Part shown: positions 1-64,000 of the stretch, piece by piece | Layout: every line of letters starts with the position of its first letter | How positions within the stretch are numbered: the first letter of the stretch is position 1 | Assembly (NCBI RefSeq): GCF_030013595.1 | Contig: NZ_CP122771.1 | DNA length: 64,000 bases | DNA from: Escherichia coli | GTDB lineage: Bacteria; Pseudomonadota; Gammaproteobacteria; Enterobacterales; Enterobacteriaceae | Strand: one strand, 5' to 3' | Position numbers and translations under genes: made by a program | Notes under the pieces: model-generated | Seen by the model: only the letters and a program-made list of their open reading frames with translations | What the model was told of the DNA's origin: nothing | Database searches by the model: none

Positions 1-1428
1 ATGGCCAGTATCAATACCATTGTGAAACGCAAGCAGTACCTGTGGCTGGGGATTGTGGTTGTCGGTGCAGCCTCCGCGATTGGTGGTGCACTGTATCTGT
101 CTGATGTGGACATGTCCGGTAACGGTGAGGCCGTGGCTGAACAGGAACCCGTGCCGGATATGACCGGTGTGGTGGATACGACCTTTGATGACAAGGTGCG
201 TCAGCATGCCACCACTGAGATGCAGGTGACGGCAGCGCAGATGCAGAAGCAGTATGAGGAAATCCGTCGCGAGCTGGATGTCCTGAACAAACAGCGCGGT
301 GATGACCAGCGTCGTATTGAAAAGCTGGGACAGGACAATGCCGCCCTGGCAGAGCAGGTGAAAGCCCTGGGTGCTAATCCCGTCACGGCGACCGGTGAGC
401 CTGTACCGCAGATGCCTGCCTCACCGCCCGGCCCGGAAGGCGAACCACAGCCAGGAAACACCCCCGTATCCTTCCCGCCGCAGGGCAGCGTTGCTGTTCC
501 ACCGCCGACGGCGTTTTATCCCGGGAATGGTGTCACGCCACCACCACAGGTGACGTACCAGTCTGTGCCGGTGCCTAACCGGATACAGCGTAAGGTGTTT
601 ACCCGTAATGAGGGAAAACAGGGACCATCACTGCCGTACATTCCGTCAGGAAGTTTTGCGAAAGCCATGCTGATTGAAGGAGCGGATGCCAATGCGTCGG
701 TCACCGGTAATGAATCCACGGTGCCGATGCAGCTGCGTATCACCGGCCTGGTGGAAATGCCGAACAGCAAAACGTATGACGCAACGGGATGTTTTGTGGG
801 GCTGGAAGCCTGGGGGGATGTCTCCAGTGAGCGTGCCATTGTACGCACCCGCAATATCAGCTGCCTGAAGGACGGCAAAACCATTGATATGCCGATTAAG
901 GGGCATGTCAGCTTCCGGGGTAAAAACGGTATCAAGGGCGAAGTGGTGATGCGTAACGGCAAAATCCTCGGCTGGGCATGGGGCGCGGGATTTGTTGACG
1001 GTATCGGTCAGGGAATGGAGCGCGCCTCCCAGCCGGCTGTCGGGCTGGGTGCCACCGCTGCTTACGGGGCCGGCGATGTCCTTAAAATGGGTATCGGTGG
1101 CGGCGCATCGAAAGCCGCACAGACGCTCAGTGACTACTACATCAAACGTGCCGAACAGTATCACCCGGTGATACCGATTGGTGCGGGCAACGAAGTGACC
1201 GTGGTGTTCCAGGACGGCTTCCAGCTGAAAACCGTGGAAGAGATGGCGCTGGAACGCACGCAGAGCAGAGCGGAAGAAGACAATCCGGAAAGTCCGGTTC
1301 CTGTTCCGCCATCGGCTGAAAGTCATCTTAACGGCTTTAATACTGATCAGATGCTGAAGCAGCTGGGCAACCTGAATCCGCAGCAGTTTATGTCCGGCAG
1401 CCAGGGAGGGGGCAACGATGGCAAATAA
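1..1428 (+). CDS. traB: TraB, T4SS VirB10-like core protein
   Basis: 475-aa ORF with N-terminal TM helix and Pro-rich linker; matches F/R100 TraB from memory; first gene of the traB-traP-trbD-traV-traR-traC synteny. Confidence 0.9.
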   Translation: MASINTIVKRKQYLWLGIVVVGAASAIGGALYLSDVDMSGNGEAVAEQEPVPDMTGVVDTTFDDKVRQHATTEMQVTAAQMQKQYEEIRRELDVLNKQRGDDQRRIEKLGQDNAALAEQVKALGANPVTATGEPVPQMPASPPGPEGEPQPGNTPVSFPPQGSVAVPPPTAFYPGNGVTPPPQVTYQSVPVPNRIQRKVFTRNEGKQGPSLPYIPSGSFAKAMLIEGADANASVTGNESTVPMQLRITGLVEMPNSKTYDATGCFVGLEAWGDVSSERAIVRTRNISCLKDGKTIDMPIKGHVSFRGKNGIKGEVVMRNGKILGWAWGAGFVDGIGQGMERASQPAVGLGATAAYGAGDVLKMGIGGGASKAAQTLSDYYIKRAEQYHPVIPIGAGNEVTVVFQDGFQLKTVEEMALERTQSRAEEDNPESPVPVPPSAESHLNGFNTDQMLKQLGNLNPQQFMSGSQGGGNDGK

Positions 1429-2005
1429 TATGTCACTCCGTCAGATATGCCATGCCACCCGGTATGTTGTTGCCCGAGTCCTGTGTTGGTTGTTCTGGTG
1501 TCTGAAATACGCCGTCATTCTGCCGCTGGCCACAATGGCTCTGCTGGCGTTACTGGTTTTATGGAAGGACAACACCACACCGGGGAAATTGCTGGTTCAG
1601 GAGATCGAGTTTGTAAGGGGCAGAACGCCAGCCGGGCTGTATCCGGTCCGATACTGCTCGAACAGTTTTGGTTCCGATTTAGCGATGCCTCCGTCTGTAA
1701 CGTGCGGTTTTCGCCGGGGGGATGCTGCAGAATATGCCAGGGAGACTGACCAGTCTCTGATGCAACTGTTCACCGCATTATGGGCAACGCTGGCACTGAT
1801 GTATGTCTCGCTGGCGGTGATCTCCGGAAAATGTCCGATGCGACCCGGAAAAATGAAATGTGTCCGGGTCGCAACTTCAGATGAACATCTGAAGGAAGTT
1901 CTTACGGAAGATGCTTCCCTGCCGGAAAAAATCAGGAAATGCCATGTTTATTTCCCTGATGACCGAACAAACAGAAGCAACGGAGATAAAAATGAACATG
2001 CGTAA
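1418..2005 (+). CDS. traP: TraP, pilus stabilisation membrane protein
   Basis: 195-aa ORF starting MANNMSLRQICHATRYV, matching F TraP; start overlaps traB stop. Confidence 0.85.
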   Translation: MANNMSLRQICHATRYVVARVLCWLFWCLKYAVILPLATMALLALLVLWKDNTTPGKLLVQEIEFVRGRTPAGLYPVRYCSNSFGSDLAMPPSVTCGFRRGDAAEYARETDQSLMQLFTALWATLALMYVSLAVISGKCPMRPGKMKCVRVATSDEHLKEVLTEDASLPEKIRKCHVYFPDDRTNRSNGDKNEHA

Positions 2006-2312
2006 TATTAATGTTATTACTGCCCGCGCTGTGCCGGATAAAAACGTATCAGATGATTTTATGCATGCTGTTTTCAGTAACTGCACCACAAGAATCGCAC
2101 TTCCTGCGCCGAAGAAATTCAGTTCTGAATCATTGCCGCACAATTTTAATATGGCTGCTGTCGGAGTGATGAAGAAGGGTATGTCGATGAGTTTATTTTC
2201 TTCTCCGGGGAATACAGTAGTCTCCGGACAACCCTGTGCAGGAAAAACAAATCTGAAAGCAGAGTTAATTTCTGCTGTTGTGGGGAGTAATAAAAAAGGA
2301 GAAAGTCAATGA
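1944..2312 (+). CDS. trbD: TrbD (ORF may also cover the trbG coding region)
   Basis: ORF starting MFISLMTEQTEATEIK between traP and traV, as in F; exact trbD/trbG partition not resolvable by eye. Confidence 0.5.
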   Translation: MFISLMTEQTEATEIKMNMRNINVITARAVPDKNVSDDFMHAVFSNCTTRIALPAPKKFSSESLPHNFNMAAVGVMKKGMSMSLFSSPGNTVVSGQPCAGKTNLKAELISAVVGSNKKGESQ

Positions 2313-2824
2313 AACAGATTTCTTTATTTATTCCTCTGCTGGGGACCTTATTACTTTCCGGCTGTGCCGGAACCAGTACGGAATTTGAGTGTAACGCCAC
2401 CACATCCGATACCTGTATGACGATGGAGCAGGCCAATGAGAAGGCCAAAAAACTGGAGCAGTCCTCAGAAGCAAAGCCGGTTGCGGTATCACTGCCGCGC
2501 CTGGCTGAAGGGAACTTCCGGACAATGCCGGTGCAGACCGTTACCGCGACCACTCCGTCCGGCAGCAGACCTGCGGTGACAGCACATCCGGAGCAGAAAC
2601 TGCTGGCACCACGCCCGCTGTTTACCGCTGCCCGGGAAGTGAAAACGGTTGTTCCGGTCAGTTCAGTTACGCCGGTAACACCTCCTCGTCCGCTAAGAAC
2701 GGGTGAGCAGACGGCAGCATTATGGATAGCGCCTTATATTGATAACCAGGATGTTTATCATCAGCCATCCAGCGTGTTTTTTGTTATTAAACCGTCTGCG
2801 TGGGGAAAACCACGTATTAATTAA
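2309..2824 (+). CDS. traV: TraV, outer-membrane lipoprotein of T4SS core
   Basis: 171 aa; lipoprotein signal with lipobox LLLSGCAG; synteny. Confidence 0.9.
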   Translation: MKQISLFIPLLGTLLLSGCAGTSTEFECNATTSDTCMTMEQANEKAKKLEQSSEAKPVAVSLPRLAEGNFRTMPVQTVTATTPSGSRPAVTAHPEQKLLAPRPLFTAAREVKTVVPVSSVTPVTPPRPLRTGEQTAALWIAPYIDNQDVYHQPSSVFFVIKPSAWGKPRIN

Positions 2825-2958
2825 CTGGCCCTGAAGTTGTATATCAGCCGGCAATGCCGGCGGGCTTTCTGTATTCAAAATCTGCCTGTAAAACGAGTGC
2901 CCTGTGCGTGAAAAGGGATGGGCGGTAGCGTGTCAGAACATGTCGGGAGGAATATTCC

Positions 2959-3180
2959 GTGAGTGATGAAGCCGATGAAGCATATTCAGTGACAGAACAA
3001 CTGACCATGACAGGAATAAACCGGATACGCCAGAAAATAAATGCTCATGGTATTCCTGTTTATCTCTGTGAAGCATGCGGAAATCCTATTCCGGAAGCCC
3101 GGCGGAAAATATTTCCCGGTGTGATGTTATGTGTTGAATGTCAGGCGTATCAGGAAAGACAGAGAAAACATTATGCATAA
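2959..3180 (+). CDS. traR: TraR, DksA/TraR-family zinc-finger protein
   Basis: 73 aa, GTG start; C4 motif CEACGN...CVEC; position between traV and traC. Confidence 0.9.
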   Translation: MSDEADEAYSVTEQLTMTGINRIRQKINAHGIPVYLCEACGNPIPEARRKIFPGVMLCVECQAYQERQRKHYA

Positions 3181-3339
3181 GTCAGTCGCAGAACATAGTG
3201 ATTTAATTCCGGATGAACATGAGTGGATATTCAGAAAACAGAAATCTTTGTATATGCGCCGGGAAATGGCGCGTTAATTACAGGTATTCCCTTCATGGCT
3301 ACCGCATTTCTCGCTTTATTTTTCAACTAAGGAATTCAT

Positions 3340-5967
3340 GTGAATAACCCACTTGAGGCCGTCACTCAGGCGGTTAACTCCCTCGTCACAGCACTGAAAC
3401 TGCCTGACGAATCCGCAAAGGCCAATGAAGTTCTGGGCGAAATGAGCTTCCCGCAGTTCAGCCGTCTGCTGCCGTACCGTGATTATAACCAGGAATCCGG
3501 TCTGTTCATGAATGACACCACGATGGGCTTTATGCTGGAAGCCATTCCCATCAATGGGGCGAATGAGTCTATTGTGGAGGCGCTCGACCACATGCTGCGC
3601 ACCAAACTGCCGCGCGGAGTGCCGTTCTGCATCCATCTGATGTCCAGTCAGCTTGTTGGTGACAGAATTGAATACGGGCTGCGTGAGTTCTCCTGGTCCG
3701 GTGAACAGGCTGAACGGTTTAACGCCATTACCCGTGCCTATTATATGAACGCGGCAGCGACACAGTTTCCGCTGCCGGAGGGGATGAATCTGCCCCTGAC
3801 CCTGCGCCATTACCGGGTATTCTTCTCGTACTGTTCTCCCTCGAAGAAAAAAAGCCGGGCTGACATTCTGGAAATGGAAAACCTGGTGAAAATCATCCGG
3901 GCGTCGTTACAGGGGGCCAGTATCACCACACAGGCGGTGGATGCACAGGCCTTTATCGATATTGTCGGGGAGATGATTAACCATAACCCGGACTCCCTGT
4001 ATCCGAAAAGACGTCAGCTGGACCCGTATTCTGATCTGAATTATCAGTGTGTGGAGGACAGTTTTGACCTGAAAGTCCGGGCGGATTACCTGACGCTGGG
4101 CCTGCGTGAGAACGGCAGGAACAGCACGGCCCGCATCCTGAATTTCCATCTGGCCCGTAACCCGGAAATCGCCTTTCTGTGGAACATGGCCGACAACTAC
4201 AGCAACCTGCTGAACCCGGAACTGTCCATCTCCTGTCCGTTCATCCTGACGCTGACTCTGGTGGTGGAAGACCAGGTGAAAACTCACAGCGAAGCCAACC
4301 TGAAGTACATGGACCTGGAGAAAAAGTCGAAGACCTCCTATGCCAAATGGTTTCCGTCCGTGGAGAAAGAGGCGAAGGAGTGGGGGGAACTGCGTCAGCG
4401 GCTGGGCTCCGGTCAGTCCTCTGTCGTGTCCTACTTCCTCAACATCACAGCATTCTGCAAGGACAATAATGAAACGGCGCTGGAAGTGGAGCAGGACATC
4501 CTGAACAGCTTCCGTAAAAACGGTTTTGAGCTGATTTCACCGCGCTTTAACCACATGCGCAATTTCCTGACCTGTCTGCCCTTTATGGCCGGGAAAGGGT
4601 TGTTTAAACAGCTGAAAGAGGCCGGAGTGGTACAGCGCGCAGAGAGCTTTAATGTGGCCAACCTGATGCCGTTAGTGGCGGATAACCCCCTGACACCGGC
4701 AGGTCTGCTGGCACCCACCTACCGTAACCAGCTGGCGTTTATCGATATTTTCTTCCGGGGGATGAATAACACCAACTACAACATGGCGGTCTGTGGCACC
4801 TCCGGGGCCGGTAAAACCGGGCTGATACAGCCACTTATCCGCAGCGTGCTGGACTCCGGGGGCTTTGCCGTGGTGTTCGACATGGGGGATGGCTACAAGT
4901 CCCTGTGTGAGAACATGGGCGGGGTGTATCTGGACGGTGAAACCCTGCGTTTTAACCCGTTTGCGAACATCACCGATATTGACCAGTCAGCGGAGCGTGT
5001 CCGCGACCAGTTGTCGGTGATGGCCAGCCCCAACGGTAACCTGGATGAAGTGCATGAAGGTCTGCTGCTGCAGGCGGTCAGGGCCTCCTGGCTGGCTAAA
5101 AAGAATAAGGCGCGCATCGATGATGTGGTGGATTTCCTGAAAAACGCCCGTGATAACGACCAGTATGTAGAGTCACCGACTATCCGCAGCCGTCTGGACG
5201 AAATGATTGTGCTGCTTGACCAGTACACTGCTAACGGCACTTATGGCCAGTATTTCAACTCCGATGAGCCGTCCCTGCGGGATGATGCGAAAATGGTGGT
5301 GCTGGAGCTGGGCGGACTGGAAGACCGTCCGTCCCTGCTGGTTGCGGTGATGTTCAGCCTTATCATTTACATTGAGAACCGGATGTACCGCACGCCGCGT
5401 AACCTCAAGAAACTGAACGTTATTGATGAAGGCTGGCGTCTGCTGGACTTCAAAAATCACAAGGTCGGTGAATTTATTGAGAAAGGCTACCGTACGGCCC
5501 GCCGTCATACCGGTGCCTATATCACCATCACACAGAACATCGTCGACTTTGACTCTGATAAGGCCTCCAGTGCTGCCCGCGCGGCATGGGGTAACTCCTC
5601 CTACAAAATTATCCTCAAACAGAGTGCGAAGGAGTTCGCGAAATACAACCAGCTGTATCCGGACCAGTTCCTGCCACTGCAGCGCGACATGATTGGTAAG
5701 TTTGGTGCAGCCAAAGACCAGTGGTTCAGTTCCTTCCTGCTGCAGGTGGAAAACCATTCCTCCTGGCACCGTCTGTTTGTGGACCCGTTAAGCCGCGCCA
5801 TGTACAGCTCTGACGGCCCGGATTTTGAGTTTGTGCAGCAGAAGCGTAAAGAGGGGCTGAGTATTCATGAGGCAGTGTGGCAGCTGGCGTGGAAGAAGTC
5901 AGGGCCGGAGATGGCTTCGCTGGAAGCCTGGCTGGAAGAACATGAGAAATACAGGAGTGTGGCATGA
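3340..5967 (+). CDS. traC: TraC, VirB4-like T4SS ATPase
   Basis: 875 aa, GTG start; Walker A GTSGAGKTG; synteny. Confidence 0.95.
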   Translation: MNNPLEAVTQAVNSLVTALKLPDESAKANEVLGEMSFPQFSRLLPYRDYNQESGLFMNDTTMGFMLEAIPINGANESIVEALDHMLRTKLPRGVPFCIHLMSSQLVGDRIEYGLREFSWSGEQAERFNAITRAYYMNAAATQFPLPEGMNLPLTLRHYRVFFSYCSPSKKKSRADILEMENLVKIIRASLQGASITTQAVDAQAFIDIVGEMINHNPDSLYPKRRQLDPYSDLNYQCVEDSFDLKVRADYLTLGLRENGRNSTARILNFHLARNPEIAFLWNMADNYSNLLNPELSISCPFILTLTLVVEDQVKTHSEANLKYMDLEKKSKTSYAKWFPSVEKEAKEWGELRQRLGSGQSSVVSYFLNITAFCKDNNETALEVEQDILNSFRKNGFELISPRFNHMRNFLTCLPFMAGKGLFKQLKEAGVVQRAESFNVANLMPLVADNPLTPAGLLAPTYRNQLAFIDIFFRGMNNTNYNMAVCGTSGAGKTGLIQPLIRSVLDSGGFAVVFDMGDGYKSLCENMGGVYLDGETLRFNPFANITDIDQSAERVRDQLSVMASPNGNLDEVHEGLLLQAVRASWLAKKNKARIDDVVDFLKNARDNDQYVESPTIRSRLDEMIVLLDQYTANGTYGQYFNSDEPSLRDDAKMVVLELGGLEDRPSLLVAVMFSLIIYIENRMYRTPRNLKKLNVIDEGWRLLDFKNHKVGEFIEKGYRTARRHTGAYITITQNIVDFDSDKASSAARAAWGNSSYKIILKQSAKEFAKYNQLYPDQFLPLQRDMIGKFGAAKDQWFSSFLLQVENHSSWHRLFVDPLSRAMYSSDGPDFEFVQQKRKEGLSIHEAVWQLAWKKSGPEMASLEAWLEEHEKYRSVA

Positions 5968-6350
5968 GTTCAACGCAGAAACCCGCCGACGTCACGGCAG
6001 AACGACGCAGCCACTGGTGGTGGACGGTGCCGGGATGCCTGGCAATGGTGTTACTGAACGCAGCCGTCAGTTACGGCATTGTCAGACTGAATGCACCGGT
6101 GACTGTCGCCTTCAACATGAAACAGACCGTGGATGCGTTTTTTGACAGCGCCAGTCAGAAACAACTGTCAGAAGCGCAGTCAAAAGCCCTTTCAGCGCGT
6201 TTTAACACGGCACTGGAAGCCAGCCTGCAGGCGTGGCAGCAGAAACACCACGCGGTCATTCTGGTGTCGCCTGCTGTGGTACAGGGGGCACCGGATATCA
6301 CCCGGGAAATCCAGCAGGATATTGCCCGGCGAATGAGGGCGGAACCATGA
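5964..6350 (+). CDS. trbI: TrbI
   Basis: 128 aa with TM segment; overlapping stop/start with traC and traW. Confidence 0.8.
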   Translation: MSSTQKPADVTAERRSHWWWTVPGCLAMVLLNAAVSYGIVRLNAPVTVAFNMKQTVDAFFDSASQKQLSEAQSKALSARFNTALEASLQAWQQKHHAVILVSPAVVQGAPDITREIQQDIARRMRAEP

Positions 6351-6979
6351 GATGCCGGGGGCTGATTGCCCTGCTGATATGGGGGCAGAGTGTGGCCGCC
6401 GCCGATCTTGGTACCTGGGGCGATCTGTGGCCGGTAAAGGAGCCGGACATGCTGACGGTGATCATGCAGCGCCTGACGGCACTGGAGCTGTCCGGTGAGA
6501 TGGGCCGGAAAATGGATGTCTTTAAGGAGCGGGTGATCCGCAACAGTCTGCGGCCCCCTGCCGTGCCCGGTATCGGACGCACGGAGAAATACGGTAGCCG
6601 GTTGTTTGACCCGTCCGTCAGACTGGCTGCGGATATCCGGGATAACGAAGGGCGGGTGTTTGCCCGTCAGGGTGAAGTGATGAATCCGCTGCAGTATGTT
6701 CCTTTTAACCAGACGCTGTATTTCATCAATGGCGATGATCCGGCGCAGGTGGCCTGGATGAAACGCCAGACGCCGCCCACACTGGAGAGCAAAATCATCC
6801 TCGTGCAGGGCAGTATCCCGGAGATGCAGAAGTCTCTGGACAGCCGTGTTTACTTTGACCAGAACGGTGTGCTCTGCCAGCGCCTCGGCATTGATCAGGT
6901 CCCGGCACGGGTGAGCGCCGTTCCCGGCGATCGCTTCCTGAAGGTGGAATTTATTCCGGCAGAGGAGGGCAGAAAATGA
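6347..6979 (+). CDS. traW: TraW, pilus assembly protein
   Basis: ATG at 6347 (MRCRGLIALLIWGQSVAA signal peptide); synteny. Confidence 0.85.
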   Translation: MRCRGLIALLIWGQSVAAADLGTWGDLWPVKEPDMLTVIMQRLTALELSGEMGRKMDVFKERVIRNSLRPPAVPGIGRTEKYGSRLFDPSVRLAADIRDNEGRVFARQGEVMNPLQYVPFNQTLYFINGDDPAQVAWMKRQTPPTLESKIILVQGSIPEMQKSLDSRVYFDQNGVLCQRLGIDQVPARVSAVPGDRFLKVEFIPAEEGRK

Positions 6980-7968
6980 AGCGAAGCCTGTGGCTGCTGA
7001 TGTTATTCCTTCTCGCCGGTCATGTCCCTGCAGCGTCTGCGGATTCTGCCTGTGAGGGGCGTTTTGTAAACCCGATCACGGATATCTGCTGGAGCTGTAT
7101 TTTCCCGCTCTCGCTGGGCAGTATCAAAGTCAGTCAGGGTAAGGTCCCCGACACGGCGAACCCGTCGATGCCCATTCAGATTTGTCCGGCACCGCCGCCG
7201 CTGTTCAGGCGTATCGGGCTGGCCATTGGTTACTGGGAGCCGATGGCGCTGACGGACGTCACCCGGTCACCGGGATGCATGGTGAACCTGGGCTTCAGCC
7301 TGCCGGCTTTTGGTAAAACGGCACAGGGAACGGCGAAAAAAGATGAGAAGCAGGTGAACGGGGCGTTCTATCACGTTCACTGGTACAAATACCCGCTGAC
7401 GTACTGGCTTAACATCATCACATCGCTGGGCTGTCTGGAAGGTGGTGACCTGGATATCGCTTATCTTTCTGAAATTGACCCCACCTGGACGGACAGCAGC
7501 CTGACCACCATTCTCAATCCGGAAGCTGTCATCTTTGCCAATCCGATAGCACAGGGAGCCTGCGCAGCAGATGCGATTGCCAGCGCCTTTAATATGCCTC
7601 TCGATGTTCTGTTCTGGTGTGCCGGTTCGCAGGGAAGTATGTACCCGTTCAATGGCTGGGTGAGTAATGAGTCCAGTCCGTTGCAGTCCTCCCTGCTGGT
7701 CAGTGAACGCATGGCGTTCAAGCTGCACCGTCAGGGCATGATTATGGAAACCATCGGGAAAAATAACGCCGTCTGTAATGAATATCCGTCCCCAATCCTG
7801 CCCAAAGAACGCTGGCGTTACCAGATGGTGAATATGTATCCGGACAGCGGGCAGTGCCACCCGTTCGGGCGCAGCGTGACCCGCTGGGAAACCGGGAAAA
7901 ATCCGCCCAACACAAAGAAAAACTTCGGCTACCTGATGTGGCGTAAACGTAACTGTGTTTTCCTGTAA
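6976..7968 (+). CDS. traU: TraU, pilus assembly/DNA transfer protein
   Basis: 330 aa with signal peptide; synteny. Confidence 0.9.
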   Translation: MKRSLWLLMLFLLAGHVPAASADSACEGRFVNPITDICWSCIFPLSLGSIKVSQGKVPDTANPSMPIQICPAPPPLFRRIGLAIGYWEPMALTDVTRSPGCMVNLGFSLPAFGKTAQGTAKKDEKQVNGAFYHVHWYKYPLTYWLNIITSLGCLEGGDLDIAYLSEIDPTWTDSSLTTILNPEAVIFANPIAQGACAADAIASAFNMPLDVLFWCAGSQGSMYPFNGWVSNESSPLQSSLLVSERMAFKLHRQGMIMETIGKNNAVCNEYPSPILPKERWRYQMVNMYPDSGQCHPFGRSVTRWETGKNPPNTKKNFGYLMWRKRNCVFL

Positions 7969-7993
7969 AACTACTAATTCTGAAGGATTTTTT

Positions 7994-8455
7994 ATGTATA
8001 AACAGGCAACAGAATTAATGCTGAACTTTAAAGACCGCATTCTGATTAAGGGGGAAGAAGATACCGGCAAGTCAACTCTCCTGACTGAAATAAGAATCAG
8101 TGATAGTGATTCCCGGTATTACAACTTTAAAACTCTTAACTCTGCGGGGTATAACCAGCTTTGTGATGAAAATATTGATGATTTTGATTTTCTGAATACA
8201 CCTGAAAAGACGTTAATCCTTGATGGAGTCAGGCTGTGTGAAAAGAAAATGACATCAAAAGTTATCAGGTTAATTAAACAGGCCAGAAAATATCATAAAC
8301 GCCTGGTTGTGGTTGCAGACTCATGTGAGTCTGAGTTTATCGAACTGTTGTTTGATGGTGTTATTGCATTGTCCTTCAATTCTGACAGAGAAAGGAGCTG
8401 CAATGTTTATACGCCATCAAGGTGTCGTAATACAGATAATATTTATGCCAGGTAA
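7994..8455 (+). CDS. Hypothetical small P-loop NTPase/kinase-like protein, non-canonical insert in tra operon
   Basis: 154 aa; Walker A-like GEEDTGKST and Walker B-like LILDG; AAGGA 8 nt upstream of ATG; AT-rich relative to flanks; paralog of ORF 32396-32860. Confidence 0.5.
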   Translation: MYKQATELMLNFKDRILIKGEEDTGKSTLLTEIRISDSDSRYYNFKTLNSAGYNQLCDENIDDFDFLNTPEKTLILDGVRLCEKKMTSKVIRLIKQARKYHKRLVVVADSCESEFIELLFDGVIALSFNSDRERSCNVYTPSRCRNTDNIYAR

Positions 8456-8484
8456 ATGTGTAAACAAAAACAGAGGAGGGTGTA

Positions 8485-8937
8485 ATGAGTAATAATATAA
8501 AATATGGCTCCAGAATACTTGATATGGGTGTTCTGCTGGAGATGAAAGCGCTTGTGAATGCAAATGGTGGTGTGTCACGGTGCATTATGGAGTGCCGGCA
8601 GCTTGCCTGTGAGGTCCGTCATTCGCAACAATTACTGGATAAGCTGTCATGTATTGACGACTGGCTGTGCCGGTTTTCCTCAATAATGTATCACCGTTTT
8701 GATAAAGAACAGATTCAGTGGCGGGAGGATGTGGACAGGAATTATCCCAGAGAAAAAGTTTATATTTTCAGTCCCGATGATGTCTCCGTCCATAATAATG
8801 ATATTAAAGACTCTGCCAATAACACATCAGGAATAACCGTGTCGGTTACAGCCAGTAAAATATTTGCAGGTCAGAAAGAGTTTGATGCTTTTTTAAAACT
8901 GGCAGAAAAACTGAGAGAAAACCCTACGGGTAATTAA
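8485..8937 (+). CDS. Hypothetical protein, second gene of traU-trbC insert
   Basis: 150-aa ORF with GGAGG-like RBS (cagaggagggtgtaATG); Cys-rich N-terminal half; no motif recognised. Confidence 0.45.
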   Translation: MSNNIKYGSRILDMGVLLEMKALVNANGGVSRCIMECRQLACEVRHSQQLLDKLSCIDDWLCRFSSIMYHRFDKEQIQWREDVDRNYPREKVYIFSPDDVSVHNNDIKDSANNTSGITVSVTASKIFAGQKEFDAFLKLAEKLRENPTGN

Positions 8938-8964
8938 ATTGTAATAATGCCATCAGGATATATC

Positions 8965-9603
8965 ATGAACTGGAAAATATTTGCACTTTTTGCCCTGACT
9001 GCAGGAATGCATATCACTGTTCATGCCTCAGACAATGTGAACACTCCTGAAAACCGCCAGTTCCTGAAGCAGCAGGAAAATTTAAGCAGACAACTGCGTG
9101 AAAAACCTGACCATCAGCTGAAGGCCTGGGCGGAGAAACAGGTGCTGGAGAACCCCCTTCAGCGTTCAGATAACCATTTCCTGGATGAGCTGGTTCGTAA
9201 ACAGCAGGCTTCGCAGGACGGGAAACCCCGGCAGGGGGCCCTGTATTTTGTGTCGTTTTCCATTCCCGAAGAGGGGCTGAAACGGATGCTGGGCGAAACC
9301 CGGCACTACGGTATACCCGCCACACTGCGGGGCATGGTGAACAATGACCTGAAGACCACCGCTGAAGCCGTGCTGTCCCTGGTGAAAGACGGCGCGACTG
9401 ATGGTGTTCAGATCGACCCGACGCTGTTTTCACAGTACGGCATTCGCAGCGTACCGACACTGGTGGTGTTCTGCAGTCAGGGATACGACATCATCCGGGG
9501 AAACCTGCGGGTCGGCCAGGCGCTGGAGAAAGTGGCCGCCACGGGTGACTGCCGGCAGGTGGCTCATGATTTACTGGCAGGGAAAGGAGATTCCGGGAAA
9601 TGA
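8965..9603 (+). CDS. trbC: TrbC, pilus assembly periplasmic protein
   Basis: Signal peptide MNWKIFALFALTAGMHITVHA then ...NVNTPENRQFLKQQENL matching F TrbC; ORF opens at 8947 but the ATG at 8965 has the better RBS. Confidence 0.85.
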   Translation: MNWKIFALFALTAGMHITVHASDNVNTPENRQFLKQQENLSRQLREKPDHQLKAWAEKQVLENPLQRSDNHFLDELVRKQQASQDGKPRQGALYFVSFSIPEEGLKRMLGETRHYGIPATLRGMVNNDLKTTAEAVLSLVKDGATDGVQIDPTLFSQYGIRSVPTLVVFCSQGYDIIRGNLRVGQALEKVAATGDCRQVAHDLLAGKGDSGK

Positions 9604-11450
9604 AACGTATGTTACCTCTGATACTGGCTCTGGTTGCCGGCATGGCACAGGCTGACAGCAACAGTGATTACCGGGCCGGTTCTGATTTTGCTCACCAGAT
9701 CAAAGGACAGGGAAGCAGCAGTATTCAGGGCTTTAAGCCACAGGAGAGTATCCCCGGCTATAACGCGCATCCGGACGAGACAAAATATTACGGTGGCGTG
9801 ACTGCCGGCGGGGATGGCGGCCTGAAAAATGACGGCACCACGGAATGGGCGACCGGTGAAACCGGAAAAACCATCACAGAGTCCTTCATGAACAAGCCGA
9901 AAGACATTCTTTCACCGGATGCACCGTTCATTCAGACCGGCAGGGATGTGGTGAACCGGGCTGACAGCATTGTGGGAAACACAGGCCAGCAGTGTAGTGC
10001 ACAGCAGATAAACCGCAGTGAATTCACAAACTATACCTGTGAACGGGACACGATGGTGGAGGAGTATTGCACACGGACTGCCAGGATCACCGGAGACTGG
10101 AAATACACAGATGAATATCGTGAGGTGACGATACCGCACTCACAGTTCCGGTTCAGTATGAACGGGCTGAAACTGGTGTTCAGTGTCACGGCTCCGGTAA
10201 CCGGTACAGTGGAAAGTGCATCATTGTCTGTATACGCCGCTTTTTTCTTCCTGAACTCTCGTTATACCTTCATGAATTCAACGTTCAATGTTGGCCTGGT
10301 AAACGGGCAGTCGGGTACTTTCCCCCTGTCCGGGGCGACAGGTTTGCAGGTGACACAAGGGCAGGTTCTGACCGGCAGTGGCTGTACTGCTAACGGTAAC
10401 TGTCTTTCTGGCGGGAACGGTGACCGACAGGTTTATGAGAAACTGGCCAGCGGCGCGTCCACCTTTACACTGAAACTCAGGATGAAGGTCCGTGATAAAG
10501 AATGGGTTCCACGGGTGGAGTGGGTGGAGAGTTGTCCGTTTAATAAAGCGGATGGCGTGCTGAAAGGCACTGAGTGTTCAGAGCCGGGTGGTACGAAAAC
10601 TGGTGTGATGGAAGGTAAACCCTGGAGCATCACACAGGCGTGCTGGGCATACCGGGATAAATATGTCACACAGTCCGCAGATAATGGTACCTGTCAGAAA
10701 TATGTCGATAATCCGGCCTGTACGCTGGCCTCACGTCAGTGCGCGTTTTATTCCGATGAGGGAACCTGTCTGCATGAGTATGCCACGTACTCCTGCGAGT
10801 CAAAAACATCAGGAAAAGTGATGGTCTGTGGTGGTGATGTCTTCTGCCTTGACGGTGAATGCGATAAGGCGCAGAGCGGAAAAAACAGTGATTTTGGTGC
10901 AGCCGTATCACAGCTGGCTGCGCTTGCCGCTGCTGGTAAGGATGTTGCCGCCCTGAATGGTGTGGATGTCAGGGCTTTCACCGGCGAGGCGAAATTCTGC
11001 CGTAAGGCCGCAGCCGGCTTCAGTAACTGCTGTAAGGATGGTGGCTGGGGTCAGGATGTGGGTCTGGCGAAGTGTAACAGTGAAGAAAAGGCGCTGGGAA
11101 AGGCAAAGGACAACAAACTGACGGTGAGTGTTGGCGAGTTCTGTTCGAAAAAGGTACTCGGTGTCTGCCTGCAGAAAAAGCGCAGCTACTGCCAGTTTGA
11201 TTCGAAACTGGCGCAGATAGTCCAGCAGCAGGGGCGTAACGGGCAGCTGCGTATCGGGTTTGGCAGCGCCAAAAGTCCTGACTGTCGTGGAATAACCGTG
11301 GATGAACTGCAGCGTATTAAGTTCGACCAGCTGGACTTCACTAACTTCTACGAAGACCTGATGAATAACCAGAAAATCCCGGACAGTGGTGTTCTGACGC
11401 AGAAAGTGAAAGAACAGATTGCTGACCAGCTGAAACAGGCAGGACAGTAA
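9600..11450 (+). CDS. traN: TraN, outer-membrane mating-pair stabilisation protein
   Basis: 616 aa, signal peptide, Cys-rich C-terminal region; synteny. Confidence 0.9.
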   Translation: MKRMLPLILALVAGMAQADSNSDYRAGSDFAHQIKGQGSSSIQGFKPQESIPGYNAHPDETKYYGGVTAGGDGGLKNDGTTEWATGETGKTITESFMNKPKDILSPDAPFIQTGRDVVNRADSIVGNTGQQCSAQQINRSEFTNYTCERDTMVEEYCTRTARITGDWKYTDEYREVTIPHSQFRFSMNGLKLVFSVTAPVTGTVESASLSVYAAFFFLNSRYTFMNSTFNVGLVNGQSGTFPLSGATGLQVTQGQVLTGSGCTANGNCLSGGNGDRQVYEKLASGASTFTLKLRMKVRDKEWVPRVEWVESCPFNKADGVLKGTECSEPGGTKTGVMEGKPWSITQACWAYRDKYVTQSADNGTCQKYVDNPACTLASRQCAFYSDEGTCLHEYATYSCESKTSGKVMVCGGDVFCLDGECDKAQSGKNSDFGAAVSQLAALAAAGKDVAALNGVDVRAFTGEAKFCRKAAAGFSNCCKDGGWGQDVGLAKCNSEEKALGKAKDNKLTVSVGEFCSKKVLGVCLQKKRSYCQFDSKLAQIVQQQGRNGQLRIGFGSAKSPDCRGITVDELQRIKFDQLDFTNFYEDLMNNQKIPDSGVLTQKVKEQIADQLKQAGQ

Positions 11451-11473
11451 AGCAGGGAAAATAACCGGGGAAA

Positions 11474-11734
11474 ATGATGAAGGTCATATTCACTTCTAAT
11501 CGTATTGTTGATTTTATTATCCGGCTTTTGATTACAGCGATTGTCATTTCTCCGGTAATTATCTGGTCGTGGGATACGGTAAAAGAAACCACGGCAGACG
11601 GGATGCTTGCCGCTGCTTTCGTTATCCTTTACTCCGGTGTGCTCCTGTTTATTCTGTATTTTTGTTTTTCTGCCCTGACTGACCTGCAGAAACCTGATGA
11701 AAGAAAAAGTGATGAAAGGAATGAAGATGAATAA
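11474..11734 (+). CDS. trbE: TrbE
   Basis: 86-aa membrane protein matching F TrbE. Confidence 0.75.
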   Translation: MMKVIFTSNRIVDFIIRLLITAIVISPVIIWSWDTVKETTADGMLAAAFVILYSGVLLFILYFCFSALTDLQKPDERKSDERNEDE

Positions 11735-12470
11735 AGCATTACTGCCACTGTTACTCTGCTGCTTTATTTTTCCGGCGTCAGGAAAAGATGCAGGCTGGCA
11801 GTGGTATAACGAGAAAATAAATCCGAAGGAAAAAGAAAATAAACCTGTACCTGCAGCCCCCCGTCAGGAACCGGATATTATGCAGAAACTGGCCGCACTG
11901 CAGACGGCAACAAAGCGGGCGCTGTACGAAGCCATTCTGTATCCCGGCGTGGATAATTTTGTGAAATATTTCCGGCTGCAAAATTACTGGACTCAGCAGG
12001 CCGGGCTTTTCACCATGAGCGCCAGAAAGGCCATGCTGGCGCATCCCGAACTGGACTATAACCTGCAGTACAGCCATTACAACGGCACGGTCCGGAACCA
12101 GCTGGCGGCAGACCAGGCGCAGCAGCGACAGGCCATTGCGAAACTGGCTGAACACTACGGCATCATGTTTTTTTACCGGGGGCAGGACCCCATCGACGGG
12201 CAACTGGCGCAGGTCATTAATGGCTTCCGGGATACGTATGGTCTGAGTGTTATTCCCGTTTCCGTGGATGGCGTGATTAATCCGCTGTTGCCGGATTCCC
12301 GGACTGACCAGGGGCAGGCGCAGCGCCTCGGCGTGAAATATTTCCCGGCCATGATGCTGGTTGACCCGAAACAGGGCAGTGTTCGCCCGTTATCATACGG
12401 CTTTATTTCGCAGGACGACCTGGCAAAACAGTTCCTGAACGTTTCTGAAGATTTTAAACCCAATTTTTAA
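11727..12470 (+). CDS. traF: TraF, thioredoxin-fold pilus assembly protein
   Basis: Starts MNKALLPLLLCCFIFPASG as in F TraF; ORF extends upstream to 11697. Confidence 0.9.
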   Translation: MNKALLPLLLCCFIFPASGKDAGWQWYNEKINPKEKENKPVPAAPRQEPDIMQKLAALQTATKRALYEAILYPGVDNFVKYFRLQNYWTQQAGLFTMSARKAMLAHPELDYNLQYSHYNGTVRNQLAADQAQQRQAIAKLAEHYGIMFFYRGQDPIDGQLAQVINGFRDTYGLSVIPVSVDGVINPLLPDSRTDQGQAQRLGVKYFPAMMLVDPKQGSVRPLSYGFISQDDLAKQFLNVSEDFKPNF

Positions 12471-12485
12471 TCGCGGATTTGATTT

Positions 12486-12833
12486 ATGAGTGAAGATTAT
12501 TTGAAAATGTTTACAGGTGTTGTTCTGTTAATATTTGTCATTATTGCCGGTTATTTCTTTTCTGAGCGTAATGACAGGAAAATGTTTCTCCTGAGCTCAC
12601 TGGTTTTCCTTGTTATTAATATCGCGTGTTTATATGTGCTTACCGCCAGTCTCTGGTTTCTGTGTGGTGCAATTATGAGTCAGGGCGCAGCACTGGTTGT
12701 TTCAATAGTTGCGGCCGCATTACCGGACGTTACGAGCTTCGACAGGTTCAGAAGAATATTTATCTGTATTATGTTGTCATCGGTATGGTCCGGAGTGATG
12801 TGGTTTTTTATAAGGGGGCTTATGACAGGCTAA
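12486..12833 (+). CDS. trbA: TrbA
   Basis: 115-aa polytopic membrane protein; synteny. Confidence 0.7.
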   Translation: MSEDYLKMFTGVVLLIFVIIAGYFFSERNDRKMFLLSSLVFLVINIACLYVLTASLWFLCGAIMSQGAALVVSIVAAALPDVTSFDRFRRIFICIMLSSVWSGVMWFFIRGLMTG

Positions 12834-12888
12834 GTCATATAAAACGGTCATAAAAACCATACAAAATAATGAGGTTGATTACTGAAGA

Positions 12889-13149
12889 TCATATGATAAA
12901 CCATACCGCAATCCAGTGGCTTCTGAATAGCTCGCAAAAATAAATATAGATAATTGAAAATAACCATAATACAACGATGCCTGCTGCGATACTTAATAAA
13001 CTTATTACAAGATAGTCAGGGAAGGCATTGACCGGTAATGAATGTGATGCTGCATATATCAGCGCAATAATTGCCGCATTTCCCAGTAACGACTCTCTTA
13101 TTATGTTTCTGATTATTTCCAGTTTTTCTTTAAAAGATCGCTTTTCCAT
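12889..13149 (-). CDS. artA: ArtA-like membrane protein, antisense within tra operon
   Basis: 86-aa minus-strand ORF between trbA and traQ, the position artA occupies in F; AT-rich. Confidence 0.5.
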   Translation of the reverse strand: MEKRSFKEKLEIIRNIIRESLLGNAAIIALIYAASHSLPVNAFPDYLVISLLSIAAGIVVLWLFSIIYIYFCELFRSHWIAVWFII

Positions 13150-13229
13150 TTGTACCTCTGATTAATATCACACAAACGCGAATATTACAGACATGAATAC
13201 TCTCATGTAAATAATAACCGGAGTTTAAC

Positions 13230-13514
13230 ATGATAAGTAAACGCAGATTCTCTTTACCCCGGCTTGATATTACGGGAATGTGGGTATTTTCCCTGGGTGT
13301 CTGGTTTCATATCGTCGCCCGTCTTGTTTACAGCAAACCCTGGATGGCTTTTTTTCTGGCGGAGCTGATTGCGGCCATCCTTGTGCTGTTCGGCGCATAC
13401 CAGGTGCTGGATGCATGGATTGCCCGTGTCAGCCGGGAAGAGCGTGAGGCACTGGAAGCCAGGCAACAGGCCATGATGGCAGAGCAGCAGGAGGGCGGAC
13501 ATGTCTCTCACTAA
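13230..13514 (+). CDS. traQ: TraQ, pilin chaperone
   Basis: 94 aa starting MISKRRFSLPRLDITGMWVF, matching F TraQ. Confidence 0.85.
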   Translation: MISKRRFSLPRLDITGMWVFSLGVWFHIVARLVYSKPWMAFFLAELIAAILVLFGAYQVLDAWIARVSREEREALEARQQAMMAEQQEGGHVSH

Positions 13515-14046
13515 ATTACTGCCGGTCATTTTGTTGATGATGGCCACAGGTGTGCAGGCCTCCACCCGGGATGAAATTGAACGACTCTGGAATCCGCAGG
13601 GTATGGCCGCGCAGCCTGCACAACCGGCAGCAGACACATCAGCCAGGACAGAAAAGCCGGCTCCCCGCTGGTTCCGCCTCAGCAACGGCAGGCAGGTTAA
13701 CCTGGCCGACTGGAAGGTGGTGCTGTTTATGCAGGGGCATTGCCCTTACTGCCACCAGTTTGACCCGGTACTGAAGCAGTTGGCACAGCAGTACGGCTTT
13801 TCCGTTTTTCCCTACACCCTGGATGGTCAGGGGGATACCGCCTTTCCGGAAGCATTACCGGTGCCACCGGAGGTGATGCAGACCTTCTTCCCGAATATCC
13901 CGGTGGCCACACCGACCACCTTCCTGGTCAACGTCAACACGCTTGAGGCATTACCGCTTTTACAGGGGGCAACGGATGCCGCCGGTTTTATGGCGCGGAT
14001 GGATACCGTTCTGCAGATGTACGGAGGAAAAAAAGGTGCGAAATAA
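13501..14046 (+). CDS. trbB: TrbB, thioredoxin-like disulfide isomerase
   Basis: 181 aa, signal peptide, CPYC active site. Confidence 0.85.
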   Translation: MSLTKLLPVILLMMATGVQASTRDEIERLWNPQGMAAQPAQPAADTSARTEKPAPRWFRLSNGRQVNLADWKVVLFMQGHCPYCHQFDPVLKQLAQQYGFSVFPYTLDGQGDTAFPEALPVPPEVMQTFFPNIPVATPTTFLVNVNTLEALPLLQGATDAAGFMARMDTVLQMYGGKKGAK

Positions 14047-14317
14047 GCAGGTGGTGTTACTCATTGCCGGAATATCCGGCATCGCGACGGGAATAATCGT
14101 CAGCCTGAATATCCCCTTTATCCGTCAGGGGCTTTTTTATCCCGCCAGCCCTGTAGAAATTGTCGTTTCGCTGTGCCTTACCTTTTCTGTTTCTGTTGTG
14201 TTTTTTGTGGGGGCAATTGTGGGATGGATTTTGGTGTCTGAAATATATTACAGCTGCATGACCAGTCTGAATAAATTATCAGAAATATCAGAGGGAACTT
14301 ATAATGAAAGAAAATAA
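14036..14317 (+). CDS. trbJ: TrbJ
   Basis: GTG start giving MRNKQVVLLIAG...; small membrane protein; synteny. Confidence 0.65.
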   Translation: MRNKQVVLLIAGISGIATGIIVSLNIPFIRQGLFYPASPVEIVVSLCLTFSVSVVFFVGAIVGWILVSEIYYSCMTSLNKLSEISEGTYNERK

Positions 14318-14696
14318 AAATAATCCTGAACTCAAAATCAGAAGTACAGAACGAGATTATAAATACATTTCCAGAATTACTGACAGGTATGCTGTATTGT
14401 CTCTGGTATTCCTGACTGCCGGAATTGTTTTATGGATAGTTATGAATATTATTTTTGATGCCTGTATTGATTCGTGGAAAGCGGACCCGGAATTAAATAA
14501 CGTACGTTATATGTGGAACATCCTGATGTATGCCATTCCGTGTACGTTATGGGCGCTTGCATCCGGCTTTTTTGTTGCGGGTTATCTGCTGCCTTTATGT
14601 GCGTTACCAGTCAGAAATATCAGGATATTCCTGTTGAAACGCCGTATGCGCCGGGAGAACACATTAAGGGAGGGCAGCAATAATGCTTCGCATTAA
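14304..14696 (+). CDS. trbF: TrbF
   Basis: 130-aa membrane protein; synteny. Confidence 0.7.
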   Translation: MKENKNNPELKIRSTERDYKYISRITDRYAVLSLVFLTAGIVLWIVMNIIFDACIDSWKADPELNNVRYMWNILMYAIPCTLWALASGFFVAGYLLPLCALPVRNIRIFLLKRRMRRENTLREGSNNASH

Positions 14697-16056
14697 GCCT
14701 CTTTTTATTCTTTGTGCCGCCTTACTGACGGTGACGCCTGCAGCGTCAGCGGATGTGAACAGCGACATGAATCAGTTCTTTAACAAGCTGGGCTTCGCCT
14801 CCAATACCACACAGTCGGGCGTCTGGCAGGGGCAGGCTGCCGGCTATGCTTACGGCGGCTCCCTGTATGCCCGTACTCAGGTCAAAAATGTTCAGCTGAT
14901 TTCCATGACGCTGCCGGATATCAATGCCGGATGTGGCGGCATCGATGCCTACCTCGGTTCGTTCAGTTTTATTAATGGCGAGCAGCTGCAGCGTTTTGTT
15001 AAGCAGATTATGAGCAATGCTGCCGGTTACTTCTTTGACCTTGCCCTGCAGACAACGGTGCCGGAAATTAAAACCGCAAAAGACTTCCTGCAGAAAATGG
15101 CAAGCGACATTAACAGTATGAACCTCAGTTCCTGCCAGGCGGCGCAGGGGATTATCGGCGGGCTTTTCCCCCGGACGCAGGTGTCCCAGCAAAAAGTCTG
15201 TCAGGACATTGCCGGTGAGAGCAATATTTTTGCTGACTGGGCGGCTTCCCGGCAGGGATGTACCGTTGGCGGTAAATCTGACAGCGTCAGGGATAAAGCC
15301 AGCGACAAGGATAAGGAGCGGGTGACCAAAAACATTAACATCATGTGGAATGCGCTTTCCAAAAACAGAATGTTTGACGGCAACAAAGAGCTGAAAGAGT
15401 TTGTGATGACGCTGACCGGCTCACTGGTGTTTGGTCCCAACGGCGAAATCACACCGCTGTCGGCCAGAACCTCTGACCGCTCAATTATCCGGGCCATGAT
15501 GGAAGGCGGCACAGCAAAAATTTATCACTGCAACGATTCTGATAAATGCCTGAAAGTGGTGGCTGACACACCGGTGACCATCAGCCGGGATAATGCACTG
15601 AAGTCTCAGATTACTAAACTTCTGGCCAGCATTCAGAACAAAGCGGTCAGTGACACGCCTCTGGATGACAAGGAAAAAGGTTTTATTTCCAGTACCACCA
15701 TCCCCGTCTTCAAATACCTGGTTGACCCGCAGATGCTCGGTGTTTCCAACAGTATGATTTACCAGCTGACGGACTATATCGGTTACGACATCCTGCTGCA
15801 GTACATTCAGGAGCTGATACAGCAGGCCCGGGCGATGGTGGCCACGGGAAATTATGACGAAGCAGTTATCGAACATATTAACGACAATATGAATGATGCC
15901 ACCCGGCAGATTGCGGCGTTTCAGTCACAGGTGCAGGTACAGCAGGATGCGCTGCTGGTTGTCGATCGTCAGATGAGCTACATGCGTCAGCAGCTTTCCG
16001 CCCGCATGCTCAGTCGTTACCAGAACAACTATCACTTCGGAGGGAGCACACTGTGA
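14683..16056 (+). CDS. traH: TraH, pilus assembly protein
   Basis: 457 aa with signal peptide; synteny. Confidence 0.9.
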   Translation: MLRIKPLFILCAALLTVTPAASADVNSDMNQFFNKLGFASNTTQSGVWQGQAAGYAYGGSLYARTQVKNVQLISMTLPDINAGCGGIDAYLGSFSFINGEQLQRFVKQIMSNAAGYFFDLALQTTVPEIKTAKDFLQKMASDINSMNLSSCQAAQGIIGGLFPRTQVSQQKVCQDIAGESNIFADWAASRQGCTVGGKSDSVRDKASDKDKERVTKNINIMWNALSKNRMFDGNKELKEFVMTLTGSLVFGPNGEITPLSARTSDRSIIRAMMEGGTAKIYHCNDSDKCLKVVADTPVTISRDNALKSQITKLLASIQNKAVSDTPLDDKEKGFISSTTIPVFKYLVDPQMLGVSNSMIYQLTDYIGYDILLQYIQELIQQARAMVATGNYDEAVIEHINDNMNDATRQIAAFQSQVQVQQDALLVVDRQMSYMRQQLSARMLSRYQNNYHFGGSTL

Positions 16057-18875
16057 ATGAAGTTTATGTGATTGCCGGTGGTGAGTGGTTGCGGAATAAC
16101 CTGAATGCCATTGCCGCCTTTATGGGGACCCGGACGTGGGATTCCATTGAAAAAATTGCGCTCACATTGTCTGTTCTCGCGGTGGCCGTAATGTGGGTAC
16201 AGCGGCACAACGTGATGGATTTGCTGGGCTGGGTGGCCGTGTTTGTGCTTATCAGCCTACTGGTTAATGTCCGCACATCGGTGCAGATTATTGATAACAG
16301 TGACCTGGTCAAAGTTCACCGGGTGGATAATGTGCCGGTCGGACTGGCGATGCCACTTTCACTGACGACCCGTATCGGGCATGCAATGGTGGCCAGTTAC
16401 GAGATGATCTTCACGCAACCGGACAGTGTCACCTACAGCAAAACGGGGATGCTGTTTGGCGCAGAACTGGTATCAAAAAGCACCGACTTTTTGTCCCGTA
16501 ATCCGGAGATCGCCAATCTTTTCCAGGATTATGTGCAGAACTGCGTGATGGGGGATATTTACCTGAACCACAAATACACGCTGGAGGAACTGATGGCCTC
16601 CGCTGATCCTTACACGCTGATTTTTTCCCGCCCCAGTCCGCTGCGGGGCGTTTATGACAGCAATAATAATTTCGTGACCTGTAAGGACGCGTCGGTTTCG
16701 CTGAAAGACAAGCTGAATCTGGACACACAGAGTGGCGGAAAAACATGGCATTATTATGCCCAGCAGCTATTTGGTGGACGCCCTGATCCGAACCTGTTGT
16801 TCAGTACGCTGATTGGCGACAGTTACAGTTACTTCTATGGCTCAAGTAAATCAGCCAGCCAGATCATCCGCCAGAATGTCACCATCAATGCGCTGAAGGA
16901 GGGGATCACCAGTTATGCCGCACGTAATGGTGATTCGGCCAGCCTGGTGAATCTGGCCACCACATCATCGATGGAGAAGCAACGTCTGGCACATGTCTCC
17001 ATCGGTCATGTGGCGATGCGGACACTGCCCATGACGCAGACCATCCTGACGGGGATCGCCATCGGTATTTTCCCGCTCCTGGTACTGGCGGCTGTCTTCA
17101 ACAAACTGACGCTGTCCGTCCTGAAAGGCTATGTGTTTGCCCTGATGTGGTTGCAGTCATGGCCAATGTTGTACGCCATTCTGAACAGCGCCATGACATT
17201 TTATGCGAAGCAGAATGGTGCACCGGTGGTGCTCTCGGAAATTTCACAGATACAGCTGAAATACTCCGATCTGGCTTCCACTGCCGGGTATCTTTCCATG
17301 ATGATCCCGCCATTATCCTGGATGATGGTCAGGGGGCTCGGGGCAGGATTTTCCAGTGTGTACAGCCATTTCGCTTCCTCTGCTATCAGCCCGACCGCCA
17401 GTGCAGCAGGCAGTGTGGTTGACGGTAATTACTCCTACGGCAACATGCAGACGGAGAACGTGAACGGCTTCAGCTGGAGCACCAACAGCACCACGTCGTT
17501 TGGTCAGATGATGTACCAGACCGGCAGTGGCGCAACCGCCACACAGACCCGTGACGGTAATATGGTGATGGATGCAAGCGGAGCTATGTCCCGGTTACCG
17601 GTCGGCATCAATGCAACGCGTCAGATTGCGGCAGCACAACAGGAAATGGCCCGGGAAGCATCGAACAGAGCAGAAAGTGCCCTGCATGGTTTCAGCAGCA
17701 GTATTGCCAGTGCCTGGAACACGCTCAGTCAGTTTGGTTCTAACCGGGGGAGCAGTGACTCTGTCACCGGTGGTGCTGACAGTACGATGAGTGCACAGGA
17801 CTCCATGATGGCCAGCCGTATGCGCAGTGCAGTGGAAAGCTATGCGAAGGCGCATAATATCAGTAATGAGCAGGCGACTCAGGAACTGGCATCCAGAAGT
17901 ACGAGAGCTTCTGCCGGGATGTATGGAGATGCTCATGCTGAATGGGGGGTTAAACCTAAAATTCTTGGTGTTGGTGGCGGCTTAGGTGTTAAAGGTGGTG
18001 GTCGCGCTGGTATTGATTGGGAAGATAATGATGCGCATACGGCAAGTAGTAATACTCAGTCGAGCCATAATGCTCGTCATGATATCGATGCCAGAGCTAC
18101 ACAAGACTTTAAAGAGGCCAGCGATTACTTTACCAGTCGCAAGGTCAGTGAGTCCGGCAGCCATACTGACAATAATGCTGATTCCCGTGTGGATCAGTTG
18201 TCTGCAGCCCTGAATTCAGCGAAGCAGAGTTACGACCAGTTCACGACGAATATGACCCGCAGCCATGAATATGCTGAAATGGCATCCCGTACTGAAAGCA
18301 TGAGTGGGCAGATGAGTGAAGACTTGTCGCAACAGTTTGCACAGTATGTAATGAAACACGCGCCACAGGATGCAGAAGCTATTCTGACAAACACCAGTTC
18401 ACCGGAGATTGCAGAACGTCGTCGGGCGATGGCCTGGTCTTTTGTGCAGGAACAGGTACAGCCTGGTGTTGATAATGCCTGGCGGGAATCCCGTGGCGAT
18501 ATTGGTAAAGGAATGGAGAGCGTACCTTCGGGTGGTGGCAGTCAGGATATTATTGCTGACCATCAGGGACATCAGGCCATTATTGAGCAAAGAACGCAGG
18601 ACAGTAATATCCGTAATGATGTAAAACATCAGGTTGATAATATGGTCACAGAATATAAAGGGAATATAGGTGATACTCAGAACAGCATACGTGGCGAGGA
18701 AAATATTGTAAGAGGACAGTATTCTGAGCTGCAGAATCACCATAAAACAGAGGCATTATCTCAGGATAATAAATATAATGAAGAAAAGTCGGCTCAGGAA
18801 AGAATGCCCGGGGCTGACAGTCCACAGGAACTTATGAAAAGGGCAAAGGAATATCAGGATAAGTATAAGCAATAA
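16053..18875 (+). CDS. traG: TraG, mating-pair stabilisation and entry exclusion target (VirB6-like N-terminal domain)
   Basis: 940 aa, polytopic N-terminal half and hydrophilic C-terminal half; synteny. Confidence 0.9.
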   Translation: MNEVYVIAGGEWLRNNLNAIAAFMGTRTWDSIEKIALTLSVLAVAVMWVQRHNVMDLLGWVAVFVLISLLVNVRTSVQIIDNSDLVKVHRVDNVPVGLAMPLSLTTRIGHAMVASYEMIFTQPDSVTYSKTGMLFGAELVSKSTDFLSRNPEIANLFQDYVQNCVMGDIYLNHKYTLEELMASADPYTLIFSRPSPLRGVYDSNNNFVTCKDASVSLKDKLNLDTQSGGKTWHYYAQQLFGGRPDPNLLFSTLIGDSYSYFYGSSKSASQIIRQNVTINALKEGITSYAARNGDSASLVNLATTSSMEKQRLAHVSIGHVAMRTLPMTQTILTGIAIGIFPLLVLAAVFNKLTLSVLKGYVFALMWLQSWPMLYAILNSAMTFYAKQNGAPVVLSEISQIQLKYSDLASTAGYLSMMIPPLSWMMVRGLGAGFSSVYSHFASSAISPTASAAGSVVDGNYSYGNMQTENVNGFSWSTNSTTSFGQMMYQTGSGATATQTRDGNMVMDASGAMSRLPVGINATRQIAAAQQEMAREASNRAESALHGFSSSIASAWNTLSQFGSNRGSSDSVTGGADSTMSAQDSMMASRMRSAVESYAKAHNISNEQATQELASRSTRASAGMYGDAHAEWGVKPKILGVGGGLGVKGGGRAGIDWEDNDAHTASSNTQSSHNARHDIDARATQDFKEASDYFTSRKVSESGSHTDNNADSRVDQLSAALNSAKQSYDQFTTNMTRSHEYAEMASRTESMSGQMSEDLSQQFAQYVMKHAPQDAEAILTNTSSPEIAERRRAMAWSFVQEQVQPGVDNAWRESRGDIGKGMESVPSGGGSQDIIADHQGHQAIIEQRTQDSNIRNDVKHQVDNMVTEYKGNIGDTQNSIRGEENIVRGQYSELQNHHKTEALSQDNKYNEEKSAQERMPGADSPQELMKRAKEYQDKYKQ

Positions 18876-18890
18876 TGCTGTTTTTGGGAG

Positions 18891-19376
18891 ATGATAATGA
18901 GATGTTTAACCCATATTGCTCTGGTAGCGGTGATACAGTTTATCGCCTGTTATCTGGCTGGTTGGGAGAATGCCGAAACAATTTTTATGCTGTTCTTCAT
19001 AGTACTATGGCAGGGACTGTTTATATGGTTGTTCTCTCAAATACGAAAAAAACGGAATGTGTCGGATGAGTTTAAGTTTAGTAAAGGCGTTTGGTATATA
19101 ACGATGCCAGTATCTTCCTTACTCTCTCCATTATTAAGCCTGATGGTTTTTATCATTGGTACACTATACGAATTAAGGCGAGTTAGTGGTTGTGTAAGTG
19201 TAAGAGAATGGATGCAATCTCAGGTAAATGAACAAACTAATGAAGATTTGCATCTGGATTTTGATAATATGGATTTTCATCGTACTAATCCTGCAACAGG
19301 ATTACCTATGTCAGGTATTGGTGTGGATATCGGTGGTAATTCATATGGTTATTGTTCAAAACGATATGATGAGTGA
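18891..19376 (+). CDS. traS: TraS, entry exclusion inner-membrane protein
   Basis: 161-aa hydrophobic AT-rich ORF between traG and traT; assigned by position. Confidence 0.65.
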   Translation: MIMRCLTHIALVAVIQFIACYLAGWENAETIFMLFFIVLWQGLFIWLFSQIRKKRNVSDEFKFSKGVWYITMPVSSLLSPLLSLMVFIIGTLYELRRVSGCVSVREWMQSQVNEQTNEDLHLDFDNMDFHRTNPATGLPMSGIGVDIGGNSYGYCSKRYDE

Positions 19377-19424
19377 ATCTTAATTTGTATATTATGACGT
19401 TTTATTCAATATGAAGGAACATTG

Positions 19425-20156
19425 ATGAAAATGAAAAAATTGATGATGGTTGCACTGGTCAGTTCCACTCTGGCCCTTTCAGGGTGTGGTGCGATGAGCA
19501 CAGCAATCAAGAAGCGTAACCTTGAGGTGAAGACTCAGATGAGTGAGACCATCTGGCTTGAACCCGCCAGCGAACGCACGGTATTTCTGCAGATCAAAAA
19601 CACGTCTGATAAAGACATGAGTGGGCTGCAGGGCAAAATTGCTGATGCTGTGAAAGCAAAAGGATATCAGGTGGTGACTTCTCCGGATAAAGCCTACTAC
19701 TGGATTCAGGCGAATGTGCTGAAGGCCGATAAGATGGATCTGCGGGAATCTCAGGGATGGCTGAACCGTGGTTATGAAGGCGCAGCAGTTGGTGCAGCGT
19801 TAGGTGCCGGTATCACCGGATATAATTCCAGTTCTGCCGGTGCCACACTCGGTGTGGGCCTTGCTGCCGGTCTGGTGGGTATGGCTGCAGATGCGATGGT
19901 GGAAGATGTGAACTATACCATGATCACGGATGTGCAGATTGCAGAGCGTACTAAGGCAACGGTGACAACGGATAATGTTGCCGCCCTGCGTCAGGGCACA
20001 TCAGGTGCGAAAATTCAGACCAGTACTGAAACAGGTAACCAGCATAAATACCAGACCCGTGTGGTCTCAAATGCGAACAAGGTTAACCTGAAATTTGAAG
20101 AGGCGAAGCCTGTTCTCGAAGACCAGCTGGCCAAATCAATCGCAAATATTCTCTGA
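19425..20156 (+). CDS. traT: TraT, surface exclusion/serum-resistance lipoprotein
   Basis: Lipobox LALSGCGAM; matches F TraT. Confidence 0.9.
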
Positions 20157-20192
20157 ACCTCGTCAGGAGGCTGGTCTGACCGGCCTCCTTGC

Positions 20193-20252
20193 TGACGCCT
20201 CGCGTTGCTCGTTGTCCAACCCCGGGACGTAACAAAATAAATTTTGTCACTT
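20193..20252. repeat. Conserved hairpin-containing intergenic motif, copy 1 (second copy at 32239-32312)
   Basis: Shared flanks tgacgcctcgcgttgctc-ttgtccaaccccggga ... cccggcgtttc; outer stem ccggga/tcccgg retained, inner stem differs between copies. Confidence 0.6.
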
Positions 20253-20358
20253 CCCGGCGTTTCCGAAATAAATATGAAAACACTGAGCGGTTGTGCAAAT
20301 TCTTTGTGCGACCGTGAAGTGTTGCCGGCGAAGCCGGGATCTTCCGGAGAAAGTCATT

Positions 20359-21096
20359 ATGACATCAGACAATATCGCTGAATATGTTGGTGAGAATAAT
20401 CAATTTACTGAGAAGCCTGTAACTGAATACCCCCCGGTGATACAGGATAATACAGTGACCACTAAAGACTATCTGTACAGCAATAATATTGATACTGACC
20501 TTTTAGTGGTTATCGGAGGGCTTATTGTTATATTGTTTCTCATGATGCTTATCATGTACTTTATTAATTCTCTCAGGCATAAGGAATTAACTGAAATACT
20601 GACAAAAATATCTTTTCCTGAAAAATCCGGGAGCAATTCGCTTAAACCGGAAGCGGTCAGCTGTAATTTGTTGTCCCTGTGTGTGCTGGCACCGGTATTC
20701 TTTACACCCAGAAAGCTGGCTGAAGTTTCCAGGGAGATCATCGTGGCGAGTGCGCAGGAAATTGCATGGACGCCGGGGAGCAGTCGTATTGATGGCCACC
20801 AGGCGGAGAATATCACCTGGGCGATTTCATCGCAGTCTCCTGCCGATAAGTATGATCTCATCAATAAAACCTCCCGTGTTTCTCCTGACAGTGGCCGTTT
20901 TTATGAACCGGACACAGTTCTGGATCACCGTGAACGGGTACGCCTTTTTATTCAGATCCAGTTTCCGCATGGGAGTGACTGGTCTGAAGTATTGCGCCTG
21001 ACTGACATTGTTACAGAGAAGGTCTCTTCCGGCAGGGCTGCAGGCGGGTATCACCACCGACATACAGGGTACACCTGGTCTGTTTCTGTGAATTAA
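20359..21096 (+). CDS. Hypothetical membrane-anchored protein inserted between traT and traD
   Basis: 246 aa from ATG 20359 with one TM helix ([22 protein letters not shown]); GGAG-type RBS; not part of canonical F gene order. Confidence 0.4.
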
Positions 21097-21146
21097 CCCC
21101 ACATCATCCTTTTCTGCCCTGTTCCAGATTTTCCCGGAGTTTCATC

Positions 21147-23372
21147 ATGAGTTTTAACGCAAAGGATATGACCCAGGGCGGTCAGATTGCGTCCATGCGT
21201 ATCCGCATGTTCAGCCAGATCGCCAATATCATGCTTTACTGCCTGTTTATTTTTTTCTGGATACTCGTTGGTCTGATTTTATGGGTAAAAATAAGCTGGC
21301 AGACGTTTGTGAACGGCTGTATTTACTGGTGGTGTACCACGCTGGAAGGCATGCGGGATTTAATCAAGTCCCAGCCAGTATATGAGATCCAGTATTACGG
21401 CAAAACCTTCCGGATGAACGCGGCTCAGGTACTGCATGATAAATACATGATCTGGTGCGGTGAGCAGCTATGGTCCGCATTCGTTCTGGCGTCTGTCGTG
21501 GCCCTGGTTATTTGCCTGATTACCTTCTTTGTTGTTTCCTGGATTCTGGGGCGTCAGGGTAAACAACAGAGCGAAAATGAAGTCACAGGTGGTCGTCAGC
21601 TGACAGACAATCCGAAAGATGTTGCCCGGATGCTGAAAAAAGACGGCAAGGACTCCGATATCCGGATTGGCGACCTGCCGATTATCCGAGATTCCGAAAT
21701 CCAGAACTTCTGTCTGCACGGCACAGTCGGGGCCGGTAAGTCGGAGGTTATCCGTCGTCTGGCCAACTACGCCCGTAAGCGTGGTGATATGGTGGTGATT
21801 TATGACCGTTCAGGGGAATTTGTTAAAAGTTACTATGATCCCTCCATCGATAAAATCCTGAATCCGCTGGATGCCCGCTGTGCCGCATGGGATTTGTGGA
21901 AGGAGTGCCTGACACAGCCGGATTTTGATAATACCGCGAACACGCTGATCCCTATGGGTACAAAAGAGGACCCGTTCTGGCAGGGGTCAGGACGTACCAT
22001 TTTTGCGGAAGCGGCGTACCTGATGCGTAATGACCCCAACCGCAGCTACAGCAAACTGGTGGACACACTGCTTTCCATCAAAATCGAAAAACTGCGTACC
22101 TTCCTGCGTAATTCACCGGCAGCCAACCTGGTGGAAGAGAAAATTGAGAAAACGGCGATTTCCATCCGTGCTGTGCTGACCAACTACGTGAAAGCCATCC
22201 GTTACCTGCAGGGGATTGAGCATAACGGTGAGTCTTTTACCATCCGTGACTGGATGCGTGGTGTCCGGGAAGATCAGAAAAACGGCTGGCTGTTTATCTC
22301 GTCGAATGCCGACACCCATGCCTCCCTGAAGCCGGTGATCTCCATGTGGCTGTCCATTGCCATTCGTGGTCTGCTGGCAATGGGAGAAAACCGTAATCGT
22401 CGTGTGTGGTTTTTCTGTGACGAGTTACCCACGTTACACAAACTGCCGGACCTGGTGGAGATCCTGCCGGAAGCCCGTAAGTTCGGTGGCTGTTATGTGT
22501 TTGGTATCCAGTCCTATGCCCAGCTGGAAGATATCTACGGTGAGAAAGCGGCGGCCACGCTGTTTGACGTCATGAACACCCGTGCCTTTTTCCGTTCTCC
22601 CAGCCATAAGATTGCAGAGTTCGCTGCCGGTGAAATTGGTGAGAAAGAGCACCTGAAAGCCAGCGAGCAGTATTCCTACGGTGCTGACCCGGTACGTGAC
22701 GGGGTATCGACCGGTAAGGATATGGAGCGTCAGACGCTGGTCAGTTATTCCGACATTCAGTCTCTGCCGGATCTGACCTGTTATGTCACTCTGCCCGGAC
22801 CGTATCCGGCAGTCAAACTCTCTCTGAAATATCAGGCACGTCCGAAGGTTGCCCCGGAGTTTATTCCGCGTGACATCAACCCGGAAATGGAGAACCGTCT
22901 GAGTGCCGTACTTGCCGCAAGGGAAGCAGAAGGTCGCCAGATGGCCAGCCTCTTCGAACCGGAGGTTGCCTCCGGAGAAGGCGTGACTCAGGCTGAACAG
23001 CCACAACAGCCACAACAGCCACAACAGCCACAACAGCCACAACAGCCACAACAGCCACAACAGCCACAACAGCCACAACAGCCACAACAGCCAGTGTCTT
23101 CTGTCATCAATGATAAGAAGTCAGATGCAGGTGTGAGTGTTCCGGCAGGGGGGATCGAGCAGGAGCTGAAAATGAAACCGGAAGAAGAGATGGAACAGCA
23201 ACTGCCACCCGGGATCAGTGAATCCGGTGAAGTGGTGGATATGGCCGCTTATGAGGCATGGCAACAGGAAAATCATCCGGACATCCAGCAGCATATGCAG
23301 CGTCGTGAAGAGGTGAACATTAATGTACACCGGGAGCGCGGGGAGGATGTTGAGCCGGGAGATGATTTCTGA
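21147..23372 (+). CDS. traD: TraD, type IV coupling protein
   Basis: 741 aa; N-terminal TM helices; Walker [10 protein letters not shown]; C-terminal QQP repeat tract. Confidence 0.95.
22998..23093 (+). repeat. 9-bp tandem repeat (cagccacaa, about 10 units) encoding the (QPQ)n tract of TraD
   Basis: Direct reading of the sequence. Confidence 0.9.
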
Positions 23373-26300
23373 TGTTGAGTTTCAGCGTTGTTAAATCGGC
23401 AGGCAGTGCCGGAAACTATTACACCGACAAGGATAATTACTATGTGCTGGGCAGCATGGGAGAACGCTGGGCTGGTCAGGGGGCTGAACAGCTTGGGCTG
23501 CAGGGCAGCGTCGATAAGGATGTTTTTACCCGTCTTCTGGAGGGCAGGCTGCCGGACGGAGCGGATTTAAGCCGCATGCAGGATGGCAGTAATAAGCATC
23601 GTCCCGGCTACGACCTGACCTTCTCCGCCCCCAAAAGTGTCTCCATGATGGCCATGCTCGGGGGGGATAAACGTCTTATTGATGCACATAACCAGGCCGT
23701 GGATTTTGCTGTCCGTCAGGTGGAGGCGCTGGCTTCCACACGGGTGATGACGGACGGACAGTCAGAAACGGTGCTGACCGGTAATCTGGTGATGGCACTG
23801 TTTAACCATGACACCAGTCGCGATCAGGACCCACAGTTACACACGCATGTGGTGGTGGCTAATGTCACGCAGCATAATGGCGAGTGGAAGACACTGAGCA
23901 GTGACAAAGTGGGGAAAACCGGATTTTCCGAGAACGTGCTCGCGAACCGGATTGCGTTCGGGAAAATATATCAGAGTGAGTTACGTCAGCGCGTTGAGGC
24001 GCTGGGTTATGAAACCGAAGTGGTCGGTAAGCACGGTATGTGGGAGATGCCGGGCGTACCGGTGGAGGCCTTTTCCAGTCGTTCACAGGCTATCAGGGAG
24101 GCCGTCGGTGAAGACGCCTCGCTGAAATCCCGGGATGTGGCGGCGCTGGATACGCGTAAATCCAAACAGCACGTCGATCCGGAAATCAGAATGGCTGAAT
24201 GGATGCAGACGCTGAAGGAAACCGGGTTCGACATCCGGGCATATCGTGACGCGGCGGATCAGCGTGCGGAGATCCGCACGCTGACGCCCGGGCCTGCTTC
24301 ACAGGACGGGCCGGATGTGCAGCAGGCGGTGACACAGGCGATTGCCGGATTAAGTGAACGAAAAGTGCAGTTCACGTACACGGACGTGCTGGCCAGAACG
24401 GTCGGCATACTGCCGCCGGAAAATGGTGTGATTGAACGGGCACGCGCCGGTATCGATGAGGCCATCAGCCGTGAGCAGCTTATCCCCCTCGACCGTGAGA
24501 AGGGGCTGTTCACGTCCGGGATTCATGTGCTCGATGAGCTGTCAGTCCGGGCACTCAGTCGTGACATCATGAAACAGAACCGGGTGACCGTACATCCGGA
24601 GAAAAGTGTTCCCCGGACGGCCGGTTACAGCGATGCCGTCAGCGTGCTGGCACAGGATCGCCCGTCGCTGGCCATTGTGTCCGGGCAGGGCGGTGCAGCC
24701 GGGCAGCGTGAGCGGGTGGCTGAACTGGTCATGATGGCCCGGGAGCAGGGGCGGGAGGTGCAGATTATCGCTGCTGACCGTCGCTCGCAGATGAACATGA
24801 AGCAGGATGAGCGTCTGTCCGGTGAGCTGATAACCGGGCGGCGTCAGCTGCTGGAGGGCATGACCTTCACGCCGGGCAGTACCGTTATCGTCGACCAGGG
24901 CGAAAAACTCTCCCTGAAAGAGACGTTAACTCTGCTGGACGGTGCCGCACGGCATAACGTACAGGTCCTGATAATCGACAGCGGGCAGCGGACCGGTACC
25001 GGCAGTGCGCTGATGGCCATGAAGGATGCCGGAGTGAACACATATCGCTGGCAGGGGGGAGAACAGCGACCGGCAACCATCATCAGTGAACCGGACCGTA
25101 ATGTCCGCTATGCCCGGCTGGCCGGAGATTTTGCGGTCAGCGTGAAAGCCGGAGAAGAGAGCGTGGCGCAGGTCAGTGGAGTACGGGAACAGGCCATGCT
25201 GACTCAGACCATTCGCAGTGAGCTGAAAACACAGGGCGTACTCGGACATCCGGAGGTGACCATGACCGCGCTGTCACCGGTCTGGCTGGACAGCCGGAGT
25301 CGTTATCTGCGGGATATGTACCGCCCGGGGATGGTGATGGAGCAGTGGAACCCGGAGACACGCAGTCATGACCGCTATGTGATAGACCGGGTGACGGCGC
25401 AGAGTCACAGCCTGACCCTGCGGGATGCGCAGGGCGAAACGCAGGTGGTGCGTATTTCCTCCCTGGACAGCAGCTGGTCGCTGTTCCGGCCGGAAAAAAT
25501 GCCGGTGGCAGACGGCGAGCGACTGAGGGTGACCGGGAAAATTCCCGGACTCCGAGTCTCCGGCGGTGACCGCCTGCAGGTGGCATCCGTCAGTGAAGAT
25601 GTGATGACGGTTGTTGTGCCGGGGCGGGCTGAACCGGCCTCCCTGCCTGTGAGCGATTCACCGTTCACGGCACTGAAGCTGGAGAATGGCTGGGTGGAAA
25701 CGCCCGGGCATTCCGTCAGCGACAGTGCGAAGGTTTTTGCCTCCGTCACACAGATGGCAATGGACAAGGCCACCCTGAACGGTCTGGCCCGCAGTGGTCG
25801 TGATGTCCGGCTGTATTCCTCACTGGATGAAACCCGTACTGCGGAAAAACTTGCCCGCCATCCGTCCTTTACGGTGGTTTCTGAGCAGATAAAGGCGCGG
25901 GCCGGTGAGACATCGCTGGAAACGGCTATCAGTCATCAGAAGTCCGCACTTAACACACCGGCACAGCAGGCCATTCATCTTGCCCTTCCGGTGGTGGAAA
26001 GTAAAAACCTGGCCTTCAGCCATGTGGACCTGCTGACAGAGGCAAAGTCGTTTGCTGCAGAAGGAACCAGTTTTGCTGACCTGGGGCGGGAAATCAATGC
26101 GCAGATAAAACGCGGTGACTTACTGTATGTGGATGTGGCAAAAGGCTATGGCACAGGCCTGCTGGTTTCCCGTGCGTCGTATGAGGCAGAAAAGAGCATT
26201 CTTCGCCATATTCTCGAAGGTAAGGAGGCGGTCACGCCGCTGATGGAGAGAGTACCTGGCGAACTCATGGAGAAACTGACATCAGGACAGCGTGCCGCCA

Positions 26301-28642
26301 CCCGCATGATACTGGAAACGTCCGACCGTTTCACGGTGGTGCAGGGCTATGCCGGTGTGGGTAAGACCACACAGTTCCGGGCGGTGATGTCAGCCGTGAA
26401 CATGCTGCCGGAGAGTGAGCGTCCCCGTGTCGTTGGGCTGGGCCCCACGCACCGTGCGGTCGGGGAGATGCGCAGCGCCGGCGTGGATGCACAGACACTG
26501 GCGTCCTTTCTGCATGACACGCAGCTGCAGCAGCGCAGCGGAGAAACGCCGGATTTCAGCAACACGCTGTTTCTGCTCGATGAGAGCTCAATGGTGGGCA
26601 ATACCGACATGGCACGGGCATACGCCCTGATTGCGGCCGGTGGTGGTCGTGCCGTGGCCAGCGGTGACACGGACCAGCTGCAGGCCATCGCGCCCGGTCA
26701 GCCTTTCCGTCTCCAGCAGACGCGCAGTGCTGCCGATGTGGTCATCATGAAGGAGATTGTGCGCCAGACGCCGGAGCTGCGGGAGGCGGTATACAGCCTG
26801 ATTAACCGGGATGTGGAAAGGGCACTGTCCGGGCTTGAGAGTGTGAAACCGTCTCAGGTGCCACGTCAGGAGGGCGCATGGGTACCGGAGCACTCCGTGA
26901 CGGAGTTCAGTCACAGCCAGGAAGCGAAACTGGCAGAAGCGCAGCAGAAGGCGATGCTGAAAGGTGAGGCTTTTCCGGATATTCCCATGACACTGTATGA
27001 AGCCATTGTCCGCGATTATACCGGCAGGACGCCGGAAGCACGGGAGCAGACGCTGATTGTCACGCATCTGAATGAGGACCGGCGCGTACTGAACAGCATG
27101 ATTCATGATGCACGGGAAAAGGCCGGTGAGCTGGGAAAAGAGCAGGTCATGGTGCCTGTCCTGAACACAGCGAATATACGCGACGGGGAGTTGCGTCGTC
27201 TCTCCACCTGGGAGACACATCGGGACGCACTTGCCCTGGTGGATAATGTGTATCACCGGATTGCCGGTATCAGCAAGGATGACGGGCTGATAACTCTGCA
27301 GGATGCGGAAGGTAACACGCGGCTGATTTCGCCCCGGGAGGCGGTGGCTGAAGGCGTCACACTGTACACTCCGGACACCATCCGGGTGGGAACCGGTGAC
27401 CGGATGCGCTTCACGAAGAGTGACCGGGAGCGCGGTTATGTGGCCAACAGCGTCTGGACGGTGACAGCGGTTTCCGGTGACAGTGTCACGCTGTCGGACG
27501 GACAGCAGACCCGGGTGATTCGCCCCGCCCAGGAGCAGGCAGAGCAACATATTGACCTGGCCTATGCCATCACCGCCCACGGTGCGCAGGGGGCGAGTGA
27601 AACCTTTGCCATTGCGCTTGAAGGCACGGAAGGTAACCGGAAACTGATGGCCGGCTTTGAGTCAGCCTACGTGGCCCTGTCGCGTATGAAGCAGCATGTG
27701 CAGGTGTACACCGATAATCGTCAGGGCTGGACGGATGCCATTAACAATGCCGTACAGAAAGGAACTGCCCACGATGTGCTGGAGCCGAAACCGGACCGGG
27801 AGGTCATGAATGCAGAGCGGCTGTTCAGTACGGCGCGGGAGCTGCGGGACGTGGCGGCAGGGCGTGCCGTTCTTCGTCAGGCGGGGCTTGCCGGGGGAGA
27901 CAGTCCTGCACGGTTTATTGCACCGGGACGTAAATATCCACAGCCGTATGTGGCACTGCCGGCGTTTGACCGTAACGGCAAATCAGCCGGTATCTGGCTG
28001 AACCCGCTGACCTCGGATGACGGAAACGGGCTGCGGGGATTCAGCGGTGAAGGCCGTGTGAAAGGCAGCGGGGATGCGCAGTTCGTGGCCCTGCAGGGCA
28101 GCCGTAACGGAGAAAGCCTGCTGGCTGATAATATGCAGGAGGGTGTCCGGATTGCCCGTGATAATCCTGACAGCGGTGTGGTGGTAAGAATCGCCGGTGA
28201 AGGCCGTCCGTGGAATCCCGGTGCCATCACCGGTGGCCGCGTGTGGGGGGATATCCCGGACAACAGCGTCCAGCCGGGAGCCGGAAATGGCGAGCCGGTC
28301 ACGGCAGAGGTACTGGCACAGCGGCAGGCTGAAGAGGCCATCCGCCGTGAAACGGAACGCCGTGCGGATGAAATTGTCCGTAAAATGGCAGAGAACAAAC
28401 CTGACCTGCCGGATGGCAAAACAGAGCAGGCTGTCAGGGAGATTGCCGGGCAGGAGCGTGACCGGGCTGCCATAACTGAACGGGAAGCCGCGCTGCCGGA
28501 GAGTGTGCTGCGTGAATCACAACGGGAGCGGGAAGCGGTCCGGGAGGTTGCCCGGGAAAATCTGCTGCAGGAGCGTCTGCAGCAGATGGAGCGGGATATG
28601 GTTCGTGACCTGCAGAAAGAGAAAACCCTGGGCGGAGACTGA
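23372..28642 (+). CDS. traI: TraI, relaxase/DNA helicase I
   Basis: 1756 aa; N-terminal relaxase with HxH motif (HTHVV) and C-terminal helicase with P-loop (GYAGVGKTT). Confidence 0.95.
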   Translation: MLSFSVVKSAGSAGNYYTDKDNYYVLGSMGERWAGQGAEQLGLQGSVDKDVFTRLLEGRLPDGADLSRMQDGSNKHRPGYDLTFSAPKSVSMMAMLGGDKRLIDAHNQAVDFAVRQVEALASTRVMTDGQSETVLTGNLVMALFNHDTSRDQDPQLHTHVVVANVTQHNGEWKTLSSDKVGKTGFSENVLANRIAFGKIYQSELRQRVEALGYETEVVGKHGMWEMPGVPVEAFSSRSQAIREAVGEDASLKSRDVAALDTRKSKQHVDPEIRMAEWMQTLKETGFDIRAYRDAADQRAEIRTLTPGPASQDGPDVQQAVTQAIAGLSERKVQFTYTDVLARTVGILPPENGVIERARAGIDEAISREQLIPLDREKGLFTSGIHVLDELSVRALSRDIMKQNRVTVHPEKSVPRTAGYSDAVSVLAQDRPSLAIVSGQGGAAGQRERVAELVMMAREQGREVQIIAADRRSQMNMKQDERLSGELITGRRQLLEGMTFTPGSTVIVDQGEKLSLKETLTLLDGAARHNVQVLIIDSGQRTGTGSALMAMKDAGVNTYRWQGGEQRPATIISEPDRNVRYARLAGDFAVSVKAGEESVAQVSGVREQAMLTQTIRSELKTQGVLGHPEVTMTALSPVWLDSRSRYLRDMYRPGMVMEQWNPETRSHDRYVIDRVTAQSHSLTLRDAQGETQVVRISSLDSSWSLFRPEKMPVADGERLRVTGKIPGLRVSGGDRLQVASVSEDVMTVVVPGRAEPASLPVSDSPFTALKLENGWVETPGHSVSDSAKVFASVTQMAMDKATLNGLARSGRDVRLYSSLDETRTAEKLARHPSFTVVSEQIKARAGETSLETAISHQKSALNTPAQQAIHLALPVVESKNLAFSHVDLLTEAKSFAAEGTSFADLGREINAQIKRGDLLYVDVAKGYGTGLLVSRASYEAEKSILRHILEGKEAVTPLMERVPGELMEKLTSGQRAATRMILETSDRFTVVQGYAGVGKTTQFRAVMSAVNMLPESERPRVVGLGPTHRAVGEMRSAGVDAQTLASFLHDTQLQQRSGETPDFSNTLFLLDESSMVGNTDMARAYALIAAGGGRAVASGDTDQLQAIAPGQPFRLQQTRSAADVVIMKEIVRQTPELREAVYSLINRDVERALSGLESVKPSQVPRQEGAWVPEHSVTEFSHSQEAKLAEAQQKAMLKGEAFPDIPMTLYEAIVRDYTGRTPEAREQTLIVTHLNEDRRVLNSMIHDAREKAGELGKEQVMVPVLNTANIRDGELRRLSTWETHRDALALVDNVYHRIAGISKDDGLITLQDAEGNTRLISPREAVAEGVTLYTPDTIRVGTGDRMRFTKSDRERGYVANSVWTVTAVSGDSVTLSDGQQTRVIRPAQEQAEQHIDLAYAITAHGAQGASETFAIALEGTEGNRKLMAGFESAYVALSRMKQHVQVYTDNRQGWTDAINNAVQKGTAHDVLEPKPDREVMNAERLFSTARELRDVAAGRAVLRQAGLAGGDSPARFIAPGRKYPQPYVALPAFDRNGKSAGIWLNPLTSDDGNGLRGFSGEGRVKGSGDAQFVALQGSRNGESLLADNMQEGVRIARDNPDSGVVVRIAGEGRPWNPGAITGGRVWGDIPDNSVQPGAGNGEPVTAEVLAQRQAEEAIRRETERRADEIVRKMAENKPDLPDGKTEQAVREIAGQERDRAAITEREAALPESVLRESQREREAVREVARENLLQERLQQMERDMVRDLQKEKTLGGD

Positions 28643-28661
28643 TACAGGAAGACAAACACTG

Positions 28662-29408
28662 ATGACAACGGATAACACGAACACGACACGTAACGATTCA
28701 CTGGCTGCCCGGACCGATACCTGGTTGCAGTCGTTTCTGGTCTGGTCACCCGGACAGCGGGATATCATCAAAACGGTGGCACTGGTGCTGATGGTACTGG
28801 ACCACATCAATCTGATATTCCAGCTGAAGCAGGAATGGATGTTTCTGGCCGGGCGTGGAGCCTTTCCGCTGTTTGCCCTGGTGTGGGGGCTGAATCTGTC
28901 CCGTCATGCGCATATCCGGCAACCGGCCATTAACCGGCTGTGGGGATGGGGGATTATTGCCCAGTTCGCATATTATCTGGCAGGCTTTCCCTGGTATGAG
29001 GGGAATATCCTGTTTGCCTTTGCAGTGGCGGCACAGGTGCTGACGTGGTGTGAAACGCGCAGTGGGTGGCGTACAGCAGCGGCCATTCTTCTGATGGCGC
29101 TGTGGGGGCCTTTGTCCGGCACCAGTTACGGCATTGCCGGGCTGCTGATGCTGGCAGTCAGCCACCGGCTGTACCGGGCGGAAGACAGAGCGGAACGTCT
29201 GGCGCTGGTCGCCTGCCTGCTGGCTGTTATTCCGGCGCTTAACCTTGCCACCAGTGATGCAGCGGCGGTGGCCGGTCTTGTGATGACGGTGCTGACCGTT
29301 GGTCTGGTGTCGTGTGCAGGAAAATCATTACCCCGTTTCTGGCCCGGGGATTTTTTCCCGGTATTCTACGCCTGTCATCTGGCTGTGCTGGGCGTTCTGG
29401 CGCTGTGA
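28662..29408 (+). CDS. traX: TraX, pilin N-acetylase
   Basis: ATG at 28662 (MTTDNTNTTRNDSLAAR...); polytopic membrane protein; synteny. Confidence 0.85.
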   Translation: MTTDNTNTTRNDSLAARTDTWLQSFLVWSPGQRDIIKTVALVLMVLDHINLIFQLKQEWMFLAGRGAFPLFALVWGLNLSRHAHIRQPAINRLWGWGIIAQFAYYLAGFPWYEGNILFAFAVAAQVLTWCETRSGWRTAAAILLMALWGPLSGTSYGIAGLLMLAVSHRLYRAEDRAERLALVACLLAVIPALNLATSDAAAVAGLVMTVLTVGLVSCAGKSLPRFWPGDFFPVFYACHLAVLGVLAL

Positions 29409-29462
29409 CGGGTGTGGTATCTTTGACCGCAAGAGGATGATTCGTCAGAGGCAGAACACAGC

Positions 29463-30023
29463 ATGACAGAGCAGAAGCGACCGGTACTGACACTGAAGCG
29501 GAAAACGGAAGGGGAGACGCCTGTCCGCAGGCGGAAAACCATCATCAATGTCACCACGCCACCAAAGTGGAAGGTGAAAAAGCAGAAGCTGGCCGAGAAA
29601 GCAGCCCGGGAAGCAGAGCTGGCGGCAAAAAAAGCGCAGGCCAGACAGGCACTGTCCATTTATCTGAATCTGCCCACGCTGGATGAGGCCGTGAATACCC
29701 TGAAACCCTGGTGGCCGGGATTGTTTGACGGTGACACGCCCCGGCTTCTGGCCTGCGGTATCCGGGACGTGTTACTGGAAGACGTGGCGCAGCGGAATAT
29801 CCCGCTCTCGCATAAAAAACTGCGCAGGGCGCTGAAGGCCATCACCCGTTCAGAAAGCTATCTGTGTGCCATGAAAGCCGGTGCCTGCCGGTATGACACG
29901 GAAGGGTATGTGACGGAGCATATTTCTCAGGAGGAGGAAGCGTATGCGGCAGCGCGTCTGGATAAAATCCGCCGCCAGAACCGGATAAAGGCAGAACTTC
30001 AGGCCGTGCTTGATGAGAAATAA
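29463..30023 (+). CDS. finO: FinO, fertility-inhibition RNA chaperone (apparently intact)
   Basis: 186 aa, basic N-terminus; matches R100 FinO; uninterrupted. Confidence 0.9.
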
Positions 30024-30145
30024 AAAAAAGCCTCCATCAGAGAGGAGGCAGGGAAATAAGGCTTAAAAGGAAATAACTTCCGTACCCGAAAGGAAGCCAA
30101 TTCAGTAGATTATTTAACACCATAATACTGACGGGTTAAAGAGGA

Positions 30146-30367
30146 GTGATAAAGATGAATGGATTCAGAAACAGTTCACGGAACGGTCAGGTCTGGTGCT
30201 GGCAGCGTGCCGGAAGCCGGGCCGTTATTCTGGAAGTCAGTGGTCGCTGGATGGAAGCGGCAGAAGCATGGCGACGGGCTGCCAGTGTTGCACCCCGGAC
30301 AGACTGGCAGCAGTTTGCCCGAAAAAGGGCTGAACACTGCCACCGGCGCTGCCGGGGAAGGGTGTAA
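30146..30367 (+). CDS. Hypothetical small basic protein
   Basis: 73-aa ORF downstream of finO; coding status uncertain. Confidence 0.3.
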   Translation: MIKMNGFRNSSRNGQVWCWQRAGSRAVILEVSGRWMEAAEAWRRAASVAPRTDWQQFARKRAEHCHRRCRGRV

Positions 30368-30653
30368 CGAAAAAAGCAGCCTTCATTACTCCAGGTATTC
30401 AGAAGGCTGAATAATGCATGAGATTTTTCTTTTTTATATCTGGCCTGGCAGTATGACCAGTCAGCAGTCATTATCACAGGATTATTGCTGTATTAAGTAA
30501 TAGCGTGCTGTTTTGTGATTGATTTCATAAAACAAGACGTCGTTTAATATGCGCCTGAATATTCACGAGGGAAGTCTTTCTTTTTATATGGTGCTCCCGG
30601 AAATAAAATATTTTTTGTTATTGCTCACCCTGTTATGAATAAAAGGTAAAAAC

Positions 30654-31331
30654 ATGGAAGAAAATAATACGAGTACAGATAAAAACACCCTGACAGCCCT
30701 TATTGATTATGAAAACTGTGGCAGCCTGAAAAATATTTCCCTTGAGCAGTATGGGGAACTGATTATTTTTGTCGGGCCACAGCAGAACGTCGTTGTTCTT
30801 CCTGCAGACTCTTTTCCTGAAGGTGCGAGAATCACTATCAGGCAGGTGAGTGGTGTGTCCAGGAATAATGTCGATTTTCATCTTGTTCTGGAGCTGGGGC
30901 GGATAAGCTGTTGTGCAGCAGGGAAAGATAAAACATACCACATCATTTCATCGGATAAGGGATATGACGGTGTTATCAGGACGCTGAAAGAAGCCGGTAT
31001 TACCTGCATTCGTCGTGATGTACCGGAAAGTATTGCTGCTGCCGGTGAGTCTGGTGCAGACAAAAGTAACTGCCTGAAACAACCTTCTGTTCCTGAAAGT
31101 GATATCGTCAGCCGTTGGGCAGGAAAGCTGCAGCAGATAGCCGGCAGCGGAGCCGGTAATATGCCTGTGTCCGTCGAAACATTTAATAATTATTTAAAGT
31201 CACACATGCGTGACGAATGGAACAAAACCCGGGCAGTGGCGATAAGGAATGAACTGGTTCGTCGGGGAGTCACAGAAGTCAGGGAGAAAAAGATAATCTG
31301 GAAAAAGGCGAAAAAGGAGAATAAAGCATGA
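30654..31331 (+). CDS. NYN/PIN-like (LabA-type) nuclease-fold protein
   Basis: 225 aa; N-terminal IDYENC and later SSDKGYDGVIRTLKEAG resemble NYN signature positions; AT-rich promoter region upstream. Confidence 0.5.
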   Translation: MEENNTSTDKNTLTALIDYENCGSLKNISLEQYGELIIFVGPQQNVVVLPADSFPEGARITIRQVSGVSRNNVDFHLVLELGRISCCAAGKDKTYHIISSDKGYDGVIRTLKEAGITCIRRDVPESIAAAGESGADKSNCLKQPSVPESDIVSRWAGKLQQIAGSGAGNMPVSVETFNNYLKSHMRDEWNKTRAVAIRNELVRRGVTEVREKKIIWKKAKKENKA

Positions 31332-31647
31332 GGTATCGCAGCTGTGCTCAGATAAAAACAGCCCCCGTTGCGGTTGCGGAGCGAAGGGGGCTGAAAAGGG
31401 GAATTAAGGATGATTGTTATTATGGTGAACCAGAAGGTTATCCCTGTCTGTAAGCTGAATCGGACTAAACGACATAATACCTGTAACATCACTGAAACAT
31501 CAGCGGTATATGTGGTGTGTATGAATATCCCGGCAGCATTAATTCTTCTGTGAGGAAATGCATTGATAAGAAACAGAATAAGTCGGTGGTAAGGAAAATG
31601 AATTTATTAATTCAGTATCCGTTTATCAGATAAAAAAGGGAAAGAGT

Positions 31648-32241
31648 ATGGTGAAACTGATTATTTTTATTCTCATTGTTCTGATTATTGCAGCGTTACT
31701 TATCCGGATTATCCTCAGAAGTGTAAATCAGCATTCTCCTTTGCTGATGCAATTGCATGCGGCAGGTATACGGACCGGTGATGCAGAGCGAATACTGTCC
31801 AGCGGTGAATACTGGCAACGTCAGAAGACGCTGCTGACAGAAAGGGAAGTCAGTTTTATGAAAGGACTGTTCAGAATTGTGGATATGAAGCGGTGGTATC
31901 TGTGTCCGCAGGTACGGGTCGCGGATATCGTCCAGCTGAACGAGAATATCCGGCCACGATCACGCCAGTGGTGGCAGTTATTCAGAATGGTGTCTCAGTG
32001 GCATGTTGATGTGGTTATCGTTGAGCGGCGTTCGTTCAGTATTGTTGCAGCAGTAGAGCTGGATGATGCCAGCCATTTACGACCGGAACGCAGACGCCGG
32101 GATATTCTTCTGGAAGAGGTTCTGAGGCAGGCTGGTATTCCGTTGCTCAGAAGCCACGATGCCAGAAAACTGCTGCAGATGACCGGAGAATGGCTGAATA
32201 CAACAGGGGCTGATCAGCAGTCCCCGGAACATCGTAGCTGA
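31648..32241 (+). CDS. Membrane-anchored DUF2726-like (restriction-endonuclease-fold) protein
   Basis: 197 aa; N-terminal TM helix; HVDVVIVER...AVELDD resembles a PD-(D/E)xK-type core. Confidence 0.5.
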   Translation: MVKLIIFILIVLIIAALLIRIILRSVNQHSPLLMQLHAAGIRTGDAERILSSGEYWQRQKTLLTEREVSFMKGLFRIVDMKRWYLCPQVRVADIVQLNENIRPRSRQWWQLFRMVSQWHVDVVIVERRSFSIVAAVELDDASHLRPERRRRDILLEEVLRQAGIPLLRSHDARKLLQMTGEWLNTTGADQQSPEHRS

Positions 32242-32312
32242 CGCCTTCGCGTTGCTCAGTTGTCCAACCCCGGGAGCGGGAAAAAGCAAGTTTTCCCCGC
32301 TCCCGGCGTTTC
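32239..32312. repeat. Conserved hairpin-containing intergenic motif, copy 2
   Basis: Shares flanks with 20193-20252; perfect stem ccgggagcggg/cccgctcccgg; partial third copy (gacgccttcg) at 32889-32898. Confidence 0.6.
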
Positions 32313-32395
32313 TGTAATAAAAAACGGGAAATGGTGGTCACAGAGTAAATGCCGGAACCACCTGTACCCAAACTTTATATAATAATGGTGAATAT

Positions 32396-32860
32396 ATGAA
32401 ATATGATGATGTATCAGAATTGATGATTAAGCGTGAACACAATATTCTTATTATGGGGAATTCTGCCTCCCACATTGATAAATTTTTTAAGGGATATTCT
32501 ATACCAGGTTCTAAATATTATGATTTCACTCAGATTAACAGTGATTCAGATGTAGAGAGAAATGAGCATGCTGTCTCATTTATCAGGGATGCAATGAATA
32601 GTGAAGAGCACACAATCATTTTTAATTGTGTTGGGTGGCATGATTTAGGTGGTGGATCAGCAGTATCACAGTTTGCAATGATGGTCAGAAAATTTGGTAA
32701 ACAACTTATTGTCGCTGTAAGTGAAAAGGATGCCATCAAATTAAAAGATAACTTTAATATTATTGGAACGTTGTCATATGGTAAAGAAAATTTTATTGCC
32801 ATGAGTCATACGAAAAGCGAGTTAACTGGAGGGAAATGTCGGTACCGGATTAAAAATTGA
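32396..32860 (+). CDS. Hypothetical protein, degenerate-P-loop paralog of ORF 7994-8455
   Basis: 154 aa; aligns with 7994-8455 product (ELM, ILI.G, YY.F..NS, TLILDGV/TIIFNCVG, KRLVVVA/KQLIVAV) but Walker A replaced by GNSASHIDK; AT-rich. Confidence 0.45.
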   Translation: MKYDDVSELMIKREHNILIMGNSASHIDKFFKGYSIPGSKYYDFTQINSDSDVERNEHAVSFIRDAMNSEEHTIIFNCVGWHDLGGGSAVSQFAMMVRKFGKQLIVAVSEKDAIKLKDNFNIIGTLSYGKENFIAMSHTKSELTGGKCRYRIKN

Positions 32861-33116
32861 TGTAAATAAAAAGCATACTTATTGGCTGGAGTGACGCCTT
32901 CGTGCTTCTGTAGTAAAAAGCGGGAAAGGCAGGTAATAGTCAGCAACAGGGAATGTGGTATTATCGCGGCGGGTGTCTGAGCCTTTCTGGTTCAGGCAAG
33001 ACGCAGGTACCAGAAATGCGAAGACCCCACTCGTTAATCCATTAACTCGTGAGGCCTGCATGAAGTACCTTAACACTACTGATTGTAGCCTCTTCCTTGC
33101 AGAGAGGTCAAAGTTT

Positions 33117-33266
33117 ATGACGAAATATGCCCTTATCGGGTTGCTCGCCGTGTGCGCCACGGTGTTGTGTTTTTCACTGATATTCAGGGAACGGTTATGT
33201 GAGCTGAATATTTACAGGGGAAATACAGTGGTGCAGGTAACTCTGGCCTACGAAGCACGGAAGTAA
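33117..33266 (+). CDS. srnB: Hok-family type I toxin (SrnB/PndA-like)
   Basis: 50-aa peptide MTKYALIGLLAVCATVLCFSLIFRERLCELNIYRGNTVVQVTLAYEARK; overlapping upstream leader ORF analogous to mok. Confidence 0.8.
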   Translation: MTKYALIGLLAVCATVLCFSLIFRERLCELNIYRGNTVVQVTLAYEARK

Positions 33267-33549
33267 GCTGCCGGGCGGGGACGGAAGTCCCCGCTTTCCG
33301 GAAGTGTGAGGTATTTCAGGGGCAGACACCCGACATGCCAGAAACAGCCGGTCCCGCCCGGGGCCGGCATCCTGGTTAAGGCATTTCCTGCTTTTCAGTC
33401 ATTTCATTATCAAAATCACATTAAACGGTCGTAATCAGACATGATTTGTGCGCCAACACAGATCTTCGTCACAATTCTCAAGTCGCTGATTTCAAAAAAC
33501 TGTAGTATCCTCTGCGAAACGATCCCTGTTTGAGTATTGAGGAGGCGAG

Positions 33550-33798
33550 ATGTCGCAGACAGAAAATGCAGTGACTTCCTCATCAGGTACAAAGCGAGCA
33601 TACAGAAAAGGTAATCCTCTGACGCTTGCAGAACGTCAGCAGGCATCCCTGGCAAGAAAACGAGCTACACATAAAGAACTCAGAGTGTTCATTCCTGCTG
33701 CGTTAAAAGCGCAATTGCAGGTGATGTGTGAAGCTGAGGGCGTTACCCAGGCTGAGATGATTGCCGAACTGATAAAGCAGAAGAGTGCTTTTAGCTAA
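33550..33798 (+). CDS. copB: CopB/RepA2 repressor of the RepFIIA replicon
   Basis: 82 aa starting [11 protein letters not shown], similar to R1 CopB; directly upstream of repA1. Confidence 0.85.
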
Positions 33799-33984
33799 CT
33801 AAAATGTAGCGACATCACATTCTTGCCTGTTTCTGGTGTGCGTGATAGATTGCTGATCGTTTAAGGAATTTTGTGGCTGGCCACGCCGTAAGGTGGCAGG
33901 GAACTGGTTCTGATGTGGATTTACAGGAGCCAGAAAAGCGAAAACCCCGATAATCTTTCTATGTTTGGCGACGAAGAAGATTAC

Positions 33985-34080
33985 CGGGGCCATCTAAAAA
34001 CCGTATAGCCAACAATTCAGCTATGCGGGGAGTATAGTTATATGCCCGGAAAAGTTCAAGACTTCTTTCTGTGCTCACTC
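33985..34080 (-). ncRNA. copA: CopA antisense RNA region (approximate)
   Basis: Position between copB and repA1 where CopA/CopT lies in IncFII replicons; boundaries not determined. Confidence 0.3.
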
Positions 34081-34108
34081 CTTCTGCGCATTGTAAGTGC
34101 AGGATGGT

Positions 34109-34966
34109 GTGACTGATCTTCAACAAACGTATTACCGCCAGGTAAAGAACCCGAATCCGGTGTTCACACCCCGTGAAGGTGCCGGAACACTGAAGTTCTG
34201 CGAAAAACTGATGGAAAAGGCGGTGGGCTTCACCTCCCGTTTTGATTTCGCTATTCATGTGGCGCATGCCCGTTCGAAGGGACTGCGTCGGCGCATGCCA
34301 CCGGTGCTGCGTCGACGGGCTATTGATGCACTGCTGCAGGGGCTGTGTTTCCACTATGACCCGCTGGCCAACCGTGTCCAGTGCTCCATCACCACGCTGG
34401 CCATTGAGTGCGGGCTGGCGACGGAGTCTGCTGCCGGAAAACTCTCTATCACCCGAGCCACCCGCGCCCTGACGTTCCTCGCAGAGCTGGGCCTGATTAC
34501 CTACCAGACGGAATATGACCCGCTTATCGGGTGCTACATTCCGACCGACATCACGTTCACACCGGCACTGTTTGCCGCTCTCGATGTGTCTGAGGTGGCG
34601 GTGGCAGCTGCGCGCCGCAGTCGTGTGGAATGGGAAAACAGACAGCGCAAGAAGCAGGGACTGGATGCACTGGGTATGGATGAACTGATAGCGAAAGCCT
34701 GGCGTTTTGTGCGTGAGCGTTTCCGCAGTTACCAGACAGAGCTTAAGTCCCGGGGAATAAAGCGTGCCCGTGCGCGTCGTGATGCGGACAGGGAACGTCA
34801 GGATATTGTCACCCTGGTGAAACGGCAGCTGACGCGCGAAATCGCGGAAGGGCGCTTCACTGCTAATCGTGAGGCAGTAAAACGCGAAGTGGAGCGTCGT
34901 GTGAAGGAGCGCATGATTCTGTCACGTAACCGTAATTACAGCCGGCTGGCCACAGCTTCCCCCTGA
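34109..34966 (+). CDS. repA1: RepA1 replication initiator (IncFII)
   Basis: GTG start giving [24 protein letters not shown]..., matching R100 RepA1. Confidence 0.9.
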
Positions 34967-34999
34967 AAGTGACTTCTCCTGAATAATCCGGCCCGCGCC

Positions 35000-35330
35000 G
35001 GAGGCATTCGCACGCCTGAAGCCTGTCAGCGAACAAAAAAGCAGCACTGCATACAAAAAACAATCTCATCATCCACCTTCAGGTGCATCCGGTTCCCCCT
35101 GTTTTTGATGCAAAACACCTCCCACAGACGGGTAATTTTGCTTATCCACATTTAACTGCAAGGGACTTCCCCATAAGGTTACAACCGTTCATGTCATAAA
35201 GCGCCAGCCGTCAGCGTTACAGGGTGCAATGTATCTTTTAAACACCTGTTTATATCTCCTTTAAACTACTTAATTACATTCATTTAAAAAGAAAACCTAT
35301 TCACTGCCTGTCCTGTGGACAGACAGATAT
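35000..35330. promoter_or_regulatory. Putative vegetative replication origin (oriR)
   Basis: AT-rich non-coding region immediately downstream of repA1, as in R1/R100; not confirmed by motif. Confidence 0.35.
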
Positions 35331-35878
35331 GCACCTCCCACCGCAAGCGGCGGGCCCCGACCAGAAACTATTTAGTTACAACACTCAAATACAACCACCG
35401 GAAGAACCCCGGTCCCGCGCAGAACTGAAACCACAAAGCCCCTCCTCATAACTGAAAAGCGAGGCCGCCCCCGCCCAAAGGGCGGGAACAACATCGCTTT
35501 TAATTATGAATGTTGTAACTACATTATCATCGCTGCCAGTTCTCTGGCTGGAAGTCCTCAGTACACGCTCGTAAGCGGCCCTCACGGCCCGCTAACGCGG
35601 AGATACGCCCCGACTTCGGGTAAACCCTTGTCGGGACCACTCCGACCGCGCACAGAAGCTCTCTCATGGCTGAAAGCGGGTATGGTCTGGCAGGGCCGGG
35701 GATGGGTAAGGTGAAATCTATCAATCAGTACCGGCTTACGCCGGGCTTCGGCGGTTTTACTCCTGTATCATATGAAACAACAGAGTGCCGCCTTCCATGC
35801 CGCTGATGCGGCATATCCTGGTGACGATATCTGAATCGTTATATACTGTGTATATACGTAGTAATGACGAGGTGATAA

Positions 35879-36148
35879 ATGGCACAGGTTAATATGAGTT
35901 TAAGAATCGACGCTGAACTGAAGGATGCTTTTATGGCCGCTGCAAAAAGCATGGACCGTAATGGCTCTCAGTTAATCCGGGATTTTATGCGCCAGACCGT
36001 TGAACGGCAGCATAATACCTGGTTCCGTGACCAGGTTGCGGCAGGACGTCAGCAACTCGAGCACGGCGATGTGCTTCCCCATGACATGGTCGAATCTTCT
36101 GCTGCTGCATGGCGGGATGAGATGAGCAGGAAGATTGCCGGTAAATGA
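35879..36148 (+). CDS. ParD/RelB-like ribbon-helix-helix antitoxin
   Basis: 89 aa; N-terminal MAQVNMSLRIDAELKDAFMAAA typical RHH; stop overlaps next ORF (ATGA). Confidence 0.6.
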   Translation: MAQVNMSLRIDAELKDAFMAAAKSMDRNGSQLIRDFMRQTVERQHNTWFRDQVAAGRQQLEHGDVLPHDMVESSAAAWRDEMSRKIAGK

Positions 36149-36309
36149 TGGAGATATTTTGGACCATGCTGGCCAGCCAGGACAGGAAGCGCATTCGTGA
36201 GTACATTGCGGAGCAGAACCTGATGGTCGCCATTGAACTGGACGAACGGATTGGTTATTTCGGACGAACGCACCGGCTTACGCCGGTTTTACATCTGTAC
36301 TACATGTAA
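36145..36309 (+). pseudogene. Truncated ParE/RelE-like toxin
   Basis: 54-aa ORF with ParE-like N-terminus (EIFWTMLASQDRKRIREYIAEQN) ending prematurely, about half the usual length. Confidence 0.4.
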
Positions 36310-36356
36310 CCTCATACACACATAAATGAGTAACATACTGATTAATATGGTAAATC

Positions 36357-37280
36357 ATGACGATTGAAAGCTTTTTTATTGGCACCCGCCGCTCTGATAA
36401 ACGTTACGGGCCTCAGAGCAAGGATATGCAGGTTTCTGAATTCATTTCTCTGATTTCTCCCCAAAATGCCCCTCATAAGGTTGTGTTACCTGATTTTACT
36501 GGTCTGGCAATTCAGCTTGATGCACAAATCAGGAACCAGTTTCATCAACTGAAAGAGGATGAGCACTTCCTTCGATATCGGCAGTTGTCGGAAAGGTGGT
36601 ATCAGGCGGACTCTATTAGTGACAGAAACAACCGCAGTAAGCGTTTTGAGAAGATCATGGATGACTCACTTGATTTTTTGCTTTACAGCCAAGACGTCAT
36701 GCCTAACATCAATCCAGATGATCTCCAATGGCATGATTACGAAAAGGCTAGCAGTAAGGGTAAAATGTACTGTGTAGCGCTTCTGTTCCATGTCATTGCA
36801 CGGGCTGCATATGAACCCGAATCTGTGGGTAAAGATCCGACACTTCCAGAATATTGCCGGTGGATGAAAAATTGGATAGAGAAAACATTAGGTCATGATT
36901 TTTTAGATAGAATGATGATCTATTGTGCGCTGTTTGCCCCAGCGTATTTTCCCGCGTTACAACGTCTGAGCGGAGAGAAAGAAACGCGTGATGTCCATGA
37001 ATTCCTGGCTGAGCATGTTCGCACTTTAGCTCAAAAAAATTCTTCAGAGGTAAATTATAGAGATCAACGGCAATTCACGTTTGGCTACACCATGTTCACG
37101 AAGCAACAATTTGAATTTCTGGGCATGATGCGCGATGTCCATTACCGGATTGATTGTATTGAACAGCTCCTTCTGGACCTTATAGAACGTAAGGTTGTGG
37201 ATTTCACTGATGCATCTGTTGCAGGCACGTGGATTGAGAAGCAAATTCAGCGGCTTGAATCAAACGACGTAAAGCAGTAA
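36357..37280 (+). CDS. Hypothetical 307-aa protein
   Basis: Long ORF with plausible RBS; followed by hairpin 37321-37345; no motif recognised. Confidence 0.45.
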   Translation: MTIESFFIGTRRSDKRYGPQSKDMQVSEFISLISPQNAPHKVVLPDFTGLAIQLDAQIRNQFHQLKEDEHFLRYRQLSERWYQADSISDRNNRSKRFEKIMDDSLDFLLYSQDVMPNINPDDLQWHDYEKASSKGKMYCVALLFHVIARAAYEPESVGKDPTLPEYCRWMKNWIEKTLGHDFLDRMMIYCALFAPAYFPALQRLSGEKETRDVHEFLAEHVRTLAQKNSSEVNYRDQRQFTFGYTMFTKQQFEFLGMMRDVHYRIDCIEQLLLDLIERKVVDFTDASVAGTWIEKQIQRLESNDVKQ

Positions 37281-37371
37281 CCCTCTGAACTGTAAATTGG
37301 GTAGTCAGATTTAATTATTGGCACCTGTTCATAGGTGCCACCTTTCTGAAAGAATGTATCCTAATTTTTCG

Positions 37372-37890
37372 ATATCCAAACTGACCCCTATTTTAGATGT
37401 TTCATTTATCACACCCTAAAGCTGAATATTTATCACAAGCCATTTTTACCGATAAATAACTAAGGCGATCAATGCCAATGGACTTACAATAATAAACAGA
37501 TTCTTTTTTGCTATTCAGGTTCGTAACACGGGGTCTGAAGTCCAATGGAACGAAAACGTACGTTAGTGAAGTAACTGTATGATATATCAAGACATAATGG
37601 ACATAGAAAAACGCCATCAAAACGGTGTCTTTTTAATCGAAAATTGGCACTTAACGGACGGCATTGTCTACTAATCGATTTTTAGACGATAATTTTCCTC
37701 TTACCGTACATTTTCGTACGGTTGGCCCTCAAACCCCGATTTGAACTCAATCGGATAACCTGAATGCAATACCGCAATGGCGATAATTTAAAAGCGATAG
37801 CCGTTGACGCAAAATCAATCCGTTACGCATCTCTATTGGTTAAATAATGCGCTTAACGTACAAAATTTTCCCATATCCAAACTGACCCCT
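37372..37890. repeat. 18-bp direct repeats atatccaaactgacccct (37372-37389 and 37873-37890) bracketing about 500 bp of non-coding DNA
   Basis: Exact repeat read from sequence; internal palindrome accgtacattttcgtacggt. Confidence 0.6.
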
Positions 37891-37899
37891 TAAAGGACA

Positions 37900-38235
37900 T
37901 CAACACGCATTCGGCGTTTTTTCTTGTCCAATTGTGATTTTCGTGAGCTCCGTATCAGTGAAATTTCCCTTTCCTGATTCTGTGTCAAAGTCACCAGGTT
38001 TGAACCGGTGTACATCCTGCCATATAGAGAAACAGGTGTGGCAGGTGACAGGCAGTTCTCCATCAGCCACCTTTTCGCAGTTTTCAATCAGTACCCGTTC
38101 CTTATTGTATTGTAAGTTATAACCACTTGTGCAAAGCGTTTCATACCCGTGAGCGCCTGTCACGATATGTGTGGCAATCCGTTCCCTGACTTTTCCGTTC
38201 ACTAATAACTGTTCACGTGTGGTGATCGTTCGCAT
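37900..38235 (-). CDS. Hypothetical small Cys-containing protein
   Basis: Minus-strand ORF with AGGAAG RBS before second ATG; contains CHTC; coding status uncertain. Confidence 0.3.
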   Translation of the reverse strand: MRTITTREQLLVNGKVRERIATHIVTGAHGYETLCTSGYNLQYNKERVLIENCEKVADGELPVTCHTCFSIWQDVHRFKPGDFDTESGKGNFTDTELTKITIGQEKTPNAC

Positions 38236-38329
38236 TCTCTTCCTCATCAGCTTTCCTGTAGAAGCCTCCTGACTATAAGGCTCCGGATATCTTACCCGCT
38301 CATTTTGGCTGGAGGTAGTGGTGGCGTCA

Positions 38330-38560
38330 GAGGATGAATTACTGACATTGTATATGAAGCTTTGAGTTTTTTCTGGATTTCATCAGTGTTTATCTTTATT
38401 TGTTCTTGTTTGTTCTCTTTTGTGCTGTTGGAGTCGGTTTTTGTCTGTGTTTTTCTTTATTTTTCCATTTGTGGCCGATATCAGGTCTTTACCGATACGT
38501 TGTTTTAGGTGATAATCGTTTTTGATCTCGTATTTTTCTAAAAAAATCCATTTTATTTAT
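38330..38560. promoter_or_regulatory. Putative parC-like centromere/promoter region
   Basis: AT-rich region with short reiterated motifs directly upstream of stbA. Confidence 0.3.
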
Positions 38561-38572
38561 GTGAGGTTCTAG

Positions 38573-39553
38573 ATGCGTATCTTTGTAGACGACGGCTCTA
38601 CCAACATCAAACTGGCCTGGGTTGAAGACGGTGCAGTGAAAACGTTAATTAGTCCGAATAGTTTTAAGCCGGAATGGTCTATGACGCTGCAGGGACTGAC
38701 TGATGCCACTGTACCCGCTTCCGCAAACTATGAGATTGATGGAGAAAAATACAGCTTTGATCAATTGAGTCCGGATGCAGTGCGCACCACAGAAACGCGT
38801 TATCAGTACAGCGACGTTAATGTGGTTGCTATTCATCATGCGTTGATGCAGTCAGGTATTGCTCCACAACCTGTTGATATTGTTGTGACTTTACCTTTAG
38901 GTGAGTATCTGGATGAGAACGATCAGCCAAATCTGGCTAATATCGAACGTAAGAAAAATAATGTCCGGCGAACTGTAACAGTTCAGGGGCGTGAAAACTT
39001 TACCATTCGTAAAGTCAGTGTCTTGCCTGAGTCCGTGCCTGCCGGTTTTGACGTGCTGAAAGATCTGAATGATCTGGAGTCGCTGTTGATTGTTGATATC
39101 GGTGGAACGACCCTTGATATTGCACATGTCCGCAGCAAAATGTCAGGTTTCACAAAAACCTATTGTGACCCCAAGACTGGCGTCTCCATCATTACTGAAG
39201 CAGTTAAGCATGCGATGGATGTGAATGTGAGTACACGAACCAGTTCTTATTTTGCAGATCGTCTAATCCAGGGCCGGGATGACAATGAATTCCTGACCCG
39301 TTATATCCCGAATGCAGAACAGCGTGAGCGGATCCTGACAGTATTACGTGACCGGGAAAAAAAACTGCAGCATCGTGTGGCGGATTCAGTAGGACGCTTT
39401 GCTGGTTTTACTCATGTTATGGTTGTTGGCGGTGGTGCCAGCCTTGTGGCTGGGGCAGTAAAAAAAGCGACAGGAGTGGGTGATAACCGTTTCTTTGTCA
39501 GTGACAATCCTCAGTTCGATCTGGTGTTGGGAATGATGGCAATGAAGGGATGA
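38573..39553 (+). CDS. stbA: StbA/ParM actin-like partition ATPase
   Basis: 326 aa; MRIFVDDGSTNIKLAW, DIGGTTLD and VVGGGA motifs as in R1 ParM. Confidence 0.9.
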   Translation: MRIFVDDGSTNIKLAWVEDGAVKTLISPNSFKPEWSMTLQGLTDATVPASANYEIDGEKYSFDQLSPDAVRTTETRYQYSDVNVVAIHHALMQSGIAPQPVDIVVTLPLGEYLDENDQPNLANIERKKNNVRRTVTVQGRENFTIRKVSVLPESVPAGFDVLKDLNDLESLLIVDIGGTTLDIAHVRSKMSGFTKTYCDPKTGVSIITEAVKHAMDVNVSTRTSSYFADRLIQGRDDNEFLTRYIPNAEQRERILTVLRDREKKLQHRVADSVGRFAGFTHVMVVGGGASLVAGAVKKATGVGDNRFFVSDNPQFDLVLGMMAMKG

Positions 39554-39978
39554 GTATGGCTGATAATCGTAAGTGCTCTTTTTATATTTATCCGGAACGA
39601 AATGCAGCTGATCGGGTGGCTGACAGGTTTCTTGAAAAATTGCCTCAGAAAGAACGTGGTCGGGCAATGCGGGCCATGATGTTGTGTGGTGCTGCATTGA
39701 TGAAGCAGGATGAACGATTGCCGTTCCTGATAGCTGAATTCCTGACAGACAGCACGTCTATGCAGGATATTCAACGAATTATCAGTAGTACGCTACCACA
39801 ACAGGAAAATGGTGAAGTCGTTCGTTTGCTGGAGGCATTTCTGCAGTCTGCTGGTAATAATGCAAAAGCGATCCTGCCTGCGGTTGATTCTGCTACGCAA
39901 GAAATATCTGCTCCAGTCGATCAGAATCTCCTGGAAACAAGAAACAACATTAAGAACTTGTTTCCGGATGATGAATAA
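39550..39978 (+). CDS. stbB: StbB/ParR partition adaptor
   Basis: 142 aa overlapping stbA stop; similar organisation to R1 ParR. Confidence 0.8.
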   Translation: MSMADNRKCSFYIYPERNAADRVADRFLEKLPQKERGRAMRAMMLCGAALMKQDERLPFLIAEFLTDSTSMQDIQRIISSTLPQQENGEVVRLLEAFLQSAGNNAKAILPAVDSATQEISAPVDQNLLETRNNIKNLFPDDE

Positions 39979-40014
39979 GAACTGAACTCTGTTAAAGGAC
40001 GCTGTTGCGTCCTT

Positions 40015-40378
40015 TTTTCTTTTCCGACAAAGGATGTCGCCGGGCTCCTCTTTTTACTGCGCCGGCTGACGCGGCGCGGCAGGAACGCTGCCTGTGGTCA
40101 GTATCCCGCGTCCGGCCGGGCACGGGACGGGCGCTTTTACCGCTCCCGGCTGGCGTCGGTGGCAGTGTACGCCAGCCCGTCGCCCTTTTCTGATGAACGC
40201 CCTTCAAGCCGCTTTCGCGGCATATCCTCGCCGTCAAACAGACGACGGCTGCGGTATTCCACGGTCGGCCTGACCCGTTATCGGACGCGGTGAACAGCCC
40301 ACAGGCCGCGGGGAACGGGCGCCACAGGGGCGCCCTCCCGGTGCTCTCTGCTGAAGCAGAAGTGAGAGGAGAATTCCC
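40015..40378 (+). repeat. Leading-region direct repeat family B, copy 1 (about 360 bp, includes RBS of downstream gene)
   Basis: Near-identical to 41338-41687; begins after stbB terminator hairpin; ends at ATG of 40379 ORF. Confidence 0.85.
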
Positions 40379-41305
40379 ATGCCAAACTGGTGCTCAAATC
40401 GTATGCATTTTTCTGGTGAACCGGCACAGATTGCTGAGATTAAACGACTGGCCAGCGGTGCAGTCACACCGTTTTATCGCCGCGCCACAAATGAAGGTAT
40501 TCAGCTGTTTCTGGCCGGAAGTGCCGGACTTCTGCAGACCACTGAAGATGTGCAGTTTGAACCGTGCCCCGGAGTGACGGCTGCCGGACGTGGTGTTGTA
40601 TCGCCGGAGAATATCGCGTTCACCTGCTGGCTGACACACCTGCAGAACGGTGTGCTACTGGATGAACAAAACTGCCTGATGCTGCATGAACTCTGGCTGC
40701 AGAGTGGTACTGGCCAGCGTCGCTGGGAAGGATTACCGGATGAGGTCAGGGAAACCATCACCGTGCATTTCACCGCCAAAAGAGGTGACTGGTGTGGCTT
40801 CTGGAGTAACGAGGATGTATCGGTGTGGTGGAACCGTCTGTGTGACAATGTACTGCCGGAAAAAACCATGCCGTTTGACCTGCTGACGGTTCTGCCCACC
40901 CGCCTGGATGTTGAAGTGAATGGCTTTAACGGTGGTGTTCTGAATGGTGTTCCTTCTGCGTATCACTGGTATACGGAACAGTATGGCGTGAAGTGGCCTG
41001 TGGGGTATGAGGTGAATATCAGCCGTCAGGGAGAAAACTTCATTCAGGTGGATTTCGACACGCCGTGGTGTCAGCCGGAAAGCAACGTTGTTGCAGAATT
41101 AAGCCGCCGTTTCGGCTGCACGCTGGAGCACTGGTACGCCGAACAGGGCTGCAATTTCTGTGGCTGGCAGTTGTATGAGCGCGGAGAGCTCGTTGATGTG
41201 CTGTGGGGGGAACTGGAATGGTCTTCCCCGACAGATGACGATGAGCTGCCGGAAGTCACCGGACCTGCGTGGATAGTCGACAAGGTGGCGCATTATGGCG
41301 GATGA
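40379..41305 (+). CDS. Conserved leading-region hypothetical protein
   Basis: 308-aa ORF immediately downstream of repeat B1. Confidence 0.6.
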   Translation: MPNWCSNRMHFSGEPAQIAEIKRLASGAVTPFYRRATNEGIQLFLAGSAGLLQTTEDVQFEPCPGVTAAGRGVVSPENIAFTCWLTHLQNGVLLDEQNCLMLHELWLQSGTGQRRWEGLPDEVRETITVHFTAKRGDWCGFWSNEDVSVWWNRLCDNVLPEKTMPFDLLTVLPTRLDVEVNGFNGGVLNGVPSAYHWYTEQYGVKWPVGYEVNISRQGENFIQVDFDTPWCQPESNVVAELSRRFGCTLEHWYAEQGCNFCGWQLYERGELVDVLWGELEWSSPTDDDELPEVTGPAWIVDKVAHYGG

Positions 41306-41337
41306 AGTATGACGGAGACGGGCGGGCAACCGCCCGT

Positions 41338-41687
41338 TTCTTTTCCGGTAAAGGATGTCGCCGTGCTCCTCTTTTTACTGCGCCGGCTGACGCGGCGCGG
41401 CATAAACGCTGCCTGTGGTCAGTGTCCCGCGTCCGGCGGGCACGGGACGGACGCTTTTACCGCTCCCGGCTGGCGTCAGTGACAGTGTACGCCAGCCCGT
41501 CGCCCTTTCTGATGAACGCCCTTCAAGCCGCTTTCGCGGCATAGCCTTGCCGTCAAACAGACGACGGCTGCGGTATTCCACGGTCGGCCTGACCCGTTAC
41601 CGGACGCGGTGAACAGCCCACAGGCCGCGGGGAACGGGCACCACAGGGGTGCCCTCCCGGTGCCCTCTGTAAGAGAAGGAGGCTTTT
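41338..41687 (+). repeat. Leading-region direct repeat family B, copy 2
   Basis: Near-identical to 40015-40378; ends at ATG of methyltransferase gene. Confidence 0.85.
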
Positions 41688-42371
41688 ATGTCCCGTTTTA
41701 TCCTGGGTGACTGCGTGCGAGTTATGGCCACGTTTCCGGACAATGCTGTCGATTTCATCCTCACCGACCCGCCGTATCTCGTCGGTTTCCGTGACCGTTC
41801 CGGGCGCACCATTGCCGGTGACGTTAACGATGACTGGCTGCAACCTGCCAGTAATGAGATGTACCGCGTACTCAAAAAAGACGCGTTAATGGTGAGCTTC
41901 TATGGCTGGAACCGCGTCGATCGCTTTATGGCCGCCTGGAAAAATGCGGGATTCAGCGTGGTTGGCCACCTGGTGTTTACCAAAACCTACACATCGAAGG
42001 CCGCATATGTGGGCTATCGCCACGAATGCGCCTACATCCTGGCAAAAGGACGTCCGGCGCTGCCTCAGAAGCCATTGCCCGACGTGCTGGGCTGGAAATA
42101 TTCAGGCAACCGCCATCACCCGACGGAAAAGCCTGTTACCAGCCTGCAACCGCTCATTGAGAGCTTCACACATCCGAACGCGATTGTGCTGGACCCGTTT
42201 GCAGGCAGCGGCTCAACATGCGTCGCCGCCCTCCAGTCCGGACGCCGGTATATCGGTATCGAGCTGCTTGAACAGTATCACCGTGCCGGACAGCAACGAC
42301 TGGCCGCCGTGCAACGGGCCATGCAGCAGGGGGCCGCGAATGATAACTGGTTTGAACCGGAGGCGGCGTAA
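41688..42371 (+). CDS. Orphan DNA methyltransferase (beta-class N6A/N4C)
   Basis: 227 aa; DPPY near N-terminus and FAGSGST near C-terminus; no adjacent restriction endonuclease. Confidence 0.85.
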   Translation: MSRFILGDCVRVMATFPDNAVDFILTDPPYLVGFRDRSGRTIAGDVNDDWLQPASNEMYRVLKKDALMVSFYGWNRVDRFMAAWKNAGFSVVGHLVFTKTYTSKAAYVGYRHECAYILAKGRPALPQKPLPDVLGWKYSGNRHHPTEKPVTSLQPLIESFTHPNAIVLDPFAGSGSTCVAALQSGRRYIGIELLEQYHRAGQQRLAAVQRAMQQGAANDNWFEPEAA

Positions 42372-42593
42372 ATGAACTATGCCGGACACGAAAAACTTCG
42401 CGCCGAAGTGGCGGAGGTGGCCAACACCATGTGTGACCTTCGGGCCAGGCTGAACGATATGGAGCATCGCTGTCGCTTTGATTCCGATGTGCTTGTTGAA
42501 CGCCTGACACGCCAGACGCTGTATCGCGCCAATCGCCTGTTCATGGAGGCATATACCGAAATTCTGGAACTGGATTCCTGCTTCAAAGATTGA
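42372..42593 (+). CDS. Hypothetical small protein
   Basis: 73-aa ORF start-overlapping MTase stop. Confidence 0.4.
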   Translation: MNYAGHEKLRAEVAEVANTMCDLRARLNDMEHRCRFDSDVLVERLTRQTLYRANRLFMEAYTEILELDSCFKD

Positions 42594-42603
42594 GGAGAGA
42601 GAG

Positions 42604-43039
42604 TATGTACGGAACATGCGAAACGCTGTGCCGGGAGCTGGCAGCAAAGTATCCGGGAGACACGCCACTGATGCTGGTTATCTGGTCTCCGGAAGATATT
42701 CAGGCACTGGCTGACGGTATGGAAATTTCTCTGACCGATCATGAAATCAGGACCGTCCTGGCGCGCATGGAGGACATCCCGGAAGACCAGCGGACTGAAT
42801 CCGGTATTTCTTCCGCCGCGGTGATGGAGATTATCAGCAACGTGAGCGAAAACCGCCAGGTGACCGTCCCTGCTGAACTGCTGGCGTCCCTGATTCAGAC
42901 CGCTGAACAGGCACTGTGGAAACGTGAGTGGGCCGCCCGTGATAACGGCCTCGCCGTCCCGGAATGCGTTACCCGCCGTCAGGCGGTGGTTAATCAGGCC
43001 CGCACCCTGCTGAAAAACAACACACACGAAAACAACTGA
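42604..43039 (+). CDS. Hypothetical protein, paralog of 44754-45176
   Basis: ATG at 42604 ([12 protein letters not shown]...); shares RQVTVPA-containing region with 44754 ORF. Confidence 0.5.
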
Positions 43040-43089
43040 TGTTATCGCCGCCTGCCCTGCGGGCGGCGATACAGGGAGAACGCTTAATC

Positions 43090-43869
43090 ATGAACGAAAA
43101 CAGCACGCTGAACGCACTGATTTGTCGTCACGCCCGTAACCTGCTGCTGGCGCAGGGCTGGCCGGAGGAGACGGATGTTGATCAGCGAGATCCACAGAAC
43201 TATCCGGGCTGGATCAGCATTTACGTGCGGCTGGATGCGCCCCGGCTGGCGACGTTACTTATCAACCGTCACGGCGGCGTACTGCCGCCGCTCCTGGCCT
43301 CCGCCATTCAGAGACTGACCGGAACCGGGGCGGAACTGGTACTGTCCGGCAGTCAGTGGCAGTCGCTGCCGGTACTTCCGGCAGACGGAACGCAGGTGTC
43401 TTTCCCGTATGCCGGAGAATGGCTGACCGAAGACGAAATCAGGGCTGTTCTTGATGCGGTGCACGATGCGGTACGAAGCATCTGTTACCAGGTGGCAGAA
43501 GATGCGCGGCGTATCCGTGCGGCGCTGACCACCACCGGTCAGACGTTGCTGACCCGCCAGACGCGCCGCTTTCGCCTGGTCGTGAAGGAAAGCGATCACC
43601 CCTGCTGGCTCGATGAAGATGACGAAAACCTGCCCGTGGTGCTCGATGCCATCGTGAACCGGGGAGCACGTTTTTCGTCGGTGGAAATGTATCTGGTCAG
43701 TGAGTGTATTGAGCATATCCTGTCCAGTGGGCTGGCCTGCGATGTGCTGCGTATACCGGATGAACCGCCCCGCCGCTGGTTTGACCGTGGTGTTCTGCGG
43801 GAAGTTGTCCGGGAAGCCCGGGCCGAAATCCGCAGCATGGCGGATGCCCTGACAAAAATCAGGGGCTGA
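43090..43869 (+). CDS. Hypothetical protein
   Basis: 260-aa ORF from ATG 43090. Confidence 0.5.
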
Positions 43870-44281
43870 TGATGGCGGGGAAAATCCCCGCCTTTTTCCT
43901 GCCGGTCCCCGGACAGAGCACAAAGGAAGTCGCCGCCGGCTCCGCTTTACCCGGCCATGCAGGCATGGCCTTGTGGGTTTTCAGTTATGTGGCCACAGTG
44001 TCGTGTGCGGGCTGTGCCGTGCCTCCATCTTAGCCGGGCTGGCGTTGATGCAAGGGTACGCTTCGCCGCTGCGGTCACCCGGTCCCTCCTTCCCGTCTGC
44101 CGTGATTTTCCGGTCGTTCACCCGCTCAGATTTCGCGGTCTCACCCTCCAACTCCCGCCAGCCGTGTGCGTCAGGCTGCGGCTTCCCTTGCGCCCTGTGC
44201 ATCCCCGCCTTATCGCCCGGCTTTTATGGAGGCACGGCACCGCCCGGTGTCGCGGAATATGTGAACAACGGAGGAAATCCC

Positions 44282-44707
44282 ATGCAGTATGCAAAATCTG
44301 TCATTCTGAACGTTGAAGAGTGCGACCGTCTGTCTTTTCTGCCTTACCTGTTTGGCAACGATTTTCTGTATGCCGAGGCATCTGTGTACGCGCTGGCGAA
44401 AAAAATGATGCCGGAATATGAAGGCGGATTCTGGCACTTCATCCGCCTGCCGGACGGTGGCGGTTACATGATGCCGGATGGCGACCGTTTTCATCTGGTC
44501 AACGGTGAAAACTGGTTTGACCGTACGGTCAGCGCCGATGCCGCAGGCATCATTCTGACCTCCCTTGTGATTAACCGCCAGTTGTGGCTGTACCACGACA
44601 GCGGGGATGCGGGACTGACACACCTGTACCGGATGCGCGATGCGCAGTTGTGGAGCCACATCGAATTTCACCCCGAATGTAACGCGATTTACGCGGCACT
44701 GGACTGA
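44282..44707 (+). CDS. ardB: ArdB/KlcA-like antirestriction protein
   Basis: 141 aa starting [33 protein letters not shown]; recognised as ArdB/KlcA family from memory. Confidence 0.75.
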
Positions 44708-44753
44708 TTAACGGACGGGGCGGCAATGCCGTCCCTGTAAAGGCGACGAGAAC

Positions 44754-45176
44754 ATGTACTGTACTGTTAAAGAAATTATCCGCGAAGTGCTGGATACAGA
44801 CGTGCCGGACAGTGAATGCGTTTTTGCCGTGGTGCTGACCCGTGGGGATGTGCGTCACATAGCCCAGGACTGGAACCTGTCAGACGATGAGCTGGAAACC
44901 GTCATGCAGCGGCTGGACGATGCCTTTGAGCATGGTGCGGATGTCAGCGTTGTTCACGACGTTGTTCGTGAACTGATGGAAGAAAAGCGCGCCAGCCGTC
45001 AGGTGACAGTCCCGGCGGTGATGCTGGAAAAAGTGATGGCGCTGGCAGGCAGTGAAATGAAGCGCCTGTATGCCGTCGGGAGTGAGAACGGGGGCGACGG
45101 TGACGCATTCGTCAGGGAAGAACGCGAAGCAATGGACGTTGTGTTACAGGCGCTGGACGGGGAGCACATGTCATGA
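44754..45176 (+). CDS. Hypothetical protein, paralog of 42604-43039
   Basis: 140-aa ORF; shared RQVTVPA motif and acidic profile. Confidence 0.5.
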   Translation: MYCTVKEIIREVLDTDVPDSECVFAVVLTRGDVRHIAQDWNLSDDELETVMQRLDDAFEHGADVSVVHDVVRELMEEKRASRQVTVPAVMLEKVMALAGSEMKRLYAVGSENGGDGDAFVREEREAMDVVLQALDGEHMS

Positions 45177-45364
45177 ATATCAGCACAGAAACCCGCGAAA
45201 TTCTGCGTAATTACAGGGCCGTGATTAATGCACGACGTCGTGAGATGGGGCAGAAACCGCTCACCACCGCGCAGGTTGTTGATGAAATCTGCGATTTTGT
45301 GGCGAATCAGCAGGCGGTTTTCCTCGGTGGTCACTACATCCTGCAGGGTAACAGAAACAGATGA
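45173..45364 (+). CDS. Hypothetical small protein
   Basis: 63-aa ORF overlapping stop of upstream gene. Confidence 0.35.
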   Translation: MNISTETREILRNYRAVINARRREMGQKPLTTAQVVDEICDFVANQQAVFLGGHYILQGNRNR

Positions 45365-45592
45365 TACAGAGGCAGGCGGTGGAGGCCGCCTGTCAGCCCG
45401 CGCGAAAACCCCTGGCAGGCTGGCGCCTGCCGGAAGGGAAGCGGGCCACGCTGGCGCGTCGCCCGTTACCCTTCCCGTTTGTGATGTGTCCGGAATGTTT
45501 TTTTCTGATGGTATGACCCTGTTCCTGTTGTTGTTGTTGTTCTTTTCTCTGCTGCCCTGATTCTGACTACTGCAGTGTTGTCCTGTCTGCCT

Positions 45593-46165
45593 GCGCACCT
45601 TCGGCTCCCGGCTGCCTGGCGGCATCCGGTCGTCAGGCCCGACTCCGACAGGCAGCTGCTGGCGCACCCGCCAGTCTCCGCCGAACCCGCTGGCGCGGTT
45701 TCGGGCTGTCGCTACGGTCCGATGCGTGAAAACCCCGGGCTTGCAGCGACCGTTCCGGTCGCGCCACCCTTGTCGCGCCGTGGCCTGCGCTCCCGGCATC
45801 CCGGCAAAAGGCCGCCGGGATGTAAGGCGCAACGCCGTTTCGCGCACGCGCTCTCCGTCGTTGCGGCGGGTCCCTGCTCATTGCCTGCCGGGTGCCACAC
45901 ACCCGTATGAGTCCCTGTCGCCGGGGGCTGATACAGCCACAACCTGCCGCACTGACTGTCCAGGGTAAATGAACAGCCCACAAAATTTTTTACCCAAAAC
46001 CCGGTAAAAAATTTTGCGTTCTGCCCGGGACAGGTGCGTCAGGCCGTGGCAGTGATGCCCCTTGCGGCGAAGGTTCTCAAACGGGTGAAGTTCATACCAC
46101 AGGGAATACAGCAGCAGGTTCCCGCGAAACGTCAAAACCGCGGCTCCCGAAACTCAACGGGTGAT
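45593..46165 (+). repeat. Frpo-like leading-region repeat, copy 1 (hairpin 45979-46018)
   Basis: About 570 bp GC-rich unit also at 49012-49465 and 59340-59925; 14-bp perfect stem caaaattttttacc/ggtaaaaaattttg. Confidence 0.8.
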
Positions 46166-46395
46166 GTTCTTTAAAAATCAGGATTTATTTCAGGCTCCGG
46201 CAATATGCATTTATTTGTTCTGTCAGTCATCCGGCTGGCAGGTAATGAGAACGCAGGAACAGAAGGAGGAAAACACCGGAGAACGTCAGACGCAGATATG
46301 AAAAAAGCAGGTCAGGGACCTGCTTAATCCACACCGCAGAGACTGCACGAACAGTCTTTACGGTTTCATTAATTAACGTCATAAGAGGCTAAATT

Positions 46396-46626
46396 ATGAC
46401 AGTAAGTATTGTTTCACCTTCCGCAGCGGCTGTAAAGCCCCGCCGTCATCCCCGTTTCAGACGCGAAGACATCCCCGCGCCGGAAATTGACCCCGTGCTG
46501 AAAGCCTTCGGGCGACACATTGCCCGGAGTTTTCACCGGGGGCGTGGTGTACACATCCCCGCCATGAAAAACACGACCTTCGGGCAGGTGCTCCGCACAC
46601 TCGAACTGAAACGCGCTTTTAACTGA
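46396..46626 (+). CDS. Hypothetical small protein
   Basis: 76-aa ORF downstream of Frpo-like copy 1. Confidence 0.4.
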   Translation: MTVSIVSPSAAAVKPRRHPRFRREDIPAPEIDPVLKAFGRHIARSFHRGRGVHIPAMKNTTFGQVLRTLELKRAFN

Positions 46627-46677
46627 TGAGGTGAGCCGCCCCGCGAGGGGCGGCAACAGACGGAAGGAGAACATTTT

Positions 46678-48039
46678 ATGACATTAGCAGCAATCACCAT
46701 GACCGCCCCGGAAGCCGCCAGCCCTGTGCAGATGTACCGCGCGACCTACTCACCGGATGACAACAAACTGCGCCTGTATGCCGTGTCACGTCTTGACCCG
46801 GAGACGTATAAAAAAGTGCATGATGCCGGTTTCCGCTGGGCACCAAAACAGGAGCTGTTTGTCGCGCTAGCCTGGACACCGGGCCGGGAAGACGTGCTCC
46901 TCTCACTTGCCGGAGAGATTGAGGATGAAGACAGCACGCTCGCTGAACGTCAGGAAGCACGGGCGGAGCGGTTTACCGGATACAGCGGAAAGCGGGCCAG
47001 TGAATCCGCACAGGCACTTGATGAAGTGGAAAGACTGGCCGCGATGATCCCGCCCGGTCAGCCCATTCTTGTGGGGCATCACAGCGAACGCCGCACCCGT
47101 CGTGATGCGCAGCGTATTGAAAACGGCATGAAACGAGCAGTGATGCTCTTTGAACGTGCGGAATACTGGGAAGAGCGGGCGCGGTCGGCACGGCTTCACG
47201 CGAAGTATAAAGAACGTCCGGACGTTCGCTGGCGTCGCATCAAAAAAATCGAAGCTGATTTGCGCAAGGCTGAAAAGACCATCGCACAGTCGCAGAAATA
47301 TCTGACGATGTGGCGGGCTGAATCGCTGGATCTGAATATGGCAAAATTCATCAGCAGTTATGACCGTATCAGTGCCTGTTTCCCGCTGGATACGTATCCG
47401 CGCCCGGCAGAAAAAAGCCAGTATGAAGGGAGCCGGTCGTTATGGTCGGCCCTGGATGATGACATCATCACCACGGAGCAGGCCCGCGAAATTGCGATCC
47501 GCTGTCATGAACGGCAGATTCAGCATCAACAACGCTGGGTTAACCACTATCAGAACCGCCTGATCTATGAGCGTACCATGCTGGACGAAAGCGGCGGCGT
47601 GGTTACCCGGACACAGGATTTTGAGCCGGGCGGACAGGTTTTCAGCCGGGGCGAGTGGCTGACCATCATCCGTGTGAACAAAAGCAACGGGGCGGTGAGT
47701 TCAGTCACAACGCCGAATTACAGTTTCCTCGGGTACAGCGGCACGATGAAAGTGACGCCCGATCGCATCACGGACTACAAAGCACCATCGGCAGAAGAGG
47801 CTGCCGTCGCCAGCCAGGCCGCGAAGCGTCCGCCGGTAGTCAACTATCCGGGGGAAGGTTTCCGGGAAATGACAAAGGCACAGTGGGCCGCCCTGCCCCG
47901 GGACTGTAAGGCCGTGCGCAGTGTGGCAGAAGCAGAAGACCACGGGGCATACCGCTACCGCCGCACAATGGACAATAATTTCCGTCTGGTGAATGTGTAT
48001 ATCACCGACATGAAAATTACGGAAATCCCACAGAAATAA
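46678..48039 (+). CDS. Conserved leading-region hypothetical protein
   Basis: 453-aa ORF with GGAGAA RBS. Confidence 0.6.
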   Translation: MTLAAITMTAPEAASPVQMYRATYSPDDNKLRLYAVSRLDPETYKKVHDAGFRWAPKQELFVALAWTPGREDVLLSLAGEIEDEDSTLAERQEARAERFTGYSGKRASESAQALDEVERLAAMIPPGQPILVGHHSERRTRRDAQRIENGMKRAVMLFERAEYWEERARSARLHAKYKERPDVRWRRIKKIEADLRKAEKTIAQSQKYLTMWRAESLDLNMAKFISSYDRISACFPLDTYPRPAEKSQYEGSRSLWSALDDDIITTEQAREIAIRCHERQIQHQQRWVNHYQNRLIYERTMLDESGGVVTRTQDFEPGGQVFSRGEWLTIIRVNKSNGAVSSVTTPNYSFLGYSGTMKVTPDRITDYKAPSAEEAAVASQAAKRPPVVNYPGEGFREMTKAQWAALPRDCKAVRSVAEAEDHGAYRYRRTMDNNFRLVNVYITDMKITEIPQK

Positions 48040-48085
48040 GGTATATCCCCCCGGGAAATCCCCGGGGGATGACGGAGATAATGAC

Positions 48086-48649
48086 ATGCACAGTCAGTTA
48101 AGAGAACGTATCCGGCTGATGCGCGCAAGGCTGGATAACGCCGCGCCGGTTGCTGAAATCCGGGCTGAATCTCAGCTTTTTGTGACTCCTGCCCCGGTCT
48201 GTGATCGCCTGGTGACGCTGGCGGAGATCAGCAACCGTGATCACATTCTGGAACCCTCTGCCGGCACCGGGGCCATACTGCGGGCGATTCGGGATACCGC
48301 GCCGGGGGCCATGTGTGATGCGGTGGAAATCAACAGCGGGCTGGTCCGGTATCTGCGGGAAAATTTTAACGGTGTCAGGGTTCAGTGTGGCGACTTCATG
48401 GAATGGCAGCCGGTGCAGTATTACAGCCGGGTTATCATGAATCCGCCGTTCAGCCACGGGCAGGATATCCGGCATATCCTGCGGGCCTTTTCCCTGTTGC
48501 GTCCGGGTGGCGTGCTGGTCGCCGTCTGTCTCAACGGACCACGCCAGCAGGAGAAGCTGTTGCCGTTTTCTGACGTCCGCGAGGAGCTGCCGCGCGGCAC
48601 GTTTGCTTATACCCGTGTTCCGACGATGATTATTCGTCTGCGGGCCTGA
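48086..48649 (+). CDS. Small orphan N6-adenine DNA methyltransferase-like protein
   Basis: 187 aa; SAM-binding EPSAGTG followed by NPPF catalytic motif. Confidence 0.75.
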   Translation: MHSQLRERIRLMRARLDNAAPVAEIRAESQLFVTPAPVCDRLVTLAEISNRDHILEPSAGTGAILRAIRDTAPGAMCDAVEINSGLVRYLRENFNGVRVQCGDFMEWQPVQYYSRVIMNPPFSHGQDIRHILRAFSLLRPGGVLVAVCLNGPRQQEKLLPFSDVREELPRGTFAYTRVPTMIIRLRA

Positions 48650-48830
48650 AGACGCCGGGCAGGCGGGAGGATAAATGCCTGTCTGTCCGCGCCGGGAAAA
48701 GACCGCGCGCCGGTGGCGCTGAAAGGGGCCGCGCTGACGCGCCGCCCCTTTCATTACGCGGACGTTCTGACGGGGGCTTCTGTCTTTTCAGACCTGTCAT
48801 TTGCCTGTTACTGATGATGTTGTTGTTCCT

Positions 48831-48866
48831 GCTACTGCTACTGCTACTGCTACTGCTACTGCTACT
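48831..48866. repeat. Hexanucleotide microsatellite (gctact)x6
   Basis: Direct reading; related (gtt)x5 run at 45523-45542 in the equivalent position before Frpo-like copy 1. Confidence 0.85.
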
Positions 48867-49011
48867 GTTCTTCTTTTTTCTGATGCTCTCATTACTGTCT
48901 GTTTTGTTGTTCTCCTGCTTATGCCTTTTCCGGGCGTCCCCCTGGCGGGGCGGGCTGTCGTGAACGGAGCCAGCGAAGCTGTCTCCGCCCTGGCGGGCTT
49001 CCATCCCTGAC

Positions 49012-49465
49012 GCCAAACCCCCTGGCTTGCAGCGACCGTTCCGGTCGCGCCGCCTCTGTCGCGCCGTGACCTGCGCTCCCGGCATCCCGGCAAAAGGCCG
49101 CCGGGATGTGAGGGGCAACGCCGTTTCGCGCACGCGCTCTTCGTCGTTGCGGCGGGTGCCTGCCCGTTGTTGTATCCGGTGCCCTGCACCCGTTTAAGCC
49201 CCTGTCGCCGGGGGCAAAGACAGCCACAACCGTCTCCGCCAGTCCAGGGGTGAAATGCACATCCCACAAAAGTTTTTGCCCAAAAGCCGGCAAAAACTTT
49301 TGTGGTCTGCCCCCGGACAGTCGTTTCCGGCCGTGGCAGTGATGCCCCTTGCGGCGAAGGTTCTCAAACGGGTGATGGTTAATACCGGAGGGAACAAACG
49401 GCAGGTCCCCGCAAAACGTCAAAACCGCGGCTCCCGAAACTCAACGGGTGATGGGGGCTGAAAAC
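49012..49465 (+). repeat. Frpo-like leading-region repeat, copy 2 (hairpin 49264-49305), immediately upstream of ssb
   Basis: Perfect 17-bp stem ccacaaaagtttttgcc/ggcaaaaacttttgtgg; unit ends at ssb RBS. Confidence 0.8.
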
Positions 49466-49486
49466 ATCAACAGAAGGAGACACATC

Positions 49487-50017
49487 ATGGCAGTTCGTGG
49501 AATTAACAAGGTCATTCTTGTCGGTCGCCTGGGAAAAGATCCGGAAGTCCGTTACATCCCCAACGGGGGCGCAGTGGCAAACCTGCAGGTGGCCACGTCA
49601 GAAAGCTGGCGTGACAAACAGACGGGGGAGATGCGGGAGCAGACGGAATGGCATCGCGTGGTGTTGTTCGGCAAGCTCGCGGAAGTGGCTGGTGAATATT
49701 TGCGTAAGGGTGCGCAGGTCTACATCGAGGGGCAACTCCGTACCCGTAGCTGGGACGACAACAACGGCGTCACCCGTTACATCACTGAAATCCTTGTTAA
49801 AAACACGGGCACCATGCAGATGCTGGGACGTGCCGCAGGTACTCAGACTCAGCCGGAAGAGGCGCAACAGTTCAGCGGTCAGCCTCAGCCGGAATCACAG
49901 CCGGAACCGAAAAAAGGTGGCGCGAAAACGAAAGGCCGTGGACGTAAGGCCGCGCAGCCGGAGCCTCAGCAGCCGTCTGAACCCGCGTATGACTTCGATG
50001 ACGACATTCCGTTCTAA
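49487..50017 (+). CDS. ssb: Plasmid single-stranded DNA-binding protein
   Basis: [25 protein letters not shown]-fold N-terminus; Gly/Gln/Pro-rich tail ending DDDIPF. Confidence 0.95.
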
Positions 50018-50066
50018 CGAAAGACAGTGACAACCGCCCCGTCCAGTGCGGGGCATCACCGGAGAT

Positions 50067-50306
50067 ATGAGGATGAGCGAATATTTCAGAATATTTCAGG
50101 GGCTGCCTGACGGCTCCTTTACCCGCGAACAGGCTGAAGCCGTTGCCGCACAGTACCGGAATGTCTTTATCGAGGATGATCAGGGAACGCATTTTCGCCT
50201 GGTTGTCCGCAATAACAGTGGCCTGGTCTGGCGTACCTGGAATTTTGAGGACGGTGCCGGGTACTGGATGAACCATGTCATCCGGAATTTCGGCATTCTT
50301 AAGTAA
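50067..50306 (+). CDS. Hypothetical small protein
   Basis: About 80-aa ORF downstream of ssb; start approximate. Confidence 0.5.
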
Positions 50307-50369
50307 GAGAGGTGCCGGACGGGAACGCGTCCGGCAGACATACAACCATCCCGGTCAAAGGAGAAATAT

Positions 50370-52328
50370 ATGTCAGTTACAGAGTCTAAGACAAAAACGG
50401 AGCGTAAATCCAGCCGTAAACCTGCAAAAACGCAGGAAACAGTCCTGTCTGCCCTGCTGGCGCAGACGGAGGAAGTGAGCGTGCCGCTGGCCTCACTGAT
50501 TAAATCACCGCTGAATGTGCGCACGGTGCCGTATTCTGCGGAGTCCGTCAGCGAACTGGCGGACTCCATTAAAGGTGTCGGCCTGTTACAGAATCTGGTT
50601 GTTCATGCCCTGCCAGGTGACCGTTACGGTGTCGCCGCAGGCGGTCGCCGACTGGCAGCACTCAACATGCTGGCAGAGCGCAACATCCTTCCGGCTGACT
50701 GGCCTGTACGCGTGAAGGTCATTCCGCAGGAGCTGGCGACTGCCGCATCGATGACCGAGAACGGTCAGCGTCGGGATATGCACCCTGCCGAACAGATTGC
50801 CGGATTCCGCGCAATGGCGCAGGAAGGCAAAACACCTGCACAAATCGGTGATTTGCTGGGCTATTCACCCCGCCACGTTCAGCGAATGCTGAAACTGGCT
50901 GACCTTGCGCCTGTCATCCTCGATGCGCTGGCAGAAGACCGCATCACCACCGAACACTGTCAGGCGCTGGCGCTGGAGAACGACACCGCGCGTCAGGTGC
51001 AGGTGTTTGAAGCCGCCTGTCAGTCGGGATGGGGCGGTAAACCGGAAGTACAGACCATTCGTCGTCTGGTGACCGAAAGTGAAGTGGCGGTGGCGGGGAA
51101 CAGTAAATTCCGCTTCGTGGGGGCTGATGCCTTCTCGCCAGACGAACTGCGCACCGATTTGTTCAGCGACGACGAAGGTGGCTATGTGGACTGCGTGGCG
51201 CTCGATGCCGCCCTGCTGGAAAAACTCCAGGCTGTCGCAGAGTTCCTTCGGGAAGCCGAAGGCTGGGAATGGTGCGCCGGACGCATGGAGCCTGTCGGTG
51301 AGTGCCGTGAGGATGCCGGAACATACCGCTGTCTGCCGGAGCCGGAAGCGGTGCTGACGGAGGCGGAAGAAGAACGTCTGAACGAACTGATGACGCGTTA
51401 CGACGCGCCGGAAAACCAGTGTGAGGAATCTGACCTGCTGGAAGCAGAAATGAAGCTGATGCGCTGCATGGCGAAGGTCAGGGCGTGGACGCCGGAGATG
51501 CGTGCCGGAGGTGGAGTGGTGGTGTCCTGGCGTTATGGCAACGTGTGTGTCCAGCGTGGTGTGCAGTTGCGCAGTGAGGATGACGTGGCTGACGACGCTG
51601 ACCGTACGGAACAGGTGCAGGAGAAAGCGTCAGTGGAGGAAATCAGTCTGCCACTGCTGACGAAAATGTCTTCCGAACGCACGCTGGCAGTCCAGGCAGC
51701 ACTGATGCAGCAACCGGACAAATCTCTGGCACTGCTGGCATGGACGCTCTGCCTGAATGTGTTTGGCAGCGGAGCGTACAGTAAACCAGCACAAATCAGC
51801 CTGGAATGTAAACATTATTCGCTGACCAGCGATGCGCCATCGGGGAAGGAAGGTGCCGCATTCATGGCGCTGATGGCAGAAAAAGCCCGTCTTGCTGCCC
51901 TGTTACCGGAGGGATGGTCACGGGACATGACGACATTCCTGTCACTCAGTCAGGAGGTGCTGTTATCCCTGCTCAGTTTCTGCACCGCATGCAGCCTTAA
52001 CGGTGTCCAGACCCGTGAGTGTGGTCACACGTCACGCAGTCCGCTTGACACGCTGGAAACCGCCATCGGCTTTCACATGCGAGACTGGTGGCAGCCGACA
52101 AAAGCAAACTTCTTCGGACACCTGAAAAAGCCGCAGATTATCGCAGCCCTGAATGATGCCGGACTGTCCGGTGCCGCACGGGATGCAGAGAAGATGAAGA
52201 AAGGTGATGCGGCTGAACATGCAGAGCACCATATGAAAGACAACCGCTGGGTGCCTGGCTGGATGTGTGCACCACGTCCACAGACGGATACCACTGAACG
52301 CACCGATAACCTGGCTGATGCCGCCTGA
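50370..52328 (+). CDS. ParB-like nuclease domain protein
   Basis: 652 aa; N-terminal ParB/Srx-like box (VHALPGDRYGVAAGGRRLAAL). Confidence 0.8.
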   Translation: MSVTESKTKTERKSSRKPAKTQETVLSALLAQTEEVSVPLASLIKSPLNVRTVPYSAESVSELADSIKGVGLLQNLVVHALPGDRYGVAAGGRRLAALNMLAERNILPADWPVRVKVIPQELATAASMTENGQRRDMHPAEQIAGFRAMAQEGKTPAQIGDLLGYSPRHVQRMLKLADLAPVILDALAEDRITTEHCQALALENDTARQVQVFEAACQSGWGGKPEVQTIRRLVTESEVAVAGNSKFRFVGADAFSPDELRTDLFSDDEGGYVDCVALDAALLEKLQAVAEFLREAEGWEWCAGRMEPVGECREDAGTYRCLPEPEAVLTEAEEERLNELMTRYDAPENQCEESDLLEAEMKLMRCMAKVRAWTPEMRAGGGVVVSWRYGNVCVQRGVQLRSEDDVADDADRTEQVQEKASVEEISLPLLTKMSSERTLAVQAALMQQPDKSLALLAWTLCLNVFGSGAYSKPAQISLECKHYSLTSDAPSGKEGAAFMALMAEKARLAALLPEGWSRDMTTFLSLSQEVLLSLLSFCTACSLNGVQTRECGHTSRSPLDTLETAIGFHMRDWWQPTKANFFGHLKKPQIIAALNDAGLSGAARDAEKMKKGDAAEHAEHHMKDNRWVPGWMCAPRPQTDTTERTDNLADAA

Positions 52329-52382
52329 TGAACAACCACACCGCCCCGCCGGAGACGGGGCGGCAGCAAGGGAGATACCGTG

Positions 52383-52817
52383 ATGAAAACTGAACTGACC
52401 CTGAATGTATTACAGACCATGAGTGCACAGGAATATGAAGATATCCGGGCAGCCGGAAGTGATGAACGTCGTGAGCTGACACACGCCGTGATGCGGGAAC
52501 TGGATGCGCCGGACAACTGGACGATGAACGGCGAGTACGGCAGCGAGTTCGGCGGCTTTTTCCCCGTCCAGGTCCGCTTCACGCCTGCCCACGAACGTTT
52601 TCACCTGGCGTTATGTTCACCGGGCGATGTCTCTCAGGTCTGGGTGCTGGTTCTGGTGAATGCCGGTGGTGAGCCGTTTGCGGTGGTTCAGGTGCAGCGG
52701 CGGTTTGTACCGGAAGCTGTCAGCCATTCACTGGCACTGGCGGCGTCACTGGATGGGCAGGGGTACAGCGTTAACGACATCATCCATATCCTGATGGCGG
52801 AAGGAGGTCAGGCATGA
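52383..52817 (+). CDS. psiB: PsiB, plasmid SOS inhibition protein
   Basis: Starts [13 protein letters not shown], matching F PsiB. Confidence 0.9.
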
Positions 52818-53533
52818 GCGCACGTTCACAGGCACTGGTTCCCCTCAGCGCAGAGCAACAGGCCGCATGGCGGGCGGTGGCGGAGACGGAAAAACGCCGC
52901 CATCAGGGAAACTCGCTGGCGGAATATCCGTATGCGGGGGCGTTTTTCCGCTGTCTGAACGGAAGCCGCAGGATATCGCTGTCTGACCTGCGATTTTTCA
53001 TGCCGTCCCTGACCGCAGAAGAACTGCACGGCAACCGTCTTCAGTGGCTGTATGCCATCGATGTGCTGATTGAAACACAGGGCGAGGTCTGCCTCCTTCC
53101 CCTTCCCGGTGATGCAGCAGAGCGGCTGTTCCCGTCGGTGCGGTTCCGTGTCAGGGAACGCAGTCGCCATAAATCCGCGCTGGTCATGCAGAAGTACAGC
53201 CGCCAGCAGGCACGGGAGGCAGAGCAGAAAGCCCGTGCGTACCAGGCGCTGGTTGCTCAGGCTGAAATCGAACTGGCATTCCATTCGCCGGAGACGGTCG
53301 GAAGCTGGCATGCCCGCTGGAGTGACCGGGTGGCGGAGCATGACCTGGAAACGCTGTTCTGGCAGTGGGGTGAGCGTTTTCCGTCACTGGCCGGAATGGA
53401 ACGCTGGCAGTGGCAGGATATGCCGTTCTGGCAGGTCATCGCAGAGGCTGGTATGGCGGCAAGGGTGGTCGGTCATGCTGTTCGTGAGATGGAGCGGTGG
53501 ATGGTGCCGAACAAACTCCGGGAGGCAGCGTGA
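52814..53533 (+). CDS. psiA: PsiA
   Basis: 239-aa ORF overlapping psiB stop; matches F PsiA. Confidence 0.9.
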
Positions 53534-53566
53534 TGCGTAAGCGGCTCGCCAGAACCGTATTGATAT

Positions 53567-55138
53567 TTACTGAGAGGTCAGATCAACTTTCCAGGGCAAC
53601 AGATCGCGTACCCGGTTTGCCGGCCAATCCTGGATATGCTCAATGACGTAACGCAGCCATTTTTCTGGTTCCACATTGTTCAGACGGCATGTGCCGATCA
53701 GCGAGTACAACACCGCCGCATGTTCGCCACCGCTGTCGGAACCCGCGAAGAGCCAGTTTTTCCGGCCTACGGCCACTCCCCGTAAGGCGTTCTCTGCGAT
53801 GTTGTTGTCGATTTCCACCCAGCCATTACTGCAGTACACGTTCAGGGCCTCCCACTGTTTCAGCAGGTATGCGAACGCTTTTGCCGTATCCGAGTGACGC
53901 GACAGTGTTTTCATCTGTTCCTGTATCCAGTCATACAGTGACTGCATCAGTGGAGCCGCTCTGGCTTTTCTTGCTGCCAGACGCTGTTCTGCTGAACATC
54001 CCCGGACTTCTGCCTCGATGACATACAGTTCACCGATACGCTGCAGGGCTTCCGTGGTGATGTCGGTTGGCACTCTTGCATGCACATCGTGGATTTTTCT
54101 CCGGGCATGGGCCATACACGCGGCTTCCGTTATTCTGCCGGATTCGTATAACGCCCGGTAACCACCGTAAGCATCTGCCTGAAGCACACCGCTGTAACCG
54201 GCCAGGTGATTCTGTGGATGGATACCTTTCCGGTCCGGGCTGTACGCGAACCAGACCGCCGGGGGCATCTGTGAACCGGCGTTACGGTCATCACGGACAT
54301 AGACCCACAGCCGGGCAGTTCTTGTTTTACCACTGCCCGGCTCCTGGACCGGAACGGGGATATCATCCGCATGGACTTTACCGGGCATCAGCACATACTG
54401 GCGCAGCACGTCATACAGCGGCTCCAGCAGTTCAGCAACGGCACCGGTCCAGCGCCCCAGCGTGGCGCGGCTCAGTTCCACGCCCTGACGAAGGTATATT
54501 TCTGACTGGCGGTATAACGGCAGATGGTCTGCATACTTCCCGGTGACGATATGAGCCAGAAGCCCCGCTCCGGCATAACTGCGTGCAATGGGTTTTGAAG
54601 GTACTGGTGCCTGCACGATATGGTCGCACCGGCAACAGGCCAGTTTCGGACGTTGTGTTTCGATAACCTTAAAAGCGCTGCTGATAAGCTCCAGTTGCTC
54701 TGACACATCACACCCCAGAGGACTGAGGTCACCACCACAGGCCGGGCAGCATTCCTCTTCCGGCCGGATGACCCGGGTTTCACGGGGAAGTGAGGCCGGT
54801 AACGGCTTACGGGCTGAAGACTGGCGCAGGGCGGATGGCAGTACCGGGTCATATTGCTCATCCAGCGTTTCCGCCATTTCTTCCTGAAGTGCGCTGATTC
54901 GCTCCTGGGCTTCCTGTATCTGCCGTTCGGTTTTAGCGCGAAGTTTTTCTGAGCTTTTACCGAACTGCATGCGCTGCAGTTTCGCAACCAGCGCCTTCAG
55001 CCGGTTGATTTCGGAAGCATAAGCCGCCACCCGCTGTGAGAGCAGGCGGTTGTATTTCGCCATCTGGCGGATGGTGTCCTGTTGCGTCTGCAACAGTGCC
55101 CGCAGGCGGGCATTCTCATGAGCAAGTGAGGTGTCCAT
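53567..55138 (-). CDS. IS66-family transposase (OrfC)
   Basis: 523 aa with N-terminal coiled coil, CxxC...CxxC zinc motif and DDE-type core. Confidence 0.9.
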
Positions 55139-55157
55139 ATCCTCACTTTACAACGGG

Positions 55158-55505
55158 TTATATGCGGATGCCAGCGCGTTCCGTTCGTTTCGGGTGCTTC
55201 CAGTCGATGCCTTCGAGAAGCATGGACAACTGAGCCGGAGTAAGGTGAACCTTTCCATCGCGGGTGACCGGCCAGACGAAGCGGCCCCGCTCCAGGCGTT
55301 TGGTGAAGAGGCACAGTCCGTCACTGTCAGCCCACAGCACTTTTATCTGGTCACCCCGGCGTCCGCGGAAGATGAACAGATGCCCGGAGAACGGGTCATC
55401 CTTCAGGACGTTCTGAACTTTTGAGGCCAGGCCGTTAAAGCCATTTCGCATATCGGTGATACCGGCAACCAGCCAGATACGCGAACCGGCAGGGAGAGAT
55501 ATCAT
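55158..55505 (-). CDS. IS66 OrfB (TnpB-like accessory protein)
   Basis: 115-aa ORF with the conserved IS66 OrfB-like N-terminus. Confidence 0.85.
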   Translation of the reverse strand: MISLPAGSRIWLVAGITDMRNGFNGLASKVQNVLKDDPFSGHLFIFRGRRGDQIKVLWADSDGLCLFTKRLERGRFVWPVTRDGKVHLTPAQLSMLLEGIDWKHPKRTERAGIRI

Positions 55506-56155
55506 CAGTGGCTGCTCCCTTTCATTTCGCGGATAAGTGTCTGTAATAACGCCGGTGTCAGTTCACCTTTCAGCCTGAGAGTTCCGGCCGGCAGAACCAG
55601 CTCGCAGCACAGACTGTCTGGCAGTGTATTTATCTGTTCAGGTATCTGCACTGGTGCCGGGATTTTATTATCCGGCTCCGGAGTTAACGTCACGGGAAGT
55701 AGCGATGTTTCATGTTCGCCGGGCGGTTGCAGGCCACCGTTACGCCAGAGATGCCGCCAGTTAAAGAGCAGGTTATCGTTAATTCCATTCTCTCGAGCTA
55801 TTTGTGCGACACAAGCACCGGGTAAAAGAGTTTGCTGAACCAGTCTCCATTTAAACTCCGGTGAAAATCGGTTCCGGCGGGGTTTCTCTGCTTTCACAGG
55901 CTGAGTCACGGTCGGGGCTGAAGGGTATCGCCCCGGGAAAAGAGCCCGGGCCAGTTGCCCGCAGGAATATTCACCGGAAAGAGGCCAGTCAGTGAATACC
56001 TGGTGAAATCGCCTCACCAGAGAAAAAATGGCGGTTTTGCTGACACCGGTCTGCGCAGAAATGCGCGGGTACGACAGTGACTCGTCAAATCTCAGCTGTA
56101 GCACACGCAGGATCAATTCCGGATTGTCTGCCAGTACCGCTTTTCGTGCATTCAT
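55505..56155 (-). CDS. IS66 OrfA-like HTH protein
   Basis: 216-aa ORF start-overlapping orfB; longer than typical OrfA. Confidence 0.7.
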   Translation of the reverse strand: MNARKAVLADNPELILRVLQLRFDESLSYPRISAQTGVSKTAIFSLVRRFHQVFTDWPLSGEYSCGQLARALFPGRYPSAPTVTQPVKAEKPRRNRFSPEFKWRLVQQTLLPGACVAQIARENGINDNLLFNWRHLWRNGGLQPPGEHETSLLPVTLTPEPDNKIPAPVQIPEQINTLPDSLCCELVLPAGTLRLKGELTPALLQTLIREMKGSSH

Positions 56156-56444
56156 CTTAAATGTCCCTTTACTGCGAAAATGGACATTAGTATCGGAAAC
56201 AGGAAAGGGAGGCGAAAGACGGTTTAAATGAGACGGTTACCGTGATGCGGCAACAATCACATGGATTTCCCGTGAACGGTCTGAATGAGCGGATTATTTT
56301 CAGGGAAAGTGAGTGTGGTCAGCGTGCAGGTATATGGGCTATGATGTGCCCGGCGCTTGAGGCTTTCTGCCTCATGACGTGAAGGTGGTTTGTTGCCGTG
56401 TTGTGTGGCAGAAAGAAGATAGCCCCGTAGTAAGTTAATTTTCA

Positions 56445-56510
56445 TTAACCACCACGAGGCATCCCTATGTCTAGTCCACATCAGGATAGCCTCTTACCGC
56501 GCTTTGCGCA
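56445..56510 (-). ncRNA. sok: Sok-like antisense RNA region (approximate)
   Basis: Position antisense to mok/hok leader directly upstream of hok. Confidence 0.3.
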
Positions 56511-56524
56511 AGGAGAAGAAGGCC

Positions 56525-56683
56525 ATGAAACTACCACGAAGTTCCCTTGTCTGGTGTGTGTTGATCGTGTGTCTCACACTGTTGATATTCACTTATCTGA
56601 CACGAAAATCGCTGTGCGAGATTCGTTACAGAGACGGACACAGGGAGGTGGCGGCTTTCATGGCTTACGAATCCGGTAAGTAG
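56525..56683 (+). CDS. hok: Hok/FlmA type I toxin
   Basis: 52-aa peptide [52 protein letters not shown] read directly (below ORF-track length cutoff); overlapping mok-like frame 56467-56679. Confidence 0.85.
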
Positions 56684-56994
56684 CAACCTGGAGGCGGGCG
56701 CAGGCCCGCCTTTTCAGGACTGATGCTGGTCTGACTACTGAAGCGCCTTTATAAAGGGGCTGCTGGTTCGCCGGTAGCCCCTTTCTCCTTGCTGATGTTG
56801 TACGGGCATGAACAACCTGACTTCAGGAAGGTCGTTTCCCTTCAGGAACGGGGATGAACGCGCGCCTGCGGCGCCCGTTCTTTTCCCCCGCCTTCTCTGG
56901 TTATGGCCTGTCAGAAATCACATCACCTTCCCTGTGATTATTCTCTTTTTCTTCCTGCTCTGATTCTGACTACTGCAGTGTTGTCCTGTCTGCC

Positions 56995-59339
56995 GGGTCG
57001 GGTAGCAGCGGCACATTGCTGCGCCGCCGCCCCCTAAGAACGGAGCGTGCGAGTTTTCCCGCACTCCGCTCAAGCCTTTATAAGTGCTTTCGGTGAGCAC
57101 CGGCTTCCCTGCTGTGTAACTGTCGGTGGCAGTTCGGATGTAACAACTCGAGATTGGTCAGTTCGTCACTGCCGCCCATAACTTTCCTGATCCGGTGATG
57201 TATATTCCATCCGGTCTGGTTGGTTATGAGTTGTCCGCACTGCGGACAGTGTTTCCCCTGCCTCTTCCAGAGTTGAACTACTGTCTTCATCTTCTTTGAT
57301 TTGCCTTTCCAGATTAGATCCAGACGACGTTCAAAGTAGATTTCCATTCCGGGGGTGTATGGTGTTGCTTCGCCTTTGATTTTTATATGGCGCTTTATCG
57401 GTGTTTCCATTGCCCGGAAGAGTGTCAGAATTTTCCCTTCCGGGGTTATGGCTTTAAAGATCCAGCGCCTGCCTTCAAAGGAGAAGTATCGTCCGGCGAT
57501 CCACCGCAATCCTTTCCGGGGATGCCGTCTTACACACCATCGCCATATAGCTCGCCAGATTTGGGTGTCGACATAATTAAATGTTTCTTTCGCCACGACG
57601 TGTCGGTGATAGGTAGCCCATCCCCGGATCACCGGGTTTAGCTGGCCTATCAGTTTCCATGCCGGGAGCGTCGGATTGCGTTTAATTATTTCTCTGACTT
57701 TACAGAGGAAGTTCTTCAGGTTTTTCTTCGACGGTTTAATCAGCATTTTACCGTTGTACTTCCTGACGTTCTGCCCTAAAAAGTCGAAGCCTTTATCTAT
57801 ATGTGTGATCGCTGTTTTTTCTTCCGACAGTTCCAGCCCTCGTTCGCGCATGAAAGCTGCAATCAGTGGTCTGACCTCATTTTCCAGCAATTCACGGGAG
57901 CTGCCTGAACAGATGAAATCATCAGCATATCTCACATAATTCACCTGGTGCTTTGCACTGTGATAACCACTTTTCCTGAACGTTTGCATCAGTTCCTTCT
58001 CCAGTCCGTCCAGAGCCATGTTGGCGAGAACAGGGGATATGATGCCTCCCTGCGGTGTCCCGCTGTTCGTATGGTTAAACACGCCTCTTTCCATGTAACC
58101 TGCTTTCAACCATTTTTTAAGCAGTCTCCTGTCCATCGGAATATGGGAAAGCAGCCAGTCATGGCTGATGTTATCGAAACACCCTTTAATATCGCCCTCC
58201 AGTATCCATTTGGGCGATACTTTCTGGCTCATCCGCAGAAAAATGGACTCAATGGCGTCATGCGTGCTGCGCATTGGTCTGAAACCATAGCTGTTATGGT
58301 CAGCAGTGGTCTCGGATACGGGTTCCAGAGCCAGCAGCCACAGTGCCTGCATGGCCCGGTCCCTCATTGTGGGTATGCCCAGCGGTCGCGTTTTGCCGTT
58401 TGATTTTGGGATATGTATTCGCCGTAGTGGCTGTGGCCTGTAACCACACAGATTCAGGCTGCATATTCCTTCCCATTTCTCCTTCGGTGTGTGCCATATT
58501 TTTCCGTCAATACCGGGTGTCCTTTTACCGGTATTTTCAGTTACACGCCTGACAGCCACGGCTTTGCCGGAGAATGAGCGGGTGAGGATGCGCTGTAGTT
58601 CTCTGACCTGCCGCCATTGTTGCTGTCGGGTTGCCTTTGCAATCCGTAACTGTAGCTTTCGCACCCGGGCATGGCATGCTTTCCAGTTTATGGTGTGCCA
58701 GCCTGTCGGGTGGGGTATCGTGGACACACTGATGTGTGTATTCATCTCGCTGATATCCTTTTGACTGCTTTACAGCTTTTCATGCAATTAAAGACCAGAC
58801 GGAAGTCTGCCCGCTTTCGCGTCGGGGAACCTGCCCCGTATCCCGGTTATTACGGCCGGGCATTCGCTTTTTCCGTCCTCCTATGCCCGCACCGCTAACA
58901 GTGTTCCTTGCGGTTCACCTGCCTGTGAGGCAGCGATACGGGTTTACCAGGTTCCGCTTAACATACAGAGGGTCAGGGCGGGTTCTGTCTCTTCACCGGG
59001 GGTCTCTGCGCCCATGTGCTCCCTGTGCGCGAGGTAGCAACCGGACCCCGTACCTTTTGGTTCAGGCCTGTCAGCATCTTTGGCCTGTTGCCGATAACGG
59101 TGTTTATCAACAGTTCACATGTGTTAACCCTTCTGACCAGCCTTGCTCTCCTGCCGCATGATGCTTGCAGCAAGGTAAAGCCCCTCACGGGGCTTTACCC
59201 GGGCTGACGCCCGGCTCTCGTTGTCCCGGGAGCTTCAGACCCCGCCGTTGCCGGCAACGCCTGTCCCGGTAGGCTACAGCTAATGGGATAGCTGGTTTTA
59301 TCAATGTAAAACAATACGTTAAGCGACTTCCTGTCGCAC
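56995..59339 (-). mobile_element. Group II intron, boundaries +/-10 bp
   Basis: 5' end GTGCGACAGG on minus strand; domain V-like hairpin GAGCGGAGTGCGGGAAAACTCGCACGCTCCGTTC near 3' end (+ coords about 57030-57063); encodes RT/maturase/HNH ORF. Confidence 0.8.
57078..58745 (-). CDS. Group II intron-encoded reverse transcriptase/maturase with HNH endonuclease
   Basis: 555 aa; RT motifs incl. YADD (VRYADDFIC); C-terminal CPQCG...H..H HNH. Confidence 0.9.
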   Translation of the reverse strand: MNTHISVSTIPHPTGWHTINWKACHARVRKLQLRIAKATRQQQWRQVRELQRILTRSFSGKAVAVRRVTENTGKRTPGIDGKIWHTPKEKWEGICSLNLCGYRPQPLRRIHIPKSNGKTRPLGIPTMRDRAMQALWLLALEPVSETTADHNSYGFRPMRSTHDAIESIFLRMSQKVSPKWILEGDIKGCFDNISHDWLLSHIPMDRRLLKKWLKAGYMERGVFNHTNSGTPQGGIISPVLANMALDGLEKELMQTFRKSGYHSAKHQVNYVRYADDFICSGSSRELLENEVRPLIAAFMRERGLELSEEKTAITHIDKGFDFLGQNVRKYNGKMLIKPSKKNLKNFLCKVREIIKRNPTLPAWKLIGQLNPVIRGWATYHRHVVAKETFNYVDTQIWRAIWRWCVRRHPRKGLRWIAGRYFSFEGRRWIFKAITPEGKILTLFRAMETPIKRHIKIKGEATPYTPGMEIYFERRLDLIWKGKSKKMKTVVQLWKRQGKHCPQCGQLITNQTGWNIHHRIRKVMGGSDELTNLELLHPNCHRQLHSREAGAHRKHL

Positions 59340-59925
59340 GCGCACCTTCGGCTCCCGGCTGCCTGGCGGCATCCGGTCGTCAGGCCCGACTCCGACAGGC
59401 AGCTGCTGGCGCACCTGCCAGTCTCCGCCGAACCCGCTGGCGCGGTTTCGGGCTGTCGCTACGGTCCGATGCGTGAAAACCCCGGGCTTGCAGCGACCGT
59501 TCCGGTCGCGCCGCCTCTGTCGCGCCGTGGCCTGCGCTCCCGGCATCCCGGCAAAAGGCCGCCGGGATGTAAGGCGCAACGCCGTTTCGCAAACCGCGCT
59601 TCACGTCGTTGCGGCGGGTCCCTGCCCGTTGTTGTGTCCGGTGCCATTCACCTGTTTAAGCCCCTGTCGCCGGGGGCATAGACAGCCACAACCGTCTCCG
59701 CCAGTCCAGGGGTGAAATGCACATCCCGCAAAACTTTTTGCCCAGAAGCAGGCAAAAACTTTTGCGGTCTGCCCCCGGACAGTCGTTTCCGGCCGTGGCA
59801 GTGATGCCCCATGCGGCGAAGGTTCTCAAACAGGTGATGGTGAATACCGGAGGGAACAAAAGGCAGGTCCCCGCAAAACGTCAAAACCGCGGCTCCCGAA
59901 ACTCAACAGATGATGGGGGCTGAAA
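59340..59925 (+). repeat. Frpo-like leading-region repeat, copy 3 (hairpin 59726-59767)
   Basis: Stem ccgcaaaactttttgcc/ggcaaaaacttttgcgg; unit ends at RBS of 59948 ORF. Confidence 0.8.
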
Positions 59926-59947
59926 ACCAGAGAGAGGAGAAAGCAGG

Positions 59948-60235
59948 ATGAGTACCCGAAATATCCACGTTAACACCGCGTCGTACACGCTTCTTGTTGC
60001 CGGGAAGAAAAAAAACACCGGGGAAGAGTGGGACGTCCTGGAATTCAGCAGCCTGACTGAGCTGAAAAAATATCGCAAAAGCCACCCGGAAAAGATGGCC
60101 TTCAGTTATAGCTACGCGCTCAGTCAGGGTGTGGATAAGCAGTTCCGCCATATCAACATTGCGGAAGCCGATCACTTCAAACAGTTCCTGCGTCAGATTA
60201 AGCGTGCCGGCCTCGATATCCGGGCGATCTGCTGA
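59948..60235 (+). CDS. Hypothetical small protein
   Basis: 95-aa ORF with GAGGAG RBS immediately after Frpo-like copy 3. Confidence 0.5.
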   Translation: MSTRNIHVNTASYTLLVAGKKKNTGEEWDVLEFSSLTELKKYRKSHPEKMAFSYSYALSQGVDKQFRHINIAEADHFKQFLRQIKRAGLDIRAIC

Positions 60236-60352
60236 CCGGATGTGATGAATACCCCTCCTGATTGTTGCAATCTTGTTAATGGAGATCGGGGGGATGATAT
60301 TAAGCGGAAAAATTTTTTATTAAATTTATTCTTTCATAAAGGAGTAGCTGTT

Positions 60353-61174
60353 ATGCGATTAGCTTCCCGTTTTGGTCGGTATAATTCCATCCGCCGTGAA
60401 CGTCCTTTAACGGATGATGAATTAATGCAGTTCGTGCCTTCGGTATTTTCCGGTGATAAACATGAGTCCCGGAGTGAACGTTATACGTATATTCCAACAA
60501 TCAATATCATCAATAAGTTACGTGATGAAGGTTTCCAGCCATTCTTTGCCTGTCAGAGTCGGGTTCGTGATTTGGGACGTCGCGAATACAGTAAACATAT
60601 GTTACGTCTTCGCAGGGAAGGGCATATTAACGGACAGGAAGTTCCTGAAATTATCCTGCTTAATTCACATGATGGTTCATCCAGTTATCAGATGATCCCC
60701 GGAATTTTTCGTTTTGTCTGCACAAATGGCCTGGTGTGCGGAAATAATTTTGGCGAAATCCGCGTTCCACATAAAGGTGATATTGTCGGGCAGGTTATCG
60801 AGGGAGCGTATGAAGTGCTCGGTGTCTTTGATAAGGTCACTGATAATATGGAGGCGATGAAAGAAATTCATCTTAACAGTGACGAGCAACATTTATTTGG
60901 CAGAGCTGCACTGATGGTCAGGTATGAAGATGAAAATAAAACGCCAGTGACACCTGAACAGATAATTACTCCCCGTCGTCGGGAAGACAAACAGAACGAT
61001 CTCTGGACAACCTGGCAGCGGGTTCAGGAGAATATGATAAAAGGTGGATTATCGGGGCGAAGTGCCTCCGGGAAAAATACCAGGACAAGAGCCATTACAG
61101 GTATTGATGGTGATATAAGAATCAACAAGGCGTTATGGGTGATTGCCGAACAGTTCAGAAAGTGGAAGTCATGA
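60353..61174 (+). CDS. Conserved leading-region hypothetical protein
   Basis: 273 aa from ATG 60353 with AAGGAG RBS. Confidence 0.55.
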   Translation: MRLASRFGRYNSIRRERPLTDDELMQFVPSVFSGDKHESRSERYTYIPTINIINKLRDEGFQPFFACQSRVRDLGRREYSKHMLRLRREGHINGQEVPEIILLNSHDGSSSYQMIPGIFRFVCTNGLVCGNNFGEIRVPHKGDIVGQVIEGAYEVLGVFDKVTDNMEAMKEIHLNSDEQHLFGRAALMVRYEDENKTPVTPEQIITPRRREDKQNDLWTTWQRVQENMIKGGLSGRSASGKNTRTRAITGIDGDIRINKALWVIAEQFRKWKS

Positions 61175-61185
61175 TAATATAAGTA

Positions 61186-61214
61186 AAGCCCCGAAAAAAT
61201 TTTCGGGGTTTTAC
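61186..61214 (+). terminator. Rho-independent terminator-like hairpin
   Basis: ccccgaaaaaattttcgggg followed by TTTT. Confidence 0.6.
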
Positions 61215-61470
61215 TTATATTATCATTTTTCGGCATTGCTGTGTCGTCTGATATACCTCAATTTCATCGACCGGCTTTCCGGTTGTCTGTAAATATTGTG
61301 CCCGCGAAAAATGGTCTGGCAGGAGGCTGCGCAGTTACCGGGTATATATAAGATGGGTTCCCGCTTCGCGGGGCTTCGGCCAGTCAGTATTGTCACTCAT
61401 ATGATATTTTTGTGTGTGGCCTTCCATGCCGCTTTTGCGGCATAACCGGTATCTGACAATGTCTGTAAGA

Positions 61471-61983
61471 TTAATTGTTCTGCACGCTGTTAATTTCCGG
61501 AAGTGATTTCTTCGTGGCCGGAAGCCGGATACCTTTACTGCTTTTTATCCCGGTATAAATCCGGTAAACCTCTGATGCGTAGGCAAGACGTCTCTGGTTC
61601 TGGCGTTCGGATTTCCTGAATCCTGCATTGTATGCACCAACGGCCTCCCAGGTGACGCCCCATTTTTTAAATGCTATTGCCAGATAATAAGCACCGGTAT
61701 AAATGTTCATGCAGGGATCTGTTGTCAGATGTTCCGGCTTAATTCCATAGCGGGCCAGTTCGTTAAAATGCTGGGAATCTACCTGCATCAGTCCGCTGCC
61801 ATATCCCGTTACCGGATTAATACCGATGGCATTAACCCGGTAACGGGATTCTTTCCATGATATTGCTCTCAGTAAATCAGGATCTATTTTGTAATCCCGG
61901 CCTGCAAGATCAAAGCAATCAGTGGCATGGCAGATCTCATTTATAAACATCAGGCAGATGGCTAACATCCATTTTTTCATTTT
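61471..61983 (-). CDS. Gene X / orf169 lytic transglycosylase
   Basis: 170 aa from [12 protein letters not shown]; signal peptide; adjacent to oriT as in F. Confidence 0.85.
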
Positions 61984-61989
61984 TCCACC

Positions 61990-62390
61990 TCTGGTGACTT
62001 TATCCGTAAATAATTTAACCCACTCCACAAAAAGGCTCAACAGGTTGGTGGTTCTCACCACCAAAAGCACCACACACTACGCAAAAACAAGTTTTTGCTG
62101 ATTTGCCTTTTAAATCATGTAATTAACAAATGCTATTTATATTTAATAATTCTGAATTATTAAATAGAGAGTCGTTGGCGATCCTGTTACGACCCTATAG
62201 CGACCCTTATTAGGATCAGTACTGACAATTTTCATGAAAAACATTGATATATATTAGGGGCGCCACTAGCGCCGGATCGCATTTTTTTATAGGATGATCC
62301 TAGAGGCGCTGCTAGGAGTGTCTTTCTTACTTGTAAACACTATATGCATATTTATAGTGAAAAGTTCATTGCTTAATTATGAAAGGTTTT
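61990..62390. promoter_or_regulatory. oriT (origin of transfer) with nic region about 62060-62080 on the minus strand
   Basis: Reverse complement of 62030-62082 reads GTAGTGTGTGGTGCTTTTGGTGGTGAGAACCACCAACCTGTTGAGCCTTTTTGTGGAGTGGG, near-identical to the F/R100 nic region as remembered. Confidence 0.8.
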
Positions 62391-62395
62391 ATCTT

Positions 62396-62779
62396 ATGGC
62401 CAGAGTAATTTTGTATATCAGTAATGATGTCTATGACAAAGTAAATGCGATAGTTGAACAGCGTCGTCAGGAGGGGGCAAGAGATAAAGATATAAGTGTT
62501 TCGGGAACAGCTTCAATGCTTCTTGAACTGGGGCTTCGCGTACATCAGGCTCAGATGGAGCGTAAAGAGTCTGCATTTAATCAGACTGAGTTTAATAAAT
62601 TACTTCTTGAATGTGTTGTAAAAACACAGTCATCAGTAGCGAAAATTTTGGGTATTGAGTCTCTAAGTCCCCATGTCTCCGGGAATCCAAAGTTTGAATA
62701 TGCCAATATGGTTGAAGATATTCGTGAGAAGGTGTCATCTGAGATGGAACGATTTTTTCCAAAAAATGATGAGGAATAA
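62396..62779 (+). CDS. traM: TraM, relaxosome accessory protein
   Basis: 127 aa starting MARVILYISNDVYDKVNAIVEQRRQEGA. Confidence 0.9.
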   Translation: MARVILYISNDVYDKVNAIVEQRRQEGARDKDISVSGTASMLLELGLRVHQAQMERKESAFNQTEFNKLLLECVVKTQSSVAKILGIESLSPHVSGNPKFEYANMVEDIREKVSSEMERFFPKNDEE

Positions 62780-62882
62780 AAAAGAATTAAAAGTTGATTT
62801 ACTTCAAATAACAGGATTTTGATCTGGTTCAATTTGATGACAATTAACCACATAAAGGGTATATTAATTATGTGGTTAATGC

Positions 62883-62965
62883 CACGTTAAAAATTTAGTT
62901 TAAATCGCCGATGCAGGGAGAGCGACCTCCCTGCATCGACTGTCCATAGAATCCTTTGAGAGGAG
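62883..62965 (-). ncRNA. finP: FinP antisense RNA region (approximate)
   Basis: Perfect hairpin cgatgcagggag-agcga-cctccctgcatcg in the traJ 5' leader just before the traJ RBS. Confidence 0.55.
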
Positions 62966-62971
62966 GTTCCT

Positions 62972-63643
62972 ATGTATCCGACGGATCGTAGACAACTTAA
63001 TACTGAACGTCAAATATATTTGGATAAACAGTCTTTTGTAGATGTTTTTTCAATCCCTGCTTGCGTTCGAAATACTAATGGAGATTTTATCGGCTACAAT
63101 GAAAAATTCTCTAAAGAATTTATAGGTAGTCTTGATATCAAAGAGTGGTTTTACTCCCTTCCTGTACAAGTAGCTACATCGTTTTTAAGAGAAGAACTGG
63201 ATGCTATGTCTTTGCCTTCGTCCATGAATAAAATACAGAGCGTGGCTATAGGTGATAAACTCTGGCTGGTACAATTTATACCATTAATATATGGGGAGGT
63301 GGTTAATGTTTTATGGCTTTTTTTCTGCAAAAATTCTAATGTGATAGTGGATTATTGTAGAGGATTACGTTCAAATATAACAAATGACAGAATGCTTGAA
63401 TTTAAAAACAAATCAACGGAAATCCAATGGAAAGTTTTTATTCTTTATTCATTTGGTTTTTGTCATGAATCGATAGCATCTCTTTTGTCTATTACTAATG
63501 GTTCTTCCCGGAATGCAATTTCAGAAGTGTATAAGTTTTTCGGTATACATTCAAAACATGATTTGTTAATGATTTTTCATACAAGTAGGATGCATAGTTT
63601 ATTTTTTGATGAATTGTTTTTTATTTTAAAATGTGCTGAATAG
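62972..63643 (+). CDS. traJ: TraJ, transfer operon activator
   Basis: 223-aa AT-rich ORF between traM and traY. Confidence 0.8.
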
Positions 63644-63779
63644 TTGATGTTTTGTTTTTGTTAAAAACAAGGTGACATTATGTCACCTTGTTTTGTTAAT
63701 GTAATTTACTCTATTTTTGTTTCTATTTTTATGGATTCGTATAATTATATTTAATTATCTAAGTGGCTGAGGAGGAGAC

Positions 63780-64000
63780 TTGAGCAGAAATATAATAAGG
63801 CCTGCTCCGGGCAATAAAGTTTTACTGGTATTGGACGATGCTACTAATCACAAGCTCTTAGGTGCCCGGGAGCGCAGCGGGAGAACAAAAACTAATGAGG
63901 TGCTAGTCAGGTTACGTGATCATCTGAGCCGTTTTCCTGACTTTTATAATCTGGATGCAATAAAGGAGGGAACAGGGGAAACTGATTCGATAATTAAAGA
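63780..64000 (+). CDS. traY: TraY (5' part; truncated by window end)
   Basis: TTG start after GAGGAGGAG RBS; ribbon-helix-helix-like N-terminus; runs off window. Confidence 0.7.
   Translation, partial: MSRNIIRPAPGNKVLLVLDDATNHKLLGARERSGRTKTNEVLVRLRDHLSRFPDFYNLDAIKEGTGETDSIIK

Follow-up and report, generated by a model that had tools for sequence, protein, structure and literature searches.

A yacAB toxin-antitoxin copy with an intact antitoxin gene and a truncated toxin gene beside an IncFII origin in Escherichia coli

The gene pair next to the replication origin in this stretch of DNA (64,000 nucleotides, hereafter the window) is yacA/yacB, a type II toxin-antitoxin module that adjoins the origins of IncF and IncI-type plasmids, and its toxin gene lacks the 3' half. 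We read the pair as a decayed copy of yacAB in which a single old rearrangement cost yacB its 3' part, leaving the locus dead as an addiction system, and we give this reading a probability of roughly 0.9. The window comes from an F-like conjugative plasmid whose replicon genes run in the order RepA2/CopB, CopA RNA, RepA1 and then ori. On IncFII, IncFIC, and IncI/K-type plasmids, yacAB lies just downstream of the replication origin, and in the window a coupled, overlapping pair is likewise found 3' of the origin, with repA, the CopA RNA, and ori upstream. The features of the region are as follows.

30654-31331: PIN7-domain protein, between finO and the replicon
31648-32241: DUF2726 protein with weak restriction-endonuclease-like similarity, between finO and the replicon
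33000-33127: sok RNA (Rfam scan)
33550-33798: RepA2/CopB, upstream of yacA
33936-34024, minus strand: CopA antisense RNA (Rfam scan)
34097-34966: RepA1, the IncFII initiator, upstream of yacA
35557-35854, no strand: first copy of the origin-distal repeated element, after the IncFII ori/Ter region and before yacA (BLAST paralogues)
35844-35863, no strand: palindrome TACTGTGTATATACGTAGTA, putative YacA operator (inverted-repeat scan)
35879-36148, plus strand: yacA, an intact 89-aa antitoxin with an N-terminal ribbon-helix-helix (ORF list, profiles, 96.6% identity to partnered YacA)
36145-36259, plus strand: yacB remnant, start codon(s) and residues 1-37 of the 92-aa toxin (alignments, tblastn, RefSeq pseudogene call)
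36145-36309, plus strand: 54-aa ORF, the yacB stump with a read-through tail (ORF list; stop codon 36307-36309)
36260-36314, no strand: 55-nt internal fragment of a variant-B origin-distal element, source of the tail and stop codon of the 54-aa ORF (multiple alignment, both borders visible)
36357-37280, plus strand: 307-aa gene (ORF list; 5' region always joined to the yacB junction in database records)
38573-39978: ParM/ParR, downstream of the yacAB remnant

A megablast search with 35600-36500 matched more than 5,000 plasmids, and both ORFs coincide with genes that PLSDB and RefSeq name YacA (antitoxin) and YacB (toxin) of a type II toxin-antitoxin system. The initial annotation had taken the pair to belong to a toxin-antitoxin family, and it does, with a toxin of the RelE/ParE superfamily. 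As that annotation described, the intact antitoxin ORF (35879-36148) is coupled through ATGA to a toxin-like ORF of 54 aa: the yacA stop codon TGA occupies 36146-36148, and the ATG of the 54-aa ORF begins at 36145. In the NCBI annotation, YacB starts at the next codon (36148), so that the overlap reads TGATG and the product has 53 aa. The YacA of the window shares 96.6% identity with YacA from an intact pair, the range for orphan versus toxin-partnered YacA being 96-100%, and an identical protein, WP_001395444.1, carries the YacA annotation in RefSeq-derived records.

The family labels first given to the two proteins fare differently. The profile matches of YacA all lie under the cut-off (RHH_1, E 0.011; RelB, E 0.032; TIGR02384 RelB/DinJ, E 2e-5), its residues 27-77 weakly resemble PaaA2 (E 0.22), and no ParD family model from Pfam or NCBIfam is among its matches; "ParD-like" is thus merely a loose analogy for a protein properly called YacA. 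For the toxin, "ParE-like" is a fair label, since, among solved structures, intact YacB comes closest to ParE2 of E. coli O157 (PDB 5cw7; E 8.5e-8, residues 3-92 aligned). Upstream, the 29 nt preceding yacA do not differ from the corresponding stretch of an intact yacAB operon, and a palindrome with the core TATATAC-tgt-GTATATA stands 16 nt before the yacA start. We regard this palindrome as a putative ribbon-helix-helix operator for YacA, overlapping the promoter, through which YacA would most likely still repress its own transcription.

Full-length YacB (92 aa) aligns with the whole of the Pfam ParE_toxin model (PF05016), at 63.6 bits over positions 1-89 of 89; it also scores 33.1 bits against TIGR02385 RelE/StbE, for which the cut-off is 27.9. 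The 54-aa ORF of the window falls short of the PF05016 cut-off (17.5 against 23 bits), and its match is confined to model positions 1-32 of 89, so that the description of a type II pair with a truncated toxin was well founded and no full-length toxin with a complete RelE/ParE domain is encoded here. By tblastn, only YacB residues 1-37 align, to window 36148-36258, and neither a second YacB-like sequence nor the missing 3' half of yacB was found within the 64-kb window, which rules out a second yacB copy there. Within those 64 kb, then, an intact antitoxin stands without a functional cognate toxin.

Where does the toxin gene end, and how? Across yacA and the first 111 nt of yacB, the window is 97.6% identical over 381 nt to the intact module of pHNAH4-1, and it stays nearly identical to intact yacAB (that of pHNAH4-1 and a second copy on NZ_CP122686.1) until base 36259, beyond which the sequences are unrelated. 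A frameshift, suggested at first as a possible lesion, is ruled out, as no reading frame regains similarity past 36259. Based on alignment to full-length YacB, the lesion is instead a deletion or replacement junction between bases 36259 and 36260, with the first 37 codons kept. The final 16-17 codons of the 54-aa ORF are accidental read-through into foreign DNA. Owing to a 10-nt indel, this tail of 16-17 aa becomes one of 26 aa in another frame in pCoo, and the product counted from the NCBI start has 53 aa in alleles of the window type but 63 aa in those of the pCoo type; a tail whose length and frame differ between allele types is evidently without constraint at the protein level. In RefSeq, the 111 nt that remain of yacB are a pseudogene marked "incomplete; missing C-terminus," while several GenBank submissions label the 54-aa ORF a RelE/ParE toxin instead.

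The DNA beyond the junction belongs with a second sequence in the window. The 15-mer ACCGGCTTACGCCGG occurs exactly twice in the sequence, as had been noted, but at 35730-35744 and 36272-36286 rather than at 35728 and 36277, positions that were off by 2 and 5; 0 of 100 dinucleotide-preserving shuffles held any match to the repeated 15-mer. Similarity around it reaches ~50 nt once a 10-nt indel is allowed. The first copy sits inside the hairpins ACCGGCTTACGCCGG and CGCCGGGCTTCGGCG of the ~300-nt origin-distal element, with the 15-mer as hairpin core. Other IncF plasmids carry paralogues of this element, which BLAST aligns at 72-87% identity: pEA36_4 of E. albertii has three and pRM13752 has one.

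pEA36_4 (retrieved segment L008), 1380-1630, 3155-3426, and 5802-5972: three element copies
pRM13752 (retrieved segment L009), 2842-3094: diverged "variant B" element copy

Of these four copies outside the window, three have a small toxin-antitoxin-like cassette right on their 3' side, in one case a higBA-like pair, in another an antitoxin-like gene with a truncated ParE-like ORF, and in another a ribbon-helix-helix plus ParE pair; after the third copy in pEA36_4, no toxin-antitoxin-like gene was identified. Within pEA36_4, positions 3598-4045 of the same segment hold an 87-aa antitoxin-like gene followed by a ParE-like ORF that stops after 64 aa and adjoins a 379-aa PIN-domain gene, a second truncated ParE-like toxin 3' of a repeat copy. 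A 46-aa ORF (35666-35806), listed as a hypothetical protein in some RefSeq plasmids, spans the element in the window; it is probably not a gene, because element copies differ by a 10-nt indel inside it.

The second 15-mer lies in a fragment of the diverged variant-B element, and the suspicion that the repeat betrays a rearrangement was sound. Multiple alignment resolves two junctions, one between 36259 and 36260 and the other between 36314 and 36315; the segment 36260-36314 is wedged between the yacB stump and the 307-aa gene, and sequence specific to that gene starts past the second junction. The post-junction DNA of pCoo matches the pRM13752 variant-B element over 66 nt with 95.5% identity. 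Relative to pCoo, the fragment in the window is short of 10 nt (GCTTCGGCGG), a loss that limits the perfect match to 15 nt. At the breakpoint, GGATTGGTTAT in yacB and GGACTGGTGAT in the variant-B flank match at 9 of 11 positions, and an equally good chance match arises somewhere between yacB and the flank in nearly all shuffles. The breakpoint is therefore compatible with a microhomology-mediated deletion, but the match is suggestive only and statistically not compelling.

The origin-distal element itself may mark the boundary of a module, or it may be a primase site of the G4 type ("G site"). In the "G site" of R1/R100, reportedly described by Masai and Arai in 1989 as a G4-type primase priming site, a stem-loop directly adjoins, on the 5' side, a CTG at which primase starts on the template strand, some 400 bp downstream from oriR; no published sequence of the site was found in the literature searched. 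On the minus strand, the hairpin ACCGGCGTAAGCCGGT followed by ACTG resembles phage G4 stem-loop I plus CTACTG. The overall similarity of the element to G4 oric, with a score of 26 against a shuffle mean of 20.8 (sd 3.8), is not above shuffles; its single-stranded folding z-scores of -1.3 and -0.9 are significant on neither strand; the CTG is absent from the variant-B copies; and BLAST found no relatives of the element in the phage collection. An Rfam scan of 33000-38500 detected CopA and sok only, with no RNA family in the repeated element. Between the IncFII origin and the element, the sequence gaATGTTGTAACTAc at 35508-35522 holds the Tus-binding Ter core GTTGTAAC; R1/R100-type replicons are known to have replication terminators.

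We searched PLSDB with a 151-nt probe across the yacB junction. Its yacB half matches 1,904 plasmids, and the match runs across the junction in 55 of them (~3%), all of which cover 35850-36356 completely at 94.6-100% identity. Among RefSeq complete E. coli genomes, yacB sequence is present in 1,260 of 5,426 and the junction in 69 of those 1,260 (5.5%). The ~97% of plasmid alleles without the junction continue past 36259 as full-length yacB, and those sampled encode 92 aa. Hosts of the junction are E. coli, Shigella flexneri, Salmonella, and E. albertii, and its replicons are typed IncFII, IncFIA, IncFIC, and IncI-gamma/K1. The window, pCoo, pETEC_73, five further plasmids that were read, and 7 metagenome contigs share one and the same junction sequence, GGTTATT joined to TCGGACGAAC, the contigs having been found by a probe for the second junction; the recurrence of this junction across plasmids, genomes, and contigs means that the allele arose once. 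Judging from a divergence of up to ~5%, the junction is old, and it has moved between plasmid backbones. Every record with the 5' region of the 307-aa gene also holds the yacB junction (55/55 in PLSDB and 7/7 metagenome contigs), which bears out the link drawn in the initial annotation between the truncation and the DNA that carries that gene.

Neither PLSDB nor the metagenome contigs yielded an ancestral layout in which intact yacB is followed by a full variant-B element and the 307-aa gene, and the mechanism of the deletion is for this reason one that we infer. The kind of ancestral layout needed is illustrated by pRM13752, in which a decayed yacAB is followed by an exonuclease gene, the variant-B element, and another toxin-antitoxin pair. 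In that plasmid (L009, 774-1272), an IS3-family insertion truncates yacA at its 5' end and yacB is damaged internally, an independent decay which indicates that yacAB erodes repeatedly and in different ways. A plasmid from a pig ETEC isolate, NZ_CP122686.1 (L001, 6280-9777), is identical to the window across the junction and carries an intact yacAB 3 kb away, in an insertion that begins at an IS91 copy and splits the 307-aa gene; orphan yacA and a functional pair therefore coexist on one replicon.

In total, these observations are consistent with a model in which one ancient rearrangement removed yacB codons 38-92, that is, the beta-sheet core and C terminus of the RelE/ParE fold, and joined yacB at codon 37/38 to a fragment of a second, diverged origin-distal element, with the 307-aa gene next. 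We predict that the stump is probably still translated through its coupling to yacA. As a partial fold followed by 16-17 unrelated codons, it should be incapable of acting as a toxin, and the locus would thus no longer be able to cause post-segregational killing. YacA would be intact because the toxin must go first when a toxin-antitoxin pair decays, loss of the antitoxin first being lethal. On this reading, plasmid maintenance rests on the hok/sok and ParM/ParR systems in the window.

Is a leftover all that yacA is? The gene is intact in the junction-bearing PLSDB plasmids, 55/55 of which have an annotated CDS at yacA, and in 6 metagenome contigs; of the junction-linked alleles translated, 14/14 are intact. 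Its pairwise pN/pS is 0-0.39 among six junction-linked alleles, and the gene has stayed intact at up to 5.4% nucleotide divergence across the block. From a purely neutral relic one would expect less conservation, and "mere leftover" may therefore be an incomplete description. One could propose, as the initial annotation did, an anti-addiction role in which orphan YacA is selected to neutralise YacB from competing or incoming yacAB plasmids and so shields the host when such a plasmid is displaced. Encounters would be frequent, given that the yacB probe matches nearly a quarter of complete E. coli genomes (1,260/5,426); orphan YacA hardly differs from the partnered form; the block is present on several replicon types; and on at least one plasmid the orphan and an intact yacAB occur together. 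Yet the variable residues of YacA (A54E, H62R, and I86V) are polymorphic in toxin-linked alleles also, so that recombination with functional yacAB could yield the same low pN/pS. The pattern looks like purifying selection but may come from either source. The allele is moreover in the minority among yacB-bearing plasmids and yacB-positive genomes alike, and an antitoxin that outlives its toxin is expected without selection. We consider an anti-addiction role plausible but improbable. Its extended form, in which the block of yacA, yacB stump, and 307-aa gene is a selected "immunity cassette" against YacB killing that spreads between IncF and IncI-type plasmids by recombination through the origin-distal element, a portable junction for small toxin-antitoxin cassettes beside origins, strikes us as rather unlikely.

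The 307-aa gene invites another explanation of why yacA persists, namely, that this gene was captured under the YacA-repressed promoter and that yacA is retained as its regulator. The gene lies on the same strand and starts 208 nt beyond the stop codon of yacA; wherever its 5' region is seen, yacA and the yacB stump stand upstream; and a consensus scan called no strong terminator between the genes. There is nonetheless a short hairpin between them (36271-36290), with a 6-bp G+C stem followed by TTTT, which folds at roughly -10 kcal/mol (z -1.5). The 307-aa protein has homologues, 52-67% identical to it, in unrelated contexts without yacA, on IncHI2, IncR, and IncF plasmids of Enterobacter, Klebsiella, and Citrobacter, and IS elements often interrupt the 307-aa gene where yacA remains intact; capture of this kind is very unlikely. 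The protein itself has no match in Pfam, NCBIfam, PADLOC, PHROGs, or PDB, and AlphaFold2, run on a 4-sequence alignment, returned an all-helical model (mean pLDDT 51, pTM 0.37) too poor for a fold search. The stump might also be credited with a function of its own, as a non-toxic co-repressor or YacA stabiliser built on the N-terminal helical hairpin of YacB. The coupled start is kept, and the 37 homologous codons differ mostly synonymously, but with just 0-5 differences per pair; the varying length and frame of the tail (53 versus 63 aa) leave the product as a whole unconstrained, the ORF falls below the Pfam cut-off, and a 37-residue piece of a ~90-residue alpha/beta fold would hardly be stable, all of which makes such a function highly improbable. 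An artefact of sequencing or assembly, or a native short toxin, would have nothing beyond the bare ORF in its favour. Both are refuted: one junction recurs in 55 plasmids sequenced independently of each other, in 69 E. coli genomes, and in 7 metagenome contigs, and the ~97% of alleles without it continue as a 92-aa gene; 54 aa is not the native form.

Decay of the yacAB module at the locus is ordinary and already known, in that RefSeq flags the allele and an orphan YacA has been published for the pINV plasmid. The intact yacAB of pHNAH4-1 (NC_024955.2) shares with the window its position ~900 nt downstream of repA, the upstream region, and the palindrome; there the toxin has 92 aa, whereas here codons 38-92 are replaced by foreign DNA. 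On Shigella flexneri pINV/pWR100, an intact orphan YacA (Orf176) stands beside an inactivated YacB and the system is regarded as non-functional (PMC5658099, PMC7354431, PMC9455713). The pINV toxin gene suffered a 2-nt insertion that creates a premature stop, in contrast to the 3' deletion or replacement in the window, and the two are independent inactivations of the same module. Shigella YacA is also reported to be secreted by the type III apparatus, for which the window locus has no counterpart. PaaA2-ParE2 of E. coli O157:H7 (PDB 5cw7, 5cze, and 5czf) supplies the nearest structure to intact YacB, but similarity is low and the system is a different one; the window keeps only the part that aligns to ParE2 residues 4 to about 40. 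Among orphan-antitoxin or anti-addiction cases is the chromosomal ccd of Erwinia. Caulobacter, with a parD beside a parE pseudogene, offers another orphan antitoxin (PMC7354431). In both, an antitoxin that could counteract a related plasmid toxin stands without a working cognate toxin, and the likeness to the window locus is one of analogy only. No experimental paper on the activity of E. coli YacAB was found in the literature searched.

Decay of yacAB on this plasmid has minor practical consequences. The 54-aa ORF is better annotated as a yacB pseudogene, as in RefSeq, and this plasmid should not be counted as having a working YacAB addiction system. Where yacAB alleles serve for plasmid typing, the schemes need to heed a truncated allele that recurs across plasmids. 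We speculate that if orphan YacA does neutralise incoming YacB, the locus would be a natural and widespread example of plasmid-borne anti-addiction.

Follow-up and report, generated by a model that had tools for sequence, protein, structure and literature searches.

Our analysis indicates that ORF307, a 307-aa open reading frame (ORF) beside an IncFII replicon in Escherichia coli, is by every test run on its sequence a member of no described protein family. We tentatively favour the explanation that it may be a stand-alone gene of a new family, acting in defence or in conflict between genetic elements, which is carried by the plasmid as cargo. Phages would be its most likely target and other mobile elements a possible one, and its product would most likely be a protein of the abortive-infection type. 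A single-gene accessory module in a plasmid hotspot for defence and toxin-antitoxin (TA) genes is already familiar; what is new is the family itself. All positions given below are those of the window, which is the whole stretch of 64,000 nucleotides that was analysed.

ORF307 and its family in sequence space

A preliminary description of this DNA had placed an ORF of 307 aa at positions 36357-37280, between a toxin remnant and the partition locus. The ORF was re-found at exactly those coordinates, on the plus strand and with an ATG start, and its neighbours proved to be the ones described. The predicted product is a soluble, all-alpha protein with a pI of 5.9 and no transmembrane segment. Full-length homologues share 21-67% identity with ORF307 and have a conserved length of 286-341 aa, and the comparison with the 67%-identical homologue gave a dN/dS of 0.11, with dS saturated. 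These full-length homologues, the conserved length and the dN/dS together indicate that ORF307 is a genuine gene and not a chance ORF. Two closer pairs of homologues had dN/dS values of 0.39 and 0.63, a level that is common for conflict genes, and the comparison of ORF307 with a truncated allele from ETEC gave 2.2 (3 synonymous changes, 25 non-synonymous). Judged by these ratios, selection on the family is purifying on the whole, and close alleles change fast at the amino-acid level. The intact 307-aa frame is 98-100% conserved in dozens of plasmids, which differ in host and in continent of origin.

The protein had been described as lacking any recognisable domain, and this was borne out by Pfam, NCBIfam, PADLOC, PHROGs and the PDB sequences. 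ORF307 had no match in NCBIfam and none among the 5027 defence-protein models of PADLOC-DB v2 (E <= 1), while its matches in Pfam (Phage_pRha, i-E 0.74) and PHROGs (E 0.065) were noise. The search of the PDB sequences returned no match with alignment A1 and one chance match (E 0.27) with alignment A2. Ten distant homologues that were run against PADLOC at E <= 10 gave nothing except a DrmC noise match at 0.063, and Pfam scans of the 25 members in A2, one by one, gave nothing relevant. NCBIfam, Pfam and the PDB sequences yielded no housekeeping or plasmid-maintenance protein homologous to ORF307, and homologues of ORF307 are also present in chromosomal islands and prophage-like regions that have neither rep nor par genes.

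The family is sharply isolated and comprises about 40 protein clusters. A word-indexed search with ORF307 gave 19 clusters, and an exhaustive search of 1.84 billion representative proteins recovered just 29 representatives of the family. With a profile of 41 family sequences, 35 proteins were retrieved at E <= 10, every one of them a family member; nothing was seen between E 1e-45 and E 10, and there was no bridge to any Pfam family. Every named member is called 'hypothetical protein', and a literature search by family protein accessions returned no papers.

The yacA slot and the signals for expression

The surroundings of ORF307 in the window are those of an IncFII replicon, with copB at 33550-33798, the CopA antisense RNA at 33936-34024 (Rfam, 91 bits) and repA at 34097-34966. 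At the end of the basic replicon, a repeat search found the left copy of a direct repeat of about 49 nt (35730-35778, plus strand), which holds a G+C hairpin followed by GTTTTAC and has a terminator-like site at 35739-35753. The next gene, annotated as yacA in near-identical plasmids, lies at 35879-36148 on the plus strand and encodes a RelB/DinJ-family antitoxin of the ribbon-helix-helix (RHH) type. It is followed on the same strand by a remnant of yacB (36145-36309), which specifies a RelE/ParE-type toxin when intact. Alignment with intact yacB-yacC, together with megablast, showed that the first ~38 of the 92 codons are authentic (to ~36259) and that foreign sequence follows until a stop at 36309; RefSeq records give the remnant as a pseudogene missing its C-terminus. 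A diverged right copy of the direct repeat (36272-36310, plus strand) was recognised by repeat search, alignment and folding, and forms a 6-bp hairpin (36272-36287) followed by UUUUAC. Downstream of ORF307 there is 1.3 kb of non-coding or mosaic sequence, including a minus-strand 115-aa ORF, before parM (38573-39553), which together with a parR-like gene occupies 38573-39978. The annotated genes flanking ORF307 are accordingly yacA, a hypothetical protein and parM/parR.

In megablast comparisons, the homology of thousands of yacA-region plasmids to the window ends at ~36259, within yacB, and by alignment the breakpoint falls after yacB codon ~38. Only 37 of the 1815 plasmids matching 36200-37450 cover at least 80% of this interval and carry ORF307. 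The one intact yacAB backbone inspected has the order yacA-yacB-yacC, with yacC encoding a 3'-5' exonuclease of 282 aa; ORF307 holds the position of yacC and now has the yacA antitoxin gene directly on its 5' side. The GC content of ORF307 and its flank is 0.42-0.44, compared with 0.46-0.61 across the flanking replicon region, and fits acquired cargo. At the level of DNA sequence, these comparisons show that ORF307 came on a low-GC segment of ~1.3 kb, by a recombination that cut yacB. Since the direct repeats flank the block of yacA and the remnant, recombination between replicon-end sequences is indicated. The same junction occurs in the ETEC plasmid L029, which has a different RepA and keeps 10 bp that the right repeat of the window has lost.

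A search for a sigma-70 consensus promoter between the yacB breakpoint and the ATG (36260-36356) found none, and although a leaderless start from the TAATAT box at 36343-36348 is conceivable, nothing supports it. Transcription into the cargo slot probably comes from yacA, and the hairpin of the right repeat may form a weak terminator between yacA and ORF307 that could attenuate read-through from yacA. The window copy of ORF307 is preceded by a weak Shine-Dalgarno sequence (tggtaaatcATG); purine-rich sites of the AGGA/GGAG type were present in all seven homologues checked. Because the ribosome-binding site is weak, no consensus promoter is seen, the TA promoter upstream is autoregulated and a weak hairpin intervenes, we infer that expression of ORF307, if any, is probably low. 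At the other end of the gene, the preliminary description had assigned ORF307 its own hairpin terminator at 37321-37345. A hairpin does lie there (37319-37340, plus strand; 9-bp stem, loop UUCA, 39 nt past the stop codon), but it is not a canonical terminator: its tail, ACCUUUCUG, has no U-run, the fold z-score is only -1.65 and the terminator scan did not call it.

Distribution and genomic neighbours of the family

Members of the family were found in Enterobacterales and Aeromonas only, the host genera being Escherichia, Shigella, Salmonella, Klebsiella, Enterobacter, Citrobacter, Leclercia, Raoultella, Kosakonia, Pectobacterium, Pantoea, Morganella and Aeromonas, and the setting was always a plasmid, an ICE or island, or a prophage-like region. 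ORF307 DNA is present in 72 of 5426 complete E. coli genomes, and all 84 places in which it occurs are on plasmids (0 chromosomal). Coverage of ORF307 is at least 80% in 49 of these 72 genomes and partial in 23, and several of the partial copies inspected adjoin IS elements, for example the 232-aa version in ETEC plasmids. With tblastn, homologues were detected in 155 plasmid records, 112 of them conjugative, from Escherichia, Klebsiella, Enterobacter, Citrobacter, Salmonella and other hosts, with IncHI2- and IncR-typed plasmids included. The 67%-identical homologue resides in large plasmids of ~280-425 kb, of which the example examined (L030) is IncHI2-typed. A phage origin was considered and rejected, since the family is absent from 50,697 GenBank phage genomes and from IMG/VR.

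Eighteen genomic contexts were compared, namely 17 loci in an all-against-all clustering of neighbours and the ETEC plasmid L029. No partner gene was universal in the 17 clustered loci. Recurrent, non-universal neighbours were RHH proteins, a ~200-aa protein, an SNase and ATPases, and a tblastn search with these against the window found none of them present. In 7 of the 18 contexts, an antitoxin-type gene stands at the start of the co-directional genes upstream of the family member, and at least four unrelated types are represented. Thus, yacA is directly upstream in the window and in L029, vapB-vapC lies 48 bp upstream in the Klebsiella plasmids L013 and L036, a 193-aa ribbon-helix-helix protein is encoded 156 bp upstream in L002 and L033, and in the Aeromonas locus L006 a 334-aa protein with a RelB/DinJ N-terminus is encoded 5 bp upstream. 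Pfam recognised just a weak RelB N-terminus in the 193-aa and 334-aa proteins. The possibility that the 334-aa protein is a paralogue of ORF307 was rejected. L002 and L013 have ~25 nt in common upstream of the start codon and no more, which suggests that the gene is moved about without a promoter of its own.

The vapBC loci also revealed an exchange of cargo. The vapC gene of pA708-2 (L035) aligns with that of L036 and L013 through the stop codon, and the sequences diverge right after it: GajA and GajB follow in L035 (PADLOC 1e-102 and 1e-46), and a family member follows in L036 and L013. This swap between Gabija and a family member, taken with the alternation of yacC and ORF307, shows that members of the family act as cargo which docks 3' of TA modules and can be exchanged for a bona fide defence system. 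The role of TA modules as docking points is plain here: yacA(B) is followed by yacC or by ORF307, and vapBC by Gabija or by a member of the family. Gabija and yacC resemble the ORF307 family in being alternative cargo of such TA-adjacent slots; however, neither Gabija, a two-protein system of an ATPase-nuclease and a helicase, nor the exonuclease YacC has any relation in sequence or structure to the single helical ORF307 protein, which is without an enzymatic motif.

Defence genes were frequent in the wider neighbourhoods. CBASS (SMODS+S_4TM) is close to family members in L002 and L024, type I R-M in L006 and L025, and Zorya I with a TIR protein in L036; Abi_C/AbiJ-like and putAbiC/AbiP-like genes occur in L024 and L016, and several TA loci were also seen. 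In the IncHI2 plasmid (L030), the family gene and a ParA gene point in divergent directions, a RES toxin gene and ppl are close by, and the full-length Ppl (1785 bits) is 4.7 kb from the family member. A 341-aa paralogue is found in L013 and L035, 318-336 bp after a Ppl-like ATPase of 873-884 aa (PADLOC Ppl, 118 bits, partial). In L018 the family member begins 52 bp after a pair of 160-aa and 667-aa OLD/AriA/PtuA/GajA-like proteins, and the same pair is located 2 kb upstream in L024. The islands L018 and L025 contain antirestriction and RadC genes. Such defence neighbours are a weak argument, since mobile elements are in any case densely populated with defence and TA genes. As for Ppl, a single-protein anti-phage ATPase, three loci, which make up two independent contexts, encode Ppl or a Ppl-like protein no more than 5 kb from a family member; this link involves distant paralogues only, whereas ORF307 is not similar to Ppl and no ATPase gene adjoins it.

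Predicted structure and possible roles of ORF307

An AlphaFold2 model of ORF307 was built from the 25-sequence alignment (pLDDT 79.7, pTM 0.81). It shows an all-alpha bundle in which ~12 helices are accompanied by two short strands. Modelling was poor for the N-terminal ~50 residues, although several of the best-conserved positions (R11, G18, P19, P45 and D46) fall within them. In 41 sequences, W81, L142, L143 and R149 are invariant and R264, D160, Y74, Y138 and E269 near-invariant, and the two conserved arginines, R149 and R264, would lie on the long core helices. The protein is hydrophilic (GRAVY -0.58), and no membrane-spanning helix or hairpin was found in it, the best 19-residue Kyte-Doolittle averages being 1.12 (residues 183-201) and 0.99 (residues 139-157) against a threshold of ~1.6. 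The resemblance of the model to the pore-forming helical bundles of JukB, PirB and Cry-toxin domain I did not stand clearly above the all-alpha background, and jukA (Cbp3-like, DUF3944) was absent among the Pfam-annotated genes of the homologue loci.

A Foldseek comparison with AFDB50 returned, beyond the family, about 12 full-length matches with TM 0.63-0.72 and E-values from 1e-7 to 2e-5. These uncharacterised proteobacterial proteins of ~300 aa, from Achromobacter, Burkholderia, Pandoraea, Pseudomonas and others, are the only structural relatives that convince. One match (E 1e-6), an AlphaFold DB entry, carries the automatic name 'HEPN AbiU2-like domain-containing protein'. AbiU2 typifies a HEPN family from an abortive-infection system of Lactococcus (PMC3710099). 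In terms of predicted structure, this AbiU2-like protein is the only link of ORF307 to any named family, and an indirect one. The modelled fold of ORF307 may remotely resemble that of AbiU2-like HEPN proteins (PF18734; AbiU locus of Lactococcus lactis), but ORF307 is without their catalytic motif. No match to HEPN_AbiU2 (PF18734) or to any other HEPN family in Pfam was obtained with ORF307 (i-E <= 10) or with the other A2 members (E <= 0.1). The HEPN Rx4-6H motif is absent from both the 25- and the 41-sequence alignments, because no histidine is conserved, whether 4-6 residues after R149 or R264 or elsewhere. If confirmed, a structural tie to AbiU2-like proteins in a family that has no HEPN catalytic motif would suggest that the fold has a non-RNase branch. 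Separately, the HEPN nuclease of pEK499 was considered as a relative and rejected: it is a 166-aa protein from a different locus and unrelated to ORF307.

The tentatively favoured reading, a stand-alone defence or conflict gene carried as cargo, can be put into a sequence of steps. ORF307 would be kept at a low level through the yacA operon and would stay inert until an invading element triggers it, upon which it would arrest either the cell or the invader. Candidate surfaces for binding the trigger or for the effector function are the N-terminal 50 residues, R149 and R264. The leading guess for the activity would be an AbiU2/HEPN-like action on RNA, which, given the missing motif, is rather unlikely in absolute terms. 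Binding or sequestration without enzymatic activity seems similarly improbable, and a perturbation of membranes would be quite improbable at best. A broader proposal is possible, if doubtful: ORF307 would found a family of stand-alone immune or inter-element conflict proteins without a known catalytic motif, with a non-canonical and possibly non-enzymatic mechanism, plugged in behind TA or RHH regulators in one subfamily and behind Ppl- or OLD-like ATPases in others, and with IncF-, IncHI2- and IncR-typed plasmids of enteric pathogens among its carriers. The preliminary description was right that ORF307 is an orphan module of one gene, that its place in the maintenance region is a variable one, and that sequence alone assigns it no function. 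Its suggestion of an abortive-infection or anti-defence gene fared unevenly. The defence side gained circumstantial support from the defence-rich islands, the slot shared with Gabija and the AbiU2-like structural relative, whereas the anti-defence side is less favoured, as no copy was found in the phage collections searched, the gene lies ~7-12 kb from the leading-region genes and the protein is not small. If it is a defence gene, ORF307 would enlarge the immune repertoire of plasmids circulating in ETEC, Shigella, Klebsiella and Enterobacter by a new family of single proteins to which no relative can be detected by sequence, and it would then have a bearing on phage-therapy host range and on plasmid ecology.

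Other explanations were weighed against the same evidence. The ATPases could mean that the family serves as a sensor, specificity or regulatory subunit of an ATPase-led defence system, with the window copy acting solo or in trans, or being partnerless. Distant paralogues are indeed directly downstream of Ppl-like (L013, L035) and OLD-like (L018) ATPases, and to these can be added the OLD-like pair upstream in L024 and the full-length Ppl near the IncHI2 copy. We nevertheless regard such a role as unlikely: the neighbouring ATPases come from different families, most loci have no ATPase within 8 kb, and the subfamily of ORF307 (at least 50% identity) has no adjacent ATPase in 9 of 9 contexts examined. 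Moreover, no ATPase of the Ppl, OLD or Gabija type is annotated in a near-identical plasmid over ~12 kb to the left and right of the gene (window ~23800-50600). The antitoxin-type DNA-binding proteins encoded upstream in 7 of the 18 contexts raise a different idea, that ORF307 is a toxin-like protein in a hybrid, TA-style addiction module under YacA, or under RHH proteins elsewhere, and the short upstream sequence common to L002 and L013 would suit a gene that moves without a promoter. This is very unlikely in our view. YacA has its cognate toxin in YacB, with no sign that it binds ORF307, and a conserved cognate antitoxin gene, as expected of a type II TA system, was absent beside the family members of the 17 loci. 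At least 10 contexts have no antitoxin-type neighbour, several of them with divergent or IS neighbours, and a constitutively toxic protein could not persist there.

The restriction of the family to plasmids, ICEs and islands, and the predominance of conjugative plasmids among the 155 records, are consistent with a factor that plasmids direct against co-resident or incoming conjugative elements, such as a fertility inhibitor, an exclusion factor or an aid to incompatibility. Replication and partition modules are close by in the IncFII and IncHI2 plasmids, and the transfer-inhibition gene tir of R100 has a similar place just past the IncFII replicon. This role has a low probability, however, given that ORF307 has no similarity to any named protein and that members are also found in prophage-like regions and beside the phage-directed CBASS and Zorya systems. 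An anti-defence or establishment gene, which would help the plasmid to evade host immunity after transfer, appears distinctly unlikely as well. ORF307 does share its orientation with the antirestriction, methylase and ssb genes of the leading region, antirestriction and RadC genes accompany family members in two islands (L018, L025), and the raised dN/dS fits an arms race. Yet it is ~12 kb from ssb and ~7 kb from the antirestriction gene, beyond parMR and adjoining the replicon; the family is absent from all phage collections searched; a protein of 307 aa with a pI of 5.9 is unlike the typical small acidic DNA mimics; and in the vapBC slot a family member replaces a defence system rather than an anti-defence gene.

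Finally, ORF307 might be a functionless hitch-hiker, a decaying passenger without a current role in this plasmid, in which case it would amount to a well-documented orphan. The weak Shine-Dalgarno sequence, which is peculiar to the window copy, the lack of a detected promoter, the 23 of 72 E. coli genomes with partial copies only (several beside IS elements) and the dN/dS of 2.2 against the truncated ETEC allele, with its 3 synonymous and 25 non-synonymous changes, all lean this way, and partial copies combined with a poor ribosome-binding site could equally mean decay of an unselected passenger. We consider it improbable all the same, in view of the purifying selection on the family as a whole and of the 307-aa frame, intact and nearly unchanged in dozens of plasmids. 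ORF307 has so far revealed no surprising mechanism, and it is a widespread plasmid gene.

Genes found beside ORF307-family members

When we considered the genes surrounding homologues of ORF307 (the 307-aa gene at 36357-37280, + strand), ATPases were found at several loci. At L013 (1713-5696) and on plasmid pA708-2 (L035:1-3998), an ATPase of 873-884 aa resembling Ppl, a single-protein anti-phage ATPase, precedes a distant ORF307 paralogue (341 aa) by 318-336 bp. The PADLOC Ppl match of this ATPase was partial, and its RefSeq name is 'TrlF family AAA-like ATPase'; together with the paralogue it may form a two-gene unit. For the family copy on the IncHI2 plasmid (L030), a full-length Ppl lies 4.7 kb away. 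A second arrangement, a conserved pair of a 160-aa protein and a 667-aa OLD/AriA/PtuA/GajA-like ATPase, was present on two islands unrelated to each other (L018:5453-7948 and L024:2473-4968), and in the former, from Pectobacterium, the family member is located 52 bp directly downstream of the pair. This Pectobacterium island also carries a homologue of the DUF2726 protein encoded upstream of the replicon in the window (31648-32241), and the window ORF at 43973-44707 is homologous to an antirestriction protein (PF03230) from island L025.

Klebsiella plasmids that share a vapBC module differ in what comes after it: one carries Gabija (GajA+GajB) there, others an ORF307-family member. Comparison of L035:5636-8922 with L036:6309-7942 and L013:7309-8942 showed that homology ends exactly at the vapC stop codon. 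In pEK499 (L023), an AAA ATPase gene likewise adjoins vapBC, together with one encoding a UvrD helicase.

Thermonuclease (SNase) genes were located a short distance downstream of family members at L016:10439-10813, L033:9710-10204 and L034:7935-8459. In Leclercia, the final 29 bp of the family gene also belong to the SNase gene, suggesting that the two are co-expressed there. Finally, a loosely related group of proteins, each with an N-terminus of ribbon-helix-helix or RelB-like type and a C-terminus that varies (L002:7263-7844, L033:6263-6844, L006:6991-7995, L024:10535-11116, L027:1864-2835 and L034:1363-2289), is encoded no more than 8 kb from a family member at 8 of the 17 loci, at three of them directly upstream. 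Pfam and PADLOC searches with these proteins returned nothing beyond a weak RelB N-terminus.

The ETEC allele and the repeat around yacA/yacB

Between window 36357-37001 and the truncated allele of the ETEC plasmid (L029:2883-3527) we counted 25 non-synonymous and just 3 synonymous changes (dN/dS ~2.2), which may reflect either relaxed selection in the truncated copy or diversifying alleles. Upstream, a diverged direct repeat (35730-35778 and 36272-36310) flanks the block of yacA and the yacB remnant on both sides, and its two copies share an identical 15-nt core, ACCGGCTTACGCCGG. The right copy lacks 10 bp, CGGGCTTCGG, that the ETEC plasmid has kept; its remainder, between yacA and ORF307, consists of a 6-bp hairpin followed by UUUUAC.

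The region downstream of ORF307

An AT-rich tract (37350-37650; GC 0.34) lies 3' of ORF307, and in sister plasmid CP122741 this region carries an inserted ISEc23 element (IS66 family). Within 37530-37889, short stretches separately match unrelated plasmids, and the region is therefore mosaic. Convergent with ORF307 is a 115-aa ORF (37900-38247, - strand), which near-identical plasmids list as a hypothetical protein and which has no match in NCBIfam; it is part of the parM-side segment, which is also present in plasmids without ORF307.

Follow-up and report, generated by a model that had tools for sequence, protein, structure and literature searches.

What are two identical 18-nt sequences, set in direct orientation between the replicon and the partition genes of an IncF plasmid? 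The first-pass annotation of the window (the whole 64-kb stretch of DNA analysed here) had singled out the pair as bracketing an AT-rich, non-coding segment upstream of the partition locus, and had suggested a duplicated binding site, a small RNA locus or an excisable element. We consider it very probable that the repeats are instead the outer tips of two decayed MITESen1-family elements that lie in direct orientation, and that the segment is mobile-element debris within the plasmid. MITESen1 is a 256-bp non-autonomous TIME, a Tn3-derived inverted-repeat miniature element; TIMEs require a transposase supplied in trans, generate 5-bp duplications and are rarely annotated (Gomi and Yano, 2026; PMC13367494).

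Location and statistics of the repeat pair

The window belongs to an IncF conjugative plasmid, and this region of it is 100% identical to the Escherichia albertii plasmid NZ_CP024284. The gene order runs from traI-traX-finO ... to IncFII repA, yacA, a 307-aa gene, the segment and a 115-aa gene, beyond which lie parM, its StbB-type partner, DUF1281, methylase and antirestriction genes and ssb (Table 1). The repeats are placed 683-1210 bp upstream of parM, with the 115-aa gene in between. Neither neighbouring gene carries a recombinase domain. The window contains no homologue of the gamma-delta TnpA or TnpR and, apart from the tra genes, no ORF large enough for a transposase or resolvase of the gamma-delta type.

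Several other features of the surroundings were observed. The yacA antitoxin gene (35879-36148) is followed by a short ORF of 54 aa (36145-36309) where a toxin gene is expected, and the toxin gene may be truncated. On the leading-region side of the plasmid, the minus strand carries an IS66-family transposase gene (53567-55138) and a group II intron gene (57078-58745) for a reverse transcriptase/maturase that contains an HNH domain, which make up the remaining mobile-element proteins of the window. A DUF932 gene lies at 60242-61174.

The exact 18-mer, ATATCCAAACTGACCCCT, occurs twice on the plus strand of the whole window, at the positions that the first-pass annotation had given, and has no third copy in the 64 kb at up to 3 mismatches. 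The chance expectation is 0.05, and two matches were found in 0 of 100 dinucleotide-preserving shuffles. The two copies are offset by 501 bp, and their similarity runs leftward to 27 nt, with 25 of 27 positions identical between 37363-37389 and 37864-37890. The statement that each copy is preceded by aattttc is approximate only, as the actual sequences are AATTTTTCG 5′ of copy 1 and AATTTTCCC 5′ of copy 2. The bracketed segment is indeed AT-rich (37% G+C, against 52% for the window). The only parts of the segment with a further copy in the window are the repeat itself and the IS101 inverted repeats described below.

Table 1. Features of the repeat-bounded segment and of its neighbourhood (window coordinates).
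Feature	Position	Strand	Basis or remark
307-aa hypothetical gene, left neighbour	36357-37280	+	no Pfam match; outside the feature
Hairpin 3′ of the 307-aa gene	37319-37340		outside the feature
Solo IRR-type tip (copy 1)	37363-37388	-	MITESen1 231-256, 23/26
18-mer copy 1	37372-37389	+	exact match to the repeat of the first-pass annotation
Foreign DNA scrap, 141 bp	37389-37529	-	97.9% to pRHB40-C22_2, 3000-3140
Complete IS101 variant, 208 bp	37530-37737	+	194/209 (93%) to pSC101 2024-2232
IS101 IRL	37530-37567		Tn1000-type 38-bp terminal repeat
IS101 IRR	37700-37737		Tn1000-type 38-bp terminal repeat
Right-hand 152 bp of a MITESen1-family element	37738-37889	+	MITESen1 107-256, 129/150 (86%)
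18-mer copy 2	37873-37890	+	exact match to the repeat of the first-pass annotation
115-aa hypothetical gene, right neighbour	37900-38247	-	RefSeq: 111-aa protein WP_001340323.1; outside the feature
parM	38573-39553		partition gene
stbB, StbB-type partner of parM	39550-39978		partition gene

MITESen1-family remnants at the two repeats

Read on the minus strand, both copies correspond to the outer end (GGGGTCAGTTTGGATAT...) of a 38-bp Tn3-family terminal inverted repeat, that of MITESen1, for which we used the reference sequence in Table S2 of Gomi and Yano (2026; PMC13367494). The characteristic 38-bp inverted repeat of MITESen1, GGGGTCAGTTTGGA...GTACGTTAAG, is matched at 35 of 38 positions by copy 2 and at 25 of 38 by copy 1. 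Both tips face the same way, forming a direct and not an inverted repeat. Each ends in CCCC and is followed by a T that belongs to a different flank in the two cases, and it is this T that makes the exact repeat 18 nt long and not 17; at copy 1 it is the base at 37389, which forms part of the adjoining gene scrap.

Copy 2 closes the longer of the two remnants, a right-hand portion of MITESen1 that is without positions 1-106, its left side being cut at the tip of IS101. The IRR of this portion spans 37852-37889 and reads GGGGTCAGTTTGGATATGGGAAAATTTTGTACGTTAAG on the minus strand, and its outer 26 nt (37864-37889) are the second copy of the repeat. An identity of 86% over 150 nt is below the 95% or more, in identity and coverage, used by Gomi and Yano, and the remnant is classed as a diverged member of the MITESen1 family. 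Copy 1 is a solo tip with the minus-strand sequence GGGGTCAGTTTGGATATCGAAAAATT, equivalent to the outer 26 nt of a MITESen1-family IRR-type terminal inverted repeat. Every match of copy 1 to the 38-bp IRR falls within these 26 nt, and no similarity continues further inward. Copy 1 may once have been part of a full MITESen1-family element. The locus holds remnants only: a full-length MITESen1, which measures about 256 bp and has a terminal inverted repeat at each end, is absent, and neither remnant is flanked by a 5-bp target duplication.

An intact relative of about 225 bp is found in plasmid pEC556_3 (NZ_AP027437.1, positions 1748-1972), without IS101 and with the same right junction, CCCC followed directly by TTAAAGGACATC. 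Compared with the MITESen1 reference, this short form is different in its left part and lacks about 30 bp. Matches to it occur in 488 plasmid records, in 358 of them over nearly the full length, and in none is the element annotated.

Plasmid F (NC_002483.1) carries CGATCACCAAACTGCCCC at 10184-10201, 12 bp beyond the right end of Tn1000, which matches the MITESen1 IRR tip at 16 of 18 positions (E = 0.056) and may be either a chance match or another solo remnant. A degenerate pattern for Tn3 inverted repeats gave 0 matches; the pattern was over-strict and missed the ends of IS101 too. By eye, TAATGCGCTTA within 37838-37860 resembles the XerC arm of a cer/dif-like Xer site; no XerD arm stands at the right spacing, and this candidate was rejected.

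A gene scrap and an IS101 variant between the tips

A megablast search with positions 37250-38000 against 72,556 plasmids returned three independent modules with sharp boundaries and no single homologous block. The breakpoints of homology to other plasmids fall at 37388/9, 37529/30, 37737/8 and 37889/90, and all of them are inverted-repeat tips. The 501-bp unit is made of four parts, which are the solo tip, a gene scrap, an IS101 element and MITESen1 positions 107-256.

The homology of the scrap begins right after the CCCC tip of copy 1 and ends at the first G of IS101. It comprises 13 bp of intergenic DNA together with the last 41 codons and the stop (37402-37529, minus strand) of a gene for a 148-aa hypothetical protein, and 40 of the 41 amino acids are identical to the C-terminus of the protein of pRHB40-C22_2 (CP057011.1), an IncI1 plasmid. 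The scrap is also 90.7% identical to the IncHI2 plasmid p23141-mcr, and each of the two plasmids has it as the 3′ end of a gene that adjoins an N-acetylmuramidase gene. The description of the segment as non-coding holds in that no intact gene lies within it, but part of the segment is the end of this reading frame. At 2629-2870, plasmid pRHB40-C22_2 also has a relative of MITESen1 (77% identical) that runs in the direction of copy 1 and stands 129 bp from the homologue of window positions 37389-37529.

IS101 is likewise a TIME, a miniature element derived from Tn3. The element of pSC101 is 209 bp long, and the IS101 of the window is collinear with it from end to end, with 15 differences. Its terminal inverted repeats, 37-38 nt in length, are of the Tn3 family and agree with the repeat of the Tn1000 (gamma-delta) element in plasmid F at 33 of 38 and 31 of 38 positions. 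The palindrome noted in the first reading of the sequence, ACCGTACATTTTCGTACGGT, is present at 37703-37722 and lies within the right inverted repeat of IS101. The interior of the element (∼37571-37696) aligns with the tnpR-tnpA intergenic (res) region of the gamma-delta element of F, with a Smith-Waterman score of 146 compared to 72 ± 12 for shuffled sequences, none of which (0 of 300) reaches 146. This similarity suggests a res-like core of the gamma-delta/Tn3 type. According to Gomi and Yano (2026; PMC13367494), the res site of IS101 is functional, and Tn1000 functions move and resolve the element.

The coding capacity of the element is limited to short chance ORFs. In the megablast search its boundaries fall at exactly 37530 and 37737, and the 208-bp form is found in 438 plasmid records, in unrelated contexts that include small non-conjugative plasmids. 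The window copy has no 5-bp target-site duplication, its flanks being AACAC and GATTT. No convincing 5-bp duplications were seen around any of four elements inspected, which were this IS101, the pEC556_3 element, a MITESen1 in small plasmids and the IS101 of pSC101; an informative pair of flanks was seen only inside the two IS101 copies of pE2865-3, described below, where it fits a duplication made earlier in a donor molecule, with recombination afterwards. Since no transposase or resolvase of the gamma-delta type is encoded in the window, the elements would be inert here unless helped in trans.

Related plasmids and natural variants

The junction between the right-hand IRR and the 115-aa gene is common to about 250 plasmids. 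The left junction, in which the terminator of the 307-aa gene is joined to copy 1, is restricted to 41 plasmid records of one lineage, and a search with 37270-37389 for other contexts of the left junction returned the same junction in all 41. The complete arrangement of the window was found in eight plasmid records and in one further record of the E. coli genome set. Among the 41 left-junction records, about 30 have a resistance region after IS101 instead.

Plasmid pE2865-3 (NZ_AP018811.1, positions 3424-15290) provides an example of the latter, in which 11.4 kb with strAB, tet(A), sul2 and mobV lie between two IS101 copies. The copies are identical and directly oriented, their outer flanks are those of the window and both inner flanks are GGGAG; beyond the second copy come the truncated MITESen1, as in the window, and the 115-aa gene. 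From its sequence, the module resembles a circle or small plasmid that had an IS101 with a GGGAG duplication and became integrated at IS101, and the window looks like the single-copy state, either resolved or not yet integrated. About 30 related plasmids appear to share the IS101-bounded 11.4-kb module. The structure of pE2865-3 is missing from the TIME-COMPs tabulated by Gomi and Yano (2026; PMC13367494), probably because the variant is just 93% identical to the IS101 of pSC101. A Salmonella plasmid has the same IS101-MITESen1 junction with a different left flank; IS101 thus behaves as a recombination joint.

Two plasmids, NZ_CP148291 and p548a, have lost exactly 501 bp and keep one hybrid repeat. 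The order in this deletion form is the terminator of the 307-aa gene, the single repeat, TTAAAGG and the 115-aa gene. On the left the repeat is of the copy-1 variant (TTTTTCGAT), on the right it has the flank of copy 2, and the junction reads TTTTTCGATATCCAAACTGACCCCTTAAAGG. The 307-aa gene of NZ_CP148291 is about 3% diverged from that of the window, and the deletion plasmids are not immediate relatives of the plasmid studied here. Plasmid p548a is a further rearranged relative of NZ_CP148291, and one deletion event suffices to account for both records. On grounds of parsimony, the single-repeat form is taken to be derived and not ancestral, because the copy-2 variant beside TTAAAGG is the widespread state (about 250 plasmids) and because the junction between copy 1 and TATTTTAG had to pre-exist any exchange. 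As a separate observation, the deletion form of p548a (NZ_JBUBIC010000002.1, 138 kb) is rearranged at 1737-3101, where the final 96 bp of the 307-aa gene are joined to a second block of DUF1281 plus a small ORF, at a point equivalent to window position 37185.

The exact loss of the unit, with one hybrid repeat retained, is what would be expected if the 501 bp were an excisable or integrative cassette whose repeats act as att-like sites for a Tn3-family transposase or another recombinase, and the repeats, as inverted-repeat tips of the Tn3 family, are bona fide transposase-recognition sequences. We nevertheless regard such a cassette as improbable. Directly oriented tips are not a known substrate arrangement for Tn3-family transposition (PMC13367494, and general knowledge of the family), checks of the window for gamma-delta homologues, for large ORFs and for mobile-element proteins gave no candidate transposase, resolvase or integrase for the unit, and the 501 bp themselves encode nothing. 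The content is heterogeneous debris with internal breakpoints of its own, both deletion records belong to one lineage, and an identity of 18-19 nt is sufficient for slippage or for homologous deletion. The earlier suggestion of an excisable element is therefore borne out in one respect, the exact 501-bp loss in two plasmids, but the unit is a patchwork of three transposon remnants and a gene scrap with no recombinase of its own, and the short direct repeats make recombination or slippage between them the best explanation of its loss.

There is likewise a slim chance that the ∼225-bp MITESen1 form, which adjoins the 115-aa/parM module in hundreds of IncF plasmids, is a still-active, undescribed TIME with a cognate Tn3-family transposase. 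If so, its directly repeated tips might be used enzymatically, and not through simple homology, in the gain and loss of small modules, the 501-bp unit among them, where the replication and partition regions meet.

The partition locus and regulatory readings

That the repeats are operator- or centromere-like sites, or that the segment is a small RNA or promoter regulating the 115-aa gene or the parM/stbB operon, is very unlikely. The segment is AT-rich, intergenic and upstream of the partition region, and it has one sigma-70-like match (37664-37693) and one terminator-like hairpin (37611-37628), both inside IS101. These counts of promoters and terminators are, however, those expected from shuffled sequences, and a search of positions 35000-41000 against Rfam 15 gave no match at E ≤ 1, which leaves the proposed small RNA locus unsupported. 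Plasmids whose parM/stbB and 115-aa genes are identical lack the segment or have other DNA in its place, and homology to mobile elements explains every piece of it.

Between the 115-aa gene and parM, at 38375-38473, lie T-rich imperfect direct repeats, which are likely a better candidate for the partition centromere or operator than the 18-mer pair. Since this candidate is placed on the far side of the 115-aa gene, the segment falls outside the partition control region. The partition locus is more than 680 bp away, beyond the intervening gene, and is intact in plasmids that do not have the segment. As for a duplicated binding site, the term applies trivially, in that the repeats are ends bound by a Tn3-family transposase, but it does not extend to operator or centromere sites for partition. 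The first-pass annotation had named, as what would speak against it, that the segment is a known part of the stb/parC regulatory region with a repeat conserved nowhere else; this does not apply, as the repeat is found elsewhere as the end of a widespread miniature transposon.

A further reading takes the long imperfect hairpin at 37529-37738 for a signal of the Frpo/ssi type, serving the conjugative leading region as a single-strand promoter or initiation site. This is barely credible. The locus is on the leading-region side of the IncF plasmid and the minus strand, as ssDNA, folds better than shuffles (-29.7 kcal/mol, z = -2.76), but the arms of the hairpin are the two terminal inverted repeats of IS101, the same 208 bp recur in the 438 plasmids and unrelated, partly non-conjugative contexts given above, and the locus lies past parMR, at the end of the leading region opposite ssb and psiB.

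Proposed origin of the arrangement

We return to the reading of the repeats as tips of two decayed MITESen1-family copies. We infer the order of events and the enzymes involved from the observed sequence identities, breakpoints and variant structures. Neither IS101 nor the MITESen1 remnants have a 5-bp duplication, and the history of rearrangement is thus reconstructed indirectly, not read directly from the locus.

The arrangement would go back to two MITESen1-family insertions, one of them imported together with the gene scrap. The right-hand copy would be an old insertion just downstream of the 115-aa gene, near parM; it is considered old and common because about 250 IncF plasmids have its junction. 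The left-hand copy would have come attached to the gene scrap from another plasmid type, and would now be reduced to its last 26 nt. The sequences hint that copy 1 and the scrap arrived together from a region like that of pRHB40-C22_2, because a MITESen1 relative lies close to the same gene in that plasmid.

IS101, which truncates the gene scrap as well as the right-hand MITESen1 copy, is proposed to have inserted between the two tips, and the lack of a target-site duplication suggests a later exchange or deletion of the DNA flanking it on one side. Likely routes would be intramolecular replicative transposition, or recombination between two IS101 copies, either through homology or through gamma-delta-type res. 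The 501-bp deletion may have arisen through the 18-19 identical nucleotides, by recombination between them or by slippage during replication. The IS101 and MITESen1 pieces encode nothing and are passive here, supplying portable homology and recombination sites.

Comparison with known elements

Both IS101 and MITESen1 have already been published, and the arrangement adds one more example to a phenomenon already described. The remnants resemble MITESen1 in having a 38-bp terminal repeat of the same type, in being plasmid-borne in Enterobacteriaceae and unannotated, and in occurring as directly oriented copies. They differ in that no complete copy is present here, and the intact relatives at the locus are of the ∼225-bp form. 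The IS101 of the window shares with that of pSC101 a collinear sequence (93% identity), inverted repeats like those of gamma-delta and an interior resembling res; unlike it, the window copy is 208 bp long with 15 differences, and no Tn1000 is found in the window.

The IS101-bounded resistance module of the sister plasmids is comparable to TIME-COMPs and to TIME-mediated circle integration (Szuplewska et al., 2014, PMC4133298; Gomi and Yano, 2026). Unlike TIME-COMPs, the window has no cargo between like elements, and the IS101-bounded structure is without an outer 5-bp duplication. With the parC/ParR centromere-operator of the R1-type ParMRC system, the sole likeness is the position upstream of parM. 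The 18-mer differs from it in forming two copies 501 bp apart instead of clustered iterons, in being more than 680 bp from parM with a gene between, and in being a transposon end that is dispensable in related plasmids.

Implications for IncF plasmids

The survey of Gomi and Yano applied a cut-off of at least 95% identity, and the variants of the window, at 93% (IS101) and 86% (MITESen1), have diverged enough to escape the search thresholds of that recent work. A by-product of the analysis is the recognition of the short MITESen1 relative, widespread and unannotated in its 488 plasmid records. A recombination hot spot lies between the IncFII replicon and the parM locus, and the IS101 variant there is the docking point for the 11.4-kb module of streptomycin, tetracycline and sulfonamide resistance in sister plasmids. 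The value of these observations lies mainly in annotation and in plasmid epidemiology, where unannotated miniature Tn3-type elements explain odd intergenic repeats in plasmids.

Follow-up and report, generated by a model that had tools for sequence, protein, structure and literature searches.

Two direct repeats in the leading region of an Escherichia coli IncF plasmid as probable copies of a class-3 single-stranded-DNA promoter

The sequence analysed here, a 64,000-nt stretch of an Escherichia coli contig referred to below as the window, is the leading region of an IncF plasmid, with the minus strand as the transferred (T) strand. A nic-like sequence, GTAGTGTGTGGTGCTTT, is located on the minus strand at 62064-62080, and the gene order agrees with that of an identical IncF plasmid of E. 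albertii. In this article, we focus on two genes of the plus strand and on the sequences that precede them. The first gene (40379-41305, plus strand) encodes a 308-aa protein of the DUF1281 (YfdA/YccB/YubB) family, which is family 27 among the leading-region families of Samuel et al. 2024; the protein shares 94% amino acid identity with its pESBL homologue. The second gene (41688-42371, plus strand) encodes a 227-aa beta-class N6-adenine DNA methyltransferase, a homologue of M.EcoGIX, which matches NF010253 with 494 bits, is 89% identical in amino acid sequence to the pESBL protein, and carries the motifs DPPY at residues 27-30 and FAGSGST at residues 171-177.

Each of the two genes is preceded by one copy of a direct repeat, copy A at 40016-40350 and copy B at 41337-41669. 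Over 335 aligned positions the copies are 94.9% identical, differing by 15 substitutions and two 1-nt indels, and a repeat of such length and identity cannot have arisen by chance. No third copy was found in the 64-kb window, either by BLAST at word size 7 or with an nhmmer profile. The initial annotation had reported a near-identical direct repeat at this place, and the alignment confirms its presence at a length of ~335 bp rather than 360 bp. The repeats had also been thought to extend to the ATG and to include the ribosome-binding site, which proved incorrect: the homology of copy A stops at 40350, 28 nt short of the ATG at 40379, that of copy B to copy A stops at 41669, 18 nt short of the ATG at 41688, and the Shine-Dalgarno regions (GAGAGGAGAATTCCC versus AGAAGGAGGCTTTT) are unrelated and lie outside the repeat. 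The homology of the DUF1281 gene’s own leader in other plasmids begins at position 40362. At the opposite end, the terminator hairpins that had been noted just before each copy are indeed there. Copy A starts within the T-run of a terminator-like hairpin with a 9-bp stem and T tail (39994-40015, plus strand), which was found by the terminator scan, and copy B starts within the T-run of the hairpin ACGGGCGG-GCAA-CCGCCCGT (41318-41345, plus strand), which follows the DUF1281 stop codon and was recognized by eye, being unlisted by the scan. According to the annotation of the identical E. albertii plasmid, the hairpin at 39994-40015 ends the upstream partition (stbB-like) gene.

Based on the repeat itself, its homology and its fold on the T strand, both copies are very probably class-3 single-stranded-DNA (ssDNA) promoters of the type found in IncF and IncI conjugative plasmids (ssp3), with the minus, i.e., transferred, strand as the functional strand. 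Over 346 nt, copy B shares 97.4% identity with positions 54429-54774 of pESBL (NC_018659.1), which lie directly 5' of the 227-aa methylase gene, and its identity to the single copy in F (NC_002483, 53812-54158) is 95.7%; its homology to these two copies runs on to 41681, and we regard it as the orthologue of the M.EcoGIX promoter of pESBL and of F ssp3. Copy A is 96.7% identical to the F copy and 94.0% identical over 335 nt to the pESBL copy. An ssDNA promoter upstream of ecoGIXM was already postulated by Fomenkov 2020, and Wen et al. 2025 (PMC12672017) subsequently defined the hairpin 5' of M.EcoGIX in pESBL as a class-3 ssDNA promoter, conserved in F, using RNA-seq, which showed induction in transconjugants, and 5' RACE, which gave a start site. 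The start site of this orthologue was mapped inside the element, in agreement with the ssDNA promoter prediction (PMC12672017). The F copy, named ssp3, yielded equivalent promoter strength when put in place of ssp2 (2026 preprint, 10.64898/2026.01.09.698686), and the element is consequently portable by experiment. Start site, induction in transconjugants and portability are thus demonstrated for the pESBL and F orthologues and would extend to the present plasmid by homology; copy A is presumably active as well. The original suggestion of portable promoter/leader cassettes with shared and possibly early post-transfer regulation is supported by the homology to pESBL and F ssp3 with two amendments, namely that the active form would be the single-stranded minus strand rather than double-stranded DNA or RNA, and that the ribosome-binding site is not part of the cassette.

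Folded as T-strand DNA, copy A reaches -101 kcal/mol (z -5.65) and copy B -94.9 kcal/mol (z -4.74). In 300-nt windows of the T strand the values are -89.3 kcal/mol for copy A and -88.5 kcal/mol for copy B, both of which pass the criterion of -75 kcal/mol used by Wen et al.; a 300-nt sliding fold over the whole window has a mean of -43.4 kcal/mol and a standard deviation of 12.6. Eight regions of the window fold at -70 kcal/mol or below, including both repeats, and four of the remaining six correspond to class-1 and class-2 elements. Conservation of the fold was assessed in 20 homologues of 63-98% identity with a 320-column core. They share a branched stem-loop of 76 pairs, in which 98% of cells are paired and 14 pairs display compensatory changes. 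None of 500 shuffles reaches the observed pairing, and shifting the partner columns collapses it. The differences between copies A and B, which the initial annotation had suggested examining for structure preservation, largely spare the fold: only 4 of the 17 affect paired columns, and the pair is kept in 3 of these 4.

The long covarying stem of this fold, P1, is formed on the minus strand by a 3' arm (40086-40114 in copy A, where it holds a mismatch bubble, and 41407-41436 in copy B) and by the 5' or template arm with which it pairs (40282-40310 and 41600-41629, respectively). A small hairpin of 6-7 bp, GGGCGCC-N5-GGCGCCC at 40317-40335 in copy A and GGGCACC-N5-GGTGCCC at 41636-41654 in copy B, is recognized from alignment and covariation; four of the six pairs of this helix (helix 1) covary, and the two copies differ in it by one compensatory G-C to A-T change. 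Both copies also contain, on the minus strand, the 3'-boundary motif GGAGC-N3-GCGAC (40036-40048 and 41357-41369); the base of the fold is closed by pairing between the GGAGC of this motif and GTTCC. The T-strand sequence GCGAAAGC, located at 40211-40218 in copy A and 41530-41537 in copy B, is invariant in all 21 sequences from which the junction core was extracted and matches a DNA mini-hairpin motif with properties described in PMC13037366. In copies from enterics, helices 6 and 7 face competition from a local hairpin, GCCGC-GAAA-GCGGC, which counts against the ssDNA promoter explanation.

These structural features could also be read as those of an element that serves mainly in priming or replication, i.e., as a single-strand initiation signal for complementary-strand synthesis with expression as a secondary effect, which we consider improbable. 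PriA-type primosome assembly sites are characterized by a conserved AAGCGG-containing hairpin. AAGCGG is present in all enteric copies, and a 29-nt stretch of the repeats resembles the ssiE hairpin of F, but the primosome-site reading of both features is weakened by the relatives from Burkholderiales, where AAGCGG is not kept and AAAGCCC is found instead. The GCGAAAGC mini-hairpin occurs in primase-dependent origins too, and class-1 Frpo transcripts are reported to prime DNA synthesis (Masai and Arai 1997, as cited in later work). However, ssp3 is reported as a promoter and priming is reported for ssp1 only (10.64898/2026.01.09.698686), and the gene-oriented position directly 5' of genes is conserved. 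A contribution to priming would in any case be compatible with promoter function rather than exclusive of it.

The repeats might instead function as structured RNA leaders, that is, as 5' untranslated regions acting as attenuator, thermosensor or stabiliser under an ordinary upstream promoter. The plus strand folds well likewise (-96.8 kcal/mol, z -4.11), and covariation in the small 3'-proximal hairpin involves Watson-Crick pairs only, so this hairpin could act in RNA; it lies downstream of the predicted transcription start and would therefore sit in the 5' untranslated region if that start is correct. Nevertheless, we find this explanation very unlikely. A terminator-like hairpin stands directly before each copy. 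Folding of both strands, as recommended in the initial annotation, shows that the consensus fits the T strand (-99.2 kcal/mol) far better than the mRNA-sense strand (-75.7 kcal/mol), and the T strand folds better in 20 of 20 sequences. The consensus contains 112 G:T wobbles on the minus strand compared to 9 cells if read on the plus strand, a count biased toward the T strand by the use of a T-strand alignment to derive the structure, although the independent plus-strand fold is weaker too. On the minus strand, and only there, the invariant GCGAAAGC constitutes a stable motif specific to DNA, no Rfam 15 family matches the repeats (the best matches score 18-19 bits, where the gathering scores are 45 and 138), and the mapped start of the orthologue lies inside the element (PMC12672017).

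The class-3 element is widespread, being found in more than 5000 plasmids of PLSDB, and the arrangement with copy A before the DUF1281 gene occurs in about 364 of them. In Citrobacter plasmids, independent second copies are located 5' of DUF1281 or of other genes. All copies found lie in leading regions, in one orientation and directly 5' of a gene. The idea that the repeats derive, as remnants or copies, from a small MITE- or REP-like non-autonomous mobile element and merely happen to lie between genes draws on their intergenic, multi-copy occurrence at ~335 bp in so many plasmids and on the different contexts of the second copies, but it is hardly credible given that the long inverted repeat lies within the element, at 70-100 nt from either end, that terminal inverted repeats are absent, that target-site duplications are missing at both copies and the flanks differ, that the uniform placement just described holds for all copies, that covariation points to selection on the fold, and that the junction counts (311 left and 364 right) are those expected of arrangements passed on by inheritance, not of scattered insertions. 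Deletion derivatives formed by recombination between copies A and B were also considered, and there is no sign of them, since the left-junction count is not above the right. The notion that F represents an A/B recombinant was discarded as well: the F copy has B-like sequence on either flank, and F retains a frameshifted DUF1281 gene.

Returning to the ssDNA promoter, a scan of the double-stranded form detected no plus-strand promoter of sigma-70 type within the repeats, which is in its favour. A weight-matrix scan detected no good linear sigma-70 promoter on the T strand, and we propose a model in which the promoter elements are assembled by the fold. The -35 element TTGACC would be composed of TTGA and CC, which flank a three-way junction opposite a continuous GGTCAR. 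In copy A, the invariant TTGA is located at 40204-40207 (minus strand) with CC at 40125-40126, opposite GGTCAG at 40270-40275, an assignment based on conserved pairing; in copy B, TTGA is at 41523-41526 (minus strand), CC at 41445-41446 and GGTCAG at 41589-41594. The candidate -10 elements, GATACT at 40105-40100 (minus strand) in the mismatch bubble of the P1 3' arm of copy A and GACACT at 41426-41421 (minus strand) in the P1 3' arm of copy B, conform to a presumably pre-melted N-A-N-A-C-T with invariably mismatched A(2) and T(6). Between the putative -35 and -10, the non-template side would have a spacer of 18-19 nt and the template side one of 15 nt, and the predicted transcription starts are at about 40303 (copy A) and 41622 (copy B). 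The composite TTGACC, the spacer of 18-19 nt and the mismatched A2 and T6 are present in 20 of 20 sequences. Relatives in Burkholderiales have the same junction followed by a 17-nt spacer and then GATTGT, GACGGT or GACTGT, and junction helix 6 covaries between GCCG/CGGC in enterics and GGG/CCC in Burkholderiales. There being no linear -35/-10 pair, the -35 of the model exists only if helices 5 and 6 stack, and this stacking is beyond confirmation by covariation because the junction residues are invariant.

Two other candidates were rejected. TACACT, the best linear-scan match to a -10, sits in a hairpin loop with no template strand opposite and was dropped on account of its inconstant spacing to TTGAAG, which is 13, 16 or 29-32 nt depending on the relative. 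TTGACG at 40235-40240 was ruled out as a -35, since it belongs to the stem of a covarying hairpin and lacks conservation. The -35, -10 and start proposed here may differ from the published class-3 assignment. As a tentative generalization, which could well be wrong, class-3 promoters might build their -35 in three dimensions, with TTGA and CC stacked across the three-way junction over GGTCAR, 17-19 nt upstream of a -10 with unpaired A(-11) and T(-7) and with the invariant GCGAAAGC at the junction; this design would be conserved from IncF and IncI plasmids of Enterobacterales to Burkholderiales, always beside an ssDNA methylase, and independently duplicated at least twice to recruit other genes.

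The proposed mechanism relates the repeats to conjugation. The repeats lie 20.4-22 kb from the nick, and the downstream genes are on the plus strand, with the transferred strand as template. The minus strand would enter the recipient with its 5' end first, from the nick near 62072, and each element of ~300 nt, while single-stranded, would fold on the transferred strand into the branched stem-loop and so present the host RNA polymerase with a duplex promoter with a pre-melted -10. Transcription would then read the transferred strand, from copy A into the DUF1281 gene and from copy B into the ssDNA-specific methylase gene, these being the genes that the two copies are predicted to drive. Synthesis of the complementary strand would abolish the fold and switch both genes off, which would give them the same transient, entry-triggered (zygotic) expression.

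ssDNA promoters determine which plasmid genes are on within minutes after entry, before host defences act, and by controlling this earliest expression they bear on the spread of resistance plasmids. The locus described here adds little to the principle and shows reuse of the class-3 cassette. The second copy would place the DUF1281 gene in the early programme in a few hundred plasmids, and this membership would make the DUF1281 protein a candidate establishment or anti-defence factor. Early DUF1281 expression is not a general requirement, since the DUF1281 gene of pESBL lacks a class-3 element and lies upstream of all six promoters reported by Wen et al. The conserved junction, together with the relatives in Burkholderiales, provides mutational targets for the question of how RNA polymerase reads a folded single strand.

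Several known ssDNA signals resemble the repeats to different degrees. The early promoters of phage N4 and the G4-type origins are also ssDNA-specific and share the very stable DNA mini-hairpin GCGAAGC/GCGAAAGC, but they consist of short hairpins that a phage RNA polymerase or primase reads, whereas the repeats form a 300-nt branched fold upstream of genes and their orthologue is presumably read by the host RNA polymerase. Class-1 elements (Frpo/ssiD of F and ssi1-3 of ColIb-P9; Masai and Arai 1997, Bates 1999, Couturier 2023) follow the same logic, with a T-strand hairpin of ~330 nt that has -10 mismatches, drives leading genes transiently and is present on a plasmid in several near-identical copies. 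Their description is that of one long, simple stem that bears -35 and -10, in contrast to the branched fold of the repeats, which is without a linear -35/-10 pair. BLAST against five reference sequences, F ssiD and ColIb-P9 ssi1-3 among them, detected no homology of the repeats to class-1 Frpo/ssi, and neither repeat matches the Frpo' or Frpo* candidates of Samuel et al. 2024; three class-1 copies were found by BLAST elsewhere in the window (45823-46155, 49111-49457 and 59570-59919). Class 2 (ssp2, 5' of klcA/ardB and ardA), with one copy in the window at 43919-44253, matches Frpo' 4, one of the candidates of Samuel et al. 2024, and occurs in the same setting. It shares with the repeats the T-strand 3'-boundary motif GGAGC-N3-5-GCGAC[AT]TCCTTTG, and BLAST detected no class-2 homology in the repeats beyond this 29-nt motif. 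Class 2 differs in having a linear TTGCAT-15-TAAGAT on the 3' arm and in acting as a replication roadblock, an activity that ssp3 reportedly lacks (10.64898/2026.01.09.698686). The closest counterpart is the class-3 promoter of pESBL and F, with which the repeats share sequence (94-98% identity), orientation relative to oriT, a T-strand folding energy beyond the -75 kcal/mol threshold of its authors and, for copy B, the site directly 5' of the 227-aa methylase gene. The present plasmid alone among the three has a second copy, 5' of the DUF1281 gene, and such a copy before an extra gene is a minor variation on known biology.

The region 40015–41687 contains a direct repeat in two copies, copy A (40016–40350) and copy B (41337–41669), both with the minus strand as the predicted functional strand, which align over 335 positions with 94.9% identity, 15 substitutions and two single-base indels. 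The near-identical repeat of the initial annotation is thus real, at a length of 335 rather than 360 bp; a third copy in the 64 kb window was not found with sensitive BLAST or an nhmmer profile. A terminator hairpin had been proposed before each copy, and a terminator-like hairpin is present at 39994–40015 (detected by the hairpin scan) and a similar hairpin with a T-run at 41318–41345 (seen by eye in the sequence and missed by the scan). The repeats had also been thought to end at the ATG of the next gene, which does not hold: the homology stops 28 nt short of the ATG of the 308-aa ORF (40379) and 18 nt short of that of the 227-aa ORF (41688), and the Shine-Dalgarno regions of the two ORFs are unrelated to each other. 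Consequently, the ribosome-binding sites lie outside the repeat and there is no fusion to start codons.

The 308-aa ORF encodes a DUF1281 (YfdA, YccB, YubB) protein, from one of the large families that Samuel et al. 2024 found to be enriched in leading regions; the DUF1281 gene of the F plasmid (yfdA, L002 2856–3781) is split by a frameshift and is recovered by tblastn as two segments in separate frames. The product of the 227-aa ORF is a beta-class N6-adenine methyltransferase (DPPY at residues 27–30, FAGSGST at 171–177), 89% identical to the protein encoded at 54782–55465 in pESBL. The region is 100% identical to the Escherichia albertii IncF plasmid NZ_CP024284.1, on which the partition genes are followed in turn by DUF1281, DNA methylase, antirestriction, ssb and parB-like genes and then by oriT and tra. 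At 62064–62080 the minus strand carries GTAGTGTGTGGTGCTTT, a nic-like match to the oriT nic region that differs from the F sequence at 2 positions, which identifies the minus strand as the transferred (T) strand; ORFs placed like traM and traJ follow the nic-like site at 62294 and 62972. The T strand is the template for all plus-strand genes of the leading region here, and the repeats are located 20.4–22 kb into that region.

Five reference Frpo/ssi sequences and the candidate sequences of Samuel et al. gave no match to the repeats. Wen et al. 2025 (PMC12672017) assigned the six operons that are zygotically induced in the IncI1 plasmid pESBL to three promoter classes, namely the Frpo/ssi type (class 1), promoters 5' of klcA and ardA (class 2), and a promoter 5' of M.EcoGIX (class 3), with start sites mapped by 5' RACE and classes 2 and 3 stated to be conserved in F. 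Both pESBL (54429–54774) and F (53812–54158) contain one copy of our element, directly 5' of the 227-aa methylase gene and 97.4% and 95.7% identical to copy B, respectively; by sequence, this makes copy B orthologous to the published class-3 promoter. The F copy, named ssp3, was a promoter of equal strength when swapped in for ssp2 (2026 preprint, 10.64898/2026.01.09.698686), and Fomenkov et al. 2020 had already argued that expression of the methylase requires a promoter of this type on the incoming strand. In PLSDB, more than 5000 plasmids from Escherichia, Klebsiella, Salmonella and Shigella contain the element with ≥90% identity. Between pESBL and the window, the non-coding element (97.4% of nucleotides) is more conserved than the methylase gene (86.9% of nucleotides, 89% of amino acids) and the next ORF (79.7% of nucleotides). 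A priming role alongside promoter function is possible, and we found no specific support for it.

The folding energies of the T strand as single-stranded DNA are -101 kcal/mol for copy A and -94.9 kcal/mol for copy B (z-scores -5.65 and -4.74). Repeating the published homology-independent scan (300-nt windows, T strand, whole window) yielded eight regions at or below -70 kcal/mol: the two repeats (-89.3 and -88.5), the class-2 copy and three class-1 copies discussed below, and two others. The latter, 48461–48800 (-77 kcal/mol) and 50601–51040 (-74 kcal/mol) on the minus strand, match no known promoter class and appear to overlap coding sequence, judging by coordinate offset from the NZ_CP024284.1 annotation.

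Searching species-representative genomes with the methylase protein yielded 38 loci, and diverged class-3 copies, 63–82% identical to the E. coli type, were found in Citrobacter, Erwinia, Edwardsiella, Raoultella, Enterobacter, Entomohabitans and Hafnia. Aligned in T-strand orientation, 20 copies yield a consensus fold with 76 pairs, with 98% of cells paired and compensatory changes at 14 pairs; covariation is seen in P1, the long stem, and in a small hairpin close to the end nearer the gene; none of 500 shuffles reached the observed pairing values, and pairing collapses when partner columns are slid. Folding of both strands, suggested in the initial annotation, favours the T strand in all 20 sequences and in the consensus (-99.2 versus -75.7 kcal/mol; -48.0 versus -29.7 with DNA parameters). 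Non-Watson-Crick cells comprise 112 G:T on the T strand versus only 9 wobble pairs if the plus strand is assumed, a count biased by derivation of the structure from the T strand; an independent plus-strand fold is free of that bias. The differences between the copies, which the initial annotation had proposed to examine, largely preserve the structure: 13 of the 17 fall in unpaired columns, and of the paired ones two together exchange G-C for A-T in a compensatory way and another makes a G:T wobble on the T strand. On these models the conserved fold belongs to the T strand. This asymmetry disfavours the explanation that the repeats are structured RNA leaders, as do the terminators upstream of the repeats and the absence of an Rfam match; a sub-threshold match to the Erse small RNA (RF02757, 41453–41647, minus strand, 18.4 bits versus a gathering score of 138, E 0.017) is probably due to chance. 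Public records annotate ORFs over the element as "hypothetical protein" or even "arginase" (for example L001 11968–12279, L003 5920–6278, and the pESBL segment L005 9394–9705). A conserved ORF is ruled out by the single-base indels that separate close copies, and covariation argues likewise, so these annotations are probably spurious.

A class-3 element 5' of the DUF1281 gene is absent in pESBL, F and typical IncF plasmids, where the sequence shared with the DUF1281 leader starts only at window position 40362. The junction of copy A with DUF1281 is found in 364 PLSDB records and its left junction with the partition-gene terminator in 311. Copy A retains all conserved fold features, its sole structural loss being an A:C mismatch at one helix end. 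Class-3 copies form three clades: the E. coli IncF/IncI type with A-type and B-type copies (94–98% identity), the methylase-proximal copies of other enterics, and a distinct "upstream" clade in Citrobacter. Copies of this last clade precede DUF1281 homologues only 45% identical to that of the window, or an unrelated 155-aa ORF, and the cassette has therefore been duplicated at least twice, in agreement with the portable promoter/leader cassettes of the initial annotation. Remnants of a mobile element are contradicted by the absence of terminal inverted repeats and target duplications and by the constant position and orientation in which all copies are found.

A linear matrix scan for sigma-70 promoters on the T strand of the repeats gave no convincing match. 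P1 contains a conserved mismatch bubble whose 3' arm has the sequence N-A-N-A-C-T (copy A, GATACT; copy B, GACACT; diverged copies, CACACT), with A(2) opposite C or G and T(6) opposite T in all 20 sequences. A(2) and T(6) are the two -10 bases that sigma-70 flips out. Upstream of the bubble is a three-way junction with an invariant GGTCAR on the 5' arm, whose pairing is shared between the invariant TTGA of CTTGAAG and an invariant CC on the 3' arm. Were both junction helices to stack, the non-template side would read TTGACC, a candidate -35 element, with a spacer to the -10 of 18–19 nt on the non-template side and 15 nt on the template side. Predicted starts would lie near 40303 and 41622, leaving 5' UTRs of about 76 and 66 nt that would include the small covarying hairpin. 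We infer from the modelled fold a junction promoter for class 3, which is testable.

Methylase homologues with 61–67% identity occur in Achromobacter, Bordetella and Paraburkholderia contigs, preceded by segments folding at -81 to -99 kcal/mol. These elements (at about 2700–3000 in contigs L032, L033, L034, L037, L039 and L040, from Achromobacter, Bordetella petrii and Paraburkholderia) share a junction core of GGTCAR, GAC(C)GTGGAATA, TATGCCGCGAAAG and CTTGAAR. Junction helix 6 covaries between groups, being TCARGCYG/CGGCTTGA in enterics and TCARGGG/CCCTTGA in Burkholderiales. The GG:CC plus TCAR:TTGA junction is seen in five of six independent minimum-energy folds, and 17 nt after it GATTGT, GACGGT or GACTGT lies at a weak or mismatched zone. 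GCGAAAGC, invariant in all 21 sequences with an extracted junction core, is a DNA mini-hairpin motif with a Tm of 76.5 C as DNA versus 39 C as RNA (PMC13037366), and reads as such on the T strand only. In other enteric plasmids the methylase occurs with no class-3 element. We found no report of the Burkholderiales elements in the publications consulted.

The other promoter classes are also represented on the minus strand of the window. Class-1 Frpo/ssiD-type copies at 45823–46155, 49111–49457 (upstream of ssb) and 59570–59919 (nearest oriT) are 78%, 92% and 96% identical to F ssiD, and the ssiE reference matches at 61288–61476. The repeat stretch 40186–40214 (29–31 nt, TATGCCGCGAAAGCGGCTTGAAGG on the T strand) resembles the F ssiE hairpin at 61419–61447, as well as a short segment 5' of the yacA antitoxin gene (35789–35819), with 81–83% identity and E about 0.02. 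A class-2 (ssp2-type) element at 43919–44253, upstream of an antirestriction (KlcA/ArdB-like) gene, is 81% identical to the insect-metagenome candidate Frpo' 4 of Samuel et al. The T-strand end of all three classes carries GGAGC, a few bases, then GCGAC (GGCGACATCCTTTG in classes 2 and 3), at 40036–40048, 41357–41369 and 43929–43943 on the minus strand, with similar sequences near 45793, 49079 and 59540; GGAGC-N3-10-GCGAC occurs 4 times in the window versus 0.97 expected, 3 of the 4 at promoter-class boundaries. The class-2 copy has a linear TTGCAT-15-TAAGAT on its T-strand 3' arm, whereas the class-3 repeats lack a convincing linear match. The function first guessed for the repeats is right in substance and this kind of element was already described in 2025; what is added here is modest, namely the second copy, predicted to drive the DUF1281 gene, the evidence from covariation and strand specificity, the junction-promoter model, and the Burkholderiales relatives.

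Follow-up and report, generated by a model that had tools for sequence, protein, structure and literature searches.

The leading region of an Escherichia coli IncF plasmid: genes of the F/R100/pESBL type, single-strand promoters, and a putative two-subunit methyltransferase

The stretch of DNA analyzed here, referred to as the window, comprises 64,000 nucleotides of an E. coli plasmid. Positions 40379 to 53533 hold 17 genes, all of which are located on the + strand and all of which (17 of 17) have intact reading frames. The orthologous proteins are 86 to 98% identical in F and 65 to 98% identical in pESBL. At least 5,000 plasmid records match the region, the best among the matches listed being NZ_CP122686.1 (99.4%). 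An R100-type oriT nick-site sequence was found on the minus strand at positions 62063-62075, where it matches GTGTGGTGCTTTT exactly; it defines the transferred strand and places the nick at about 62065. The minus strand enters the recipient in the 5'-to-3' direction toward lower coordinates and is therefore the template for the + strand genes, as had been claimed in an earlier note on this DNA. The region is situated on the leading side of the nick, 8.5 to 21.7 kb downstream in the direction of transfer. We are highly confident that it represents the leading region of an IncF (MOBF/MPF_F) plasmid with early genes driven from promoters in single-stranded DNA.

Two elements that F lacks are inserted between psiA and oriT and make up 5 kb of the distance between the nick and the region. 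An IS66 element (53538-56240) lies directly 3' of psiA. The other insertion is a group II intron (about 56995-59339), which resides in the long repeat that precedes the core of the third Frpo. This third class 1 promoter copy, the equivalent of F Frpo1, is located outside 40379-53533 (59477..59927, minus strand), matches F Frpo1 with 97.9% identity over a length of 765 nt, and heads a 95-aa open reading frame (ORF; 59948-60235) and a DUF932 gene (60353-61174). The positions of the two insertions might suggest that the island has been partly disabled in this plasmid, either by them or by decay of genes, and now persists as a relic. Given the 17 intact reading frames, the fact that both insertions spare coding sequence and core hairpins, and the recurrence of the IS66-bearing configuration in several complete conjugative plasmids, we consider such a relic highly improbable.

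The genes named in the earlier note were all recovered on the + strand, at or close to the coordinates given there. The first gene (yubA, 40379..41305) encodes a DUF1281/Api92-like protein (PF06924, PF18406; PDB 2IJR Api92, E = 1e-49) that is 94% identical to the pESBL protein; the best match in F aligns with residues 1 to 162 only. The next gene (yubD, 41688..42371) encodes the beta-class N6-adenine DNA methyltransferase that had been recognized from its DPPY motif. The protein matches NCBIfam PRK13699 (E = 5e-149), is 96% identical to the F protein and, with 89% identity over 227 aa, is an orthologue of M.EcoGIX. Its motifs are intact, DPPY (motif IV) preceding FAGSGST (motif I), and its gene has a class 3 single-strand promoter upstream, as does that of M.EcoGIX. 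The latter enzyme forms m6A at SAY sites on single-stranded DNA; it methylates the DNA strand as it enters in single-stranded form and confers protection from restriction (Fomenkov et al. 2020, PMC7736820). Three further + strand genes follow, encoding YubE (42372..42593, PF27407), YubF (42605..43039, DUF1380), and YubG (43093..43869, no Pfam family), and a terminator-like hairpin is present 3' of yubG (43874-43892). For YubF, the start codon ATG at 42605 was preferred over TTG at 42590, as annotated homologues have 144 aa, a length in keeping with the former.

The antirestriction gene predicted in the earlier note encodes a KlcA/ArdB protein (YubI/yfgB, 44282..44707, + strand), which belongs to PF03230, matches the solved structures of KlcA (PDB 2KMG, E = 1.4e-17) and 2WJ9 (E = 3.6e-8), and is 94% identical to the F protein. 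By analogy, it would act as an inhibitor of type I restriction. In F, deletion of the ssp2 promoter, which controls yfgB, decreased transfer into an EcoKI recipient 5-fold, and the authors credit yfgB as the likely cause (bioRxiv 2026.01.09.698686). A mechanically called start at GTG 43973 was rejected in favor of the real start at 44282. Downstream on the + strand are yubJ (44754..45176), whose product shows a weak DUF1380 match and is apparently related to YubF, and a 63-aa ORF (45173..45364) that is 95% identical to ORFs of F and pESBL.

The distal genes, likewise on the + strand, encode plasmid SSB (49487..50017; PRK13732, E = 2e-107), YubL/YfjA (50073..50306; DUF905, PF06006; PDB 2HJJ YkfF, E = 9e-21), the ParB-like protein YfjB/HerB (YubM, 50370..52328), the SOS inhibitor PsiB (52380..52817; PRK13701, E = 8e-83), and PsiA (52814..53533; PRK13704, E = 1e-125); the three family matches uphold the previous naming of ssb, psiB, and psiA. 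The start at 50067 used before for YubL is an alternative ATG, and 50073 was used here. YfjB/HerB contains an N-terminal CTP-binding domain of the ParB/Spo0J/Noc type and a helix-turn-helix (ParB_N, HTH_ParB), matches Spo0J, ParB, and Noc structures, and is 94.6% identical to YfjB of F. It had been described as a ParB-like nuclease. The ParB-like part of this description is correct, and the nuclease label appears to be a misnomer: the report on the F orthologue describes a DNA clamp that binds CTP and reprograms transcription of the host, and nuclease activity is not mentioned in its abstract (PMC13370423). Most of the stretches previously left as uncharacterized now resolve into named ORFs, 42372-43869 into YubE, YubF, and YubG, 44754-45364 into YubJ and the 63-aa ORF, and 50067-50306 into YubL.

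About 3 kb of the span consists of noncoding repeats and not of ORFs (40016-40350, 41337-41669, 43870-44281, 45730-46166, and 48911-49465). Judged by their sequence, these long repeats between genes are single-stranded DNA promoters already published as class 1 (Frpo), class 2, and class 3. The intergenic regions are 89 to 98% identical to single-strand promoters of F or pESBL, and folding of the minus strand far exceeds that of shuffled controls, with z values from -4.3 to -8.4. A search of the + strand between 39900 and 53600 revealed no sigma-70 consensus promoter. ORFs that have been called inside repeats, e.g., YubC and a 68-aa ORF (49255-49461), fall within the hairpin promoters.

Specifically, the promoter of the methyltransferase operon is a class 3 hairpin (41337..41669, minus strand, z = -4.9). 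The intergenic region containing it (41306-41687) shares 97.6% identity over 377 nt with the sequence upstream of M.EcoGIX in pESBL, and the start site of that pESBL promoter was mapped by 5' RACE (Wen 2025, PMC12672017). An extra class 3 copy (40016..40350, minus strand, z = -6.6) precedes the DUF1281 gene; its sequence identity amounts to 95% with the copy at 41337-41669 and to 94% with the M.EcoGIX promoter of pESBL. Sequence comparison showed this copy to be absent from the corresponding position in F and pESBL, and the arrangement of stbB, repeat, and DUF1281 gene was found in at least 528 PLSDB records. The class 2 promoter upstream of klcA (43870..44281, minus strand, z = -4.3) is the homologue of F ssp2, with 97.5% identity to F and 96.6% to the region upstream of klcA in pESBL; in F, this element also acts as a roadblock to complementary-strand synthesis (bioRxiv 2026.01.09.698686). 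Two class 1 copies form direct repeats with a spacing of 3287 nt and share the same long minus-strand hairpin. The first (45730..46166, minus strand), 92.5% identical to F Frpo2, heads an operon of a 76-aa ORF, a DUF3560 gene, and a small methyltransferase gene. The second (48911..49465, minus strand, z = -8.4), upstream of ssb, is the Frpo2-equivalent promoter for the genes from ssb through psiA and is 89 to 92% identical to Frpo2 and Frpo1 of F. The class 1 stem is A/T-rich next to the loop and contains hexamer-like candidates, e.g., TTGAGA-N17-CATCAC, that are not confidently assignable. Frpo elements also prime DNA synthesis and roadblock it (PMC12672017, bioRxiv 2026.01.09.698686). Deletion of Frpo2, ssb, or psiB left the transfer of F between isogenic strains unaffected (PMC9849209), so that some leading-region functions are conditional.

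From DUF1281 to psiA, the genes follow one another as they do in the leading region of F (Manwaring et al. 1999; Couturier et al. 2023, PMC9849209), and F carries equivalents of Frpo1, Frpo2, and the promoters of classes 2 and 3 (89 to 98% identity) in the same position relative to oriT. Unlike the window, F lacks the module composed of the 76-aa ORF, the DUF3560 gene, and the small methyltransferase gene (about 46167-48861), has a single Frpo in place of the two found here, and is devoid of the class 3 copy before DUF1281 and of IS66 or a group II intron at this location. The IncI1 plasmid pESBL (PMC7736820, PMC12672017) is syntenic from DUF1281 to psiA, with a methyltransferase 89% identical to that of the window and class 2 and class 3 promoter regions that are 94 to 98% identical; it differs in its conjugation system (MOBP/MPF_I), in the presence of ardA and other genes beyond psiA, and in the absence of the DUF3560-methyltransferase module.

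Leading regions have been described as hotspots of anti-defense functions, with orphan methyltransferases, SSB, PsiB, and Frpo promoters, and anti-defense genes are statistically enriched in them (Samuel et al., Nature 2024, PMC11541004). The islands of that study follow the same concept, with antirestriction, anti-SOS, orphan methyltransferase, and SSB genes behind Frpo, and its Supplementary Table 1 lists DUF905, DUF1380, DUF1281, and DUF3560, families also present in the window. The region combines a position on the leading side of the nick and a transferred-strand template with known anti-defense genes (KlcA/ArdB, PsiB, PsiA, the M.EcoGIX-type methyltransferase, and SSB); it does not differ conceptually from these islands and is an instance of the most abundant enterobacterial type. 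Samuel et al. tested the importance of a leading-region position with an inserted anti-CRISPR gene (PMC11541004), and native genes and promoters of F and pESBL were tested in later work (PMC9849209, PMC12672017, bioRxiv 2026.01.09.698686). These studies reported that single-strand promoters bring about zygotic induction and that escape from restriction depends on KlcA/ArdB (Couturier 2023, PMC9849209; Wen 2025, PMC12672017; Fraikin 2026, bioRxiv 2026.01.09.698686). Because near-identical plasmids have already served to describe and test the early protective genes and the single-strand promoters, the region is a real but ordinary instance of the known F/R100/pESBL-type gene set. The earlier view of it as an anti-defense and establishment island read from the transferred strand agrees with the published experiments on the F and pESBL orthologues.

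For these orthologues, zygotic induction, the activity of M.EcoGIX, the contribution of KlcA/ArdB, and the function of HerB have been demonstrated in the literature, and by analogy the following course would be expected for the present plasmid with respect to methylation, protection, and the timing of expression. In the course of conjugation, the minus strand would be nicked at about 62065 and enter the recipient with its 5' end first, so that the region would arrive early as single-stranded DNA. Six hairpins (two class 3, one class 2, and three class 1) would then serve as promoters for host RNA polymerase, and six operons would be transcribed in a short burst before complementary-strand synthesis. 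The M.EcoGIX-type enzyme would form m6A at degenerate SAY sites of the entering strand and blunt restriction, KlcA/ArdB would block type I restriction, SSB would coat the single strand, and PsiB and PsiA would suppress SOS induction; YfjB/HerB would bind the host chromosome and lower the cost of plasmid acquisition. Upon conversion to double-stranded DNA, the hairpins would vanish and expression would stop.

The uncharacterized ORFs of the leading region were proposed as anti-defense candidates in the earlier note, as they had been by Samuel et al. (2024, PMC11541004). The enrichment of anti-defense genes in leading regions and the operons shared with M.EcoGIX and KlcA speak for that assignment and against another, according to which most of the uncharacterized ORFs (DUF1281, YubE, YubF, YubG, YubJ, the 63-aa and 76-aa ORFs, and YubL) serve other establishment tasks. 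These could be the handling of single-stranded DNA, complementary-strand synthesis, or compensation of fitness costs in the host. None of these ORFs matches a family of known function, the priming and roadblock activities of the Frpo elements point to tasks of this type, and YfjB/HerB, a former unknown of the same region that was recently characterized, proved to be a reprogrammer of the host (PMC13370423). We tentatively regard such other tasks as a real possibility, though as somewhat less likely than not.

The operon behind the first class 1 copy is absent from F and pESBL but present in at least 4,860 plasmid records, and no characterization of it was found in the literature searched. Its first gene (46396..46626, + strand) encodes a basic protein of 76 aa, for which family searches gave no match. 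The length of this ORF is conserved, and in a Klebsiella variant of the module, which is about 73% identical and retains the split arrangement and all three ORFs with many synonymous changes, 61 of the 76 residues are identical and 23 codon changes are synonymous. The second gene (R100 ydbA, 46678..48039, + strand) encodes a DUF3560 protein (PF12083 at residues 89 to 206), and the third (R100 ydcA, 48086..48649, + strand) a small class I SAM methyltransferase of 187 aa, which agrees with the small N6A methyltransferase-like protein with NPPF noted before. In 95 of 101 representatives of DUF3560 homologues, which have at least 560 aa, a C-terminal domain homologous to the small methyltransferase is present, nearly always with NPPF. 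By this homology, the DUF3560 protein is the N-terminal part of a DUF3560-methyltransferase protein that has been split in two. The block 46396-48039, formerly listed as uncharacterized, thus contains the 76-aa ORF and a DUF3560 protein that is the partner of a methyltransferase and not an independent unknown. Since most distant relatives consist of a single fused chain, the two proteins most likely form one two-subunit enzyme.

The AlphaFold2 model of the DUF3560 protein has a pLDDT of 93 and a pTM of 0.81. Structure comparison found no solved relative of its fold, and any role assigned to it is for this reason a guess. A model of the concatenated DUF3560-methyltransferase chain reached a pLDDT of 91 and a pTM of 0.72; it comes without a predicted-error map and does not by itself prove an interface. 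The small methyltransferase contains EPSAGTG followed by NPPF and consists of the catalytic domain only, ending with the Rossmann fold; no target-recognition domain was found in it. Its best solved relative is the catalytic domain of M.TaqI (E = 1.8e-6), of which only residues 22 to 164 align, and the top Foldseek matches include PacII, M.TaqI, and HsdM. Among 80 relatives, the motif I glycines, NPP, and one histidine do not vary, and the domain is also found embedded in giant phage proteins (PHROGs, E about 1e-32). With the gamma-class N6-adenine methyltransferases of the M.TaqI type, the protein shares the order of motif I before motif IV, the NPP(F/Y) catalytic loop, and the Rossmann fold; unlike them, it lacks the C-terminal target-recognition domain and is paired or fused with the 450-aa, helical and beta-rich DUF3560 protein. 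The enzyme is probably an N6-adenine DNA methyltransferase.

Alternatively, the two proteins might methylate host RNA or protein (rRNA, tRNA, or a translation factor) and transiently reprogram the host in the manner of HerB, which sets a precedent for a host-directed leading protein outside defense (PMC13370423). The missing target-recognition domain would fit such a substrate, as would the best NCBIfam matches (Erm, KsgA, and PrmC, all far below their cutoffs) and the Foldseek neighbors Trm11/TrmN, Dim1, ErmE, and PrmC, which appear alongside DNA methyltransferases. Against this stand the best solved sequence match, M.TaqI, with 22 to 25% identity in the structural alignment, the annotation of several matched PHROG families as DNA methyltransferases together with the occurrence of the domain inside giant phage proteins, and the genomic settings of fused relatives, namely the early region of a phage and an integrative element with RadC as a neighbor, in which DNA protection is usual. 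Overall, a host RNA or protein substrate appears rather unlikely, and less likely than the entering DNA.

Expression of the putative two-subunit enzyme may be gated twice, being switched on from single-stranded DNA via its own Frpo copy and switched off after complementary-strand synthesis via the antisense RNA AS-pc01. The latter (46302..46401, minus strand; Rfam RF02875, 98.9 bits at a gathering threshold of 79) spans the start codon of the 76-aa ORF together with its ribosome-binding site, and is accompanied by a sigma-70-like promoter (46436..46408) and a terminator-like hairpin (46325-46305); its stems are preserved by compensatory changes in the 73%-identical Klebsiella variant. AS-pc01 is transcribable only from the newly synthesized strand and probably silences the operon in the established plasmid. 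The operon would then be a further module of the same kind as those described above. Taken as a whole, a two-subunit methyltransferase in which the large DUF3560 partner replaces the usual target-recognition domain, which is doubly gated, and whose substrate is possibly the entering DNA has, in our estimation, about an even chance of being correct. Layered protection by two methyltransferases had been suggested for this region; a protective role is known for the M.EcoGIX-type enzyme only.

Leading regions matter because they decide whether resistance plasmids become established in defended hosts. The present instance adds nothing to the published picture as far as the genes and promoters studied on F and pESBL are concerned. 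The one useful lead is the DUF3560-methyltransferase module, which is very common and is missing from both of these models; as its two large genes appear to be halves of one enzyme, they should be deleted or expressed together. If the proposed reading of the module is true, the entering DNA would gain a second, mechanistically distinct protective methylation.

The 13.2-kb span at 40379-53533 was matched by at least 5000 plasmid records, the closest among the matches listed being NZ_CP122686.1 (ETEC E. coli, pig faeces; IncF, MOBF/MPF_F; 99.4%). The remainder of the window fits an F-type plasmid: it carries the tra operon on the plus strand (traI at 23372-28642), the CopA and repA region outside the span, parM/stbA-stbB (38573-39978) and, beyond the span, an IS66 element, hok/sok, a group II intron, a DUF932 gene, an SLT gene, traM, FinP and traJ. 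The R100-type nick sequence GTGTGGTGCTTTT has a single mismatch-free occurrence, at 62063-62075 on the minus strand, which identifies the minus strand as the transferred one. This strand enters the recipient 5' end first, proceeding towards lower coordinates, and is the template for the plus-strand genes, as the earlier note had claimed. In one related E. coli contig (L004, 1-383), a gene for a SEFIR/TIR-domain protein adjoins the partition genes stbA/stbB, immediately beyond the leading region.

[quoted passage not shown] The first methyltransferase (227 aa, 41688-42371) shows the β-class motif order, with DPPY before FAGSGST, and matches PRK13699 (E 5e-149); it shares 89% identity with M.EcoGIX of pESBL and 96% with its F counterpart. 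KlcA/ArdB (start at 44282) contains PF03230 and matched PDB 2KMG, while SSB, PsiB, and PsiA scored above the curated cut-offs of their NCBIfam models. The 652-residue ParB-like protein has ParB_N and HTH_ParB domains, shares 94.6% identity with YfjB of F, and is similar to Spo0J, ParB, and Noc, which are CTP-dependent clamps; the description "ParB-like nuclease" is a misnomer that goes back to an old Pfam domain name. In a 2026 preprint (PMC13370423), YfjB is renamed HerB and described as a DNA clamp that binds CTP and reprograms transcription in the host. The blocks previously considered uncharacterised resolve to YubE, YubF (DUF1380), YubG, YubJ, a 63-aa ORF, a 76-aa ORF, DUF3560, and YubL (DUF905), and a DUF1281 gene forms the left end of the region. 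With the exception of a three-gene operon described below, all proteins have orthologues in the model plasmids F (86-98% identity) and pESBL (65-98%). NCBIfam profiles gave no match for DUF1281, YubE/F/G, KlcA, the 63-aa and 76-aa ORFs, or DUF3560; for YubJ they gave nothing beyond a chance-level match to FabG2 (E 0.0013; 18 bits, where the cut-off is 339), and PHROGs returned only families of "unknown function" for the unknown ORFs. Searches of the literature turned up no functional study of DUF1380, DUF1281, DUF905, or the Yub names, and for DUF3560 they yielded incidental mentions only. At the right end, an IS66-family element (53538-56240; minus-strand ORFs at 53567-55138, 55158-55505, and 55505-56155) is inserted, relative to F, 5 nt past the psiA stop codon and thereby lies between the ssb-psiA operon and hok/sok (flm), located at ~56351.

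The idea of a dense anti-defence island is the central argument made by Samuel et al. (Nature 2024, PMC11541004), who named orphan methyltransferases, SSB, and Frpo promoters and listed the same DUF families as candidates, and Fomenkov et al. 2020 (PMC7736820) demonstrated protection by the first methyltransferase. The finding is therefore real, correctly read, and already known.

Long non-coding repeats make up ~3 kb of the span. Those preceding DUF1281 and the first methyltransferase are 95% identical to one another, the latter being 97.6% identical to the sequence upstream of M.EcoGIX in pESBL; the klcA upstream region shares 96.6-97.5% identity with its pESBL and F counterparts, and those that precede the 76-aa ORF, ssb, and the 95-aa ORF/DUF932 pair match Frpo2 and Frpo1 of F at 89-98% identity. 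Judged by this similarity, the repeats are predicted to be promoters: exactly these elements have been sorted into single-strand promoter classes 3, 2, and 1, with start sites mapped in pESBL (Wen et al. 2025, PMC12672017), and early expression in F requires Frpo1 and Frpo2 (Couturier et al. 2023, PMC9849209). A further effect of the class 2 element is to stall synthesis of the complementary strand, and deleting this element reduces transfer into hosts with restriction systems (Fraikin et al. 2026, bioRxiv 2026.01.09.698686). In the four regions scored, the minus strand folded far better than shuffled controls (z -4.3 to -8.4), and a fifth, upstream of the 76-aa ORF, formed the same hairpin on that strand. 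The -35/-10 hexamers could not be placed in the hairpin stems by eye or by a double-strand consensus scan. No plus-strand sigma-70 consensus promoter was found within 39900-53600, which is consistent with silence of the genes when double-stranded. A second copy of the class 3 promoter (40016-40350) precedes the DUF1281 gene, a position without such a copy in F and pESBL; at least 528 PLSDB records have the same arrangement, by which DUF1281 would become zygotically induced in plasmids of this lineage.

Short tandem repeats, (CTGCTA) x 6.5 at 48829-48867 and (TGT) x 5.3 at 45526-41, lie just upstream of class 1 promoters; the long minus-strand shadow ORFs to which they give rise (serine-rich or similar) are unlikely to be genes. 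A group II intron (56995-59339, minus strand; reverse transcriptase ORF at 57078-58745) is located in the long repeat, ~140 nt upstream of the third Frpo core, and in the related plasmid L003 a group II intron lies immediately upstream of ssb. Homing of such introns to Frpo hairpins is unsupported, as the L003 intron is unrelated in sequence and its site differs.

The plasmid departs from the model plasmids at 46167-48861, a segment lacking in both F and pESBL. Where F has one Frpo, two direct copies are present here at a spacing of 3287 nt and enclose an operon of the 76-aa ORF (46396-46626), DUF3560 (453 aa, 46678-48039), and a small methyltransferase of 187 aa (48086-48649). The operon is covered to at least 80% in at least 4860 PLSDB records, and in a Klebsiella variant with ~73% identity the three ORFs are intact despite abundant synonymous change. 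Host CRISPR systems target this part of the leading region, as seen from published K. pneumoniae spacers (PMC6965323 Table 3): GAGCAGGCACCCGCCGCAACGACGAAGAGCGC, annotated there as "intergenic, 2-4 hits per plasmid", is a near-exact match to the Frpo repeat at ~49157-49190 and at the equivalent position of the other class 1 repeats, and further spacers hit DUF3560 and SAM-methyltransferase genes.

Comparison with distant relatives shows DUF3560 and the small methyltransferase to be a single split protein. An exhaustive search among representatives clustered at 50% identity yielded 3922 DUF3560 relatives; of the best 150 of these, 101 are at least 560 aa long, and 95 of the 101 carry a C-terminal domain homologous to the small methyltransferase (E ~1e-17 to 1e-40 among the matches listed). 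These representatives were used for the fusion signal instead of the close-homologue search, in which the top 120 matches were all at least 67% identical; apparent fusions of DUF3560 with PsiA, PsiB, or transposases among close homologues were singleton chimeras that look like assembly artefacts and were disregarded. NPPF is present in 95 of 100 representatives with the methyltransferase domain. When 80 sequences were aligned, all of them shared the motif I glycines, the motif IV NPP, and one histidine, together with many arginines of the DUF3560 part. Fused forms are encoded next to RadC in an integrative element and within a phage early region. A small ORF upstream of a fused homologue proved unrelated to the 76-aa ORF and was rejected as its relative; the three-gene operon is hence not kept as a unit outside Enterobacterales.

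The predicted DUF3560 model is confident (pLDDT 93, pTM 0.81) and features an N-terminal α/β domain, a long helical bundle, and C-terminal β-rich domains; no solved structural relatives were found for it. The concatenated DUF3560-methyltransferase model (pLDDT 91, pTM 0.72) is suggestive, not decisive, of a defined arrangement of the two. By sequence, the small methyltransferase, which is devoid of a target-recognition domain, is nearest to the catalytic domain of M.TaqI, and by fold PacII, M.TaqI, and HsdM are nearest, with tRNA, rRNA, and protein amino-methyltransferases interleaved among the matches. The link between the two proteins was half-anticipated, since a structural hit had led Samuel et al. 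(Supplementary Table 1, PMC11541004) to label the DUF3560 family "Methyltransferase domain protein".

An antisense RNA, AS-pc01 (Rfam RF02875; 98.9 bits against a threshold of 79), was found at 46302-46401 on the minus strand, where it overlaps the translation start signals of the 76-aa ORF, the first gene of the operon: its 5' stem-loop can pair with both the AAGAGG ribosome-binding site and the ATG start codon. A promoter-like site (46436..46408) and a terminator-like hairpin (46325-46305) of its own lie on the minus strand, and its stems co-vary through compensatory changes in the Klebsiella variant. Because its template is the plus strand, AS-pc01 can be made only after complementary-strand synthesis, and it probably helps to silence the three-gene operon in established plasmids. 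Rfam revealed three more pHK01-type antisense RNAs on the minus strand of the tra/finO part, AS-pc02 (30264-30447), AS-traI (26221-26297), and AS-traG (16772-16857). The split DUF3560-methyltransferase operon with its putative double gating is the sole lead of modest novelty.
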